From: Malacoraja senta
Taxonomy: Eukaryota
Length of the DNA: 64,000 nucleotides
Reading direction: 5' to 3'
Assembly: GCA_038087875.1 (NCBI GenBank)
Contig: CM075990.1
Span: 13,146,001 to 13,210,000 of the forward strand
Positions 1 through 64,000 of this stretch are shown here, piece by piece. The notes under the pieces were generated by a model that was not told where the DNA came from, searched no databases, and saw only the letters and a program-made list of their open reading frames with translations. The first letter of the stretch is position 1, and each line of letters opens with the position of its first letter. The position numbers and the translations under genes were made by a program.

Positions 1-373
1 GATTCTCGAACAAATTAACGATGGAATGACTAGTTATATTGCTTGTGTTAGACATATTATTATAGGAATGTACATACTGAGTTATGAGGGGAGTAATGAA
101 TCCCTACCACTTCCTCTCCATAGCCCAATAAACCAAAGTACTAGTTAATCACCGCACTAATAATTCCAGAGTTGAGCTAAAAAATAATTCCATGTATAAA
201 GGGGATCTTTTAAAACTGCTGACCATTACTCATCATGCAATATTAATCAAAAGAAGTTTTATGAACCATGTTTTGTTCTGAAGCTTTGGAATGAAGTACA
301 TTTTACAAATTCATTCACTCAGCTTACAGATTGATCACAAGAGAGCTGTGCATCATGCTGGATCAATACTTAC

Positions 374-488
374 TGGACAGAACAGTGGTGAGAAAAATGT
401 AATCAGAGAATGAAATCAGTCCACACTCTCCCAGAGTGTAAAATATGCTGTCTTCATCGACAAACTTCTCCCGCCCATGGGTCAGTTT
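374..488 (-). CDS. MICU1: MICU1 coding exon (equivalent to human exon 6), 115 nt; gene continues left of the window
   Basis: tttgtcag|AAACTG...TCCA|gtaagt. Translates [38 protein letters not shown], matching vertebrate MICU1 ([38 protein letters not shown]). Phase 0 start is consistent with the upstream exons. Confidence 0.96.
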
Positions 489-1610
489 CTGACAAAGAAA
501 AAAAAAAAAATATGACAATAATACTGAGAGATTTCTGGGCTATTAAGTATAAGGTTTCAAACTGTTCAAGATGCAAAGCAGAAGCCGAGAGACAAGAAAT
601 GGGAATTTAGTTGATGGCAAAACTGTATGCATGTCATTATAGTTGTGCAGAAGCCACGGTTAGGGAGAATACCATGCAAGGGCCACTGTATCAGACACAC
701 AGTAAACACAGCAATGTTTAAAATAGGAAAGACTGATGCGGACCGATTTACATAAGTAAATGCTGCAAAATGTCACAGCAAAGTTCCAATGATCACCGTG
801 AAATGCAGATCAGTTTTCACTGACCATCAGGAAATTATAACTCAGAAACACAGCTACAAATTAGAATTCAAAGCATTTATACTTTATTCCTTGTTCCAGT
901 TCAGTCAATCAATCACCTCATGACAAATCCATGCTTCAGTACACCGAATATTGACTTTCTTCATATCTCTTGGTACAGAATTAAAAAAAAAAAAACCGAC
1001 TAAACTTGAAAATGTCACCTAATCTTTAGCATATGTATAGATTTCTGGGCACAGGTATAAGATCTCCACAACTCGGCGAAGCAAAGGTGCTTCCTGATTT
1101 TGTTCATATATTGTTCTGTCAAGTGACCTAGTTATTCTGTCAAGTGGCATTGTTTTGGATCATCCCACCAGAAAAAATAACTTTCTGTACCTACAGCACT
1201 GAGTCATAGAGTTTAGAGATACAGCACGGAAACGGGGCCTTTGGCCCAGTGTCTGCGCTGCCCAGCAATCACCCCGTACAAAAGATTCATAGAGTTATAC
1301 AGTAAGGAAACATCAGACTATCTACCCTCTCTACGCCCCTCACAATTTGATTAATCTCGATAAGGTGACTCTTTAGCCTCCTTTGTTACTGGGAGAACAG
1401 CCACAGCTGATCTGATCTCTCCTTATAACCCAAGTCCTCCAGTCCATATTGTTAGGTTACGCGAGTGGGCAATGAGTGGGCAAATTAAGCTGAATGCTGG
1501 TTCAGAAAATCGGTCTGTTTTGGCAGAAAAAAATATATATATATTTTCTCTAAATAGTAAGAGACTGCAGCCTTCTAAGGGATCTGGGTTTCCTAATGCA
1601 CGATTTGCAG

Positions 1611-1888
1611 GTTAGTTTAGATTAGTGTAGAGATACACATCGACCATCTGTTCACACTAGTTCAGTGTTATCCCACTTTCTCATCCATTCCATACACATT
1701 CGGGGCAATCTACAGAGGCCAATTAATATACAAACACGCACGACTTTGGAATGTGGGAGGAAGACAGAGCACCCAGAGGAAACCGATGTGGTTACATGCA
1801 ACTGGTTACTGGTTCCACACCCACAGTAGCTGAGATCAGGATCGAACCTCGGTGTTTGGTATAGTGAGGCAGCTGCGCCACTATGCCA
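1611..1888 (-). mobile_element. tRNA-derived V-SINE (HE1-like), diverged
   Basis: Reverse complement resembles the 9035 copy: A box GTGGCGCAGC, B box GGTTCGATCC, cttcctcccacattccaaag core, ctaaactaa tail. Confidence 0.75.
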
Positions 1889-2239
1889 TCCATAAATTGT
1901 GTGGATCCATATATGGTCCGAAGACTTCATTGTAGTTAACAGGTGAGAATAACTGTCTGACGTCAAAGCACTATGTGACAGAGTGCGGCATCAAAGCACC
2001 CGGGTAAAATTGGTCCATGGACAACAAAGGGCAAAACTCTTCACTGGATGTTATTATGATCAATTAAAATTACCCCTTAACCATCTAAACTCAAGCAAAT
2101 GCAGAGTTATCCACATAATTTAACCCTTTGGACCAGGAGGACAGAAATATTTTCTCATTAGCCAGTTCACTTCCAATAATCCTTCTTTCATCATCTGCCC
2201 AAATACAATCCTTCCTATTGCTCACTTCTATGGCAAAAA

Positions 2240-2472
2240 GATACTGAGCCGGGAAACATCGCCCTGGGGTATCGCTTCAGCGCAGAGGGAGAAGAGGAGG
2301 GAAGAGACTGGAGACCTAAGACTTTTGCCTCCATCACAGTGAGGAGATGTTGGGTGGACTCACTGTGGTGGATGTTAATGTGTGTTTATTGTTGTTTTAT
2401 GTACGACTGCTTCAATTTCGTTCAGACTTCGGTCTGAATGACAATAAAAGGCTATTCTATTCTATTCTATTT
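2240..2472 (+). mobile_element. 3' end of a non-LTR retroelement with stem-loop, AATAAA and (CTATT)n tail
   Basis: ttcagac-TTCG-gtctgaa hairpin at 2421-2438, then aataaa and (ctatt)n. Same layout as the Rex-like 3' ends at 28205-28269 and 41130-41205. Confidence 0.55.
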
Positions 2473-3984
2473 AACCATGTAAAGTATAACATTGGAGTTG
2501 GAGCTTCTCCTTCAAAACTGCTTCCCTTCACCAGGGCTAGCTAGAAGTTGCCAAGGGCCGTATTCACACTTTACTGGTTCAGATCTTAGCGGCATTCTTG
2601 TGTTGCACCACAAGTCCAATATCCTCAAGTGCACTTGGGCCTCCACATGAAATCTGACGAAGGCTCTGCACAACTAACCAGTGAAATTCACTCCTGCACA
2701 TTTCAATGGCTTTTAAAAGCAAATAACCAGTAATATGAGAACTTTGAATGAAAACGCTAGTGAACAGTTCCTGTAGGCAAACTATGTAAAACAAATAGTT
2801 CTTTAACATCATAAATAGGTACTTACACTGGATTCAAATGTCAGAAGTTAGACCACTGCAAATTAGTCAGTTCTGGAGTTAATAGACTAAAAATAATTAT
2901 GTATTTAAACCCAAGCACAAAATGATAACCACATTGCATTTAAAAATATGCAAACTACTAAATACTTAAAAAAAAAATTATCTTCTAGAATGAACCTTTT
3001 ATGAATGGCACAGTATTGTGGAAAAACAACACCTCAAAAGTAATCAATGAAGAAACTAGAACTCTGTTCATTGTTCCTTGTAGTACAAAGTCCATTTGTG
3101 TATCATTTGGAATTTTATTAGTGGTTCATAAATCTCAAAAGCAGTGAATAATTGGAAATATAAATCTGATTGAAAGCAACAGACACACAGATACGTTTCC
3201 AATGTACAACATCTTGGAATTAGTTCAATTTTTGCAAGTTATGTGTAGGAGGATGAAACACAATTCAGTCACACAGAACTCCAATACATTTATATATCAC
3301 TGTAGATATCACCCGCACACAAGCAATAATGTACACCAGCAGGGCAATATATCTGCAGTGCATATCATTTGCAGAATGAGCTGCAGTTAATCACCTTGAC
3401 TACTCAAACACCTTCCAACTTTCTAAAGCCACAGTTGTCACCAAAAAGGATTAGGTCAAGGAGCACTTCAAGGACAACACTACTTGCAGATTTTCCTCAC
3501 GGCCCTATCTAACTTGGAAATATTTTGTCACCTTTTCTAAATCTAAACCCTGGAACTTATATCCGACAACTCTAGAAGTTTCATCACTTGAAAGATTGCA
3601 GCAATTGAAAGCAATGCCTCAGCATCACTTTTTAAAGGGTAATTAAGATTCTGCAACAAATTCTAGATCTTGCCAGCAATGCCTACATCCCACAAATTAA
3701 TTAATAATTCCTGTGCCATTCATCTTTTCAAACCAATGAACACAATCATCTGGTTTGCTGCTTCTGCTGCCTCCTTCAGCAAACCATCACATTTTGAAAG
3801 CTCTTCTTTGACATCCACACATCTTGCTCTAAATTTACTGGAGCACCTTTACATTGCTTTGGCTTCTATTTCAGACAATATTTCACTGTTGACGGATTCT
3901 CCATGCAGTTGTTTAACCTCTGTTACGTACAAGGATACACCTGAGATGTTTATGTTATTATTAATAACAAAAGAGGTGCAGAAG

Positions 3985-4890
3985 GCTAGTGAACTGTGAG
4001 GAGGATGCTATGAGAATGCAGGGTGACTTGGACAGGTTGGGGGAGTGGGCAGATGCATGGCAGATGAAGTTTAATGCGGATAAATGTGAGGTTATCCACT
4101 TTGGTAGCAAAAACAGGAAGGCAGATTACTATCTAATTGGCGTTAAGTTGGGAAAAGGGGAAGTATAACGGGATCTGGGGTTCCTTGTACATAAGTCTAT
4201 GAAAGTAAGCATGCAGGTACAGCAGGCAGTGAAGAAAGCGAATGGCATGTTCGCCTTTATAACAAGAGGAATCGAATATAGGAGCAAAGAGGTCCTTCTG
4301 CAGTTGTACAGAGCCGTAGTGAGACCACACCTGGAGTATTGCATGCAGTTTTGGTCCCATAATTTGAGGAAGGACATTCTTGCTATTGAGGGAGTGCAGC
4401 GTAGGTTTACAAGGTTAATTCCCAGGATGGCTGGACTGTCATATGCTGAGAGAATGGAGCAGCTGGGCTTGTACACTCTGGAGATTAGAAGGATGAGAGG
4501 GAATCTCATTGAAACATATAAGATTGTTAAGGGTTTGGACACGCTAGAGGCAGGAAACATGTTCCAGATGTTGGGGGAGTCCAGAACCAGGGGCCACAGT
4601 TTAAGAATAAGGAGTAAGCCATTTAGAACGGAGACGAGGAAACACTTTTTCTCAGAGAGTGGTGAGTCTGAGGAATTCTCTGCCTCACAGACTCACCACT
4701 CTCTGAGGTGGAGGCAGGTTCTCTGGATGCTTTCAAGAGAGAGCTAGATAGGGCTCTTAAAAATAGCGCTGGGGATATGGGGAGAAGGCAGGAACGGGGT
4801 ACTGATTGGGGATGATCAGCCATGATTACATTGAATGGTGGTGCTGGCTCAAAGGGCCGAATGGCCTACGCCTGCACCTATTGTCTATTG
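3985..4890 (+). mobile_element. CR1-clade LINE, 5'-truncated (RT C-terminus plus 3' UTR)
   Basis: ORF 4199-4747 has typical CR1 ORF2 motifs (LYRAVVRPHLEYC, EGVQRRFTRLIP, TRGHSL). Ends in a tattgtc repeat. Confidence 0.9.
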
Positions 4891-6874
4891 ACTAACTAAA
4901 TCCTGATGCTTGAGGAAACATGTAAAGGACACAAGATATATTTCTGTAGTCTATGTTTTACAATTTAGTCTCAAAATAATTCATCTGTGAACAGTTCATC
5001 CATTGAATCATATTTAGATTACTACCTGTAATATAATAAATGGTAGAAAGGAACTACTTGATGGTCGATATGGGCTGAAGGGCTCCGTTTCTGTGTGGCT
5101 CTTCCACTTTGAGGTGTTATCAGTACGAGATCCTTGTGAGAACCAAACACTTGTAAAGCATGGAGTCCAAGTTCCTTTTCATAATTCATGTTCTATATCT
5201 GCTTTATCATTGCATTGAATGTTATATTTTTCTCTTCTGAGGAAATTATCTGGTTAAATGTTGAGTACGTTCCCCGTTACCCAAATCAAAATCAATACAT
5301 CTCCCCCACTGAATCCAATCACTGCATCTCCTTTCCTAGTCCCAAATGCAAAGTACAAAACATATTTGGCTATCATGGTGTGCACATTCTAACATACCTT
5401 ATTTAACCAGATATTTCTGAAGGATTTAATTGTCACAGAAGCATACACAATCTTTTAAGGGGAATCTACTTCAAGTTCTGATCTATTTTACTGCAACAAT
5501 CATTTGCATGTGCCTTTCACAGTAGCTGCCACCAAGAGTTTACCAATTATTTAGCACACGTCTTATGACCACTTTAAAATAAAATCAATTCTAGATGAGA
5601 CTCTGAATGCTTTTCTCCAAGTCTGGTATTTTTATATATGCAAAACAGCCAATCAGTAATAGGTGCAAAAGGAAGAGACAAATAATATCTGAAAAATTCA
5701 GGAAGAGAGAAAAACAAAAATGCTAGTGAGATGCTGGACTAGCAGTTACTAGAGACTCTTTCCCTCCTTATAATTTCAGATACCCATTTGCTTCCTATCT
5801 ATTCCAGCCATTCTTCACAGATGGTCCCAGATTACTTTTTTTCCCCCACCACTTAAAACATTTTTCTCCTTATATATTTTATTTTTGTACTTTTGCATAG
5901 AAATTGGGCTCACTCAAAGACTATCGTGACAAAATCTCTGAGGTTTCTCTGCTATTCCGAGCATAGGTTGCTTGCAAACTCTGGAGCAGCAATTCCAGAT
6001 TTCTCTTAATTCATATTTATTCTTTAGGTTGAAACACAATCCAGTTTCCCACATCCTCTCTATGTCCAGCAATAACTGAGTGCAGTTTTGCCATGAAATC
6101 CCAGAGAAGCTAAGGGTAAATTGAATAAAAAGCTTGACAGCTACTCTGTACAATTACAGACAATGCTTCTAACATCAACCAACACAGCAAAGAAATAGAT
6201 CTCTGGTTACTACAACACCATTTTGTTGTGTTTCAAAGGGGTTTGTACCCATTGTGCTTAACCCATCAAGTACTCTTTCTTCGACTTGGAATTACAATTT
6301 ATGGCTGACCCAGAGCGGCATTCACTGCTTAGTGCCCAGGCCAACATCTTTTGGCCAACCATACTTGGATTAACTGATGTCTTACGTCACTGCTGTTTCG
6401 TTGGGGTAAAAAAAAGTGATACTCCCGTATGTTAAAAAAATGTCCATTGATGATCTGTGTAGTAAAAGGCGATTTTCAAGCGATGTAATACATTTCTATG
6501 CACAAGAAACGTACTTGCATTCTCCATAACCAGCGACTTTAGTAAAATCCTCCAAAAACAAATCCCAATTTTTCATTTTGTTTGATAGAAAATTTGAGGT
6601 AACAGTCCCTATTGTTCACAATTATTTTGTAAGTGCCGAGGCATGTTGCAACAAACACAGGTCATTACTATTCACATTGAAAGAAAATTTAAGAGCAACA
6701 CAAAATAAAAAATACAATTCAATTTGAGTGATCAGTCTTTCCTGGTGTCTCAGGCACTTGCAATAAAGCATGCTAGGATGGTCCAATCAGAGAAACAAGC
6801 GAGGTCCTGCAGAGGAAAGCACAGCAAAGGCTGAAGTGCATACTGGTTAATGCACATGCTCGCACGCCTCATAC

Positions 6875-6886
6875 CTGCCAGAAATC
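6875..6886 (-). CDS. MICU1: MICU1 12-nt alternative microexon (DFWQ), equivalent to the EFWQ insert of MICU1.1
   Basis: Minus strand: pyrimidine tract ...ctccctcatcag|GATTTCTGGCAG|gtatga. Frame-preserving, and lies between the ...DGK exon and the KLTH... exon, where EFWQ is inserted in mammals. Confidence 0.9.
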
Positions 6887-8108
6887 CTGATGAGGGAGTG
6901 TGATGAAGAGGGGGGAAAAAAATGGTGCCCAGTTACATCACAATATATAGTACACTACATTAAATGAATACAAGCAACTGAGCAGGCAGACAATAAGAAC
7001 AGTTAATGGATACATCAACATTAAGATGACAAAAGCAGTCTGGATGGTTAGTCTTCCGTTTTAGTTGACATTAGCAATGTTAAATTTTAGTAGAACAATA
7101 ATACAAGGAGTTGCAAAATGTTGACTGCATCACCACACAGCAAAACATCTTCATGTTAGAATGCGCATAACATTTGCCAAAATAATTCCAAATAAAAATG
7201 AGTCATCTGCAATATTCCTGTAGAGAGGTTTTCATAATAGAACACACCTGCAGAAATGACCCAGTGACAGTGCGCTTTATTTAAGATTTATAGTTTTTTT
7301 ACAACTCGATTCAATGTTGTACAGTCAAACAGACTGTATTACATCCACAGGCTGTAGGATGCTTGTTGATAAGCAACAGCCATATGGAAACTGGAACATC
7401 TCTGAACAAGGAAAAACACTCATAGTGAAAGAATGTAATATCTGTAGAAAGTAAAATAAGCCGTGGTAAAATAATACATCTGCACAGAACAAAAACTGCC
7501 ATAGTTATACCTGTAGACAGCGAAAACAAATCTTTAATTTTATAAAATTCTCAAATTACAATGTGAATAATGTCAGTCACAATGCCATTTATTTTTATGG
7601 AGAAAAAAAATACTTAACATTAAAGAAACAATCAGGAGTTGCACATCAACATTGCAAGATCATCCAGCTCAAAAGAATATTAAAGTGAAGGGAATTGTAT
7701 TCCCAAGAACATGTCATCAGTGAGTGAAACAGATTGCTCAACGTTTATCCAATGTGTGGACCATATAAATGGATCCAAGTTCCATTCTAAGTCTATTTTG
7801 AATTGGTTGGTTCTACTTGGCTATTTCGGACGTTATTGGGGGTCTCAATCACTTGATTTGTTGAGGATAATTTAGCCAAGGTTTCTTGCCAGATTCCCTG
7901 CAAGAATGATAATTGGTTTGCAAGAACAATTCTGACACTGCAGTCGATGTCCTTTTGGTTAAACTATTTACCCATGCATAAATGATATGCAAACTAGATG
8001 CACACAAATTCTATGTTGGCAACAAGATCCAGAGACCGCAGTTCTAGAAGTTTCTCATCTCTGACATGGACCATTTAGAATAGTTGTTTGCAATATTTTT
8101 CAGGTGAT

Positions 8109-8322
8109 CCAGTTTCCCCTTCCCAGCTCTCTCACAGCCCACTGTCTCCGCCTCTTCCTTTCTTCTTCCCGCCCCCCCCCCCACCCCCACATCAGTTAGA
8201 AGGGTCTCGACCCAAAAAGTCGCCTGTTTCCTTGGCTCCATAGATGCTGCCTCACCCACTGAGTTTCTCCAGCATTTTTGTCTACCTTCGATTTTCCAGC
8301 ATCTGCAGTTCCTACTTTAACA
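8109..8322 (+). mobile_element. Penelope-like element 3'-end fragment with a degenerate hammerhead core
   Basis: Matches 55045-55217 and the reverse complement of 45235-45480. Confidence 0.8.
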
Positions 8323-9034
8323 GTTTCCCAAATGATCGATTTGCACACCCAAATAATAACACCAACCTCTTACATTTAATTAACAGCAGTTCTCCAGTCT
8401 GTGGATTCACATTTATTTAAAGCACCAAACATAGTGATCCATTTTTTAAACATCCTATATCCCATCTGAGGGCTGCAGACCCCACTTTGAAAACCACGGA
8501 TATAGAGTGCATTTGGAATGCAAACTGCTGCCTGATACTCTGGAAAGTACAGTTTTGCAAAGTCTTCAAGAAAAAGGCAGGGGAAAGTTGCTGGCAATAG
8601 AAACTGATTTTCTTGGCAGTCTTTTTTTTCCATTTTTCCCAGCATTGGCGAGTAACCAATCAAGAAATTTATTCCATGCAATAACAAATCTACATTCTTG
8701 GAGTGGAGATGGGCAGAGAATAACGTAATATTTGATCTTAGTACAAAATAATACCGTACTTATGCATCCACTGAGCGATCTTATGCAGTCACTGGTTTAG
8801 AGACAGTCAAATCTCAGCAGGTGAAACAATATGTCAGCACCTTTCAGAACATCAATGTGATTATGGATTAATGTGGAAAATATTTGATTTTATTCTTTAT
8901 GAGATTATACTGAGCTGCAATTTCATATCTTTCACCACCTCCAATTGGCTTTGGGCAGTTTCAATCAGTCATGAAGTTGGGTTTTAAGAAGATGTTGAAG
9001 GGTTTTAAGAAGAAGTTGAGATTTAAGAAGGTTG

Positions 9035-9348
9035 GGCGATCACGGTGGCGCAGCGGTAGAGTTGATGCCTTACAGCGGATGCAGCGCCGGAGACCCGGGT
9101 TCGAACCTGACTACGGTTGCTGTCTGTATGGAGTTTGTACGTTTTCCCCGCGATCTGCGTGGGTTTTCTCCGAGATCTTCGGTTTCCTCCCACACTCCAA
9201 AGACGTACAGGTTTGTAGGTTAATTGGTTTGGTAAATGTTAAAATTGTCCCTAGTGCGTGTGGGATAGTGTTAATGTGCAGGGATCGCTGGTTGGGCGGA
9301 CCAGGTGGGCCGAAGGGCCTGTTTCCGCGCTGTATCTCTAAACTAAAC
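9035..9348 (+). mobile_element. tRNA-derived V-SINE (HE1-like), full length
   Basis: A box TGGCGCAGCGG, B box GGTTCGAACC, central ggtttcctcccacactccaaagac domain, CR1-like tail gggccgaagggcctgtttcc and (ctaaa)n end. Confidence 0.85.
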
Positions 9349-9755
9349 AATTGGTGAAAAATGTGCCAGCAGACTTTCCCCTGTATCTGTCAGAGCATAA
9401 CATTTGATATCATGAATATAGCAGAAGGGATGGAGTTATGTTAGTGCTGTACAACCTGAGCAATGTCTGTTACTGTTAATGTGGAGGAAATTCAATCACT
9501 TGAAAAAAATTATGTAAAATACACAGAAAACATATCAACAAACTTGCCAACAAGTTTAACTGATCACTGGGAGATTTCATCTGGTGCGTACGGTACACAG
9601 ATCTTACACAACATATTGCTGGTGAATTGAACATATAACACACATTTACCACTGCAATATATGGTTAGTGCTGCGCCACAGAGCTGTTATTGTTAACATT
9701 TTCCACCACTGTCCGGTAACAACTGCCTCGTACAAGCCAGCATAATGCTACTAAC

Positions 9756-9799
9756 CTTCCCATCACATCGTTTCACAATGAACTGGTCCAGACCTTGAT
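9756..9799 (-). CDS. MICU1: MICU1 coding exon (equivalent to human exon 5), 44 nt
   Basis: tttacag|ATCAAGGT...GGGAAG|gttagt. Translates (N)QGLDQFIVKRCDGK versus human HLGLDQYIIKRFDGK. Phases fit both neighbours. Confidence 0.95.
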
Positions 9800-11185
9800 C
9801 TGTAAAGGAGGGACACAATGTTATCATTAAATATCACAATGAAATCCTCTTAATGCTTGGCAGTGGCTTTATTTATTCAGATGTCGGACAAAGCATATCA
9901 TGGTTAACTCCCTTCCAGATAATTTAATTCCGATTGAAAATATCTTCCAACATGTTTCAATTTTTAAGGAACACTTTCAAAAGCAAAAAATCTGCAACAT
10001 ATTCCAAGTCAGCGCGTTTGCCAGGATGTAATATATGTCCGAATGTAGAATGCTAGAAGATCTCTCAGTCATTGCTCATGTCATGTTTGTTGATACATTG
10101 CCACTTGCTGCACTTTAACTGTTTCTGCTATGAATTTCAAAACTAAATAATCCAAAAGTTAAGCAAACTGAAGCCCCAAGCTTTACTTTTTTTGCAACTC
10201 AGCATCTGCAGATCCCTGTTTATCCCAAGCTTTACTATTGCTTAAGGGAGTGATGACAAACAGCAGTCCTGTCTCAGAAGAATGGTGTGTGGTATGATGC
10301 CGGACAGCAGAAGCTTCCAAGCTGGGAAGGGAACAAATCAGGGAATGCAAGTAAGGACAATCAATGTTCTGGTGAAAATACAGAGTAAAGAACAGGACGA
10401 GTAGTAGAAGCAATAGAGCAAAAATGTTTTCAGAAGTTGACAATGTTGAAGTAAAGCTTGAATACAGCTCCACGACCAGAGATCATGTTTTGGTAAATGT
10501 GTTTACAACTGGCAAATTACACTTATACAAATGCAATCCTTTATCATCTAAAGAAAGAAACAGTTATCAGTTTACTGACAATCCCATTGTGCCTGAGTGC
10601 TGCTATTACCCCATTCAGGAAGCTAATGCTTAAGCCCAAACTAAATACACAATAGAAGATAGATACAAAAAGCTGGAGTAACTCGGCATGTCTGGCAGCA
10701 TCTCTGAAGAAAAGGAATAGTTCCTGTAAAACTGATGTTTGTGTCAACGGTGCATCAATAAGAAGCCTCAATATCAGCACTGAAATCTGGACAAAAATCA
10801 AACATTTGTTACATAATAACTATAATAACGAGACTAACATATGGTTGATATATAACATTGACAGAAAAATCAACTTGTCCAATTACGTTTACATGTCCAT
10901 TAAAAAAAAGTTAAAATCAAATAATTGCACTGTTAAAGATAGTGGTAAATAGTTGCAAAATATGGCAGTGCAACATGACATGGAGGGAAAACATACTGAC
11001 TGTTCAGTTAATATCCGACTTCATATAGGCAGAATTTAAATCAAATAGAAATTGACCCGTTATACAAATTAAATAAATGGTGTTTGTGAACAAAACCTTC
11101 ATTGATAATTATCAGCACACTTACAAGCAAAGTTTATTTAGCCCTACTTATTATTTCTTCAATAAACAATTTTATGTATAACCTT

Positions 11186-11371
11186 GTGTAAGAAGGAACT
11201 GCAGATGCTGGTTTAAACCGAATTTAGGCACAAAAAGCTGGAGTAACTCAGCGGGACAGGCAGCATCTCTGGAGAGACGGAATGGGTGACGTTTTGGGTC
11301 GAGACCCATTCCTTCCCTCCAGAGATGCTGCCTGTCCCGCTGAGTTGCTCCAGCTTTTTGTGTCTATCTTC
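11186..11371. mobile_element. Foldback Penelope-derived mini-element with 12-bp TSD
   Basis: Inverted arms meet at the gggtcgagaccc stem. TSD atgtataacctt at 11174-11185 and 11372-11383. Confidence 0.85.
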
Positions 11372-11785
11372 ATGTATAACCTTCATTGGTTGGTCTTCCT
11401 CTGCTGGAATTAAAGGCAGTCTATCATGGCAAACATAAGAATGTTACTTATCTGCAAACTACTGCTCCAAGTTATTAACTTGAAATAATAGAGTAGTTCT
11501 CTAATTTAAATCTGATTTCCCATGGCAGAGCAATACATTTTCCATTTCATTATACTGGATTAAATAATTAGAATATTACTTTCTCTTGGCCAAGAGGATT
11601 ATTTTCAACAACATTTTGTTGAAATTGAGTAAATCATTACACTGGAGAAGGAAATATTTATTATCCCCCTCTTCCATCCCCCAAAGTACCCAAATTAAAG
11701 ACAGCATGGATTTAATATGCTATTTTAATAAAGTGAAGTATAGAAGCAATCTTAGATTAAACTATTTAGGACATGCTTAATCTTT

Positions 11786-11988
11786 AGTGCAGGAAGGAAC
11801 TACTGATGCTGCTTTAAACCAAAGATGGACACAAAAAGGAGTTACTCAGCGGGTCTGATAGCATCTTGGAGAAAAGGAATAGGTGATGTTTCTTCAGAAG
11901 GGTCTTGGCCCAAAACGTCACCTATTCCTTTTCTCCAGAGATGCCGCCTGACCCGCTGAGTTACTCCAGCTTCTTGCGTCTATCTTTG
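11786..11988. mobile_element. Foldback Penelope-derived mini-element with 12-bp TSD
   Basis: Inverted arms. TSD tgcttaatcttt at 11774-11785 and 11989-12000. Confidence 0.85.
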
Positions 11989-12321
11989 TGCTTAATCTTT
12001 CAATGGGCAGAGACAATAAGTGTAACAGCCAGCGCTGGTTATTTGGCCATAGATCCGATGGAGAGAGACATTTCTACCTTCTTCACATGAACGTTCCAAT
12101 AGCTAACAGTTTCTCTCTCCCTTTGTTCTCATCCCATAGCTGACCCACTCAACAACCACTGTTTCTTACATTAGCTCAACTATTAATGTCAAAATTGGAA
12201 TTCATTCTCTAAGCAATTTCATTAGAATTCTTTAGTGGGGATCTTCAAATTGGGCTACATTTCCATTCAATTCAAGAGCTTTTCGATAAACGTTAACTGA
12301 AATGCAATTTTTCCCACTCAC

Positions 12322-12484
12322 TCTCTGGCTGCTTTTCATTTGGAGTTATTGACCGTACAAAATCTTGGGGTGTCATGAACACTTCGGAATCTCCATTCTC
12401 GCTGATGATCCTCAATGTTGCAAAGTATCGGAATATCTTATCTGGAGTAGAGTAAGCTCGAATTCGGTTCTCATATTCCATGAC
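12322..12484 (-). CDS. MICU1: MICU1 coding exon (equivalent to human exon 4), 163 nt
   Basis: ttccttag|GTCATG...GAGA|gtgagt. Translates [54 protein letters not shown], near-identical to MICU1. Confidence 0.97.
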
Positions 12485-13544
12485 CTAAGGAAAAAAGAAA
12501 AAAATGAATTCTATCAAAAGTTGCCTGCTCTGCCAACTGTTGCTAAGGGGAAAATGGTCTTATTTGTACCCAAAATGTAAAGCAATGATAGCAAAATATT
12601 TAATCACTGATTCGAAGGCAGGACTATAATTGAAAATTAACGCAAAAGGTCTTGAATCTTAAGTGACAACAAAATGTTAGATTTTACATAGTTAGCTTTT
12701 TGCAATACTGCTGACACCCATCAATATTTGTAACATATCGCTTTGTTTTTAAATATATAAATTGCACATCATTTCACACACCAAAACAATGGAGAGAAAT
12801 CCAGCATTTAGTATTGAATCTGATGGATTTGCCACACTTCAAAGTGTCAGTTTATAAAAGTCATTCCATGCTGATCTTCTGCAAACATAAACCTTACATT
12901 TATAATCAGTTTTCTGCATGCAAACCTTTGTGTATCAACTCTAATTAATTTGCTAAGGGGCTCTTTTCATTTAAAGGAAGAGTCTGTAACCAGAAAGAAC
13001 ATGACTGTTGAATGCCAGTGATCAACAAGAATAGCAGATTGCATTCACATAGTCTGACTTGCTCCGAGGGAATTCTTAAAACTTGTTCCAGATGACTTTG
13101 CAATTTGAATAGGACTACGTATTCTACGAACGAGGACAGAATACAAATTTCTTTTGAAAAATAAATTTTGAAAATGATAAAAGACAATGATCAAATTTTC
13201 TCCAAACTCCCACTGAAACAAACTCAATACTTGACTCAATAAGAGTAATGATAAATATTTTAATTATTTTTTTAAACCAAAATCGACTCTAGCATTTTTC
13301 CTCTTGAATTTAAGAGGTCTCAGAGAATGATGGAGGTTTATAAAATATTTTGATAGGTTGAATTGAAAAAAAGCTGTATCCTCTAATCAGCATGCCAGCA
13401 ACAGTCAACAACTCGGTTAAAAGAAAAATATAATCTTCCTTTGCATTGAATGCTGTGTTACCAAGCTCAGGGAACTGTCTCTGAGCTCCCCTTTGCAACT
13501 GAATCCTCAACTTCATCAACAGAAAACAATGAATTGGCAGCAAC

Positions 13545-13985
13545 ACTTCCTCCTCGATAAACATCAGCACAAGGGTACCTCAAGGCTGTGTGTTTAGTCC
13601 CCTGCTCTACTCATTCGATACCCATTACTGTGTAGATGGACACTGTTCCAATTCCATCTTTAAATTCGCTGACGACAGCACTGTTGCTGGACGAATTACG
13701 GTTAATGAGTCAGTGTATAGGAGGAAGATCGATCATCTGACTGAATGGTGCCAGAACAACAACCTTGCTCCCAACGTCAGTAAAACCAAGGAACTGACTG
13801 TTGACTTTCGAACAGGAAGGATCCACAAACCTGTCTGTATTGATGGATCGGTGGTGGAGAGAGTTAACAACTTCAGTTCCTCGGTGTACATATCTCTGAA
13901 GATCTGCCCAGGACCCAGCACATTGATGCAATCATAAAGAAAGCCCATCAACGCCTCTACTTCCTTGGAACATTGAGGAGATTGA
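13545..13985 (+). mobile_element. Rex1/Babar-like LINE RT fragment, decayed; a Penelope 3' piece follows at about 13988-14063
   Basis: PQGCVFSPLLYS...KFADD...NVSKTKEL motifs, similar to the 26.2-28.3 kb element. Confidence 0.8.
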
Positions 13986-14797
13986 CAAAATGTCACCTAT
14001 TCCTTCTCTCCATAGATGCTGCCCCACCCGCTGAGTTCCTCCAGCATTTTTGGTCTACCTTTCGACTGAGTTTAAAATCTCTAAGCAAGTTTTGTCTAAC
14101 AAAAGATTAATTTCATGTATCATTCAGAATGGGGAAAATGTAAAGGAAAAGTCATTTTGAATAAGCCACTAAACTACAAAGATGTGCAACATGATTTAAT
14201 AAACAATCCACCAACAGATGGCTGGCTGCACATATAAATGCCCAACTGCAACCTTTCTGCATTTGATTAATGTAGGAAAAGCCGTCATCTTTAATGTAGC
14301 CTGCCCTAACAACTGACACAAATCACCATAAAAGGTGATCTGGCAGAGCTTGCAAGATTTACACTATATTAAAATACAGAAAGCAGCTTTCATATCTGAC
14401 CGTCACTTCACAATGTAATTTGGAGACATAATAGATTGACTAGTATTGTCATTAGTGAAATCAATAATAATTCATTTCTAAAGTACAAAGCAAGCAAAGG
14501 TACATTACAGCTAATGAATGAATAAGAGCAATAATAACAACCAATTAGAAAACAAATATAATATACACAGTGTTTTTTCTGAAGGTTTTTAACAGATGCT
14601 AATATTGATGATAGCATCAATTCAACATGATATTGTCAAATCTAATTTCTTCAATTGTTTGCTGTTAAAATGCAAGTAAAGCATTATATTGGAGGTTCAA
14701 TGCAAAACATCCAAAAATGCAAACTCCACACCATGAAATAAAATAGCCAATGTTCATCACTGGTGGCCCACTCTATTAACCAATGCCACCAAGGACA

Positions 14798-14974
14798 CAC
14801 GGGATCCTCATCCCCTTTGATGTCTGGATTTCACATCTTACACTTCCTTATCTCTGTGTCTCCCTCTCCACGGACTCTCAGTCTGAAGAAGACTCTTGAC
14901 CTGAAACGTTACCCATTCCTTCTATCCAGAGATGCTGCCTGTCCTGCTGAGTTACTCCAGCATTTTGTGACTAT
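14798..14974 (+). mobile_element. Penelope-derived 3' fragment with 12-bp TSD
   Basis: CTGAAGA...GAAACGTT core from 14883. TSD ccaccaaggaca at 14786-14797 and 14975-14986. Confidence 0.8.
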
Positions 14975-15223
14975 CCACCAAGGACAAATGCAGGCTTGTG
15001 AAAGCGTGGCAGCATTTGTGTCTGAGTCAGCAAACAGATTCAATTCTGATGCTTTATACCAATAACTCCACAACCCCGACTGGACTCAAGTATGAAGAAG
15101 GACCATTCATGCAATTTCAAATTACTTGATATATTAACATATATCTCTACCAATGTAAGGGAAGGATGTAATTTCTAGGCTACTGTGAATTTTCCAGCAA
15201 TGGTTATAAAAAATTAGACATAC

Positions 15224-15377
15224 CTTCCGATCTCTGAATCCTTGTCGCTTCTTTTTCTCATTTTGTGTGTCCTCTTCCTGGGCCTTCACAGCCTCTCCGC
15301 CATCTTTTTCCTCCTCTACCCGAGACAAGCCATTTCTGGGAACATGTTTTACTGAAGCAGCTCCTTCAGCATGTGCT
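15224..15377 (-). CDS. MICU1: MICU1 coding exon (equivalent to human exon 3), 154 nt, with the polybasic KKKR motif
   Basis: cctcgacag|AGCACAT...CGGAAG|gtatgt. Translates (R)AHAEGAASVKH...EKKKRQGFRDRK versus human RAHAE...EEKKKKRSGFRDRK. Confidence 0.95.
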
Positions 15378-15983
15378 CTGTCGAGGAAATGTAACGATAT
15401 TATTTGGCATGCAGATATGTGGGAGTATAAGCAAAAGTCGTATATTTTTCAGCTTAAAAGAACAAACAAATGTAAATTACAGAAGTACAGTGAATAGCAG
15501 CCCCTTTTGACTTCCTATTAGACCTGCAAATAGCTGGTATTGCAACCACTATGCTATGGGAAAATATAGAAGCTCTTCTGTTAAAGCAATGAGATGAATG
15601 ATCATTTCATTTGTTTCTGATAGTATTGTGTAAGAACGGGTTTTATTATAATTGATAGCATGGCATCACGAAATTGCAACAGCAACCTTTAGGTTTTTTT
15701 GGTAAACATGTCTAGTTTTCTTTGCCATTTAACAAGTGATAGAAGCAAACTGCTTGAGGAACTCAGTGCGTCAGTCAGCATCTATTAAGGGAAATGATGA
15801 GATGATGTTTCGGTACAGGACCCTTCTTCAAGATCTTCCTCATATCTTGATCTTTCTAGCTGACACTTATCCAGTCCCTTTCACCCTACATGCAGTCATC
15901 TCGCAAACTCTCCACCTGATCCTCTTGAAGAAGAGCCCCAACCCAAATCGTCATCTGTTCAATTTTCTCCAAAGATGTTTATT

Positions 15984-18245
15984 ACTAATAACATATTATC
16001 CTCGAAATTTCAACTATCAAGGGGAAATAGACAAGGATGCTCATTATCACCACAGCTGTTTGCTCTCATTATTGAACCGCTAGCAGAAAAAATTAGAATA
16101 CACCCTGATATTCATGGATATAATACTAAAGACTCATATAATAAAATATCTTTATACGCGGATGATATATTATTGTATATTACAAAACCTCAAATCACTA
16201 TACCAAATATATTAAATTTAATTGAAGACTTCGGATCTTTTTCTGGATATAGAATAAATTGGAATAAAAGTGAAATTATGTCAATAAAACCGAAAGATTC
16301 AACACATCTTTTAAAATTCCCTTTTAAAATAGCTACAGAAAAATTTAAATATTTGGGAATCGAAATTACCAGAGCATATCAAGGTATGTTCAGGGCAAAT
16401 TTTGACCCCCTACTTAATAAACTGAATACATTAATTAAATTCTGGAAAACGCTCCCGATGTCTTTAATAGGCCGAATAAACGCAATAAAAATGATCTTTT
16501 TACCACAAATTTTATACCTATTTCAATCAATTCCTATATACTTACCTAAGAAGTTTTTTAAAAAACTCGACTCAGATATCACTAATTTTATATGGGACTA
16601 TAAATCACATAGAATACAAAAAACCCATCTGAATAAATCTAAAGTATTGGGGGGTCTAGCACTACCTAATTTTATGTATTATTATTGGTCAGTAAATATT
16701 AAAAACATGATTCAACTGATGGATAACTCCGCCCAGCAAGTAGACTGGATTGTAATGGAGAAAGAGGATTGCTCCTCTAGAAACATTGGAGCGATCCTCC
16801 TCTCTCCAATGAAATTGAATAACATAAACTATAATAAGAACCCAATTATTCATAGTACAATCCGTATTTGGAAACAAATAAAACAAAATTTAAAATTAAG
16901 AAACTTATCACTTTTATTACCTATAGTCAATAACCCTTCGTTTAGTCCTTCTATTATAGATAAAGCTTATACACAATGGGATAGACTAGGAATTAAAACG
17001 CTTGGTGACTTGTATGAAACTGGAAAATTACTTTCATTTCAACAATTACAAATAAAATATAAACTCGGAAATAATCAATATTTTAAATACTTTCAAATAT
17101 GCGACTATTTGAAAAAATATACAAAAGATCATCATAATAACCCAGCAGATGTACTGGACGAGGCAATGCAGATAAAAGCGGAATCAGCAAACTTAATATC
17201 ATATTTGTACAATATTATCTTAAATGCACAAATACCATCTACGGAGGGTATCAGAAGAGACTGGGAACAAGAGTTAGCTATTAAAATTTCAAAGGAAAGT
17301 TGGAATGAATACTTATTAAAAGTGCATAAATGCTCGATTAATGTAAGACACACTTTAATACAATTTAAAATTTTACATAGATTATATTATTCGAAAACTA
17401 AAATTCATAAAATTTTCCCAAACGTATCATCTATTTGTGATAAATGTCAATCCCAAGAAGCAACTATAGCGCACTCATTTGTCTTCTGTACAAAAATTCA
17501 AAAATTTTGGAATGAAATTTTTGAAATCTTTACAAAGTTATTTAAAACAAGACTGATACCCAAAGCAGAATGGATTATCTTCGGAATAACGGAAGATGAT
17601 CCAGAACTAAATGTGTTTCAAAAGAAATTAATGGATTATGGGTTAATAACTGGAAAAAAGCTAATTCTAAAATTTTGGAAGAAGGCTCCAATACCAACTA
17701 TAAATATGTGGATTTCAAATATGTTTGAAACATTACACCTTGAAGAGATAAGACTCCTCCTAGCAGGTAAACCAGATCACTTCCACCTGACGTGGTCTGC
17801 ATTTATAGAATTATTACAAACATAGGGTGCAAAAGTACTTTAAAAAAAATAAAAAATTGAGGTCGGGTAAGGGGGGATGATAGTTGAAGAGTTGGTATGT
17901 CCTATTTACGTGATGCTCAAAAAAAAAAAACATTTGTTTCTCTTTTTTTCTCTTTCTCTTTTCTTTTCTTAGGGCCTATTTCTTAACTCTTTTTCTTTTT
18001 GTTTTTAATTTTGCTCTTATAGGGTCTTCGTCCTTTTTTGTTGTTACATTTTCTACACTTTTCTACACTTGCACTTTTTCCTTCACTTTCTTCTCTCTTT
18101 CAATCTTTTCTTTCTCTAGTGTAAAAAAATAAATAAAGGGAGTACATTAATTGTAAGAAGATATAAATGACGAGTATTAATGTATGTGGTTGTAATGTAA
18201 TGTACTTCTAATAAATAAAAATTAAAAAAAAAAAAAAAAAAAAAA
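15984..18245 (+). mobile_element. L1-clade LINE, 5'-truncated, uninterrupted ORF2 3' half, poly(A) tail and TSD
   Basis: ORF with RQGCSLSP, YADD and a C-terminal CDKC-x8-H-x4-C knuckle. T-rich 3' UTR, AATAAA, poly(A). TSD aaagatgtttatt at 15971-15983 and 18246-18258. Confidence 0.95.
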
Positions 18246-20548
18246 AAAGATGTTTATTTTTGTTCAAGACTCTAGCATCTGCAGTCTCGTGTCTAACCTG
18301 AAAAAAAAATCCCATTATAGGTGCATGAAATCCTATCTTGATTTTTTTTTTTCAAAGACCTAACAGCACCAATATCTTTTTTTGTTAGCTGGGAGAAAAC
18401 CAAAATAAAATGTTTTCAATGAATATTTTTCAGATTACTATTTATTATCAAATACAAGAATACAAATGCAGCTTGGGAAATGCATCATCTACTGAAAAAG
18501 ACCAAACTGTACACAAACTACATAAGTCATGTTTCCCAATGAAAAGTTTTATATAATCTTTCAGTGGACTAGATGGAATCAATCACAATAGTATGGATAA
18601 ATACAGACAGTGAATGATTCTGGAAAATATTACTTCTATAAACTGATGCTCTATTCCAACTTCTAACATCTGTGAGACATCAAGAACTTTGCCATCATAC
18701 AAGAAACATTTGCAGGCTTTTGATCAACAAGATATGAAATTATAATTGCAACATTTCTAATTTGGAAAACTTTTTGGGGTCGGCAATATTTTTTAGTGGG
18801 AAGGTTTTGAGAACAAACAAGTAACAAATAGCAGATTGACGGTGGGTAGGAGGCAATTACATTGAATCATCCTGGATTTGGCCAACAGCTGAAATTAATC
18901 ACCTATGGTGCACAGCAGCATTAGCCAACTTTGGATATAAATTAAAATGACATGCCATACCCAAGAGTCGTCCACGAAGTGGAATGGGCAGCCAGTGAAA
19001 CTTGCCTTCACAAATTCGATCCCAGGGGATCTGTTACCCTGCCACAGATTATTCTGTTGACAGCTCACTGCAGTTAGAATACTTTAACTGTCTCTGCTAG
19101 TCAAAGACATCTAAAAATGTTCACGTCTGCAAAACTTTTATAGGAATTAAAATGGAATTTAGTTTAAAGCTTAATAAAATAAATAAGTCACATATATGCA
19201 TGGATCTTTTTTACCCACGGTGACAAATCTCATTCAAGTGCTGGGGGTGGTCATGATTCTTACTATAGCTAACTCTGGTCTAAAAATGAGGGGGCAAATG
19301 TTTTTTTGCATGTAGCTTGTCTCTTCAGTATATTGGTGTTCCGCCATTCAACTTGATGGAGAATCCAACTGTGAACTAGGAAGTCAAATACAATAGCAAG
19401 TTATCTTGAACTTCTCTAAATTCAAAGTACAGATATGGATTTCTTAAATGAGTCAAGCATTAATCTCAGATTACACTCAATATACAGATACCCCAAAATC
19501 AACAAAAGCAAAACAGACATGTATGGAAATAGTAGAGAAACACAATAAAAATAGGGTTCACAACTAGAGAATTTCAATTTCTCAATTATCAACTGTAATT
19601 GGCATGGCATAAGAATCAGAAGGCACAACATTTTTTGAGATATGTCCAGGAAATGTGATGGCGCCACCAGCTGAGAAAGGTAGTGAAAGTTTCTGAAGAG
19701 AGAGCGAGAGAGAGAGGAAATCAGGAAGCGGTAAAGCTTAACGTCAATGAGGTGTTGATCCTCGAACTTGTACAATTTGACAAATGCAGTTAATGAACTG
19801 CAGAAAGTGAACAAGACCGCAATTCCACTTTTTGTGAGAAATGAAGCATAGAATGTGCGACAGAGCCTTTCCATTAATAGGCTGGACTAAGAATTACAAA
19901 TTGACAAATGCTGCAAAATTGTTATTGGATTTTACTTTAATTAATTTATGCTTCTATTGTGTCCACCTCTCTGGCATTAAATTGACATGCTTGTCAGATA
20001 AATGACATATTTCAAGCGGATAATGAATATTGTAAATGATATTTCTGAACACTGCAAATGTTTTAAAACATCACGGCAGCAACCTTCCAGAAAGATTGAG
20101 CATGTAACTTGAATAATGGTCCATCAAATAAATGAAATGGCATTCCTTGTGGTAAAATTTTTTTTAAAGGCAAAGAAATACATCACTCCCTCGTGTGTCT
20201 CCTGTGATTTGACATTTTTACGCCAGAAAGGCTCCAATGTACTCTTTAATTTACTGAAAATTTGTTGTTCTAAAATCTCAATAAATTATATTTATCCAAC
20301 ATTGTAGTAGTTCCTGTACTTCTAAGTCACTTTACCCAGAAGTACCAGGAATACAAGCCTAAATGTAATGGATCACCATCCATCAATGACCAGAACCGAA
20401 CTAAACATCCCAATGCTACCTGATAATGCTTTACCATAACAGTGAGCTCAATTGTAAACCATCACTTACACTTCACACTAATATACGTCTGCATGTATGC
20501 CTTCTGGGGAAAAAAATGAACACTGCATAGACGGATAATACATTTACA

Positions 20549-20722
20549 TGGAAGATAGACACAAAATGCTGGAGCAACTCAGCGGGACAGGCAGCATCTC
20601 TGGAGAGAAGGAATTCATGTCGACACCCTTCTTCAAGTCTGACGCAAAACATTCCTTCTCTCCAGAGATGCTACCTGTCTCGGTAGTATCTTCGGTATAA
20701 ACTAGCATCTGCAGTTCCTTCC
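20549..20722. mobile_element. Foldback Penelope-derived mini-element with 12-bp TSD
   Basis: TSD aatacatttaca at 20537-20548 and 20723-20734. Inverted gcagcatctctggagagaaggaat arms. Confidence 0.8.
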
Positions 20723-23700
20723 AATACATTTACACAATCATATGCAATCACAGATTTAACCATGTCTCCGAATTTCTAATTCTCTGATCCCTATAATGGT
20801 GGAAAACTGTACAAGGACAGAGTGCGTTGACTAGATATTTATGGGCCAGGTTGACCAGAAGGCTCTGGAGCCCGTCACTGAATACATTTAGGAAGGAGAT
20901 GCATAGCCTTCACTTTACAGAAGGTACCAAGGGGTCTGGGGAAGAGGAGGTAAACTTTACTGACAGAGGATTTCTCACAAGAAAAATGACTAATGGACTA
21001 CTCCTGCTTCTATTGTTCAATGTTCTGTTCTTCTATAGCACCTCTGCAGGAATGTCCAGTCACACCTCTGACAATTTTCAGTTCCACCCTTTTCCTCATT
21101 GAGCCAGCTACCTACCATTCAGTCCACAGGACCTTTCCTGTACGTACTTCTGATCCTCACTATAATTTCTGGCCCCAAGCACCTCCACAAAAAAATTCAG
21201 AGGACACACATGACTGATGCAGAAAGTGTCAGAATACCCATACCAAGTCTTCTACCCGATGTATAAAAGAGAACCATCCACTCTGGTTCCTCTTCTTCTC
21301 CTCTGTTCTCCCTTTAATGTTGGGCTTCACCAGACAACTCGTTGTAAGGCAGCAAATGCAGCGGCAGGTCAGAGATGTTAAGTGGAAATATCCCATGATT
21401 AAGTGAGGAATGGCACATTCACGGGGAAGAACAAATCAATGGTGTGGATAGATTGTCCAACTATAATGTTTTGCATCATTTATTTCACTGTACAGACTGA
21501 GCATTCAGCTTTGCTGTTGGATGCCAGCTGATAAAACACAGAAAATTATGCCAAATGTCATCTTGCATAAAAGCTGCAAGAAGTGCTGATAGTAACTGTG
21601 AACCATTATCAGAGACTAACTATTCTGACAAAAGTCAACATTCAAAACATAACTTTAAAAAAAAACTTCTCAGGATGGCGAGGTGTTACTTCTCATCAGT
21701 AACACCATTTTGTTTTCTTCCTTTATTTATCAGAATCCAGGCATCGCTGGCATGTCCAGCATTTATCGCCCATCACTAATCACACTTGACAATGGTTCTG
21801 ATGAAGTCCAGCGATGAAGATGTTCTCAAATTGCTATTGGACAGGCAGTGCTAGGATTTAGACTCAGTGATGAAGATGCAACAGCGATATATTTTCAGGC
21901 CAGGAAGATGTGTCACTTGGCAGGAATCATTCAGAGGGCATTGTGCCCATGCACCTGAAATACCTGCCCTTCCTTGTGCAATAGTTGCAAGTTTGGGAAG
22001 TGCTATCAATGTAATCTAGGTGAGTAATTACAGTGCATTCTGTAGAGGTTATGGTAAACACCTTGTTTTGGACATTCAAGGTTATAGTAATTCGCCCTTA
22101 TGGAATTCACAAATTACTACCCCAAAATCCAAGATAAATAAAATTTGTTTTAAGGAACTTATTGGAATGAGGGGTTGTGGGGAGAATTAAATAAATGGAC
22201 AGAAAATGTAAAATAAACTAAAAATGTAGTTATTTTAAACCATCACTTTTTGATAAACGCACAGATCAAGTGACTTTCTTAGAACCACAACATTCATTTT
22301 GTTGTCCAGCCATTTATTTCTTCCCAAAAGCATTCCATATTATATATTCTCAAAATGTCTGAAACAAGACCAGCAATTTTAAATGTTTAAATTATTTGTC
22401 ACGACTTATATCATTAAACAATCTTACTTATATTTGAGGAAAAAGCAACCACAGATACTGGAATAATGAGTGACAAACAAACTGCTGGAGTAACTCAGCA
22501 GCTCAGGCAGCATCTGGGGAATAAAATGGACAGGTGATGTTTTATTCCAGACACCTTCTTCAGTCTGAGTGAAAGATCCAACCCAAAACTATGTTGGTTC
22601 AACTCACTCCACAGATGCTGCCTGACCCACTGAGTTCTTCCAGCAGCTCATGTTTTACTTACTTATGTTTGATCTGTGTTTAAAAGTGTACTTTTCCCAT
22701 TCAAACAGGAAGACAGGAAGGTGATAAGCATCTGCAGTCACACGTGTCTCTAAACACTGCTGCTGGCCACATTGGAAGATTGTCCTGTTAGTTTCCAAAG
22801 ATAATTGCTCGAGTGGGGATGCCCCCAACTGGCTCCGAACCAGCAGCTGCAGTACTCATCATTAGTGTTGATAGAAAAACATGGGGTTTGTGATTGCAAC
22901 CTTCATGTGGTCCACCCTGTTTCGACGAATGCAATCAACCTGGCGTGCACAAACAGAAGATCAAACAGAACAAGTTGTCTTACAACTTTAGGCTGTGCAC
23001 GCCATATGCAAGAAGAAGAAGAGAAAAACATCCAGTAGGAACGCAATTCCACTACATATTGGGATGCCGTGAGAAGTAGGATTTTGCATCACGGACTGAT
23101 TTCTCGGTACGTAAAACCTCCATATCGTGGGGGTTGCCTGTGCACTGTGTCATGGAGATGAAGAGAAACACCATTTTGGAAAGAAGGCCGCTGATGATGC
23201 AGCGGAAAATGGCTTGCCTTAGATATTGCCCTGTGGAACCATTGCAATGATATCCTGAGGTTGGAATAAATTTCCTCCAGCAACCACGATCATCTTCCTT
23301 CGTGCAAGATACGACTAGATCACTAAAGTATTTACTCTGTGCCCATTCAATTCAGTTTTACCAGAACTCCTTAATATCATGGCAAACACTTTCATGGCAA
23401 CTGTGCAAATTAGCTCTTTGATTCATGTTTGGAACAAGGTTGTGATGTGGTCTCAAACCACATGAGCTATTGAAACTTAACTGTGGATTATTGAGCCAGT
23501 TATCGGTGAGCAAGGAATGCATGGCAGCAGTGCCAATGATACTTTCATCACTTTGCTGATGGGTGAGAATATAGCTAATGGATTGCAATTAAGCAAATTG
23601 GATTTATTCTGCTTCTTGTGGACAGGATAAACCTGGGCAATTTTCCACAAGGCTCAGTGGATGTCAGTGTTATAATTTGGAGTGGCTAACCACTAGAATG

Positions 23701-24974
23701 AGGAAATAATTCAATCCTAGCTGGAAATAAAATCAATGTGCACAATCTAGAACAGCTGAGCCAGCCACCTCCACATCATGTACCTATCCTTGGCTGAACT
23801 GCAGTCCCGGCACATAACGCAGCAGTGACTGATTAACTACATCAGCAGCAACAAGTAAACCTGAGCCACAACCCTTCATGTGTACCATTCCCATTCTTGC
23901 TGGGAACTTCAACAAGAATATTCCAAAGATTCACTGACCTCTGGGTGAACAAATTTCTATTCATCTCAATCCTGAATGCTCAATCCCTTATTTTGAAACA
24001 GTGACCGACTCCTGATTCTAGACATCACCTCACCAAATCCACTAAAAATGATATAACTTTCAATTATATAATTTGTCATTCTTCTGGCGAGGATTGGCCT
24101 TAAACCCTTAAGCTTTCCTCGTTTGACAAACCCGTTATCCTTGGAATCAATCTGATGAACCTCTGCTAATGTCTTCAATCAAATCATTAATACCGATCAT
24201 GAACAACTGTGACCTTGGCATCAATCATTGGAACATTCACAAGTTTCAACCTCCTAAATCAAAATTTAATCATTTATTAGTCATAGAGTAAGATAGCATG
24301 GAAACAGGCCCTTTAGCTCAACCTGTCCATGCCGCCCAAAATGCACAATCTAAACTAGTCCCACCTACCCAGGTTTGGCCCACATCCCTCTGAACCTTCC
24401 TATCCATGTACCTGTCCAAATGTCTTCTAAATGTTTTTATAATACCTGCCTATAGTACCTTGCTACCTGTTATTCAATCCTCAATATACTGAAGAAATTG
24501 AATCTGCATCAAAGGAAACAAAAATAAGCAGTGGTGTTTCTAACTTAAACATGCACCAACAGCACCATGTTGACAAAAGCAAACATCCCACAAAGAGTGA
24601 AAACCTGATATAAACACCAAATGTGAGTAATATTCAAAAGGTCTGGCAGCATGTGTGGAGAATCCACTGCATTCACAGATCTTCCTTTGGGCTGTATATC
24701 TCTCTCAACAAATCATTCATAACTTCAATATTATTTATTTCTGTTGTGCTATACGTAATTTCTAAAGTGATTCATAAGGAGGCTATTAAATTTATTTCTA
24801 TGGAGGAACATTTACAACAGCCACACAAAGCATGGGTGAAAGAGTCCTGCATTTTCAGAAGCAATTTCAGAAGCTTTTTTTGATAAATTGTTGAGCCAGA
24901 AGTCCAATCCAGATGTTTAGGTGAACTGATCAGATATAATGTCACACGGGAAGAACAGGAAATCCTGTGACTAA

Positions 24975-25466
24975 AGGGCCCGTCCCACCAGCATGCGATA
25001 GCATGCGTCTAGCGCGACCAAACGTGGTCGCTCGCGGGGCCGGTCCCACTTCGATCGCTGGAGGCGTATGGAGTTGTGCGGGGCTGGTCCCGACATCGCG
25101 CGGGGCTCCAAAAATCTTGCACTGTTCTAAAATCCCGCGTAACAACGGCCTGTACGGACAACGGGCGTACGCAGCGTCTTGACGTCGTACGCAGCGTCTC
25201 GACGGCGTACGCCTAGCACGTGGCGTTGCGCGATGACGTCACCGCCCGGCGTGCCGTTGCGTGATGACGTCACCGCCCGACGTCCAAATTCAGTCGGCCC
25301 GCCTCCTGCCCAGCTGATTGGTGGGTATGATGCCGGGACCAGCCCCGCACAACTCCATACGTCTCCGCGGTTGGAAGTGGGACCGGCCCCGCGAGGCCGT
25401 ACACCTCAAGCCACCACGTTTGGTCGCGCTAGACTAATGCAATCGCATGCTGGTGGGACAGGCCCT
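24975..25466. mobile_element. PIF/Harbinger-type MITE, long imperfect TIRs, TAA TSD
   Basis: TAA|AGGGCCCGTCCCACCAGCATGCG...CGCATGCTGGTGGGACAGGCCCT|TAA. Arms are complementary for more than 100 bp. CpG-rich. Confidence 0.88.
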
Positions 25467-26159
25467 TAACACAACTGTCATTGAAGAGCGACAGACTGAC
25501 TGCTTGTAAGTTCTGCAGAAGTTGGTTGCTGTATTACCCTTTTATGCCTATTTTAAAAGGTAATCAATTGTCTATTAAACACTCAATAAACTTGTGGTTC
25601 TCATTTACTACCTACAATAACAGTCTATTGCTATGACACTTCAACCATTCAGCTAACATAAGCAGAAGATAGCTAACATACTTGTCCCTTTTGCAAGCTG
25701 TTAAATATTTTGCAAAAGATCTTTTAATTAATTTACTTAAACATGAGGATATACTACGGGTTTTAAAGATATTGAAGAAACCCAGTAAATCAACTAACAA
25801 TTCATAGCTTTTGCTCAAAAAACACAAAGTGTGGAGTAACTCAGTGGATCAGACAGCATCTATGGAGAACATAGACAGGCAATGTTTTCGGTTGCGACCC
25901 TTCTTCAAACATTTGCTCTGTTGTTTTCTACCCTAGTTCCATTACCATAATACTCCATAGTTCAAATAAAACATTTTAAGCACAGGTACTTTGTTAGTAC
26001 ACTTTCAATTGTAAATATTTTGAAACAGCGGCGCCCATATAGAATTCAAACGGCAATTACATTTAAAACAAGAATTTTTGTTGCAAAATATACATTATTA
26101 CATTGCAGCAACTCAATCTCATACCATGAAGACTCTTCAAGGTTTATAGACTACCCAGG

Positions 26160-28269
26160 GGTGTGAAGGACCAGAGGTTAGACTACAGGAACAGTTTCAG
26201 CAAACAGACTGGAGTCTGTTTGCCACCCAGGCCACCTTTGACTCCCAAGTGGACATCGACTCATACACCTCAACCGTTTTGGACTATTTAAAATTCTGCA
26301 CTGACAACGTCACTACCCACAAAGAGATAAAGACCTTCCCTAACCAGAAGCCGTGGATGAGCAGGGAGGTCAGACTCCTGCTGAAGGCTCGCGATGCCGC
26401 TTTCAGATCTGGCGACGCTGAGGGATACAGCTCATCCAGGGCCAATCTGAAAAGGGGAATTAGGAATGCTAAACTCAATCACAAACGGCGGATCGAGGAG
26501 CATTTCCAAAACAACTCGGACCCTAGGCGCATGTGGCAAGGAATCAAATCCATTGCCGATTACCATAAAGTTAACACCCCCCCCCCCCAGATAACGCCTC
26601 CCTTCCTGACGAGCTAAACCACTTCTATGCTCGCTTTGACCGGGACAACAAAACTCCAGCCATCAAAGTTGCTCCACCCCCGAACGAACAACCCCTCAGT
26701 CTCTCCACCTCTGCTGTACAAGATGCACTGAGCAAGGTGAATGAGCACAAAGCTGCCGGCCCCGATGGCATCCCCGGGCGGGTGCTCAGGGCATGTGCTG
26801 GACAACTATCCCTGCTCTTCACTGACATTTTCAATCCGTCACTGGCCCAGGGTGTCGTCCCCACTTGCCTCAAGACATCAACCACTGTGCCAGTGCCCAA
26901 ACAATCAGCTACAGGGAGTCTTAACGACTTCCGCCCAGTGGCACTCACCCCTGTCATTGCAAAGTGCTTTGAGCGGCTGATCCTGGCTCACCTCAAAGCC
27001 AGCCTCCCCCCCACACTGGACCCCCATCAGTTTGCCTACCGGACCAACAGGTCTACAGAGGATGCCATATCGGCGGCCCTACACTCTGCCCTGACCCACC
27101 TGGACAGCAATAACACCTACATCAGGTTGCTGTTTATTGATTTCAGCTCCGCCTTTAATACTGTCATCCCCGCTAGCTTGATCACCAAACTCAGCGGACT
27201 TGGCATCTCCACCTCCCTCTGCAAGTGGACACTGGATTTCCTCACCAACAGACCACAGTCTGTTAGGGTCAACAACCTCACCTCCTCCACTATAACACTG
27301 AACACCGGCGTGCCACAGGGCTGTGTGCTCAGCCCTCTCCTCTACTCCCTCTTCACCCATGACTGCATCCCTAAGAATGGCTCCAACGCCATCATTAAAT
27401 TTGCCGACGACACCACAGTGGTAGGACTGATCAGTGACAACGAGTCAGCCTACAGGGAGGAGGTCCAGCACCTGGCAGCCTGGTGTGCCAACAATAACCT
27501 CGTCCTCAACTCCAAGACGACGAAGGAAATTATTGTTGACTTCAGGAAGAAGAGGGGGCAGACATACCCCCATCCATATAAACGGGACTGAGGTGGAGCA
27601 CGTCTCCAACTACAAATTCCTCGGGGTACACATCTCGGAGGATCTGTCCTGGTCCCTCAATACCTCCAAACTGATCAAGAAGGCGCAGCAGCGCCTTTAC
27701 TTCCTGAGGAGGCTCAAGAAAGCTCACCTGTCCCCCCAGATCCTGACCAACTTTTACCGCTGTACCATCGAAAGCATCCTGACCACCTGCATCACGGTAT
27801 GGTACAGCAGTTGCACGGTAGCTGACAGGAAGGCACTACAACGGGTGGTGAAGACCGCTCAGTACATCATCGGTGCCCCGCTCCCTGCAATGGATGCCCT
27901 CCACCGAAAACGGTGTCTGAGACGGGCCGGGAAGATCATCAAGGACCCCTCCCACCCTAACCATGGACTGTTTGCCCTCCTCCCATCAGGGAGGCGGTAC
28001 AGAAGCCTCAGGTCTCGTACAAGTAGGATGAGGAACAGCTTCTTCAACAACACTATCACATTGCTGAACTCGGAGTCCCGCCGATAGATTTCTCCATTCT
28101 CTCCGTCCACATTGTTTGCTTATTCTGTATTTTTATTCTGTATATTATTCTTATTCTGTATTTTTATATCTATATTGCAATATTACTTATAACAGACGCT
28201 AGACTGCATTTCGTTGTACCCATACTTGTATCTGTGCAATGACAATAAAATTGAATTGAATTGAATTGA
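26160..28269 (+). mobile_element. Rex1/Babar-type LINE, 5'-truncated; RT region with two frameshifts and (AATTG)n tail
   Basis: ORFs 26249-26617, 26737-27591 and 27434-28087 join into one RT ([39 protein letters not shown]). 3' AATAAA followed by (aattg)n. Confidence 0.93.
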
Positions 28270-28870
28270 GGACAGGCAATCCTGAGGTCTGGGTCAGTTA
28301 CCCAGATGTGCAAATCCAATTTATTTTTTGCAGTTGGGTATTTAAATTCACTTAATTAAACAAAAAGCCAGTTTCGCCAATGATAATGCTGTTGAATCTC
28401 CATAAAAACACTGTTGGTTCACTAATGTCATTTAATTGAAAACCTATCATTCTGGGGCCTTTTTTAAAACTCAAGACTGACAGTAATTTGGCTAACTGAC
28501 TTTAATTTTAGAGAAAGCCACTCTGGGACAATTTGAGGCTGACATTAAAAACTGACATTACCAAGTATGCTCGGAGACTGAAGATAATGAGGTAGAAAAC
28601 TAGAAGGAGATTTGGTCAATGGTAAAAAATTCCATTCAATTCTTTTATGCTGCAGACTAGAGTGAATTACTCCCCGACTACAATTTTTCACTTTTAGTAT
28701 CTGCTCATCAGGGATTTTTACAGAATAGTGCATGATAACAGCACAAGTCTCACTTTCTCCATCACCATCTCAAATTGCTTTCCTCCCAAAGGCAATGAGA
28801 TTATGTATTGATTACATTTTAAAATAAATCTCATTCTTTCTGTAGCTCTCCAATAATTGAACATACAAAC

Positions 28871-29031
28871 CTTTTCCACAATAAGCCTGCTGATGCTGAA
28901 ACAGCTGTTACTCCAGCAAATGTTACCATCATCAATCTGTGCCGGCGCTTATTTGCAGTTGCTGCTCTGTAGTATTGTCTGGAGAAGCTGCCAAGAACTG
29001 CCATTGCAGGCAGAATTCTGAAGTGAAACAT
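28871..29031 (-). CDS. MICU1: MICU1 first coding exon (mitochondrial targeting N-terminus), 161 coding nt
   Basis: ATG at 29031. Translates MFHFRILPAMAVLGSFSRQYYRAATANKRRHRLMMVTFAGVTAVSASAGLLWKR (human ...[25 protein letters not shown]). Donor AG|gtttgt. Candidate acceptors give exon starts at 29032 or 29045. Confidence 0.95.
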
Positions 29032-29554
29032 TCTGGAAGTAGAATCTGAAAAAAAGAAATAATATCGAACATTACCTTTACTGGCTGCTTTCAACTTTTA
29101 AGTCAATTTGATCAAGGTGGTCACATTCACCAAATCAGAAGCTTATGGATTCAATGCCTGTGAAAACATTTGGCGGCATAACAGAGACTGCAGTCATTGT
29201 AGGTATCATATTTTAAATGAAACATTTTCCAAAAAACATGGCATCTATTCATCAGTAAGATGATTATGTGAGTGATGAGGTCTGTCCAGTACCGTGCCTG
29301 ATATTTCCACTAATAGAAATGAATAAAAGGATCATTTGCCACATTTATTCTTCATAAAGCCTTGATGTGATCACACTGACTTCCATGCCTGTCTACAGAA
29401 AAACAGTGAATGAACTTGAAAATTAAATTGTATCCCTGGATCCACCTATCACTTGGCAGGTTTTGCCCTGTGCTCACCTCTTTTTTCAAGCTTTCTTCCC
29501 CCACTACAATCGGACTGAAGAAAGGTCCCAATCTGAACCATTGAATCACTTTCC

Positions 29555-29835
29555 TCTGGAAGGCTACCACAGAAGACTGTCAAAGCTGCCACAGCCAGAC
29601 ATAAAAACAGCTTTTTTCCACGAGTGGTAGCTCTACTCAATAACCAAAAATCTGTAGCTTCCTTTTGCTCTGGTATTTTATTTAATTCACATGTTTAATC
29701 GATAATATTTTATTATTAATGTTTTATGTATCATTCTTAACTGTCACTGTATGTCATGTTGTCACTTGCGAGCGGAGCACCAAGGCAAATTCCTTGTATG
29801 TGAATACTTGGCCAATAAACTTATTCATTCATTCA
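29555..29835 (+). mobile_element. Rex-like LINE 3' end with (ATTC)n tail
   Basis: Encodes a ...ARHKNSFFPRVVALLN-type C-terminus. AATAAA then attcattcattc. Confidence 0.65.
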
Positions 29836-29926
29836 TTGCCTGTCCATTCCCTCCTTAGATGCTGCCTGACCTGCTGAGTTTGTCCAGTACTTTGTATTTT
29901 GTTCAAAGACAAATTACTTGGCTGCA

Positions 29927-31132
29927 TAGATGATAGAGATAGATAGATAGAAACTTTATTTGCCACACGACCAGGGTTGGTGGTAATTGGGTTCGGTACA
30001 TGATGGTACACTGCTTTAGCACATTAACACTAATAACAACACAGATCATAATAATAAAGCACATCACAAATCACAAATCTCACCAACAATACATAGTGCA
30101 AAAGAACAGACAAAAACAATAGACAAGACACTGTATACATCAAAGTCAAAAAGTTATTGGAGGGAATTAAGTGTTCTTATTGCTGAGGGGAAGAAACTGT
30201 TTTTAAAACGGGTGGATTTTGTAGCAAGTGACCTAAGGCGCCTCCCTGAAGGGAGAGACTGGAAAAGGTGGTTTGCTGGATGGGAGGGGTCCGAGATGAT
30301 CTTTGTTGCCCGTTTTGAGGTACTTTGGAGGTAAATTGAGGGGAGGGGAGAGTTGATGATCCTAGAGGCCTTGGAGACAATGCGCTGTATTCTGTGTAGT
30401 GAATGACTGTCAGTGTTTCCGTACCAGACTGTGATTGAGGAAGTGATGATGCTTTCAATGATGGATTGATAGAAGCATACCAGGAGGTGTTTGTGGACTC
30501 TGAACTTCTTGAGCTGTCTGAGGAAGTATAGGCGTTGTTGTCCTTTCTTAATGATGTGGTCAGCATTGATGTGCCATTTTAGATTATTGCAGATATAGGT
30601 GCCCAGAAACTTAAATAAGTTCGTGGAGGTTATGGGATGGGAGTTGACATGGACCGGGGGTTTGAGGTTTTGTTTGCGTCTGAAATCTATGATGGTTTCT
30701 AAGGTTTTTGAGGTGTTAAGCTGGAGGTTGTTTTCTGCGCACCATTTGACTGCGCTGTCCACTGTTTGATGGTATTGTGATTCATTGTTGTCTGAGATGA
30801 GGCCAATTATTGTCGTGTCGTCTGCATATTTGAAAATTTTAACTGAGCTGCATTGGGATGCGAGGTTGTTGGTGTAAAGTGAGAAGAGTTGAGGTGACAG
30901 AACGCACCCTTGAGGGGCTCCTGTATTGAGAGTCAGAGGGCTGGAGAGTTTTTCACCCACCTTGACTCTTTGTTGTCTGTTTGTCAGAAAATGTAAAATC
31001 CAATGGCACATGGCTAGGTGAATGCCCATGTCCAACAGTTTATTGTAGAGTTTAATTGGGTGTATAGTATTAAAGGCCGAGCTAAAATCAATAAACAGGA
31101 TGCGTGCATAAGTGTTCGGTGATTCCAAATGA
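29927..31132 (-). mobile_element. Second Rex1/Babar-like LINE family, 5'-truncated, uninterrupted 324-codon RT ORF, (TATC)n tail
   Basis: ORF 30154-31128: [41 protein letters not shown] plus (ctat)n at the 3' end. Confidence 0.92.
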
Positions 31133-33784
31133 TTTCAAAAGCTTTGGGCAGATTTTGATTGTTATATTTCTTATTCTATGCAAAAATTGTCTATTTTTCT
31201 CGTTTATACAGAATAGTAGGATTAACTTAGTAAACTTGTAAAAACTTTTTTTTGTGCTATATCAGATATCCCAACAATTTACAGGGATGGAGTTTACATT
31301 ATACATTGCACAACCTTATTATGGTGGAGGATGATCACCTAGACTTCCCAAGAGCAAGAAAAGATCTCAGGTCGGAATTTCTTTGCTTTAGTTTGGGAAT
31401 CATGGATTTTGGAAAATGTCCGCCTACCTCAGAGGCAGCAGCTGATTGCAAATCTTTATTACCACCAAATACAAATGAGATGAACACCGATTAAGAAATT
31501 CAAGTATATACATGTAATGTTAAGGCTCATAGACTTCAGCTATCACATTCAAAGCATTATTTTACTGAGGCTCAAATTCATGTCAATTCCTCATGATCCA
31601 AAAATAAATCATTTGAAAATTAGTTTAAAGCTTTCACACTAATGATAATGAGTTAGCCTTTCAAATCTTGGCAACAATTTTGATTATTGGATAATTTAAG
31701 ATCATTAGTATAATTAAAAAGGCCTCTTAATGTAACAATCTAAATGAATTTCCATTATATATCCCTCCAGTGTAAACATTTTAACAGTGTTTCCCCACAA
31801 TTAAATTTGAACATTTTCTGTTAATCCATAAATCTTAACTGACTTTACAGTGGTTTTTTTTAATTACTTGTTCTTGTGCTTCTTCAAACGTTGTGTCTAT
31901 AGCTATGAACATGGGATAAATAATGGTTCAACTGACAAATCTGAGAATATTAGGCATATTTTTACCTCAGATAAAATTAATTGGGCAAAAACACTGATTG
32001 GGACGACAAGTCAACGAAAGCTAGCAGCATAGCAGCGCTGAAATTCTATTAATTAAATACTCATTTTTCTTTGGGGTATTCTGATCTTCCTTTGGACCGA
32101 CTACATTTGGAAAGATTAACCGAAGAGTATTTTCTGTACAGATAGAGGTATGAGCGCAAAATGTACCCATAAAAGGTATTAAATATTGCCAGTACATGCA
32201 ATTATTTTAAGACAATTCCTAATGTGCTTTTTGAAAAGCATAATGTATTTGAATCAAATTAATTCAGAAAATTCAATATTTTATTCTACATTCATATTCA
32301 ATCCTTCTAAAACTGCAGTAATTGATATCCTCAAAAGGATAAGCACAGCATATTGATATTCTACAATTTGGACAGAGTTGAATGTTGTGGCAATTTGCTT
32401 GGATATCCCAAACTCTGCAGCACAGATCTCTCAGAGCACAGAATCCAGCTTTGTTAATCTCTGTGGAGGACAAGATATTGTACACACAGATCAAACAGCA
32501 CAGCCATTGTGCAATGCTCCCTAGGGATGGAACCCTGGAAAGGTACAGCTCTAAGCTGTCTATTACTCGACAAAGTTACATGTAAAAGGCAACAACAAAG
32601 GAAGTCGAGAGAGAAAAGAACAAGTAAAAAGAATAAACTATGAGAAAGGAATGAATATAGTGAGCGACTCTTGGTCAAATTGGATACTAAATACAGTGCA
32701 AGTAATTTCCTGAGATTAAAACAAGAGAGTATTGCTAATATCTCCAACATTGGTTGCCCTGGTTACCAGGCAATTCCTACCCTATATAAATTTGCTTGAC
32801 TTCTATAATTATGCCTCATTTATCAGCATTCAACATCAAAAACCTGAAAATATGTTATACTGTTTTGAAAAGAAATATAAACTCAAGACTCTAATAGATT
32901 CAGAATTACTCAGCATGGTAGGCAATTCCACAAGGATATGTGTTTTTATACCAGAAGGATACTGTCACAACTGATTATATCCTCTAATTATGGTGCTGTA
33001 TATAACTAATTCAAAAGCATAACAAATATTCTTGAAAGTGAAAAATAATTCAGGTCGTCAATACCATCGTTTGCTAAATCTTAGTTGCATTAACATGGTT
33101 AAACTGAGTAAAGAAAAAATATGTTCTTAACTGTTGTTTATTCATTTGTGTTAATCCTCTTGTATGAACTATATTACTGTATAATACTATGGATACATTA
33201 TTTAAAACATAGACAAGTGTTTTGCAAAACTAATAATATTGGTTCAAAATTAAAACTATGAATAGTTTTTACAGCAGGATAACATATACAGAAAATGTGT
33301 TTTGAATTGTATAACAGCATGCCCTACACCGTATTGGAACTGTAATTAATATTATAGAATTCATAGTTCAGTATTTACCATAAAAAAGGAGAAGCTTAAT
33401 ATTAAAAAAACATGCCTAGAATAACATTTGTGCTATTTTGTTAAATACATGATCTTCAGATGATCTCTAATGACATGTCCATGACCAACCGCCCATTTAT
33501 TGTCATGTGTTCTTCGTGTCCACAAAGAACAATGTAGAACTGTGTTACAAATAGCATTTCTACAATGCAAAAGCATGCTTCCCATGTGCAAGCCACAGCT
33601 TGCAAAAGAATAATTAGGTGATTTTCCCCAACAAGTCTACAGTGTGTTACAAAAAATGAAAAAAATAGCTGCAAGGACAATGATTCTACTTCAGCAAACT
33701 GGTTTATGTGTTTGCTTAGGAATATTCATTCCTAAGTTACTCAACATTCGGTTTGTTCCACTCAGTTGCCATTCAACTGAGTAG

Positions 33785-34108
33785 CAGCACGGTGGCGCAG
33801 CGGTAGTTACTGATTCAACTGAGTAGCAGCACGATGGCGCAGCGGTAGAAACCCAGGTTCGATCCCGACTACGGGTGCTGGCTGTACATTGTTTGCACGT
33901 TCTCCCCGTGACTGTGCAAGCTTTCCATGGGTGCTCCAGATTTCTCCCACATTGCAAAAACATGCAGGTTTGTAGGTTAATTGGCTTCAGATAAAAGATT
34001 GCAAATTGTCCCTATTGTGTAGGATAGTGCTAGTTTACGGGAATAGCTGGTCAGCGCGGACTCGGTGGGGCGAAGAGCCTGTTTCCACGCTGTACCTCTA
34101 AAACTAAA
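33785..34108 (+). mobile_element. V-SINE (HE1-like) with a local duplication of its 5' end
   Basis: Same A/B boxes and core as the 9035 copy. attcaactgagtagcagcacg..ggcgcagcggtag occurs twice (about 33771 and 33813). Confidence 0.8.
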
Positions 34109-34881
34109 ATGTTCTTATACGCTTGAGTACATTATAATAATCAAGTATTGTGCGAACAAGAAAGAATCTTTGGTTCCTCTCATGATCTTTTATTGAGAGT
34201 TTGTTACATACCCACACTGTAGAGGGGTTACATTATTAGAAAACCATGCTTAGAGCAGCTTTCAGTAATGCAAACCCTTGCAAAAATTAACACGATTTGT
34301 TGCTTCTCCTACATTTTGTACTTTTTTTTTCCTCACATAAATTCTATTGGAGCAAATTTGTATTCAGCAACTCAAATTTACTGGTAGTCATTTGTGAACT
34401 CCAAGATTCAATTCCTATTAACTGAAGTGCCCTTATCACAGGGGGTGTGCTGTATTTTGAACTATCTCTGGATTCGTGGGTGACTGCTGTGAAGGTAAAT
34501 GATATTTTTATGTAATAAGACTCAATCAAACACTATGAGTTCAAAGTGCAGAAATGAAATGATGCAGTGTGAAATTACAGCAAAGATACAGCACATCACA
34601 GCTCACAACAGGTTTCCTGTAACCATTTTCCACACATTATCATCAGCACCAAATATCACCGTTCAGCACCACTGACCACTGCACATCTCCCACCACTATT
34701 GGGTGAGTGCACAGTGTAAGAAACATTTGCCTAACCTAGTCACCAACAGAAGAAAGTCAGATGTCAAAGAAATTATGAACTACCCACACGCTTTAGCCAA
34801 TTTCTCCGGCTGACCCATCTGCCAATGTATACTTTGATAGCCAACACAACTTTACCAATGTTGGTATCGTCTGCACACTTA

Positions 34882-35183
34882 AGGGCCTGTCCCACTTTCC
34901 CGAGTTACTCACGAATTCTCCCGAGTTTTCCCCTTGATTCAAACTCGGAGAATGTCCGTAGTGAGTCCGTAGGAGGCCGTAGATATATCGTAGCGGCTCG
35001 TTATGCCAGCCGTAGGTACTCGGGGTATCAGGTAAGTCGTGACGTTTTTTCCAGCATGACAAAAAAAATCCACGAGTAAAAAGATAGTCGGGAGGAGGAG
35101 TCCGTAGATCACAAAAATCTTGATTTTTGTTTTTTAAGGTCCTTTCAACTCGGCAGAGGACTCGGGAAAGTGGGACAGGCCCT
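34882..35183. mobile_element. PIF/Harbinger-type MITE with TTA TSD, nested in a CR1 RT fragment
   Basis: TTA|AGGGCCTGTCCCACTTTCCCGAG...CTCGGGAAAGTGGGACAGGCCCT|TTA. Flanks read as minus-strand CR1 RT (VTSGVLQGSVL on the right, CADDTNIG on the left). Confidence 0.88.
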
Positions 35184-36189
35184 TTACCAAGCATCCCATG
35201 TACTACTCTAAGTCGTTTATATTCTACACATCACACAAACAATAGAGGTTCCAGCACAGATCCCTGCAGAACACCACTGGTCACAGGCCATCAGCCAGAA
35301 GAAAGCCAGGTGTAAGTGACAAAAGGTAGTGAAAAGGAAACAAATGGCTGTAGGATAACAGAAGAAGGAGTGCAATGTAAAGCTTGGGGAAGGGATGAAG
35401 GAAGGAGACCGGGAGTTTATCAAAGGAGTTTATCAAAGGAGAGAGTGACACTAAGGTCTTAATGATAGGAAGAAAATAGGCAGTGGAGATGACAAAAAAA
35501 ATAAGCAACACAGAATAACTTTAATTATATTTGCAAAAGTCAAATAGTAAGTCCATCTTTCAAATCATAGACTACATTTTGCTGTCTAATAAACAAATGT
35601 ATGGATGGAACACAACTTTTAAATTAAACCCAATGAACCGTACAAGTTCATTAAATTGGACAACTCTAGATTTGGAACGTATGATTTTCATATACTGTAA
35701 CAATAGAAACCCATCATACAAGAATCAAAGGGAAATTCTACACTGAAATAATCTGTTATATTTAGTTCTCAATTACTAAGACAAGGATCCAGTTTTCTGA
35801 ATGAGATATGCAAAGCTACGAGTACATAATGCAGAAGATTTGTGACACAAGTTGTTTCACAGCATTAGAAATCAGCTCTTGCTTCTTCTGCTCCTATCAC
35901 TTTTACATTGATAGCTATTCACCCAAATTTAACCTTATAGATTACTTGAATCAACTGACATGTCCGCTGGTGCACTTAAACAAGACAAAAGTACTGGTTG
36001 GTCAACTGGCCAAGCCCAAAATCCTATACCAACAAACTAGTCTTTTTACCCAAATAAGCTCGGTTACTCCTGATTTAAAGAGTCATACAACACAAAAACA
36101 GGGCCTTCAAAATGCTGGAGTAACTCAGCAGGACAAGCAGCATCTCTGAAGGGAAAGAATGGGTGACGTTTTGAGTCGAGACCCTTCTC

Positions 36190-37270
36190 AGAACTTGCCC
36201 ATGCTAACCAAGATGCCCCGACTACATTGGTCCCATCTACTGCGTCTGGCTCATATCCCTTTAAACCTATCCATGTAGCTGTCCAAATGTCCTAAATATC
36301 ATTATACTTGCCTCAACTATCTCCTCTGGCAGCTTATTCCATATGTCCACAACCCTGTGTGAAAATGTTGCCCTTCAGGTTCCTATTGAATCTTTCCCCT
36401 CTCACCTTAAACTCACGTCCTCTGGTTCTTGATTCCTCTGCTCCCATGCAATCTAACCTTCCAGAGCAGCCTATCGTGCAAAACCTTATCAAATGCCAAA
36501 GTCCATATGGACAACGTTGCCCGTCAACCTTTTAGGTTACTTCTACAAAGTCTCAATCAATCAGATTCATAAGACACAATCCCCCAATAGAAAACCATGC
36601 TGCTTCTGTCTGTCCAAATGCATATACATCTTATCCCTCAGAATCCTCTCCAGTGACTTAACCCACAACAGATGTTAGTTACGTTCACTGGTCTACAGTT
36701 CCCAGGCTTTTCTTTGATCTAGCGGCGGACCAGACTTTGGAAATGGCACCAAATCTGGTGACTCAAAAAAAAAAAATCAAACAGTGTTTCGCACATATGG
36801 CAATAAAGCACTATTGAAATAGAGGCACACCATTAGCCAACCTACAGTATTCCGGCACCTCATCCCTGTCTAATGATGATTCATATATCTCAGCCAGGGC
36901 TGCTGCAATTTCTACTCCAGCTTCCCACTGTGTCCTGGGATATATCTGATCAGGCCCCAGAGAATTATCCATCTTCATACGCCTTAGGATGTCCACCACC
37001 TCTTTGTCCGTAATACGGACTGTCCTGAAGACATTGCCATTAACTGTCCCAAGTTCCCCAGGTTTTCTCCACGGTAAAAAAGAGGAGATGCACTCATTAA
37101 GGACCTCGTCCATCTCCAGAGGCTCCACACAGAAATGAACAGGAACCCTGTTCTCTCTTTCTAGTTAACCTCGTCCCCTTAATGTACATAAAATCTCTGG
37201 ATTTTCCTTAATATTATCAGCAACAGCTATCTCCACCTCTCGTTTTGCCCTCCTAATTATCTTTTTAAGT
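36190..37270 (-). mobile_element. Decayed CR1 fragments
   Basis: ORF 36811-37128 (EVLNE..GPDQIYPR..EVPE..ANGVPLF) and CR1 3' UTR-like sequence at about 36190-36440. Confidence 0.75.
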
Positions 37271-39251
37271 ATGCTCTTTTGTTTGTATGGCTGCATGGTA
37301 AGTCAAATTCCACTGTACCTTATTGGTGCATGTGGCAATGTGAACTTGAACTTCAGTTCCAGAAACTCCTCCAGGGATACAGCTGCCTATACCTGTCCCA
37401 TGCCTCCTTCGTTCATTCACCGAGACATCCATTTTCATTACAAAATTTCAAGCACATTGTAGAATAGATTGACTATATGCACAGTAAAAAGACAAGACTC
37501 ATACCTTTTGCACCACTTTGTTTTCCAATGGATCACAAATTCCTGGTTACTCTTGGAAAGAACTCACCAGCCTTCAGATGAAAATCTGCAGTACAAATGA
37601 GACAATTTTAACAAAAACTGTAGAACACTGTAAATGAACAAGTTAGTGAAGTAAAGTGACTGACGCCACCATTACAGGCAAAGTTAATCTCAGTGTTGAC
37701 AGAATAAAAACAATTTAAGGCCTTTGGCAGAGCAGAAGTGTTGATACGATTGAGCAAATGAAACTATGAATAGCTAGAAATGCTCGAAATGTCATGCCGG
37801 CGGTAGAGAAGCTAATAGAGAGGATTCTTCAGGATAGGATTCACTCCCACTTGGGTTAATTCGGGGCAGTCAGCATGGCATAGTGCGCTTTCCAGCTTGT
37901 GTTATAAACAACAAAGATGAATTTAAGTAATGTAAAGCTGAAAAGGTATTTTAAAGATAAATATAAACTTTTTCTATATTGTCAGCTGTTGGTAGATCGT
38001 TGATTGCTTAGTTTTATCCTTACAAAGTAATATTTAATTTGAGAAATAAGTCCATGTTCTTTCAGCCATTGGAACGTTTTCTAGAGCAGACAATTAGTTA
38101 CAGTTTTACAAATTGAAATTGAAACCCATTGGTATAAACGATCCCTGCTTGGTATGCGAAATGTGACTGGCATTAAATAATAGCAAGAAAATAAATTTTA
38201 ACTGCATCAATTTAAAGTTATGATAATAAAATCTAATTGGCAAAAACAATGCATCCAGGTCTGCTTTGAATCATTTTTATTCCATATTAAGGCACATTAA
38301 AATGATAATTTCACCCTTCAATTCCTCAACGGTGTCCTTCCATTACTAAATGACAACTCTAGGTTTTCAGGCATGGCAGGAAATCTTGTTCAGTTGCAAT
38401 ACAGTATTTTTGTAATATTTAAGATAGGTGAACAAGGATAGCTGTTGGCAGGTTTTAAGGGCATCTTAAAAGAGATCCTTAAGTGAAAGGGACAAGAGAA
38501 TGAAAGAGCAAAGAACATAAGAAAAAAGTGAGTTAAAAAAAAAAAAGAAAAGCAAGTTAAAAAGGAGAATGTGCAAAGACAGAGATCCTGCAAGTCAACT
38601 CAGACCTTTTCGAGCAAAGGTACTTTTTTTGCAAAGGATATTGACAATAGTCTCACCAACAGAGCAGTGGAATTATATTCTGGCTCCACGCACATGTTTG
38701 TGGAGGGCCTTTATCACCACCATACCTGAAAACCAGGATATTTTCCTGACTGACAACGAGATCTGTAGCCAATATACTCGCCTTCGCTTAATCCATACAC
38801 TGCACCCAGTTCTTGTAACATGCCCCATCTCCTCGAAATCATGTCCAACACCATCAGGTAATTGGACGATAGTAAATGGAACACAAGATCAGTGGACTCA
38901 GCTGCTTAAGAATACAGCTTCATTTTTGCTGCAGTTGACTTTAGCCCCTGAGGTGAGTTCGAACTGGTGGGAGGTTCATCAATGGACTGACCTTGAATAC
39001 GAACAGAAGATATAGAGAGGCTTTGCCTGAGTGTCTCCAGTGCCTGGAGACATTTACAGCAATGGGACATCCAGCGATTACTTAGGCACACCACTAGTCA
39101 CCGGCCTCCAGTCCGAACAACAATCTTCCACCATCATCCTTTGCTTTCTTCCTCCAGATCAATTCAGTATCTAGACAAAAAACTATCTCCGGATTCCATG
39201 CAATCTAACCTTCCAGAGCAACCTATCATGCAAAACCTTATCAAAGGCCTT

Positions 39252-40225
39252 TCTGAACCTTCTGGATTTGTAGTCGGCAGGGCAGTACTCTGCATATCGC
39301 CAACTTGGATGTGTTGTACATACTAACGTGCTGTTAGTGCCCCCTTAAAACTGTCTAGTGAAGGTGATTTGACTATATTGTTGTCTAGTTTATTCCATTC
39401 CCCTAAGGTTCTTACAAAGAATGAGTTCTTATAAATAGCTGTCCTTGTGAATGGGGTTTCTATTTGTATATCATTACTCTTTCTTGTTCTCCTTTCTGTT
39501 GAGTATGTTATGTATCTATCTGCAGTTATGCCCACCATCCCCTTTTGAATCTTGTACAACATGGCTAGTCTGTTCCTTGCCCTTCTTGTTTCCAGCATTT
39601 CCCACTCCAGGTCGGACAGCATCTGGGTGACACTGCTACCTCTATTGTAGTTCCCGATGCAAAAGCATGCTGCTTTCCTGTGTACCCCTTCTAGTTTGTT
39701 GATATGACCAGTTTTGTATGGGTCCCAGGCGCATGAAGCGTATCCCAGTAAAGGTCTAACCAATGTTGTATATGCTGTGGTTTTCCCTTCCTTTGGGCAG
39801 AACCAGAGGTTTCGTCTAAGGAATCCTAGTGTCCGGTTGGCTTTAGTGACCGTGTTGTCCACGTGTTCCCCCCCACGAAAGCTTGCTATCAAGATGAACT
39901 CCAAGGTATGGTTGTGAACTTGTACGATGAAGTATTTGTCCATAGAAGACGTAGTCTCGAGCAGGTGGTTTCTTCTTGTTTGAAATTACCATAATTGAGC
40001 ATTTGGTTGGGTTGAAGCTCATCTTCCATGTGTTTTGCCATAATTCCAAAGACTTAAGGTCTTCTTGTAAAGAGTTCATTTCCTCTACATCAGTGACAGG
40101 TGTGTATACAAGACAATCATCTGCAGAGAGTCTTGTTTTACAATTTATGTGTTCAGGTAGATTATTAATATACGTCAGGAACAACAGTGGCCCGAGGACC
40201 GTGCCTTGCGGTACTCCTAGCAGTA
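39252..40225 (-). mobile_element. CR1/L2-group LINE fragment distinct from the resident CR1, nested in an older CR1 piece
   Basis: ORFs 39843-40301 and 39323-39943: GVPQGTVLGP, ADD, KANRTLGFLRRN, WDPY, YKNSFF. One frameshift. Confidence 0.85.
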
Positions 40226-40649
40226 CTTGTTCTTCTAAAGAAATGTTTCCTTCATAGGAAGCCCATATAGTTTCCTTCATAGGAAGCCCATATAGAAACA
40301 TCTTGCTTCAGATTAATTTTCTTGATTAGTTCTAAAAACAAATTCAAATTTGAGGGACATGATCTCCAAAGTACAAAACCATCGTGACTATCTCTTATCA
40401 GCCTCTGTCTATTCAAATGCATATCTTCTCCCTCAGAATCTTCTCCAGTAACTTAGCTACCATAGATGTAAGCTCACTGGTCTATAATTTCCAGGCTTTT
40501 CCTTGCAACCCTTCTTAAATAGAGGCATGACATTCGCCAGTTTAGTTTAGTTTAGGGATCAAAGGAATAAAAAGCCAATGTTCCCTACTAAGAGCAGTAA
40601 ACCTGGCTAATGTTCCCAAGGCTATCCTAAAACTACCTGCATTGTTGAT

Positions 40650-41205
40650 TGGCAGAGAGGATCATTGGCGTCTCCCTACCCTCGGTACAAGAACTGTTCC
40701 AGAGCCGCTGTCTGAAAAAAGCTCAGAGAATTGCTAAGGACAAACTGCACCCCCTCCACATACACCTGGATCTCCTGCCATCAGGCAAGAGATATCGCAG
40801 CATCAAAGCCCAGACTACAAGACTGCTAAACAGCTTCCTGCCATATGCTGTGAGGCTGCTAAACAGCCACTCTGTACTCACAGTCACCTGATTCTGCAGC
40901 TTGGCACGGACACTTTAATAACTGGCACTGGCCACTTCAATAACTGGCACTGGCCACTCAAATCAGCTGCCCCGGACATGTTTATGATTGGTTTTACTGT
41001 ATTTTAACGTTGTTTTTACCTACTTTTTAACTATTTATACTGTTCCATCAGGGACTGGATTGTTTTTAGTGTTATTATGTGTGAAATGTTTTAAATTTCA
41101 TGTGCGATGCTCCGGTATTCCCTGGGCAACGTCTTTTCATTTCAACTGTACAACTGTTGCTTTCAAGATGACAATAAAGGTTGATTTGATTTGATTTGAT
41201 TTGAT
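40650..41205 (+). mobile_element. Rex1-like LINE 3' end with (TTGAT)n tail
   Basis: AERIIG..LP..LLPSGKRYRSIK..RLLNSF. AATAAA followed by (ttgat)n. Confidence 0.8.
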
Positions 41206-41838
41206 TGCCACAGAAGTGGACCACTTAACATTATTAATTTTTTTCACAGTTCTCTCTGTAAGGAAAATGTTATAAAGCTAAGAAACATTCTAATGTTTCA
41301 GCACAGGAACAGGCCCTTCAGTACACACTGTCCATGCCAAACATGACGTCAAGTTCCTGAACTGAAACGTCGCCTATAAATGTCCACTAAAGATGCTGTA
41401 TGAAGGGTCTCCACCCAAAACATCACCTATTCCTTTTTTCCCCAGAGATGCTGTCTGACCCGCTGAGTTACTCCAGCTTTTTGTGTCTGGCCTGCTGAGT
41501 TAATCCAGCACATTGTCTTTTTTTGTTAAACAGCATCTGCAGTTCGTGTCGCCAGGTTAACCTCATCTCCTCTGCCTGCACGTCATCCATATCCCTCCAT
41601 TCCCTGCAGATCCATGTGCCTTATCCAGAAGGCTCTTAAATGCGCCTATCTGTCTCCACCACCATTCTTGACAGCGCATCCTAGGCATCCACCACACTCT
41701 GTACAAAAGAAAAATTAACCCCGTACATCTCCTTTACGTTTTGCCCCTCTCCCCTTAAAGCCACGCCTTTAGTTTAGGGACAGTAAACTTGACAGTTTAG
41801 ACAACTAATACTCGCTAATCCGGGCAGCCTTCTGGTAA

Positions 41839-41989
41839 TGCGTAAGAAAGAACTGCAAATGCTGTTTAAATCGAAGGTAGACACAAAATGTCGGAGTAAC
41901 TCAGCGGGACAGGCAACATCTCTGGAGAGCAGGATTCCTTCTCTCCAGAGATGCTGCTTGTCCCGCTGAGTTACTCCAGCATTTTGGGT
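41839..41989. mobile_element. Foldback Penelope-derived mini-element, 14-bp TSD, inserted in a CR1 fragment
   Basis: TSD cagccttctggtaa at 41825-41838 and 41990-42003. Interrupts minus-strand CR1 ERVQKRFTRRL|PGL. Confidence 0.85.
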
Positions 41990-42429
41990 CAGCCTTCTGG
42001 TAAACCTCTTCTGCACCCTCTCTAAAGCCTCCATATGCTATTGTAAAGTACGACCATAACTGCACACAATAGCATTAGTTTATGGTAAAAGAAATATATA
42101 CATGAATGGAAATAGTTATATGTTCTATAGACCAAGAACATTCTTGAAAAGGTGATAAAAATAAACTGACTAAATATTCTTTCTGTCTTCACACGTCCAG
42201 GTATCAATGTCTGATCTGGCAAATATCTTTGATTTTGGGCATACAAATGGTACCGTCCCGATGAGTGATTTTCACGGTTTTGAGAAGATGGGAGTGTTAG
42301 ATCAACACTTTGTGTTTGGCATTAGACAAGGGAAATTAAAACAATGTAATTTCACTTTTATTTTGCTGCAGCTAATGTTGCCTTTGGTCCTCAACATCCA
42401 ATTCTGACATTTATGAATAGCACAAGACT

Positions 42430-42800
42430 GTTGTCCCTCCCTTATTTTTGTTCCAAATTAAGTAACATTGACAATAATTTAGCAGCTTAAAGATGAATAA
42501 CATGTTGTTATCAAGTGCTTTGCAGTCAATTTAAAAAGTTGCCATAATTGTTGCAATACTGGAAATACTGAAGCATATGCACACTGCAAGCTCCTCATAC
42601 AACAAGGCCAATATTCTAATAAAATGTTGATTGATGGACAAAACAGGGATAAATGGATGAGGGAGGGATAGTTCGTCTACCCCAAAATAGTGCCATGGGA
42701 TCTATTACCTTGATTAGACAAGACCTAGGTTTTATATCATGCTTGAAAGACAGCACCTCTGCCAGTGCCACACTCCATAGTAACACGCTGGAGTGTCAGC
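42430..42800 (-). mobile_element. Old SINE remnant, possibly Deu-domain (SacSINE1-like)
   Basis: Contains aatagtgccatgggatct...gaaagacagcacctc...cagtgc...ctggagtgtcagc. Similar decayed tracts at about 52180-52400 and 60540-60850. Family recognised from memory only. Confidence 0.45.
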
Positions 42801-43121
42801 TATTATAGTGGAGTTAATTTTCTCTCATATCAGCAAGGAATTTCATTATTTGAGAAATATTCCGACAGCAGAAAATATAAACCACACTCTCATTCTTTTG
42901 ACTTGATAAATTATTTGGGAAATTGAATATGCAATATTTTACAGGTCAAAAATACCAAGCAAATTTTTATTGGTAATACTTTAATAACAAGTTTTAAGAA
43001 AAAAATAACCAAGGCAAAGTTTCTCACTGACTTATCATACGCCTAATGAATGAGAACTGAAATTCAGCATGTATCAACAGTAATACATTGTTCAGAACCT
43101 TAACGTTAAACTTATTTGTGG

Positions 43122-43239
43122 AGCATCTATGGAGCGAAGGAAATAGGCAACGTTTCGGGCCGAAACGTTGCCTATTTCCTTCGCTCCATAGATGCTGCCG
43201 CACCCGCTGAGTTTCTCCAGCAATTTTGTCTACCTTCGA
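43122..43239. mobile_element. Near-perfect palindromic Penelope-derived mini-element
   Basis: agcatctatggagcgaaggaaataggcaacgtttcgg-g-ccgaaacgttgcctatttccttcgctccatagatgct. Confidence 0.85.
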
Positions 43240-43261
43240 TATTTGGCATGTACAAGTTCAT

Positions 43262-43605
43262 GGCGATAAATGATACTCCATCATGAGAGGAATAGATTGG
43301 GTAGACGCCCAGAGTAGGGGAATTGAGAACCAGAAGACATGGGATGGGGGGGAAGATGTAATAGGAACCCGTGGGATAACCTTTTTCACGCAAAGGGCGG
43401 TGGGTGCATGGAACAAGCTGCCAGAGGAGGTAGTTGAGTCGGGTACTATTGCAACGTTTAAGAAACAACTAGGCAGGTACATGGATAGGACAGGTTGAGA
43501 AGGATATGTGCCAAACGCAGGCAGGTAGGTAGATGGGACATATTGGCCGATGTGGGCAAGTTGGGGCAAAGGGCATGTTTCCACGCTGTATGCCTCTATA
43601 CCTAT
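43262..43605 (+). mobile_element. CR1 3' fragment
   Basis: FFTQRAVGAWNKLPEEVVE..FKKQL, followed by a CR1-type 3' UTR. Confidence 0.8.
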
Positions 43606-43955
43606 CTATGTACCTCACGTTTCTATGTAAAGAGGAATGGCTGGAGGTGGATGGGGTAAGATAGTTCTTGTTATGCGCTTTGAAGATAAAGTGTTGCCGA
43701 GCTCCTCGGACCCCGGACACTCTCACAACACATCTAGCAAGAGGCCACAGTGTGTAGGAAGGAACTGCAGATGCTGGTTTACACCGAAGATAGACACAGA
43801 ATGCTGGAGAAACTCAACTCTCAACTCGACCCGAAACGTCACCCATTCCTTCCCTCCAGAGACGCTGCCTGACCCGCTGAGTTACTCCAGCATTTTGTGT
43901 CTGGCTGGTAGGAGGGATGACCCGCGCAAACGTTTAACGCAAACCATTCCCTTAC

Positions 43956-44030
43956 CGACTGTTCATCGTCCCTCGGCGACCATGGCGACTGCTCCCCACT
44001 CGCCCCCGGCCGTCCGCTCCTCACGTCACG
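43956..44030 (-). other. MICU1: Putative MICU1 exon 1 (5' UTR); transcription start position approximate
   Basis: CpG-rich, apparently non-repeat patch upstream of the first coding exon. It ends in the donor CAGTCG|gtaagg at 43956/43955 and points away from MCU. Confidence 0.7.
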
Positions 44031-44100
44031 CTACGGCAGGAAACGCCGACGCACCCTGCGTCATCACGTAAACGTCAAATACGCCCCGCCCATACGTGGC
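44021..44100 (-). promoter_or_regulatory. Putative MICU1 core promoter: CRE/ATF-like sites, ETS-like site and GC box
   Basis: TCACGTCA at 44021-44028, CAGGAA at 44037, TGCGTCA at 44057-44063, AACGTCA at 44071-44077, GCCCCGCCC at 44083-44091 and TACGTG at 44093, all within a CpG-dense 80 bp. Confidence 0.6.
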
Positions 44101-44103
44101 TCC

Positions 44104-44608
44104 AGAGAGACAGACAGAGAGAGACAGAGAGAGACAGACAGAGAGAGAGAGAGAGACAGACACAGAGAGAGAGAGAGAGAGACAGAGAGAGATACAGACA
44201 CAGAGAGAGAGAGAGAGAGACAGAGAGAGATACAGACAGACAGAGAGAGAGAGAGACAGACAGAGATAGACAGACACAGAGAGAGACAGAGACAGAGAGA
44301 CAGACAGAGAGAGAGACAGACACAGAGAGAGAGAGAGAGAGAGACAGAGAGAGATACAGACAGACAGAGAGAGGGAGAGAGAGACAGAGAGAGATACAGA
44401 CAGACAGAGAGAGAGAGAGAGAGAGACAGAGATAGACAGAGACAGAGAGACAGACAGAGAGATACAGAGACAGACAGAGAGAGAGAGAGAGAGACAGACA
44501 GAGAGAGACCAACAGAGAGAGACCGAGAGAGAGACAGAGAGATACAGACAGACAGAGAGAGAGAGAGAGAGAGAGACAGAGGGAGAGAGAGGGAAAGAGA
44601 GACAGACA

Positions 44609-44652
<44 letters not shown>

Positions 44653-44899
44653 GAGACAGAGAGGCAGACAGAGAGAGACCGACAGACAGAGAGAGAGACA
44701 GACAGAGAGATACAGAGACAGACAGAGAGAGAGAGAGAGAGAGAGACACAGAGGGAGAGAGAGTGAAAGAGAGACAGACAGAGAGAAACAGAGGGAGACA
44801 GACAGAGAGAGAGACAGAGAGACAGACAGACAGAGAGAGAGAGCGAGACAGACAGAGAGAGAGAGAGAGAGAGACAGAGACAGAGAGAGCGAGACAGAC

Positions 44900-44954
<55 letters not shown>

Positions 44955-44972
44955 GAGTGAGAGAGAGAGAGA
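44104..44972. repeat. Compound (GA)n/(GACA)n microsatellite, about 870 bp
   Basis: Directly visible in the sequence. Confidence 0.98.
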
Positions 44973-45234
44973 GGTGGCCACAGGTGTGGCTCTCATGTCC
45001 CACCCAGCCTTGAAATGTAAGCATCATTCACTACATTTTTCATCATTCAAGCACTATTTCAAATTTTACATTTTTTCTGTGTGAACTAGTTTTTACTAAT
45101 GGTGACCTTTGTGAGAGTTTATCTCATAGAATGGTAGAGATTTTGTAAGTTCATCAGTTCTAGGAGCAGAATTAGTCCATTCGGCCCTTCTCCTGATAAT
45201 CCCTGACGCCCGTACTAATCAAGTATCTATCTAT

Positions 45235-46578
45235 GTGTTAAAGAAGGAACTGCAAATGCTGGAAAATCGAAGGTACACAAAAATGCTGGAGAAACTCAGC
45301 GGGTGCAGCAGCATCTATGGAGCGAAGGAAATAGGTAACGTTTCGGGCCGAAACCCTTCTTCAGACTGATAGGGGGTGGGGAGAAGAAAGGAAAAAAGGA
45401 AAAGGAGGAGGAGGAGCCCGAGGGCTGGGGGAGGGGAGGAGACAACCAGATGGCTGATGAAGGGGAGGGGACAGCCAGGGCTAGCAGAATTGGGAGAATT
45501 CAACGTTCAGGCCACCAGGATGTAGACTGCCCAAGCGGAATATGAGGTGCATTTCCTCCAATTTACGGTGTTGCTCGCTGTGGCCATGGAGGAGACCCAG
45601 GACAGAGAGGTCAGATACGGAATGGGAGGGGGAGTTGAAGTGCTGAGCCACCGGGAGTTCAGGTTGGTTATTGTGGACCGACCGGAGGTGTTCGGCGAAA
45701 CGATCGCCAAGCCTCCGCTTGGTCTCACCGATGTAGATCAGCTGGCATCTAGAGCAGCGAATGCAATAGATGAGGTTGGAGGAGATGCAGGTGAACCTCT
45801 GTCGCACCTGGAACGACTGCTTGGGTCCTGGAATGGAGTGGAGGGGGGAAGTGAAGGGACAAGTGTTGCATCTCTTGCGGTTGCAAGGGAAAGTACCAGG
45901 GGAGGGGGTGGTATGGGAGGGAAGGGAAGAATTGACAAGGGAGTTACGGAGGGAGCGGTCTTTGCGGAAGGCAGACATAGGGGGAGATGGGAAGATGTGG
46001 CGAGTGGTGGGGTCACGTTGGAGGTGGCGAAACTGACGGAGGATCACTTGTTGTATGTGACGGCTGGTGGGGTGAAAGGTGAGGACTAGGGGGACTCTGC
46101 CTTTGTTGTGAGTGGGGGGATGGGGAGAGAGAGCAGTGTTGCGGGGTATGGCAGAGACCCTGGTGCGAGCCTCATCTATGGTGGAGGAGGGGAACCCCCG
46201 TTCCCTGAAGAATGAGGACATTTCAGATGCCCTGGTGTGGAACGCCTCATCCTGGGAGCAGATGCGGCGTAGACGGAGGAATTGGGAGTGGGGGATGGAG
46301 TCCTTACAGGAAGCAGGGTGGGAAGAAGTGTAGTCCAGATAGCCATGGGAGTCGGTAGGTTTGTAGTGGATGTCGGTAAGGAGTCTATCACCTGCGATGG
46401 AGATAGTGAGGTCAAGGAATGGTAGGGAAGTGTCGGAAATGGTCCAGGTGTATTTGAGTGCTGGATGGAAGTTGGTGGTGAAGCGGATGAAGTCAGTCAG
46501 TTGTGTGTGGGTGCAGGATGTGGCACCAAAACAATCATCGATGTAGCGGAGGTAGAGGTCGGGGATGGGGCCCTGGTA
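45235..46578 (-). mobile_element. Penelope-like retroelement, 5'-truncated: RT C-terminus, Zn-finger linker, GIY-YIG endonuclease and 3' end with hammerhead-like motif
   Basis: Reading frame open from 46577 to 45481: LRYIDDCF, PFLD, YKPT, CNRKRCNTC, NLIYCIRC..IYIGET..R..EH, GLN. Inserted in a CR1 remnant (about 45150-45234 and 46580-46860). Confidence 0.93.
45337..45364 (-). ncRNA. Minimal hammerhead-ribozyme-like motif in the Penelope 3' end (representative copy)
   Basis: CTGAAGA-A-GGGT(TTCG)GCCC-GAAACGTT. Helix I is only about 2 bp and helix III is reduced to the ACGT palindrome. Confidence 0.6.
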
Positions 46579-47273
46579 CTATCTATATCTGCCTCAAAAA
46601 TATCCATTGACGGTCTCCACCGACTCTGGCAATGAATTCCACAGATTCTCCACCCTTTGACGAAAGAAATTCCTCCTCATCTCCTTCCTAAAGGAACATC
46701 CTTTTGTTCTGAGGCTATGACCTCTGGTCCTCTACTCTCCCACTAGTGGAAACATCCTCTCCACATGCACACTATCATGGCCGTTCACTATTTGATAAGT
46801 TTCAATGAGGTCCCCCCTCAACCTTCTAAACTCCAGCGAGTAGAGGCCTAGTGCTGTCAAATGCTCAGATTTATGAGACAAAGGAGGCTAATACACTATA
46901 ATTCACTTTTCTCCAGAGATGCTGTCAAACCCGCTCAGTTACTCCAGCATTTTGTGTCTTTATTCACTATAGATCCTCCCTCATCCCATTTAAAACCATT
47001 CTACGATCTTTGTTTAAACCTCTACTCCACACAATGGCCCTTCACATCAAACACAAGTAGTCATCAAAGAACTAGATTCAAAGAATTGGAGACCCTCGGA
47101 CTATCTTTGAATAGACTTTACTGGCTTTATCTTGTACTCTAAATTTATTCATGTTATTCTCTTTAACATGTACAGTATCTGTACACTGTGGATAGCTCAA
47201 TCTTGGTTCTTGGTTTCTTGGTCCTCCAAAATATTCCAAATGGAATTTAAACTGGAGGTGGTGGAGGGAGGAC

Positions 47274-48600
47274 TTAAGCCAAAAAGGGTTTTTGGGAAGA
47301 AAGAGCTACCTTAAATTTAGTTGCATCTGGTTGGGTAACTATGGTAGGGTGAAGATTATTCCATGCTTTAATTGTGCGGGGGAAGAATGAATTGCTGTAC
47401 ACATCTGTCTTGGTAGCTGGAATCTCAAATTGGATCGAATGTCCTCGTCTGCTCCTAATTGGTTTGGGTTTGGTGTAGGTCTTGTAATCTATGTTGAGCT
47501 GACCATTTAACATTTTGTAAAAACAGGTCAAACGGTGAGCTTCACGTCTGTCTTGGAGAGGGTTCCACCCCAGAGAATTCAGAAGTTTGGTAACACTCGC
47601 TTCTCTCTCATAGGTGTTAGTAACAAATCGAGCTGCCTGTCTTTGGACACATTCGATGGAAGAAATGTTTTTATTTGTGTATGGGTCCCATGCTGCAACT
47701 GCGTAGTCCAAATGAGGTCGAACGAGGGTGAAGTATAGCTTCTCCTTGACAGAAGTTGAACAATGATGAAAGTTGCGCCTCAGAAAATTTAGGACACCTG
47801 TTGCTTTCACCGTTGCATGATGAGTCTGACCATTCCAACGCAGATCATTCTGCAATTTGATGCCAAGATACTTGGTTTGTTTGGATTCTTCAAGGATGGT
47901 ACCAAGTATATTGTACGATGTTTTGCCTGGATTCCTCTTTCTGGTGACACGCATGGTTTCACATTTGGAAGGGTTGAACTGCATGCCCCATTGGTGTGAC
48001 CACTCAACCATTGTATCGAGGTCCTTTTGGAGAGCATCTTCATCATCAGCTGACTTAATTGGACGGTACAGCAAACAATCATCAGCGAATAGTCTGGTCG
48101 TGCTTGTGACTTTTTCATGGATGTCGTTTATGTAAAGCAAAAACAGATGTGGGCCAAGTACTGTGCCCTGAGGTGTACCACTCAACACTGGATGCCAATT
48201 GGAGCTCTTTCCGTTCACACACACACGCTGAAGACGTTTTGTCAGGAAACTGGAAATCTATCGTTTCGTGTTGGAACGAATACCATAGAAGTCAAGCTTC
48301 CGAAGCAGTCTCTGGTGTGGGATGACATCAAATGCTTTAGAAAAGTCCAGCACTACTAAATCCGCGATGACATTACCATCAAGATGTTTGGCCAGGTCAT
48401 TTGTCGTCAGGATAAGCTGAGACTCACATGATCTATGCCTCCTAAATGCATGTTGGTTGTCAGCAAGAATATTATGTTTGCTCACGTGTCGCATCAGATT
48501 ACTATCAATTACATGCTCCAGTAATTTGCAGCAAGTACTTGTTAATGAAACAGGAAGAAAATTCGCTGGGTTGGTGATTGAACCTTTCTTAAAGAGAGGA
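47274..48600 (-). mobile_element. CR1/L2-group LINE RT fragment, near intact
   Basis: ORFs 48258-48494 and 47274-48224 are in one frame, separated by a TAG at 48258-48260 where Trp is expected. Motifs QHAFR, LDFSKAFD, PQGTVLGP, FADD, WDPY, NSFFPRT. Confidence 0.9.
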
Positions 48601-49049
48601 TCATGTATTGTCTTTCTGCTGAATGGTTAGCACACAACAAAACTTTTTCACTGTACCTTGGTACACATGGCAATTAAACTAAGCTCAAACTCGATTGTAG
48701 TGGTTAAGTGGTTTCTGCCGACATCACCACCACTATTCTTGGAGAAGGGCCTAGGTTCTCAGCACTCTTCCAATCCTGCCACTAACTTTAAATTCAAACC
48801 ATATTTTAAAAGTTATTTCAAGAAATAGTCAATGGGTCGAATAAAATTATTTCATGTCCTTTGAGGAGTTGATAGTAAATCCTCAGGAAGATAGGCACAA
48901 AATGCTGGAGTGACTCAGCGGGTCAGGCAGCATCTCTGGAGAAAAGTAGGTGATGTTTCGGGTGGGAACCCTTCGTCAGACTCTAGACTGGTCATATGTG
49001 CTTCTTCGACAAACCCTTGGTATTTAGGATCAGCTCTCAAATGAGGCCA

Positions 49050-49520
49050 ATGTCAGAATTGTAGATTCTTCTGCATTAAACGGCAATTAGTTGGATGGGA
49101 GAAATGTGCACACATTCTGGACTTATTCCAGGCTTCTCTGACTTTACACGTATGGATTCAGGGTTTCCAACATCATCTCAAATGCTCCATCTCCACTTTT
49201 GGTGGTTTTAGACCAGTTATCCTCAGGAGTCAGTGGGAATGTTGCATTTCTTTGAGGCCGTCCTTGAATCTTTACATACCTCCAATGACACAGCTTGGAA
49301 CAGAGTGTCCTTTTTGAGACTCTATTGTCGAGAATGCGACAAACTAGGCCTGCCCAATTGGCCAAAGCTTGTGTTTAGCTCTGTAAAGAAGCTGTTGACC
49401 TGGGTGAGGATGCTGATGTCGGTTTTCTTGTTCTTGCAGTGAATTTGGAGCAGTTTGTGGAAGCAGCGCCTGTGGTATTTTTCCAATGTCATGAGATGCC
49501 TACTCTAAATAATCCAGGAT
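49050..49520 (-). mobile_element. Decayed RTE-clade LINE fragment
   Basis: Residual peptides LEKYHRRCFHKLLQI and WAGLVCRILDNRVSKRTL resemble the RTE ORF C-terminus. Confidence 0.6.
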
Positions 49521-49604
49521 TCAAGCATACCAAAGGTCAGAGACAGCTCTTTCCAGTGGACTGTAAGCTTTGTATCATTCTGAGTTCGTCATCTTTCTTA
49601 GTTT

Positions 49605-49872
49605 TTTAGTTTAGAGATAGAGTGCGGAAAGAGGCCCTTTCGATCACTGAGTCCAGCGATCACCGCACTATCCTACACACACTAGGGACAATTTACAGTT
49701 AGACCAAGCTAATGAACCTACAAACCTGTGCCTTTGGAGTGTGGCAGCAAACCGAAGGTCTCGGAAGAACGTACAAACTCCATACAGGCAACACCCTTAC
49801 TCAGGATCGAACCCGGGTCTCCTGCGCTGTAAGCACTGGAAGGCAGCAACTCTACCTCTGTGCCACCGTGCT
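49605..49872 (-). mobile_element. V-SINE (HE1-like)
   Basis: Reverse complement similar to the 9035 copy. Confidence 0.75.
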
Positions 49873-51188
49873 GTCTCATTTGCTCCATTCACCAAAATCT
49901 GTGTAGATGCATTGAAGGTGGTGGACAAAATTCATTGTCAGTATCCACCCTGACCCAAACATGATAGTGGTCCACGTTTCCAGGATCTTGCCTTGAACAA
50001 CACTTTGCAATTACAGTGAGAGGAAGCTTAGAGAAACTTATGTTTTTCATTGCATTGATGAAAGGTGGCAAACACAACTATTTGCTGTAGAGGTGGATAG
50101 AATTCCAAGGATAAAATACAAAATTTACACTACTGGCATAACGAAGATAAAAATCCTAAAATATAGGAAACAGATATTCTGATGGGGGAGGACAGGAAGT
50201 TCAGAATGGGAGTGGGATATTGAATGAAATTGGCAAACAAACCACTCCAGTGGACTTTGCACAGTTGTTCTGTAAAGCGATCACACAATTTGCATTTAGT
50301 TTCTCAAATATAAATAGTGCAAATTATGAACACTGAACATAGTACATTATATTGAAAGACGTGCAAATGAATTGGTGTCTTACCTGGAAATTTGGTGATG
50401 TAGGGAAGGGAAGAATTGAAAGTGTTAAAGAAGGAACTGCAGATGCTGGAAAATCGAAGGTACACAAAAATGCTGGAGAAACTCAGCGGGTGCAGCAGCA
50501 TCTATGGAGCGAAGGAAATAGGTAACGTTTCACCACTTCACCACCAATTGAAAGGATGGGTGCAGCACCTCCTGTGGTTGAATGGGGAAGTGCCGTAAGT
50601 CGGGGAGTGATTAGTCAGGATGGAAGAGCAGGCACAGGAGTCGCAAAGGGAGTGAACCCTTTGTTATGCTGAGAGGGGAGTGGAGAGCAATGAGCGCCTG
50701 ATTGTGGGAGGAATGATCCATTGAATGCAGAGGCAGGTTGAGAGGAGCGTGAAGACCAGTTAAACTCTGTGTTTGTTCTGGCCTGGCAGAGAAGGAGTGA
50801 GATCAGGCATTGGAAAAATGGATAAGATTCTCTCTTGTCGCTTCACCTTCTGCTCTCTGCAAATTAAACACACTTGTCTTCTCAGTCTTCCAGTATTAAT
50901 GGACCCCTGATCTGAAAAGTTGACATTTCAGTCCTCATTGATATTGCTGGACATGTTGAGCACTTAGAACATTCACCACATGAGTAACAAATTGTTCTAT
51001 TTTATGGGTTCTTTTTAAGTGAGTTGTCCATGGCACCAGTTAGGTTCCTTGAAAAGTAATTCTTGTTTTCTTCCTCTCAAATGTACAGACACTGATTCAG
51101 ATTTATAGTGTCCTGTAGAATTTGTTCAGTACTGCAAGGGCAGTCAGCCTGCCATCAAGAGCTGACTCACAAATACCATTGGCTCTGA

Positions 51189-51322
51189 ATTGTGTCTGAA
51201 GAAGGGTCTCGACCCGAAACGTCGCCTATTTCCTTCGCTCCATAGATGCTGCCTCACCCGCTGAATTTCTCCACTATTTTTGTTTACCTTCGATTTTCCA
51301 GCATCCGCAGTTTCTTCTTAAA
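51189..51322 (+). mobile_element. Penelope 3'-end mini-element with intact hammerhead-like core and 12-bp TSD
   Basis: CTGAAGAAGGGTCTCGACCCGAAACGTC at 51196-51223. TSD cattggctctga at 51177-51188 and 51323-51334. Confidence 0.85.
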
Positions 51323-51379
51323 CATTGGCTCTGACTCAATCGTAACAAACCCGAATGTCACGGGTTCATTCCAGCCACA

Positions 51380-51672
51380 GGGCGGCACGGTGGTGCAGCG
51401 GTAGAGTTGCTGCCTTACAGCTCTTGCAGCGCCAGAGACCAGGGTGCCGTCTGTACGGAGTTTGTACGTTCTCCCTGTGACCTACATGTGTTTTCTTCTT
51501 TGATTTCCTCACATTACTCCAAAGACTTTCATGTCTGTAGGTTAATTGGGTTGGTATGAATGTAAATTGTCCCTGGTGTGTGTAGGATAGTGTTAATGTG
51601 CAGGGATCGCTGGTCGGCACGGACTCGGTAGGCCAAAGGCTTGTTTCCACGCTAAACTAAACTACACTAAAC
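51380..51672 (+). mobile_element. V-SINE (HE1-like), B box deleted
   Basis: gcacggtggtgcagcggtagag head, V core and ctaaactaaa tail. Confidence 0.78.
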
Positions 51673-54476
51673 TTGAGTACATCATCTTATTGGGCACATA
51701 AACTCAATGATGAATGATTATAGGATGTTTAGAGTACTGTCATTCGGAAATCACCTGTGGTCCCAGGTATCCTTGCAAGTGGCCATAAAAAAACATGTGC
51801 AGTAAAGCATCTGTATTTTCATGTGTCCTGGCCAATATTTCATTTTCCATGAACACTATGGAAAGCACAATCTTTTTATTACGTTGCTGATTGTGGGACC
51901 TCTCTGTTCAAAAAATATTTGACCACATTTGACAGCACTTCAAACGTGCTTTGTTGATTCTGCATGAAGGGCCTGAGATTCTGAGATCATGAAAGCCCTA
52001 CAAATCATGTATTTCCTTATTATTGAACAGAAACTATTCCAAACTGAACCAAATTGACATTTTCAAAATCGTAAGTCCTTTTTGGATAAGTTAAAAGCTC
52101 TTCATTTGCATTTGCAGTCTTGTCCTTGTCCAAATATTGAAGATATGTGTGGATTTGTTGTGATGTTCCAAAATGTTCTGTGGCCGATGAAGGATGGTCA
52201 CTTTTTCATGTGGAAAACATTCAACCTAATCTGTCCACAGCAAAATGCCATAAACAACACTGTAATATTGACCTGTCAGTCTGGTTTAGTGATATTGATT
52301 AAGGTATAAATATTTGTCAGAACAACGGGGATAACTTGCTCAATGGCAAAATAACAGCATATACCCTTTCAGATTTATCTGCGAGAGGTCTTGGATTAAT
52401 CTGTACTGTTGCATGGGGCCTCTGTTCTTGATCTATAGGATGAATGTGCAGCATAACAAATGTTCTTTGAATGCCTGAGTTGCACTGGGCTGGGTCAGAT
52501 TGGGAATGGAGAAACCTGTGAGTATTTTAGCTCACTTCATATTTGAATTGATTGCAAAACTCAAAGTGCTGGAGAAAATCAGTGAGTATGGCATCATCTG
52601 CAAAGGGAATGGATAGGCAATGTTTCGGATTGCAACCTTTCATCAGACTGATTGCAGCAGAGGGGAGAAAGCTGGGGAAAAAACAGGTGCGGTGGGCCAA
52701 AGCCTGGAAAGTACTAGGTGGTTACAGATGAGGGGGGTTTGGACTGCCCTCGCCTTTCTTTTCCAGCTTTCTCCTCCCTACAGCCAGTCTGAAGAAGGAA
52801 CCCAATCCAAAATGTTGCCTATCCACTTCCTCCACAGATGCTGCCTGTCCCGCTGGGTTACTCCAGCATTTTGTGTTGAGCTCAAGATTCCAGCATCAGC
52901 AGTTCCTTGTGCCTCCATTGAATGGACTCTGGTCAGATTGGGTTCAGATCAGATTCTAATTTTATCCAATGGTAAATCCAGTGCCGCTAACCTTTCTTCA
53001 AAACTAAAGTTTGACAAATCATTATGAAAAATTAGGGGGGAAAAAAAAAATCATATTAAAAAAATCATATTGTCATTTCCAAATTTTTCAGCCTTATCTA
53101 TTTTACAATTAGATGATCCATCCATGGCTTAAATCCTAAAATCAGTTTCTGTAGAATCCCACCTTCAGGTGATAAAAGATAACTTTTCATACATTTAAGT
53201 GGAAAATGTAATCCATTGGTGGTATTGTTGCCTGTTTGTGTTGGTTCTGGATTGAAGATTGAAATAAAATTCAATGTGATACACCAGTGCGAAGGCAGTG
53301 TGGAATTGATGGACATTCAGTAAGGATTGAAATACAGATATGACTTTCTAATTAGTACCAGTGTATGCCTATTATATCAACCCATTATTCTTTAAAATGT
53401 TGTTGTACCAAATTCCACATTGCCAACGCCTTATATTGTGATGCAAATAAATGTCTCTGAGTAATGAATAACTGCTTCTTGCTGGTGGCAAACGTATTAG
53501 ATCGTGTTTGTGCATTGCTTACCTAGAGGATGGGTGTGTATTAAATTGTGTTTGTGCACTGCCTTCGTAGAGGATAGGCGTGTTATTCATTTCCCCCACA
53601 CCTACATCTGATCACAGTTCAGTTGGAAATGCCACACAAGGAAATACATCTAAAAATAATTCATATCCAATCAACTGGTTTTTCATTGTAGTTTTAGATG
53701 TAAATAGCCGTTTGACACTTTCATACAGGAAATTTCATTCTAACAATCAGATGTAAAATAAGCAGCTGATCCCTGGAAGTAATACAGAGAGAATGGCTGT
53801 ACAGCTGACCTCTATTGACAGAGAACTTAAATGTGCGCTTGGGTTAGAGAAGCATTGTTTTTCAGACTTGATAGGAAACATTGTCCGATAGGAACAGACA
53901 GCAAAAAATCACTTTCATTATTCAGTAACCAGTGTTCACAGATTTAAGGTAAACTGCCACAAATTCTGGAGGGAGGCAACACATTATAGACAAGATCCGA
54001 TAAGTGCTAGAACAGGTTCTACAGCGACTTTCACAGGAACCAAGAGGAACACAGAGAAATGAGGGGAATTGGTTATCTATTTCGATAACTAGCACAGGGT
54101 TAGATAATCGCCGAGAAACATAAAAATACTTTTCTCTCTTCGCAAATGTTGCATGACCTGCTGAATATTCCTGCATTTATTCCAGATTCATAAGATCTAA
54201 GAGAATCTGATTTTGCATTATAGGAATAAGATGTTTCATGCATGTTTTGCTAAACAATAATTTAAACAATAAGCTCAATTCCATCCTCCCACATGATTCC
54301 GATACCCCTTACATCCTTAGTATCGAAAAATCTGTGCTCAATAACTCTATTTAAGAGACACCTAAGAGCTGGAATATAAAAATAGAAAATAAATTAAGCT
54401 TAAATATTAACTCAAATTAAATCACAGCTGCACACCAAGAGGACATACTGCCAAAAGAACTTTCAGAACTTTCAGA

Positions 54477-55217
54477 TCGCCACCTCCAACGGGATCCCAC
54501 CACTGGCCACATCTTCCCATCTCCTCCCCTTTTGGCTTTCCGCAGAGACCGCTCCCTCCGTAACTCCTTGGTCAATTCGTCCTTTCCCACCCAAACCACC
54601 CACCTCTCCTGGCACTTTCCCTTGCAACCGCAGGAAATGCTACACTTGTCGCTTTACCTCCCCCCTCGACTCCATCCAAGGACCCAAGCAGTCTTTCCAG
54701 GTGCGGCAGAGGTGCACCTGCACCTCCTCCAACCTCATCTATTGAATCCGCTGCTCTAGGTGTCAGCTGCTCTACATCGGTGAGACCAAGCATAGGCTTG
54801 GCGATCGCTTTGCCCAACACCTCCGCTCGGTTCGCATTAACCTACCTGATCTCCCGGTGGCTCAGCACTTCAACTCCCCCTCCCATTCCGAATCCGACCT
54901 TTCTGTCCTGGGCCTCCTCCATGGCCAGAATGAGGTCCATCGTAAGTTGGAGGAGCAGCACCTCATATTTCACTTGGGTAGTTTACACCCCAGCGGTATG
55001 AACATTGACTTCTCCAATTTTAGGTAGTCCCTGCTTTCTCCCTCTTTCCCCTCTCCTTCCCAGCTCTCCCACAGCCCACTGTCTCCGCCTTTTCCTTTCT
55101 TCTTCCCACCCCCATATCAGTCTGAAGAAGGGTCTCAACCCGAAACGTCGCCTATTTCCTTTGCTCCATAGATGCTGCCTCACCCGCTGAGTTTCTCCAG
55201 CATTTTTGTCTACCTTC
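54477..55217 (+). mobile_element. Penelope-like fragment (GIY-YIG region plus 3' end), frameshifted
   Basis: Highly similar to the reverse complement of about 45270-46030. Hammerhead-like core at 55122-55149. Confidence 0.9.
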
Positions 55218-55714
55218 AGATTTGATGATATGCTTTATTACATTTAAGGTTTGATATCTATTAAGTACTGGCTAATTATACTGCGAGTGATCAGTACACC
55301 AAATAGATTCAGGGTATTATATTGAATGGAAAGACTTCACAATCATTCAAGAGAGGTAAGATTATAAATTGGGAAGAAATAGTGTTCTTTAGGAGAATGA
55401 GCAGAATAATCAGAATGATCTTTGAAAATTGTGCTTTTTTTCTGAGACCAAAATGCAGGAATGAAACAAAAAGATTTGCTCTTACATAAACTGATTTATC
55501 TCATATTATTACTGCTGCAAAAAGGGTGGCAGCAATTGTCAAAGAAAATTAATTTCAGGAATTTTTTTCCAACTGGTAATGAATAAAATTATGAGAAATT
55601 ATGGTTAGAATCTTTCCCTGAATGATGAATTGATCATAGACTTGACAGCTCCAAAATGTTTAAAATTAATGAAGTAAACAGAGGAAAACTAAAAGAAGAC
55701 AGCGTAAACTGAAT

Positions 55715-55840
55715 GTTTAAGAAGGAACTGCAGATGCTGGAAAATCTAAGGTAGACAAAAATGCTGGAGAAACTCAGTGGGTGAGGCAGCATCGATGGAG
55801 CGAAGGAAATATGCAACGTTTCGAGCCGAAACCCTTCTAC
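55715..55840 (-). mobile_element. Penelope 3'-end mini-element with 15-bp TSD
   Basis: TSD cagcgtaaactgaat at 55700-55714 and 55841-55855. Confidence 0.85.
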
Positions 55841-57059
55841 CAGCGTAAACTGAATACATGTGAGAAATACCTGGTGAAAGATTAAAATTACACCCACCAA
55901 TTTTCAGATTTAATTTTTTCGTATAAATAGTTGTTAATGGGTAACATTTGGACATAAATTGTATCTGGGTTGATTCGTGGAACTTGAATTAATAACACAA
56001 TATTCTGCAAAACATTTTGCTGACCACAAAATGCTGATAGAGAGAAAATCAGGTTAAACTGATTTAACGTTTTAGCAAAGCTAGTACAAAGCTAGTGTTA
56101 GTACTTTTGAATTAGGATGACAAACAGAATTCCCAATTTTGGGTAAAGTAGACTTCCTGACTTCATATAGACTTAAGTTTGGTAGTTGCTATTATTCAAA
56201 AGTGATAATTGATGCTCACAAACTAACCATGAAGATCTTGATACACCACAAAAGGTCAGGTTGTTATCCATTGAAAGTGTATTTATGCAAGGAATGAAAT
56301 CTTCAGCTCAGTTCGCCAGAGAGAAACCCTGAATATAAAGTTGTAATGAAGGGCAGAGACTGGAATTGTAAGAGGATCGATTTAGTGCACAATATTGGTA
56401 TAAAAAGGTCATGAACACACAAAATGAAGGAAAATCTTCAAAAGCAGGAAGGAAGAAACAAGAAATTAAAGGGAAAGGACGAGGTAGGGTAAAAGAAAAT
56501 CCGTCATAAAACAAATTAAAACTGAGCATTGTGTAGGAAGGAACGGCTTCAATTTTTCCAAGTGTCTGCCAAGCCATTATAAAGGAATTTAAAAAGCTAT
56601 CTCGCAAGTTTTTGCGCATTTGTTGATTGCAGCGTTGAGATATGTTAAAACTAAACATCCGCGCTCACAATTTCAACGTTGCTAGTTGGTTATAGTAATT
56701 TATATCTCTGAATAGTTGGCAATTATATTGTAACTAATTTGTTTAGTTAACGCACGATTAGGTAAAAGTATTTATTAAGAGTATATATTAAAAGTTAAAA
56801 GACGAAGGTTGCGTCTCTATAGGTGGATAAAGGAAATTGATTTACTTGCGAGAAAACAAGTCTAGATTCATTCAGCAATTTTCACAAACTTTATGCCTAA
56901 ACCCGTTACTGATAATCAAGTAGATATTAATACAGTTGAATTGAAGTCAATGTGACATCTGCTTCTGGTTTTGCAAGATTTACGAATCTTGGAGTAACAA
57001 AGAGGGAAAAAAGTGAATCGACCTTCACAACTGCACACAGTTCCCAGTCTTGTGAATGA

Positions 57060-57392
57060 CACAGCCCCGATTGGTCACAGTGCCGGAGACTACGCCCTAG
57101 CTGCTGCACCAAGCCAACCAAGGCTTCTCCTGCCTTGACGGAAAGGTTGAGAACACGCCGGTTCCAGTCCCTCCTTCACTTCACACACGGAGCTTGCGAA
57201 TGGTGGAGCGTTTGAGCGACAACTGGGAAGCCCACCTTCGTGCATGAAGGGTTGAAATGTGATTGGTGTGGCAGCATGAGTGATGGTGGCAGTAGGGGAG
57301 GGGGATCCGCCCTTTCCCAATGCTTCCCAGCCCTGGCGTGGCCCCGACTGCCGCTGCGGAGCCACTTCGGGGGAATTGGCTACACTTCAGCG
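57060..57392 (+). promoter_or_regulatory. Putative MCU promoter / 5' UTR (GC-rich, several CCAAT boxes)
   Basis: GC/CpG-rich region ahead of the MCU ATG. ATTGG at 57070, 57262 and 57375, CCAAT at 57317. Confidence 0.6.
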
Positions 57393-57533
57393 ATGGCGAT
57401 TGCGGCAAGGGCTCTACTTTCGGCCGCTCTGGGGAGCACTCGGGCGGCAGCAGCAGCAGCAGCGAGTGGAGGAGGAGGAGGAGGCTGCTTCAGCGGGCTG
57501 GCTCTCAGCAGACAGCGGCAACCACAGCGGACG
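57393..57533 (+). CDS. MCU: MCU exon 1 coding part (mitochondrial targeting peptide), 141 nt; gene continues right of the window
   Basis: gcgATGG start. Translates MAIAARALLSAALGSTRAAAAAAASGGGGGGCFSGLALSRQRQPQRT|gtgagt, versus human MCU exon 1 ending GCFPGLGVSRHRQQQHHRT. Divergent from MICU1, as in other vertebrates. Confidence 0.88.
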
Positions 57534-59233
57534 GTGAGTCAGGACAGGCACAAATTGCTACAGGATCTTTGGGCACAGGGACAGGGACAGGTCCAGGTCC
57601 CCCCTTCCAGGAAGATTGCAGCGGCGAGTCCTCCTTCCCATCTGGTGGGAGTGGCAGGGAGGGAGTGCGGCTTTGGACGGGCTCTGTTCCTCCCTTGGGA
57701 AACACATTCAGCGTGTGTTGGTGTGTGAAAGAGGGAGGGGGGGTGGGAGAGGGAAAAAGGGGGTTAATGAGAGCCCACAAGGCAGGCTGCTCACCTCCCA
57801 CAGCAGTTATCCTCACTAACATAAAAGCAGGACGTGGCAGAAATGTCCATCTGTAGGGAAGTGGAGTTAAGGTCTCAGGTCGGTGACCTTTCAGCGTTGG
57901 GGTGGCTGGAGTCCAAGAGGCAACCTGGCCAATCTGCCCAAGAGCTCAGATTAAAAGTTGATGCTGTTTTTTTCCCGGAAGAATGGCAGGTATAAGCAAT
58001 GCTGCCGACACGGGGACGAGCGAGGCAACATTACCTCCCTGGTTTGGAAGGAAGCTTCAGATAGGAAGCGAGAGGAAATAAGACAGCAAAATTGTTACTT
58101 ACCGCAGGGCCGCGTAACAAGTGACCTGCAAAGACCCACACACCACGTTCTAGCGCTCACACTGGTGATCTGCTTTGGATTATGACCAGGAATTCATTAT
58201 GGACCCCGCCCCTCTCCCTCCACCTCTGATTGTAAAGTAGAATCGAAAACTAGTGCTTGCCTGTAGTGGCTGTGAGCCGGGTGTGGAGCAATGATCTGAA
58301 TCATCAGAGTGTGTGTACATATCGTCCCAATCTTCCGGTATCAACATGATTTTTTTGCATGCCGCAGTAGTCCGGTCTAACGATATGGAAACATATGGTA
58401 CAGGGTCTGAGTTTGACTCTCGCCCCTCATCCCACATTAACCCCGATGGTGAATCTATGTACGAGTGAATTCCCGTGATAGTAGGTCTATCTCAATGTGC
58501 CTGGCAGCAGTCAGACACTTCGTACAAGTGGGGATGCAGCTTCATTGCTTTACGTCTTGCTGGAGGATGGTGCCAGACACTGAGAGGCAGAGAAACTAGA
58601 GGACAAACCTTGCCAAACTATTCTCGGGACTGGGGTAAACCTCCACAAATTAGTTGTTTCCCTTGCTTGGTGAGTTTGTTCTATCAGTGGACAGCTGAGA
58701 AAGATGTGGGGGTTGAATCTGGATTAGCTGTCAAAGAGGGAGTCAGTTCCATTGAGAAATCTTTGCGGCTCATATGAGCTATTAGGTGGTTGGCCCACTT
58801 GTGACTGTGTTCCTCAGCGCATTGGCAGTGGCAAGAGAAGGGGGTATGAAGTGAAATCATCCATATTTTTCTCTGGTATTGTCTGCAGTATCTGAATGCT
58901 GTGTTTCAATACTACACCCATGAAGTTGGGGGTCGATTTCTGATGAACAGGTGGAGATGTTTACATCCAAACTGGACCTAAACAAAATTACAAATGAGTT
59001 ATGGTTCAGTGTGTCATGCTATTCAACGTCCACATATTTATTCCACCCTGAAGTAAGTTTGCTCTCACTTGAAATATTGAAGTTGACTGAGTTCCGAATT
59101 GCCCATTTACTTTTGCACCCATAGTTCTCTAAAATGAAGGTTTACATCCACTAAATCTTTTCTATTCTTTCAAAGCCAACAATTAGTAAATAGCATTTCG
59201 GGGCAACGTTTCACGTCCAACACTTGAAAAGTA

Positions 59234-59635
59234 CATCTCCATCGCAGGAGATAGACTCCTGACCAACATCCAATATAAACCCACTGACTCCCATGGCTAT
59301 CTGGACTGCACTTCTTCCCACCCTGCTTCCTGTAAGGACTCCATCCCCTACTCCCAATTCCTCCATCTACGCCGCATCTGCACCCAGGATGAGGTGTTCC
59401 AAACCAGGGCATCGGAGATGTCCTCATTCTTCAGGGAACGGGGGTTCCCCTCTTCTACCGTAGATGAGGCTCTCACCAGGGTCTCTTCTATACCCCGTGA
59501 CTCTGCTCTCACTCCCCACCCCCCCCCCCACCCTCACATCAGTCTGAAGAAGGGTTTCGGCCCGAAACGTTGCCTATTTCCTTCGCTCCATAGATGCTGC
59601 CTCATCTGCTGAGTTTCTCCAGCATTTTTGTCTAA
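59234..59635 (+). mobile_element. Internally deleted Penelope-like copy (RT thumb region fused to the 3' end)
   Basis: Matches the reverse complement of about 46120-46405, then jumps through a C-rich tract to the 3' end. Core at 59544-59571. Confidence 0.88.
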
Positions 59636-59781
59636 CATCACTATATAATCTGCATGTGTGTTTTTAGTTTACACAGTTTCCATCTTTCCACGAGTCATTG
59701 CAAAGCTATCTTGGGGGGGCAATTTCAGCTGGTGTCTCACTAACAAAATTGTGAAAATGTAGTCAACACATTTGACAGCCC

Positions 59782-60007
59782 GTGTTAAAGAAGGAACTGC
59801 AGATGCTGGAAAATCGAAGGTACACAAAAATGCTGGAGAAACTCAGCGGGTGCAGCAGCATCTATGGAGCGAAGGAAATAGGCAACGTTTCAGGCCGAAA
59901 CCCTTCTTCAGACTCCCTTAATGTGCAAGCTATTAACATTAGTTAAGGGAGCTCACATCAGTCTGAAGAAGGGTTTCGGCCCGAAACGTTGCCTATTTCC
60001 TTCGCTC
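59782..60007. mobile_element. Foldback Penelope mini-element with 13-bp TSD and a captured spacer
   Basis: TSD catttgacagccc at 59769-59781 and 60008-60020. Inverted arms around the spacer at about 59914-59952. Confidence 0.88.
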
Positions 60008-61075
60008 CATTTGACAGCCCCACAGGTAGCAAAGAATAGAAACCTCCCTTGAACAGAGCTATTTGGCCATGTGATTCACACACAATCTGAGCGGGAGAAA
60101 AGAATGCAGGAATCACTCTGGGGGTTTCACATATATATTCTGATTACCTAGATGCATGTTGTGTTTCAAGGCTATGATGTGTTGTGGAGGATAAGACACT
60201 TGACTGACAGAGGTTTGACTAATGTACTTTAATATTAATGAAGAATTTAAAAATAAATACATAGGACTGATTGTCATGAGACAAAGATACAAACATGTGG
60301 TTTCAAATATTTATAAAGATAATGAACAAGATTGTGTACTATCTGGAGAGGACAAGGCAAGCGGTTGTTTAAGCTTTTGGAGGCACTTGAGGTTAGAATG
60401 TAATATATGTTAAATGATCTGTTCACTCTGAATGTGAGCGTGATAAATGTAGTCTCAACAGTGTACTCAAACAATGTCAGTCGTCCAAATGGTCACACTT
60501 GGTCCATTGTGAAAGAAAGTAAGGCTTTCATTATACAGCCCATTTGCACCCTTGGGGTGATTCCAAGTGCTTTACAGCCAGTGAAGTATAGAGAGTGTTG
60601 TAATGCGGAAGCTAGTTTGTGAACAGAAAGCTCCTTCAAGCACCATTCCAGATGTTTAATTTATGATGCTTGATTTGAAAAGGCATCATAGCCAGCACAC
60701 TTTGGATTTTTCTTTTCCTCTGCTGAAAGTTTATTACACCTGAGAAGGAAGTTCACGTCTTATTTTGCTATCTGCCTCAGTACTGCACTGGGTCACCAAT
60801 CATTATTTTAGTGTTCAAGTCTCTAGGAACACTGGCTCAGAAGTGAGTGCTGACAACTCTGTTATAACACACAAAATATGATAATTGTCTACTCTTTGGC
60901 GCAGCTTTCCTGAGCCACAGATGTCCAATAGTTTCTACAGTTTAAATTCATTCTAGACATTAATGTGTATATCAGTGCTTCCTGAAATCTTCTCTGTGAT
61001 GAGTGTTCTTACGAAATTCAGACTCTCTTGGCAGAATGCTTTGCCCCATGTTGCAATTTATGAAAGGCAGTTTTA

Positions 61076-61380
61076 ACTTTAGACTTTTAGACTTTAGAGA
61101 TACAGTGTGAAAATAGGCCCATTGGCCCACCAAGTCTGCGCCGACCACCAATTGCTCTTCCACAAGCATTATCCTACACACTCGGGACAATTTACACTTT
61201 GCAGAAGTCAATTAACCTACAACTTGTATGTCTTTAGAGTGTGGGAGGAAACCGGAGCACCCGGAGAAAACCCACACGGTCACGGAGATTGTACAAACTC
61301 CGTTCAGGCAGCATCCGCAGTCAGGATTGAACTCTGGTCTCTGGCGCTGTAAGGCAGCAACTCTACTGCTGCACCACTGT
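61076..61380 (-). mobile_element. V-SINE (HE1-like)
   Basis: Reverse complement similar to the 9035 copy. Confidence 0.78.
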
Positions 61381-61600
61381 CACTGTTAAAGGAAAATATT
61401 GTTTTTGCTCCCTTGATATTCAGTGGTGTTGTTCTACCAAAAATGTGCAAGCTATTGACATTAGTTAAGGGAGCGACACGTTGTTAGGGTTAGATGAATA
61501 AATGTGGGAGGAGACCTGGATAAAGGATGCCTGAACCTGTTGGGTCATCATCCTGATTAACCTCATGCCAAGAGCCTAAAAATGACAGGTTAAATGTTGC

Positions 61601-61680
61601 AGGTAGACAAAAATGCTGGAGAAACTCAGTGGGTGCGGCAGCATCTCTGGAGCGAAGGAAATAGGCAACGTTTCGGGTCG
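61601..61680 (-). mobile_element. Penelope 3'-end mini-element with 13-bp TSD; another copy follows at about 61758-61890
   Basis: TSD ggttaaatgttgc at 61588-61600 and 61681-61693. Confidence 0.82.
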
Positions 61681-64000
61681 GGTTAAATGTTGCTGATCCT
61701 GGTAGAATCTGGCATGCCTTGGGAGTTAATGACTTTACTAGAGAGATGCTGAAGTGGGGAAGAAGGAATTGCAGATGCTGGTTTAAACCGAAGATAGACA
61801 CAAAAATCTGGAGTAACTCAGCGGGACAGGCAGCATCTCTCGAGAGAAGGAATGGGTGACGTTTTGGGTCGAGACCCATCTTCAGACTGGCCTTCTTCAG
61901 AGTGGGCTGTGCAGTCATCCTGAATATAGTCAGTTGTGTTTGTTGCATCTATTGGGAGTGTTCATGCCTCTGAATCAAAAGGGTACAGGCTCAAGCCTAG
62001 CGTGAAGAATTGATTTGATGTTAACCAAGACTGCAGAAGAACGCTACAGAACTTAATAATAGTTAGGCCCATCATAACTGTGTTGAGTCAATGCTGGTAT
62101 TGAGCCAATTGCGGTCAGTATTCCTCAGCTGTTTTGCACCTGGCTTTTTATTTTAAGTTGTTCCCAATTAGGATCATTGTTGCTGACATGAAAGCAAAAT
62201 GCATGCTGATGCTGAAAATCTGAAGTTTAAAAAAAGTAGGAAGCAATGAAAAAAAACATGGAAATAACAGTTAACATTTTGGGTTAATGATACCTTCCCT
62301 GACTGTTGGTAAAAGATTACAATGCTAAGGTGTTAACATCATTTTTCTCTCTTTGGAGATGCTCAACTGTCTTGAATGCATCCAAGGATTGCTGTTTTAA
62401 TGTGATTGCTGTTATCGGAGCTTTGGGTTAAATGTACCCTTTGAGTAAAAACTAAGAAGTTGGCATTGAAGTCATATGCATGGTGTTGGGAGAAAATGCA
62501 TCAACATGACTTTGTTCCATTCTCACCTTTGAGTCCAATAGGTACAGGTTCAACCCTAACTCCCAAGAGTTGAGGTGACAATAGTTGAGGCCTTATCTAC
62601 AAGGGGTCATTCTGGTTTTGAGTCCTTGTCTGTGTGCATGAATGTTATAGATCCATTTGTATGGTTGGAGGGTTCTTTCGCTTGAATGATATTTGTGCTG
62701 TCACCGCAACTGGTTTTCATTTCATTTCCATAATAATGTAGGTTCCCCATTATATTTTAAATATCTGACATGATGCTGGGGAAGTAAAATATGAGAACTA
62801 TGCAGCTGCTGAAAGCTTGTCGAGGTGAAAATAGAGAGAGATTCCCAGGCTGCATATTAATGTCATTCTCCTGGCATTGACTTAAATGGTATCATATGAT
62901 CAACATAGACTTCAATAGGAAATATCATCTGGCAGATAATTTTGTTAATCAAAATATTTAACGTAAAAATGAAGGAACAGGTCTTTGGTCAATGTGAGTG
63001 TGAATGCTTGAAATGACCTATCTCCTCCAAACCTCATCAGCATTAACTTCTCCAAAATTCATCATCTTCATTTTAAAAGCATAGAACATATAAGAAAGAC
63101 TGGAAAAGCGTCAGAATGTCACAAGGATTATCCAGATTAATTATGTAAAAGAATATGTACAGATTGTTCTGCCATCAATTTGTTTATCCCTCCAACACTG
63201 TGATGGTGGCCACATTTCGTAAATGTGACATTGGGGTGTGAAACATGGTGCCAAATAGTTTAGCTGCAGCAATTTGTTAATTGAGTTCAGTAAATTGAGG
63301 CACTTGGAAAATATAGTTCCCTTGAATTTATATATATATATATATATGTGTGTGTATGACAGCAATATTTAGTGTATAAAGTGCAGACATGAATAATGAC
63401 CAATGCATCCTCTGGGTAATAGATTTGAGCATCCCATCCATCATAATACACTTGCACACTGCATGGCCTATTGTCAGTTTAAGATTTTTCTCCAAATGTT
63501 TTGTCAAATATCTTATTAATTCTCTTTGAAAAAAGGTTGCATATAAGTTTAAGGGCCATGTTTGAAGTCTGAAGATTAAATTTAAGGCTATTTTTGTGGC
63601 AGATAATGAAGTTGACACAGAGCCTGGAGATTTTAACATTGGTCTTAAAGAGGAACAGTCCTATATGTGCTGAGAAATGTAATCTGCTTTTTCTCTTGCC
63701 GGTGACACTTTGCCAATGGAATGAGGTTACTTAAAGGTTGTACTTACTGGGAGAAGAATGAGTGTTTTTTATCAAAGGAAGATTTGCTTTTCAAGCCCTT
63801 GGTATTCTTAATTCCTAAATCCCCAATTTTAATTACCACTGCAGTGTAGTAATTGTTGTAATGTACGAAATGATTTCTACACAGCAGTTTCTCATGAACT
63901 GCAACATAGTGGTGATTGGATAATATATTTTTGGTGGCAATGGAGGGATGATCATTGGTCAGGACACTCCTATGCACGACTTTGTAATAGTATCATGTGA

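What the first reader, a model, noticed from the sequence alone, without database searches (positions are those of the whole stretch)
45337..45364. Minimal hammerhead-ribozyme-like core repeated through the window in Penelope 3' ends
Seen: the 3' end of the RT/GIY-YIG element reads CTGAAGA-A-GGGT(TTCG)GCCC-GAAA-CG-TT. The motif recurs at 51196-51223, 55122-55149, 59544-59571 and 59963-59990, with decayed copies at 14883 and elsewhere. Stem II stays paired while its sequence varies (GGGT-TTCG-GCCC, GGGT-CTCG-ACCC, GGGT-CTTG-GCCC, GGGT-CTCC-ACCC). Established: CUGANGA...GAAA...UH is the hammerhead core, and Penelope-like elements are known to carry minimal hammerheads whose helix III is a short palindrome (here ACGT) that works as a dimer. 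Inference: this is such a variant, with an extra A before stem II and an unusually weak helix I of about 2 bp. It may cleave only as a dimer, or it may be a structural recognition signal.
Basis: partly seen in the sequence, partly recalled or inferred. Interest (0 to 1): 0.72.

Follow-up and report, generated by a model that had tools for sequence, protein, structure and literature searches.

The report
Minimal hammerhead in Penelope retroelement ends
The motif is a complete minimal hammerhead-ribozyme sequence at the 3' end of a Penelope-like jumping gene, likely from a shark or ray; this kind was described in 2014, and it is predicted to cut itself only weakly, as a pair and with protein help.

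Summary
Real, but of a known kind. All five named copies exist (45337-45364 is on the minus strand). Six of 37 repeat arms pass a full minimal-hammerhead descriptor, against 0.02 in shuffles. The motif lies 116 nt after the stop codon of a 5'-truncated RT/GIY-YIG ORF with a Neptune-type linker. Distant relatives carry the same motif 91-241 nt after their ORF in 21 of 49 loci. A model built only from them finds all five copies at E about 1e-7. The extra A, the ACGU palindrome and a 2-bp helix I are all in Cervera & de la Pena 2014, so none is new. Within the window stem II varies almost only on one side, and G12 decays by CpG loss (10 of 26 copies). Cleavage is untested; the active dimer folds 13-18 kcal/mol worse than alternatives. 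The insertions show standard Penelope anatomy: inverted pairs, an optional 35-nt tail and target duplications. One leftover: short copies tend to start 1-4 nt before the core, not at the cut site. This scan has found the same motif in other shark genomes.

The parts
45337..45364 (-). Minimal type-I hammerhead: C3-A9 (45364-45358), extra A (45357), 4-bp stem II with 4-nt loop (45356-45345), G12-A14 (45344-45342), palindromic ACGU helix III half (45341-45338), H17=U (45337). Predicted cut between 45337 and 45336.
45365..45366 (-). Helix I 5' arm (G2.2, U2.1), inside a YCAGT motif kept in all three subfamilies
45335..45336 (-). Helix I 3' arm (1.1 = A here, G in about half of the copies; 1.2 = C). 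The third pair is a mismatch in 11 of 11 window copies aligned.
45272..45334 (-). Rest of the pseudo-LTR down to the short 3' end (position 93-94 counted from C3)
45236..45271 (-). Optional ~35-nt PLE tail; long 3' end at position 129
45371..45480 (-). Pyrimidine-rich 3' UTR between the stop codon and the hammerhead; poorly conserved between copies
45481..46578 (-). 5'-truncated Penelope-like ORF (365 aa): RT C-terminus (YIDD), thumb, C-x4-C-x2-C linker, GIY-YIG nuclease
51196..51223 (+). Intact copy (GUC site) heading a short insertion with long tail and ~12-nt target duplication
55122..55149 (+). Intact copy (GUC site) after a truncated ORF (about 54470-55027); short 3' end
59544..59571 (+). 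Intact copy (GUU site) joined by an internal deletion to an RT-thumb fragment (about 59235-59530)
59782..60010 (.). Head-to-head inverted pair with a 13-nt target duplication: copy 59884-59911 (minus, long tail) and copy 59963-59990 (plus, ends at position 48)
14883..14910 (+). Subfamily B copy: core intact, stem II broken
48952..48979 (-). Copy with intact core but palindrome lost (16.2 G to A)
11185..11368 (.). Inverted pair; one arm starts in stem II, the other at position 29; 15-nt target duplication with one mismatch
22440..22650 (.). Old inverted pair turning at the centre of the TCAG-T-CTGA palindrome that overlaps the core; 15-nt target duplication with one mismatch
43122..43243 (.). 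Young inverted pair turning inside stem II

Best explanation
The motif is the minimal type-I hammerhead of the pseudo-LTR of a Neptune-type Penelope-like retroelement; it is predicted to cut after GUC or GUU only when two copies pair through their ACGU palindromes, and likely only slowly and with help from the element's own protein. Shown: the sequence has every core nucleotide, the right spacing, and the right place and strand relative to the ORF, and distant relatives keep the same architecture with different stem sequences. Inferred: in a tandem transcript, or in two RNAs held together, each ACGU pairs with the other's to make the 4-bp helix III that one molecule cannot form; stem II folds locally; the 2-bp helix I positions the scissile bond. 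Inferred by analogy with the anole element: protein binding is needed, and cleavage may be dispensable for insertion. Most of the 37 arms in the window are 5'-truncated dead insertions copied from the 3' end; they decay neutrally and are likely inert.
For: Descriptor hits 6 against 0.02 by chance. Motif 116 nt after the stop codon and sense to the ORF. In related metagenome loci, 21 of 49 with at least 250 nt after the ORF end carry the motif 91-241 nt downstream, all sense, none antisense, and none in 52,894 nt of ORF control; these are 15 distinct motifs. All 21 have the extra A and a helix I of 3 bp or more, although the descriptor did not ask for helix I. All 3 helix I pairs show two-sided changes among 14 relatives. 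A covariance model from those 14 alone ranks the five named copies among its top six hits, E 4e-8 to 5e-7 (rough E-values). Positions that differ between window copies stay within hammerhead rules: H17 is C in 14 and U in 15 of 29; 1.1 is A in 15 and G in 15 of 30, opposite U; 11.4 is A in 16 and G in 8 of 25, opposite U. The motif fits the published consensus. The anole PLE hammerhead cleaves only with PLE protein (PMC11167929).
Against: No cleavage was measured. The active double hammerhead scores -6.3 to -7.1 kcal/mol against -19.9 to -25.0 for the best dimer fold of the 40-mers, a gap of 13-18 (relatives: 0-16). A UCAG/CUGA intermolecular duplex that buries C3-A6 scores about -20. The monomer probability of stem II ranges from 0.00 to 0.99 by copy and context, and folding z-scores are unremarkable. 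Helix I is shorter than in all 21 relatives, and 2 bp arise by chance about 14% of the time. The C/U and A/G variation at 17 and 1.1 can come from decay of one CpG, so it is weak evidence. Within the family the downstream pLTR is as conserved as the hammerhead (61/65 against 32/37). No solo copy starts at the predicted cut (0 of 14 at position 28-30). 28 of 49 related loci gave no descriptor hit; 6 of these show a core with one change. Rfam gave no hammerhead match up to E=10.
Confidence: 0.72

Rival explanations
1. The motif descends from a hammerhead but no longer cleaves in this lineage. It is kept as part of a ~130-nt cis element (protein binding, RNA pairing or promoter).
For: Shortest helix I of all 22 elements compared. 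Strong competing folds. Downstream pLTR as conserved as the core. No 5' ends at the cut site. Anole core mutants still insert in vitro and no RNA ends were found at the cut. Eight of nine Xenopus dimers did not cleave.
Against: All 11 core positions are the majority base in the window copies, with 7 of 224 non-CpG cells changed against 102 of 1448 in non-diagnostic tail columns (p=0.03, biased by alignment ends). Drosophila PLE hammerheads with a 2-bp helix I cleave weakly once helix III is extended.
Confidence: 0.2
2. The pyrimidine tract plus CAG just before the core is a splice acceptor, as in D. virilis Penelope, so that splicing supplies a new, longer helix I and switches the ribozyme on.
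For: The 35 nt before the CAG are 95% pyrimidine with no G. CAG is kept in all subfamilies although only GU pairs. The D. virilis intron ends at helix I. RNA reads have many loose ends at 45366-45367, where exon-terminal G or AG would place them.
Against: The whole sense strand is pyrimidine-rich (ORF 63%, UTR 86%). No RNA joint is among the 15 joints shown, though 277 were not shown. Genomic copies 25908 and 51196 have their target duplication within 0-6 nt of this boundary, leaving no room for an upstream exon. Relatives have no AG at this place.
Confidence: 0.12
3. The match is chance, multiplied by repeat copying.
For: Window copies are not independent, and no two-sided change is seen in stem II among young copies.
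Against: Same architecture at the same place in 21 of 49 distant loci with unrelated flanks; model from relatives alone recovers it.
Confidence: 0.02

Closest known systems
Metazoan PLE minimal hammerhead (min-HHR), Cervera & de la Pena 2014, PMC4209133
   Same: Fits the Fig. S3 consensus position by position: CUGANGA, extra H, G-C-closed helix II, GAAA, palindromic 15.2-16.2 without loop, UH. Lies in the 3' pLTR; most copies are solitary truncations.
   Different: No cartilaginous fish is in that paper's 56-motif alignment or Table S1. Helix I is 2 bp, at the low end (3-6 bp in the vertebrates listed; 2 bp in Drosophila, Culex, Oikopleura).
Acropora digitifera Neptune hammerhead (same paper, Table S1 and Fig. 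S3)
   Same: 4-bp stem II starting GGG with a 4-nt loop, CG palindrome. The same motif appears in loci L020, L040 and L058, whose ORFs are 37-43% identical to the window protein.
   Different: 3-bp helix I; different downstream sequence.
Poseidon_Ac (PAc) hammerhead of the green anole, Frangieh et al. 2024, PMC11167929
   Same: Hammerhead in the pLTR; two 3' ends defining an optional tail (here positions 93-94 and 129, 35 nt apart).
   Different: Penelope/Poseidon clade, not Neptune. The PAc ORF starts in stem II; here no start or N-terminal match was found in the pLTR. PAc cleavage was measured; here it was not.
Drosophila virilis Penelope hammerhead
   Same: 2-bp helix I and extra nucleotide; a possible acceptor site at the 5' edge of helix I.
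   Different: It has a 6-bp bulged helix II, a longer palindrome and a proven intron.
Non-LTR retrozymes (Li et al., bioRxiv 10.64898/2026.07.22.740005)
   Same: Non-autonomous pLTR-derived units with type-I hammerheads; reported from one chondrichthyan genome.
   Different: Retrozymes are head-to-tail tandem arrays. The copies here are solitary or head-to-head (9 pairs), with no tandem array in the window.

Membership tests
PLE minimal hammerhead (min-HHR) | Core C3 U4 G5 A6 N7 G8 A9 ... G12 A13 A14, A15.1-U16.1, H17 | tested here: met
   Intact in 9 of 16 copies spanning the core, and the majority base at every position
PLE minimal hammerhead (min-HHR) | Unpaired nucleotide between 9 and 10.1 | tested here: met
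   A in 19, T in 2 of 21 copies; A in 21 of 21 relatives
PLE minimal hammerhead (min-HHR) | Helix II closed by G10.1-C11.1 | tested here: met
   4 bp; G in 19 of 21 and C in 21 of 25 copies. Two-sided changes come from distant families and one old copy
PLE minimal hammerhead (min-HHR) | Palindromic 15.2-16.2 in place of helix III | tested here: met
   C in 25 and G in 20 of 28 copies, losses mostly CpG transitions; CG/TA/CGCG variants in relatives (the descriptor required a palindrome)
PLE minimal hammerhead (min-HHR) | Short helix I | tested here: met
   2 bp (U-A or U.G, then G-C) in 11 of 11 window copies aligned, third pair broken in 11 of 11; within the published range but not above chance on its own
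PLE minimal hammerhead (min-HHR) | Located in the pLTR, sense to the ORF | tested here: met
   3 of 3 ORF-linked copies. A 5' pLTR of a full-length element is not in the window.
PLE minimal hammerhead (min-HHR) | Self-cleavage as dimer or with protein | not testable with these tools
   Folding energies are unfavourable; polyA read ends are not suited to show cut ends
Penelope-like element, EN+ | RT followed by C-terminal GIY-YIG nuclease in one ORF | tested here: met
   GIY-YIG E=5e-4, just below Pfam's cut-off; 176 longer relatives, most with RT domains; YIDD and YIGET motifs
Penelope-like element, EN+ | Optional 30-40-nt tail, inverted pLTRs, target duplications | tested here: met
   Two 3' ends 35 nt apart; 9 inverted pairs, 8 with exactly one long arm; duplications of 12 nt or more in 6 of 9 pairs against 2 of 200 random placements
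Neptune clade | CX2-5CxxC zinc-finger-like linker between RT and EN | tested here: met
   C-x4-C-x2-C at residues 232-240; definition from PMC8557442 passages
Neptune clade | RT phylogeny separating Neptune from Nematis | not tested
   No tree with named reference elements was built
Rfam Hammerhead_1 / canonical type I | Covariance-model match; 6-bp helix I with loop-loop tertiary contact | tested here: not met
   No hammerhead family among 26 matches up to E=10; helix I is 2 bp
Non-LTR retrozyme | Head-to-tail tandem units each with a hammerhead | tested here: not met
   No such array among 37 arms in the window; the rest of the genome is not held

The most novel reading that the evidence does not exclude
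The conserved YCAGT before the core is an initiator (A at -3 as +1), so the hammerhead sits at the very 5' end of the element's RNA. That would explain a helix I of only 2 bp and why short copies start at -1 to -4 (5 of 14 solo copies, p=0.006; hundreds of read ends at 45366-45367). Self-cleavage would then remove the capped first ~31 nt: an auto-decapping switch. It would fire only when the dimeric PLE protein holds two RNAs, the same two-RNA complex that would explain the fully overlapping head-to-head insertions with one long and one short tail (8 of 9 pairs).
Probability: 0.15. Interest if true: 0.55.

Novelty: new member of a known kind. Interest (0 to 1): 0.17.

Why it matters
As it stands it adds a likely cartilaginous-fish member, with a very short helix I, to a ribozyme class described in 2014. 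The role of PLE hammerheads is still open. This abundant family records its 5' ends, 3' ends and inversion points in many copies, so a genome-wide junction census could test the role cheaply. If the transcript starts three bases before the core, cleavage would decap the element's own RNA and give the ribozyme a concrete job.

Tried and rejected
No whole genome is held for this window, so a genome-wide copy census was not possible. Rfam scan: only chance hairpin matches to miRNA families on the inverted pairs, no hammerhead. Exact-pattern scans for the pLTR in metagenome and viral contigs: 0 and 0. Sequencing-run search: no RNA holder listed; this is no evidence on expression. RNA reads laid come from organisms other than the best holder, sum many copies and lie on both strands at the motif. 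The only pile-up of ends listed is at 45472, none at the cut site, but fragmented polyA libraries cannot show ribozyme ends, so this is inconclusive. RNAalifold on 9 copies predicted a different hairpin over stem II, with a covariation term of +0.25, so no support from within-family covariation. An ORF start in the pLTR: an ATG frame at position 51 is open in subfamily A but closed in B, and no frame matched the first 200 residues of 120 homologues at E<=1; not supported. 5' ends just after the cut site: 3 of 14 at positions 27-33, p=0.37; rejected. A DPE-like match at the expected distance from the putative initiator (4 of 5 positions, consensus recalled) is expected by chance about 17% of the time by hand estimate; not used. 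Lunse et al. 2017 could not be read.

Full report
Observation. The five named motifs are present. The lead copy, 45337-45364, is on the minus strand. The loose core pattern occurs 16 times against 3.43 expected. A full minimal-hammerhead descriptor finds 6 copies (45364-, 51196+, 55122+, 59544+, 59911-, 59963+) against 0.02 in 100 shuffles. BLAST with six window seeds gave 39 clusters. I dropped two (41431, a second hit inside copy 41397; 15925, a weak match), leaving 37 arms in 28 insertions: 19 solo or ORF-linked copies and 9 head-to-head pairs. By eye they fall into three subfamilies.

The element. The motif begins 116 nt after the stop codon of a 365-aa ORF fragment at 45481-46578, minus strand. 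The fragment has YIDD, a thumb, a C-x4-C-x2-C linker and a GIY-YIG domain. It has 176 longer relatives; the most identical listed (66% over 60% of the query) is a bamboo shark protein. The host is therefore likely a cartilaginous fish; this is an inference. The linker matches the CX2-5CxxC motif that PMC8557442 gives for Neptune (passages); no tree was built. Two more ORF fragments carry the motif in sense.

Anatomy. C3-A9, an extra A, a 4-bp stem II, GAA, the palindrome ACGU, then H17 (C or U). Helix I has 2 bp; its third pair is broken in 11 of 11 window copies aligned. Helix III cannot form in one molecule, since the palindrome has no loop.

Independent support. The ORF alignment fetched 80 related loci from metagenome contigs (best 80 of 474). 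Of these, 55 reached the ORF end and 49 had at least 250 nt beyond it. In 21 of the 49 a minimal hammerhead lies 91-241 nt downstream, all in sense; there was none on the other strand and none in 52,894 nt of ORF control. They are 15 distinct motifs; 6 of the 28 loci without a hit show a core with one change. All 21 have the extra A and a helix I of at least 3 bp, which the descriptor did not require. Among 14 aligned relatives (the 4-nt-palindrome type and four duplicate rows were left out) all three helix I pairs and three of four helix II pairs change on both sides (helix II pairing was selected for). Their downstream flanks are, by eye, unrelated to the window's. A covariance model from these 14 alone ranks the five named copies and copy 48979 on top, E 3e-8 to 5e-7 (E-values rough).

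What the window copies do not show. Stem II changes among young copies are one-sided (U-A/U.G); one old copy (52789) has a two-sided change. G12 sits in a CpG and is A in 10 of 26 copies; the palindrome's CpG is altered in 11 of 56 cells; tail CpG cells in 13 of 68. So inserted copies decay neutrally. Between two ORF-linked copies, identity is 251/300 at the ORF end, 70/110 in the UTR, 32/37 in the hammerhead and 61/65 downstream. The core beats the upstream UTR but not the downstream pLTR.

Can it fold? For 40-nt constructs the active double hammerhead scores -6.3 to -7.1 kcal/mol against -19.9 to -25.0 for the best dimer; relatives show gaps of 0-16. A second palindrome, UCAG-U-CUGA, overlaps the core and gives an inactive duplex of about -20. 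In the full pLTR the core can also pair with downstream pyrimidine runs. Nearest-neighbour energies ignore core tertiary contacts, but unaided cleavage looks unlikely. This matches print: S. mansoni monomers did not cleave and dimers did so weakly (PMC4209133); the anole ribozyme cut only with PLE protein and its mutants still inserted (PMC11167929); one of nine Xenopus dimers cleaved (bioRxiv 10.64898/2026.07.22.740005).

Insertion anatomy. 3' ends cluster at positions 80-104 (22 rows) and 116-129 (14 rows) of the 39 rows; two rows (41902, 43142) were over-extended by the aligner and are short arms. Reads from three RNA runs give loose ends at 45236 and 45271-45272, 35 nt apart (top rows only, 3481 not shown). 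This is the optional 30-40-nt tail of PLEs. Eight of 9 inverted pairs have exactly one long arm and none has two. Six of 9 have target duplications of 12-17 nt, against 2 of 200 random placements scoring as high, so they are single events. Junctions lie at short palindromes or microhomologies, including stem II (43122 pair) and TCAG-T-CTGA (22440 pair). Inverted pLTRs with palindromic junctions are described for rotifer Penelopes (PMC3846280 passages).

The leftover. Five of 14 solo copies with a 5' end between -10 and +35 start at -1 to -4 (p=0.006 against uniform, window chosen after seeing the data), and none at the cut site. Reads agree: 404 loose ends at 45366 in X21, and 846 at 45366 plus 1022 at 45367 in X24. 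These runs are from other organisms than the best holder and sum many copies. CAGT is kept in all subfamilies though only GU pairs. Readings: an initiator-type start (consensus recalled; Inr-like pLTR motifs are noted), a splice acceptor as in D. virilis, or an RT stop. Target duplications that abut this boundary favour an RNA end or RT stop over splicing. Relatives lack the motif. Unresolved.

Known versus new. No cartilaginous fish is in their list. A search for 'hammerhead ribozyme', 'cartilaginous fish' and 'retrotransposon' together found 0 papers; one for Penelope, skate, shark, Neptune and transposable gave 4 unrelated listings. The 2026 preprint reports retrozymes in one chondrichthyan; its supplements are closed and may name this family. 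Lunse et al. 2017 is not held and may include such sequences; I know it only from a review passage and its reference line. Three earlier notes of this scan report the same kind of motif in other shark genomes; they are unchecked AI notes and came after my reading was formed.

Papers seen. PMC4209133: main text parts 1-2 of 4, supplement parts 1-2 of 3. PMC11167929: parts 1-2 of 4 and passages. bioRxiv 10.64898/2026.07.22.740005: parts 1 and 3 of 5 and passages. PMC6765202, PMC8557442, PMC3846280, PMC2377424: passages only; search listings. Hammerhead numbering and the Inr and DPE consensus are recalled.

Verdict. A real, correctly spotted PLE minimal hammerhead; a new member of a known kind; activity untested and likely weak. 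Interest 0.17.

Noticed in passing
window 11185-11368, 11780-11990, 20545-20725, 22440-22650, 41844-41986, 43122-43243, 43750-43902, 52555-52910, 59782-60010: Nine head-to-head inverted pLTR pairs whose arms overlap in sequence; 8 have exactly one long-tailed arm and 6 have 12-17-nt target duplications. This suggests priming from both target strands at the two initiation sites, possibly on two RNAs. They form long perfect hairpins that give spurious miRNA matches in Rfam.
   Followed up: partly
window 45361-45369 (minus) and equivalent places: A second palindrome, TCAG-T-CTGA, overlaps the hammerhead core. It could pair two RNAs in an inactive form and is the turning point of the 22440 inverted pair.
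   Followed up: partly
window 45236-45247 and 45355-45367 (minus): The 3' end of the long tail is complementary to the AAGAAGG of the core, so the 130-nt unit has imperfect inverted ends.
   Followed up: no
window 59235-59544: Penelope copy with an internal deletion joining a C-run in the RT thumb to the C-run before the hammerhead (microhomology), removing the nuclease region.
   Followed up: partly
window 59915-59955: The spacer between the two arms of the 59782 pair is itself bounded by a 9-bp inverted repeat; origin unknown.
   Followed up: no
window 15864-17825 (+): 653-aa open fragment of an L1/Tx1-type RT with zf-RVT; several other LINE RT fragments at 26150-28087, 30154-31134, 39323-40307 and 47274-48626.
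   Followed up: no
window 57216-57728 (+): GC-rich stretch with an Ala/Arg/Ser-rich frame that looks like the first exon of a host gene with a mitochondrial-type leader. If so, the intact copies 59544 and 59963 would lie in sense in its intron.
   Followed up: no
window 44105-44975: About 870 nt of (GA/GACA)n simple repeat next to a GC-rich stretch at 43920-44100.
   Followed up: no
L054:2371-2410, L072:3262-3301, L045: Related elements with a 4-nt palindrome in helix III, a 3-bp stem II and a 5-9-bp helix I; their active dimer is within 0-1 kcal/mol of the best fold, so they are better candidates for an in vitro test.
   Followed up: partly
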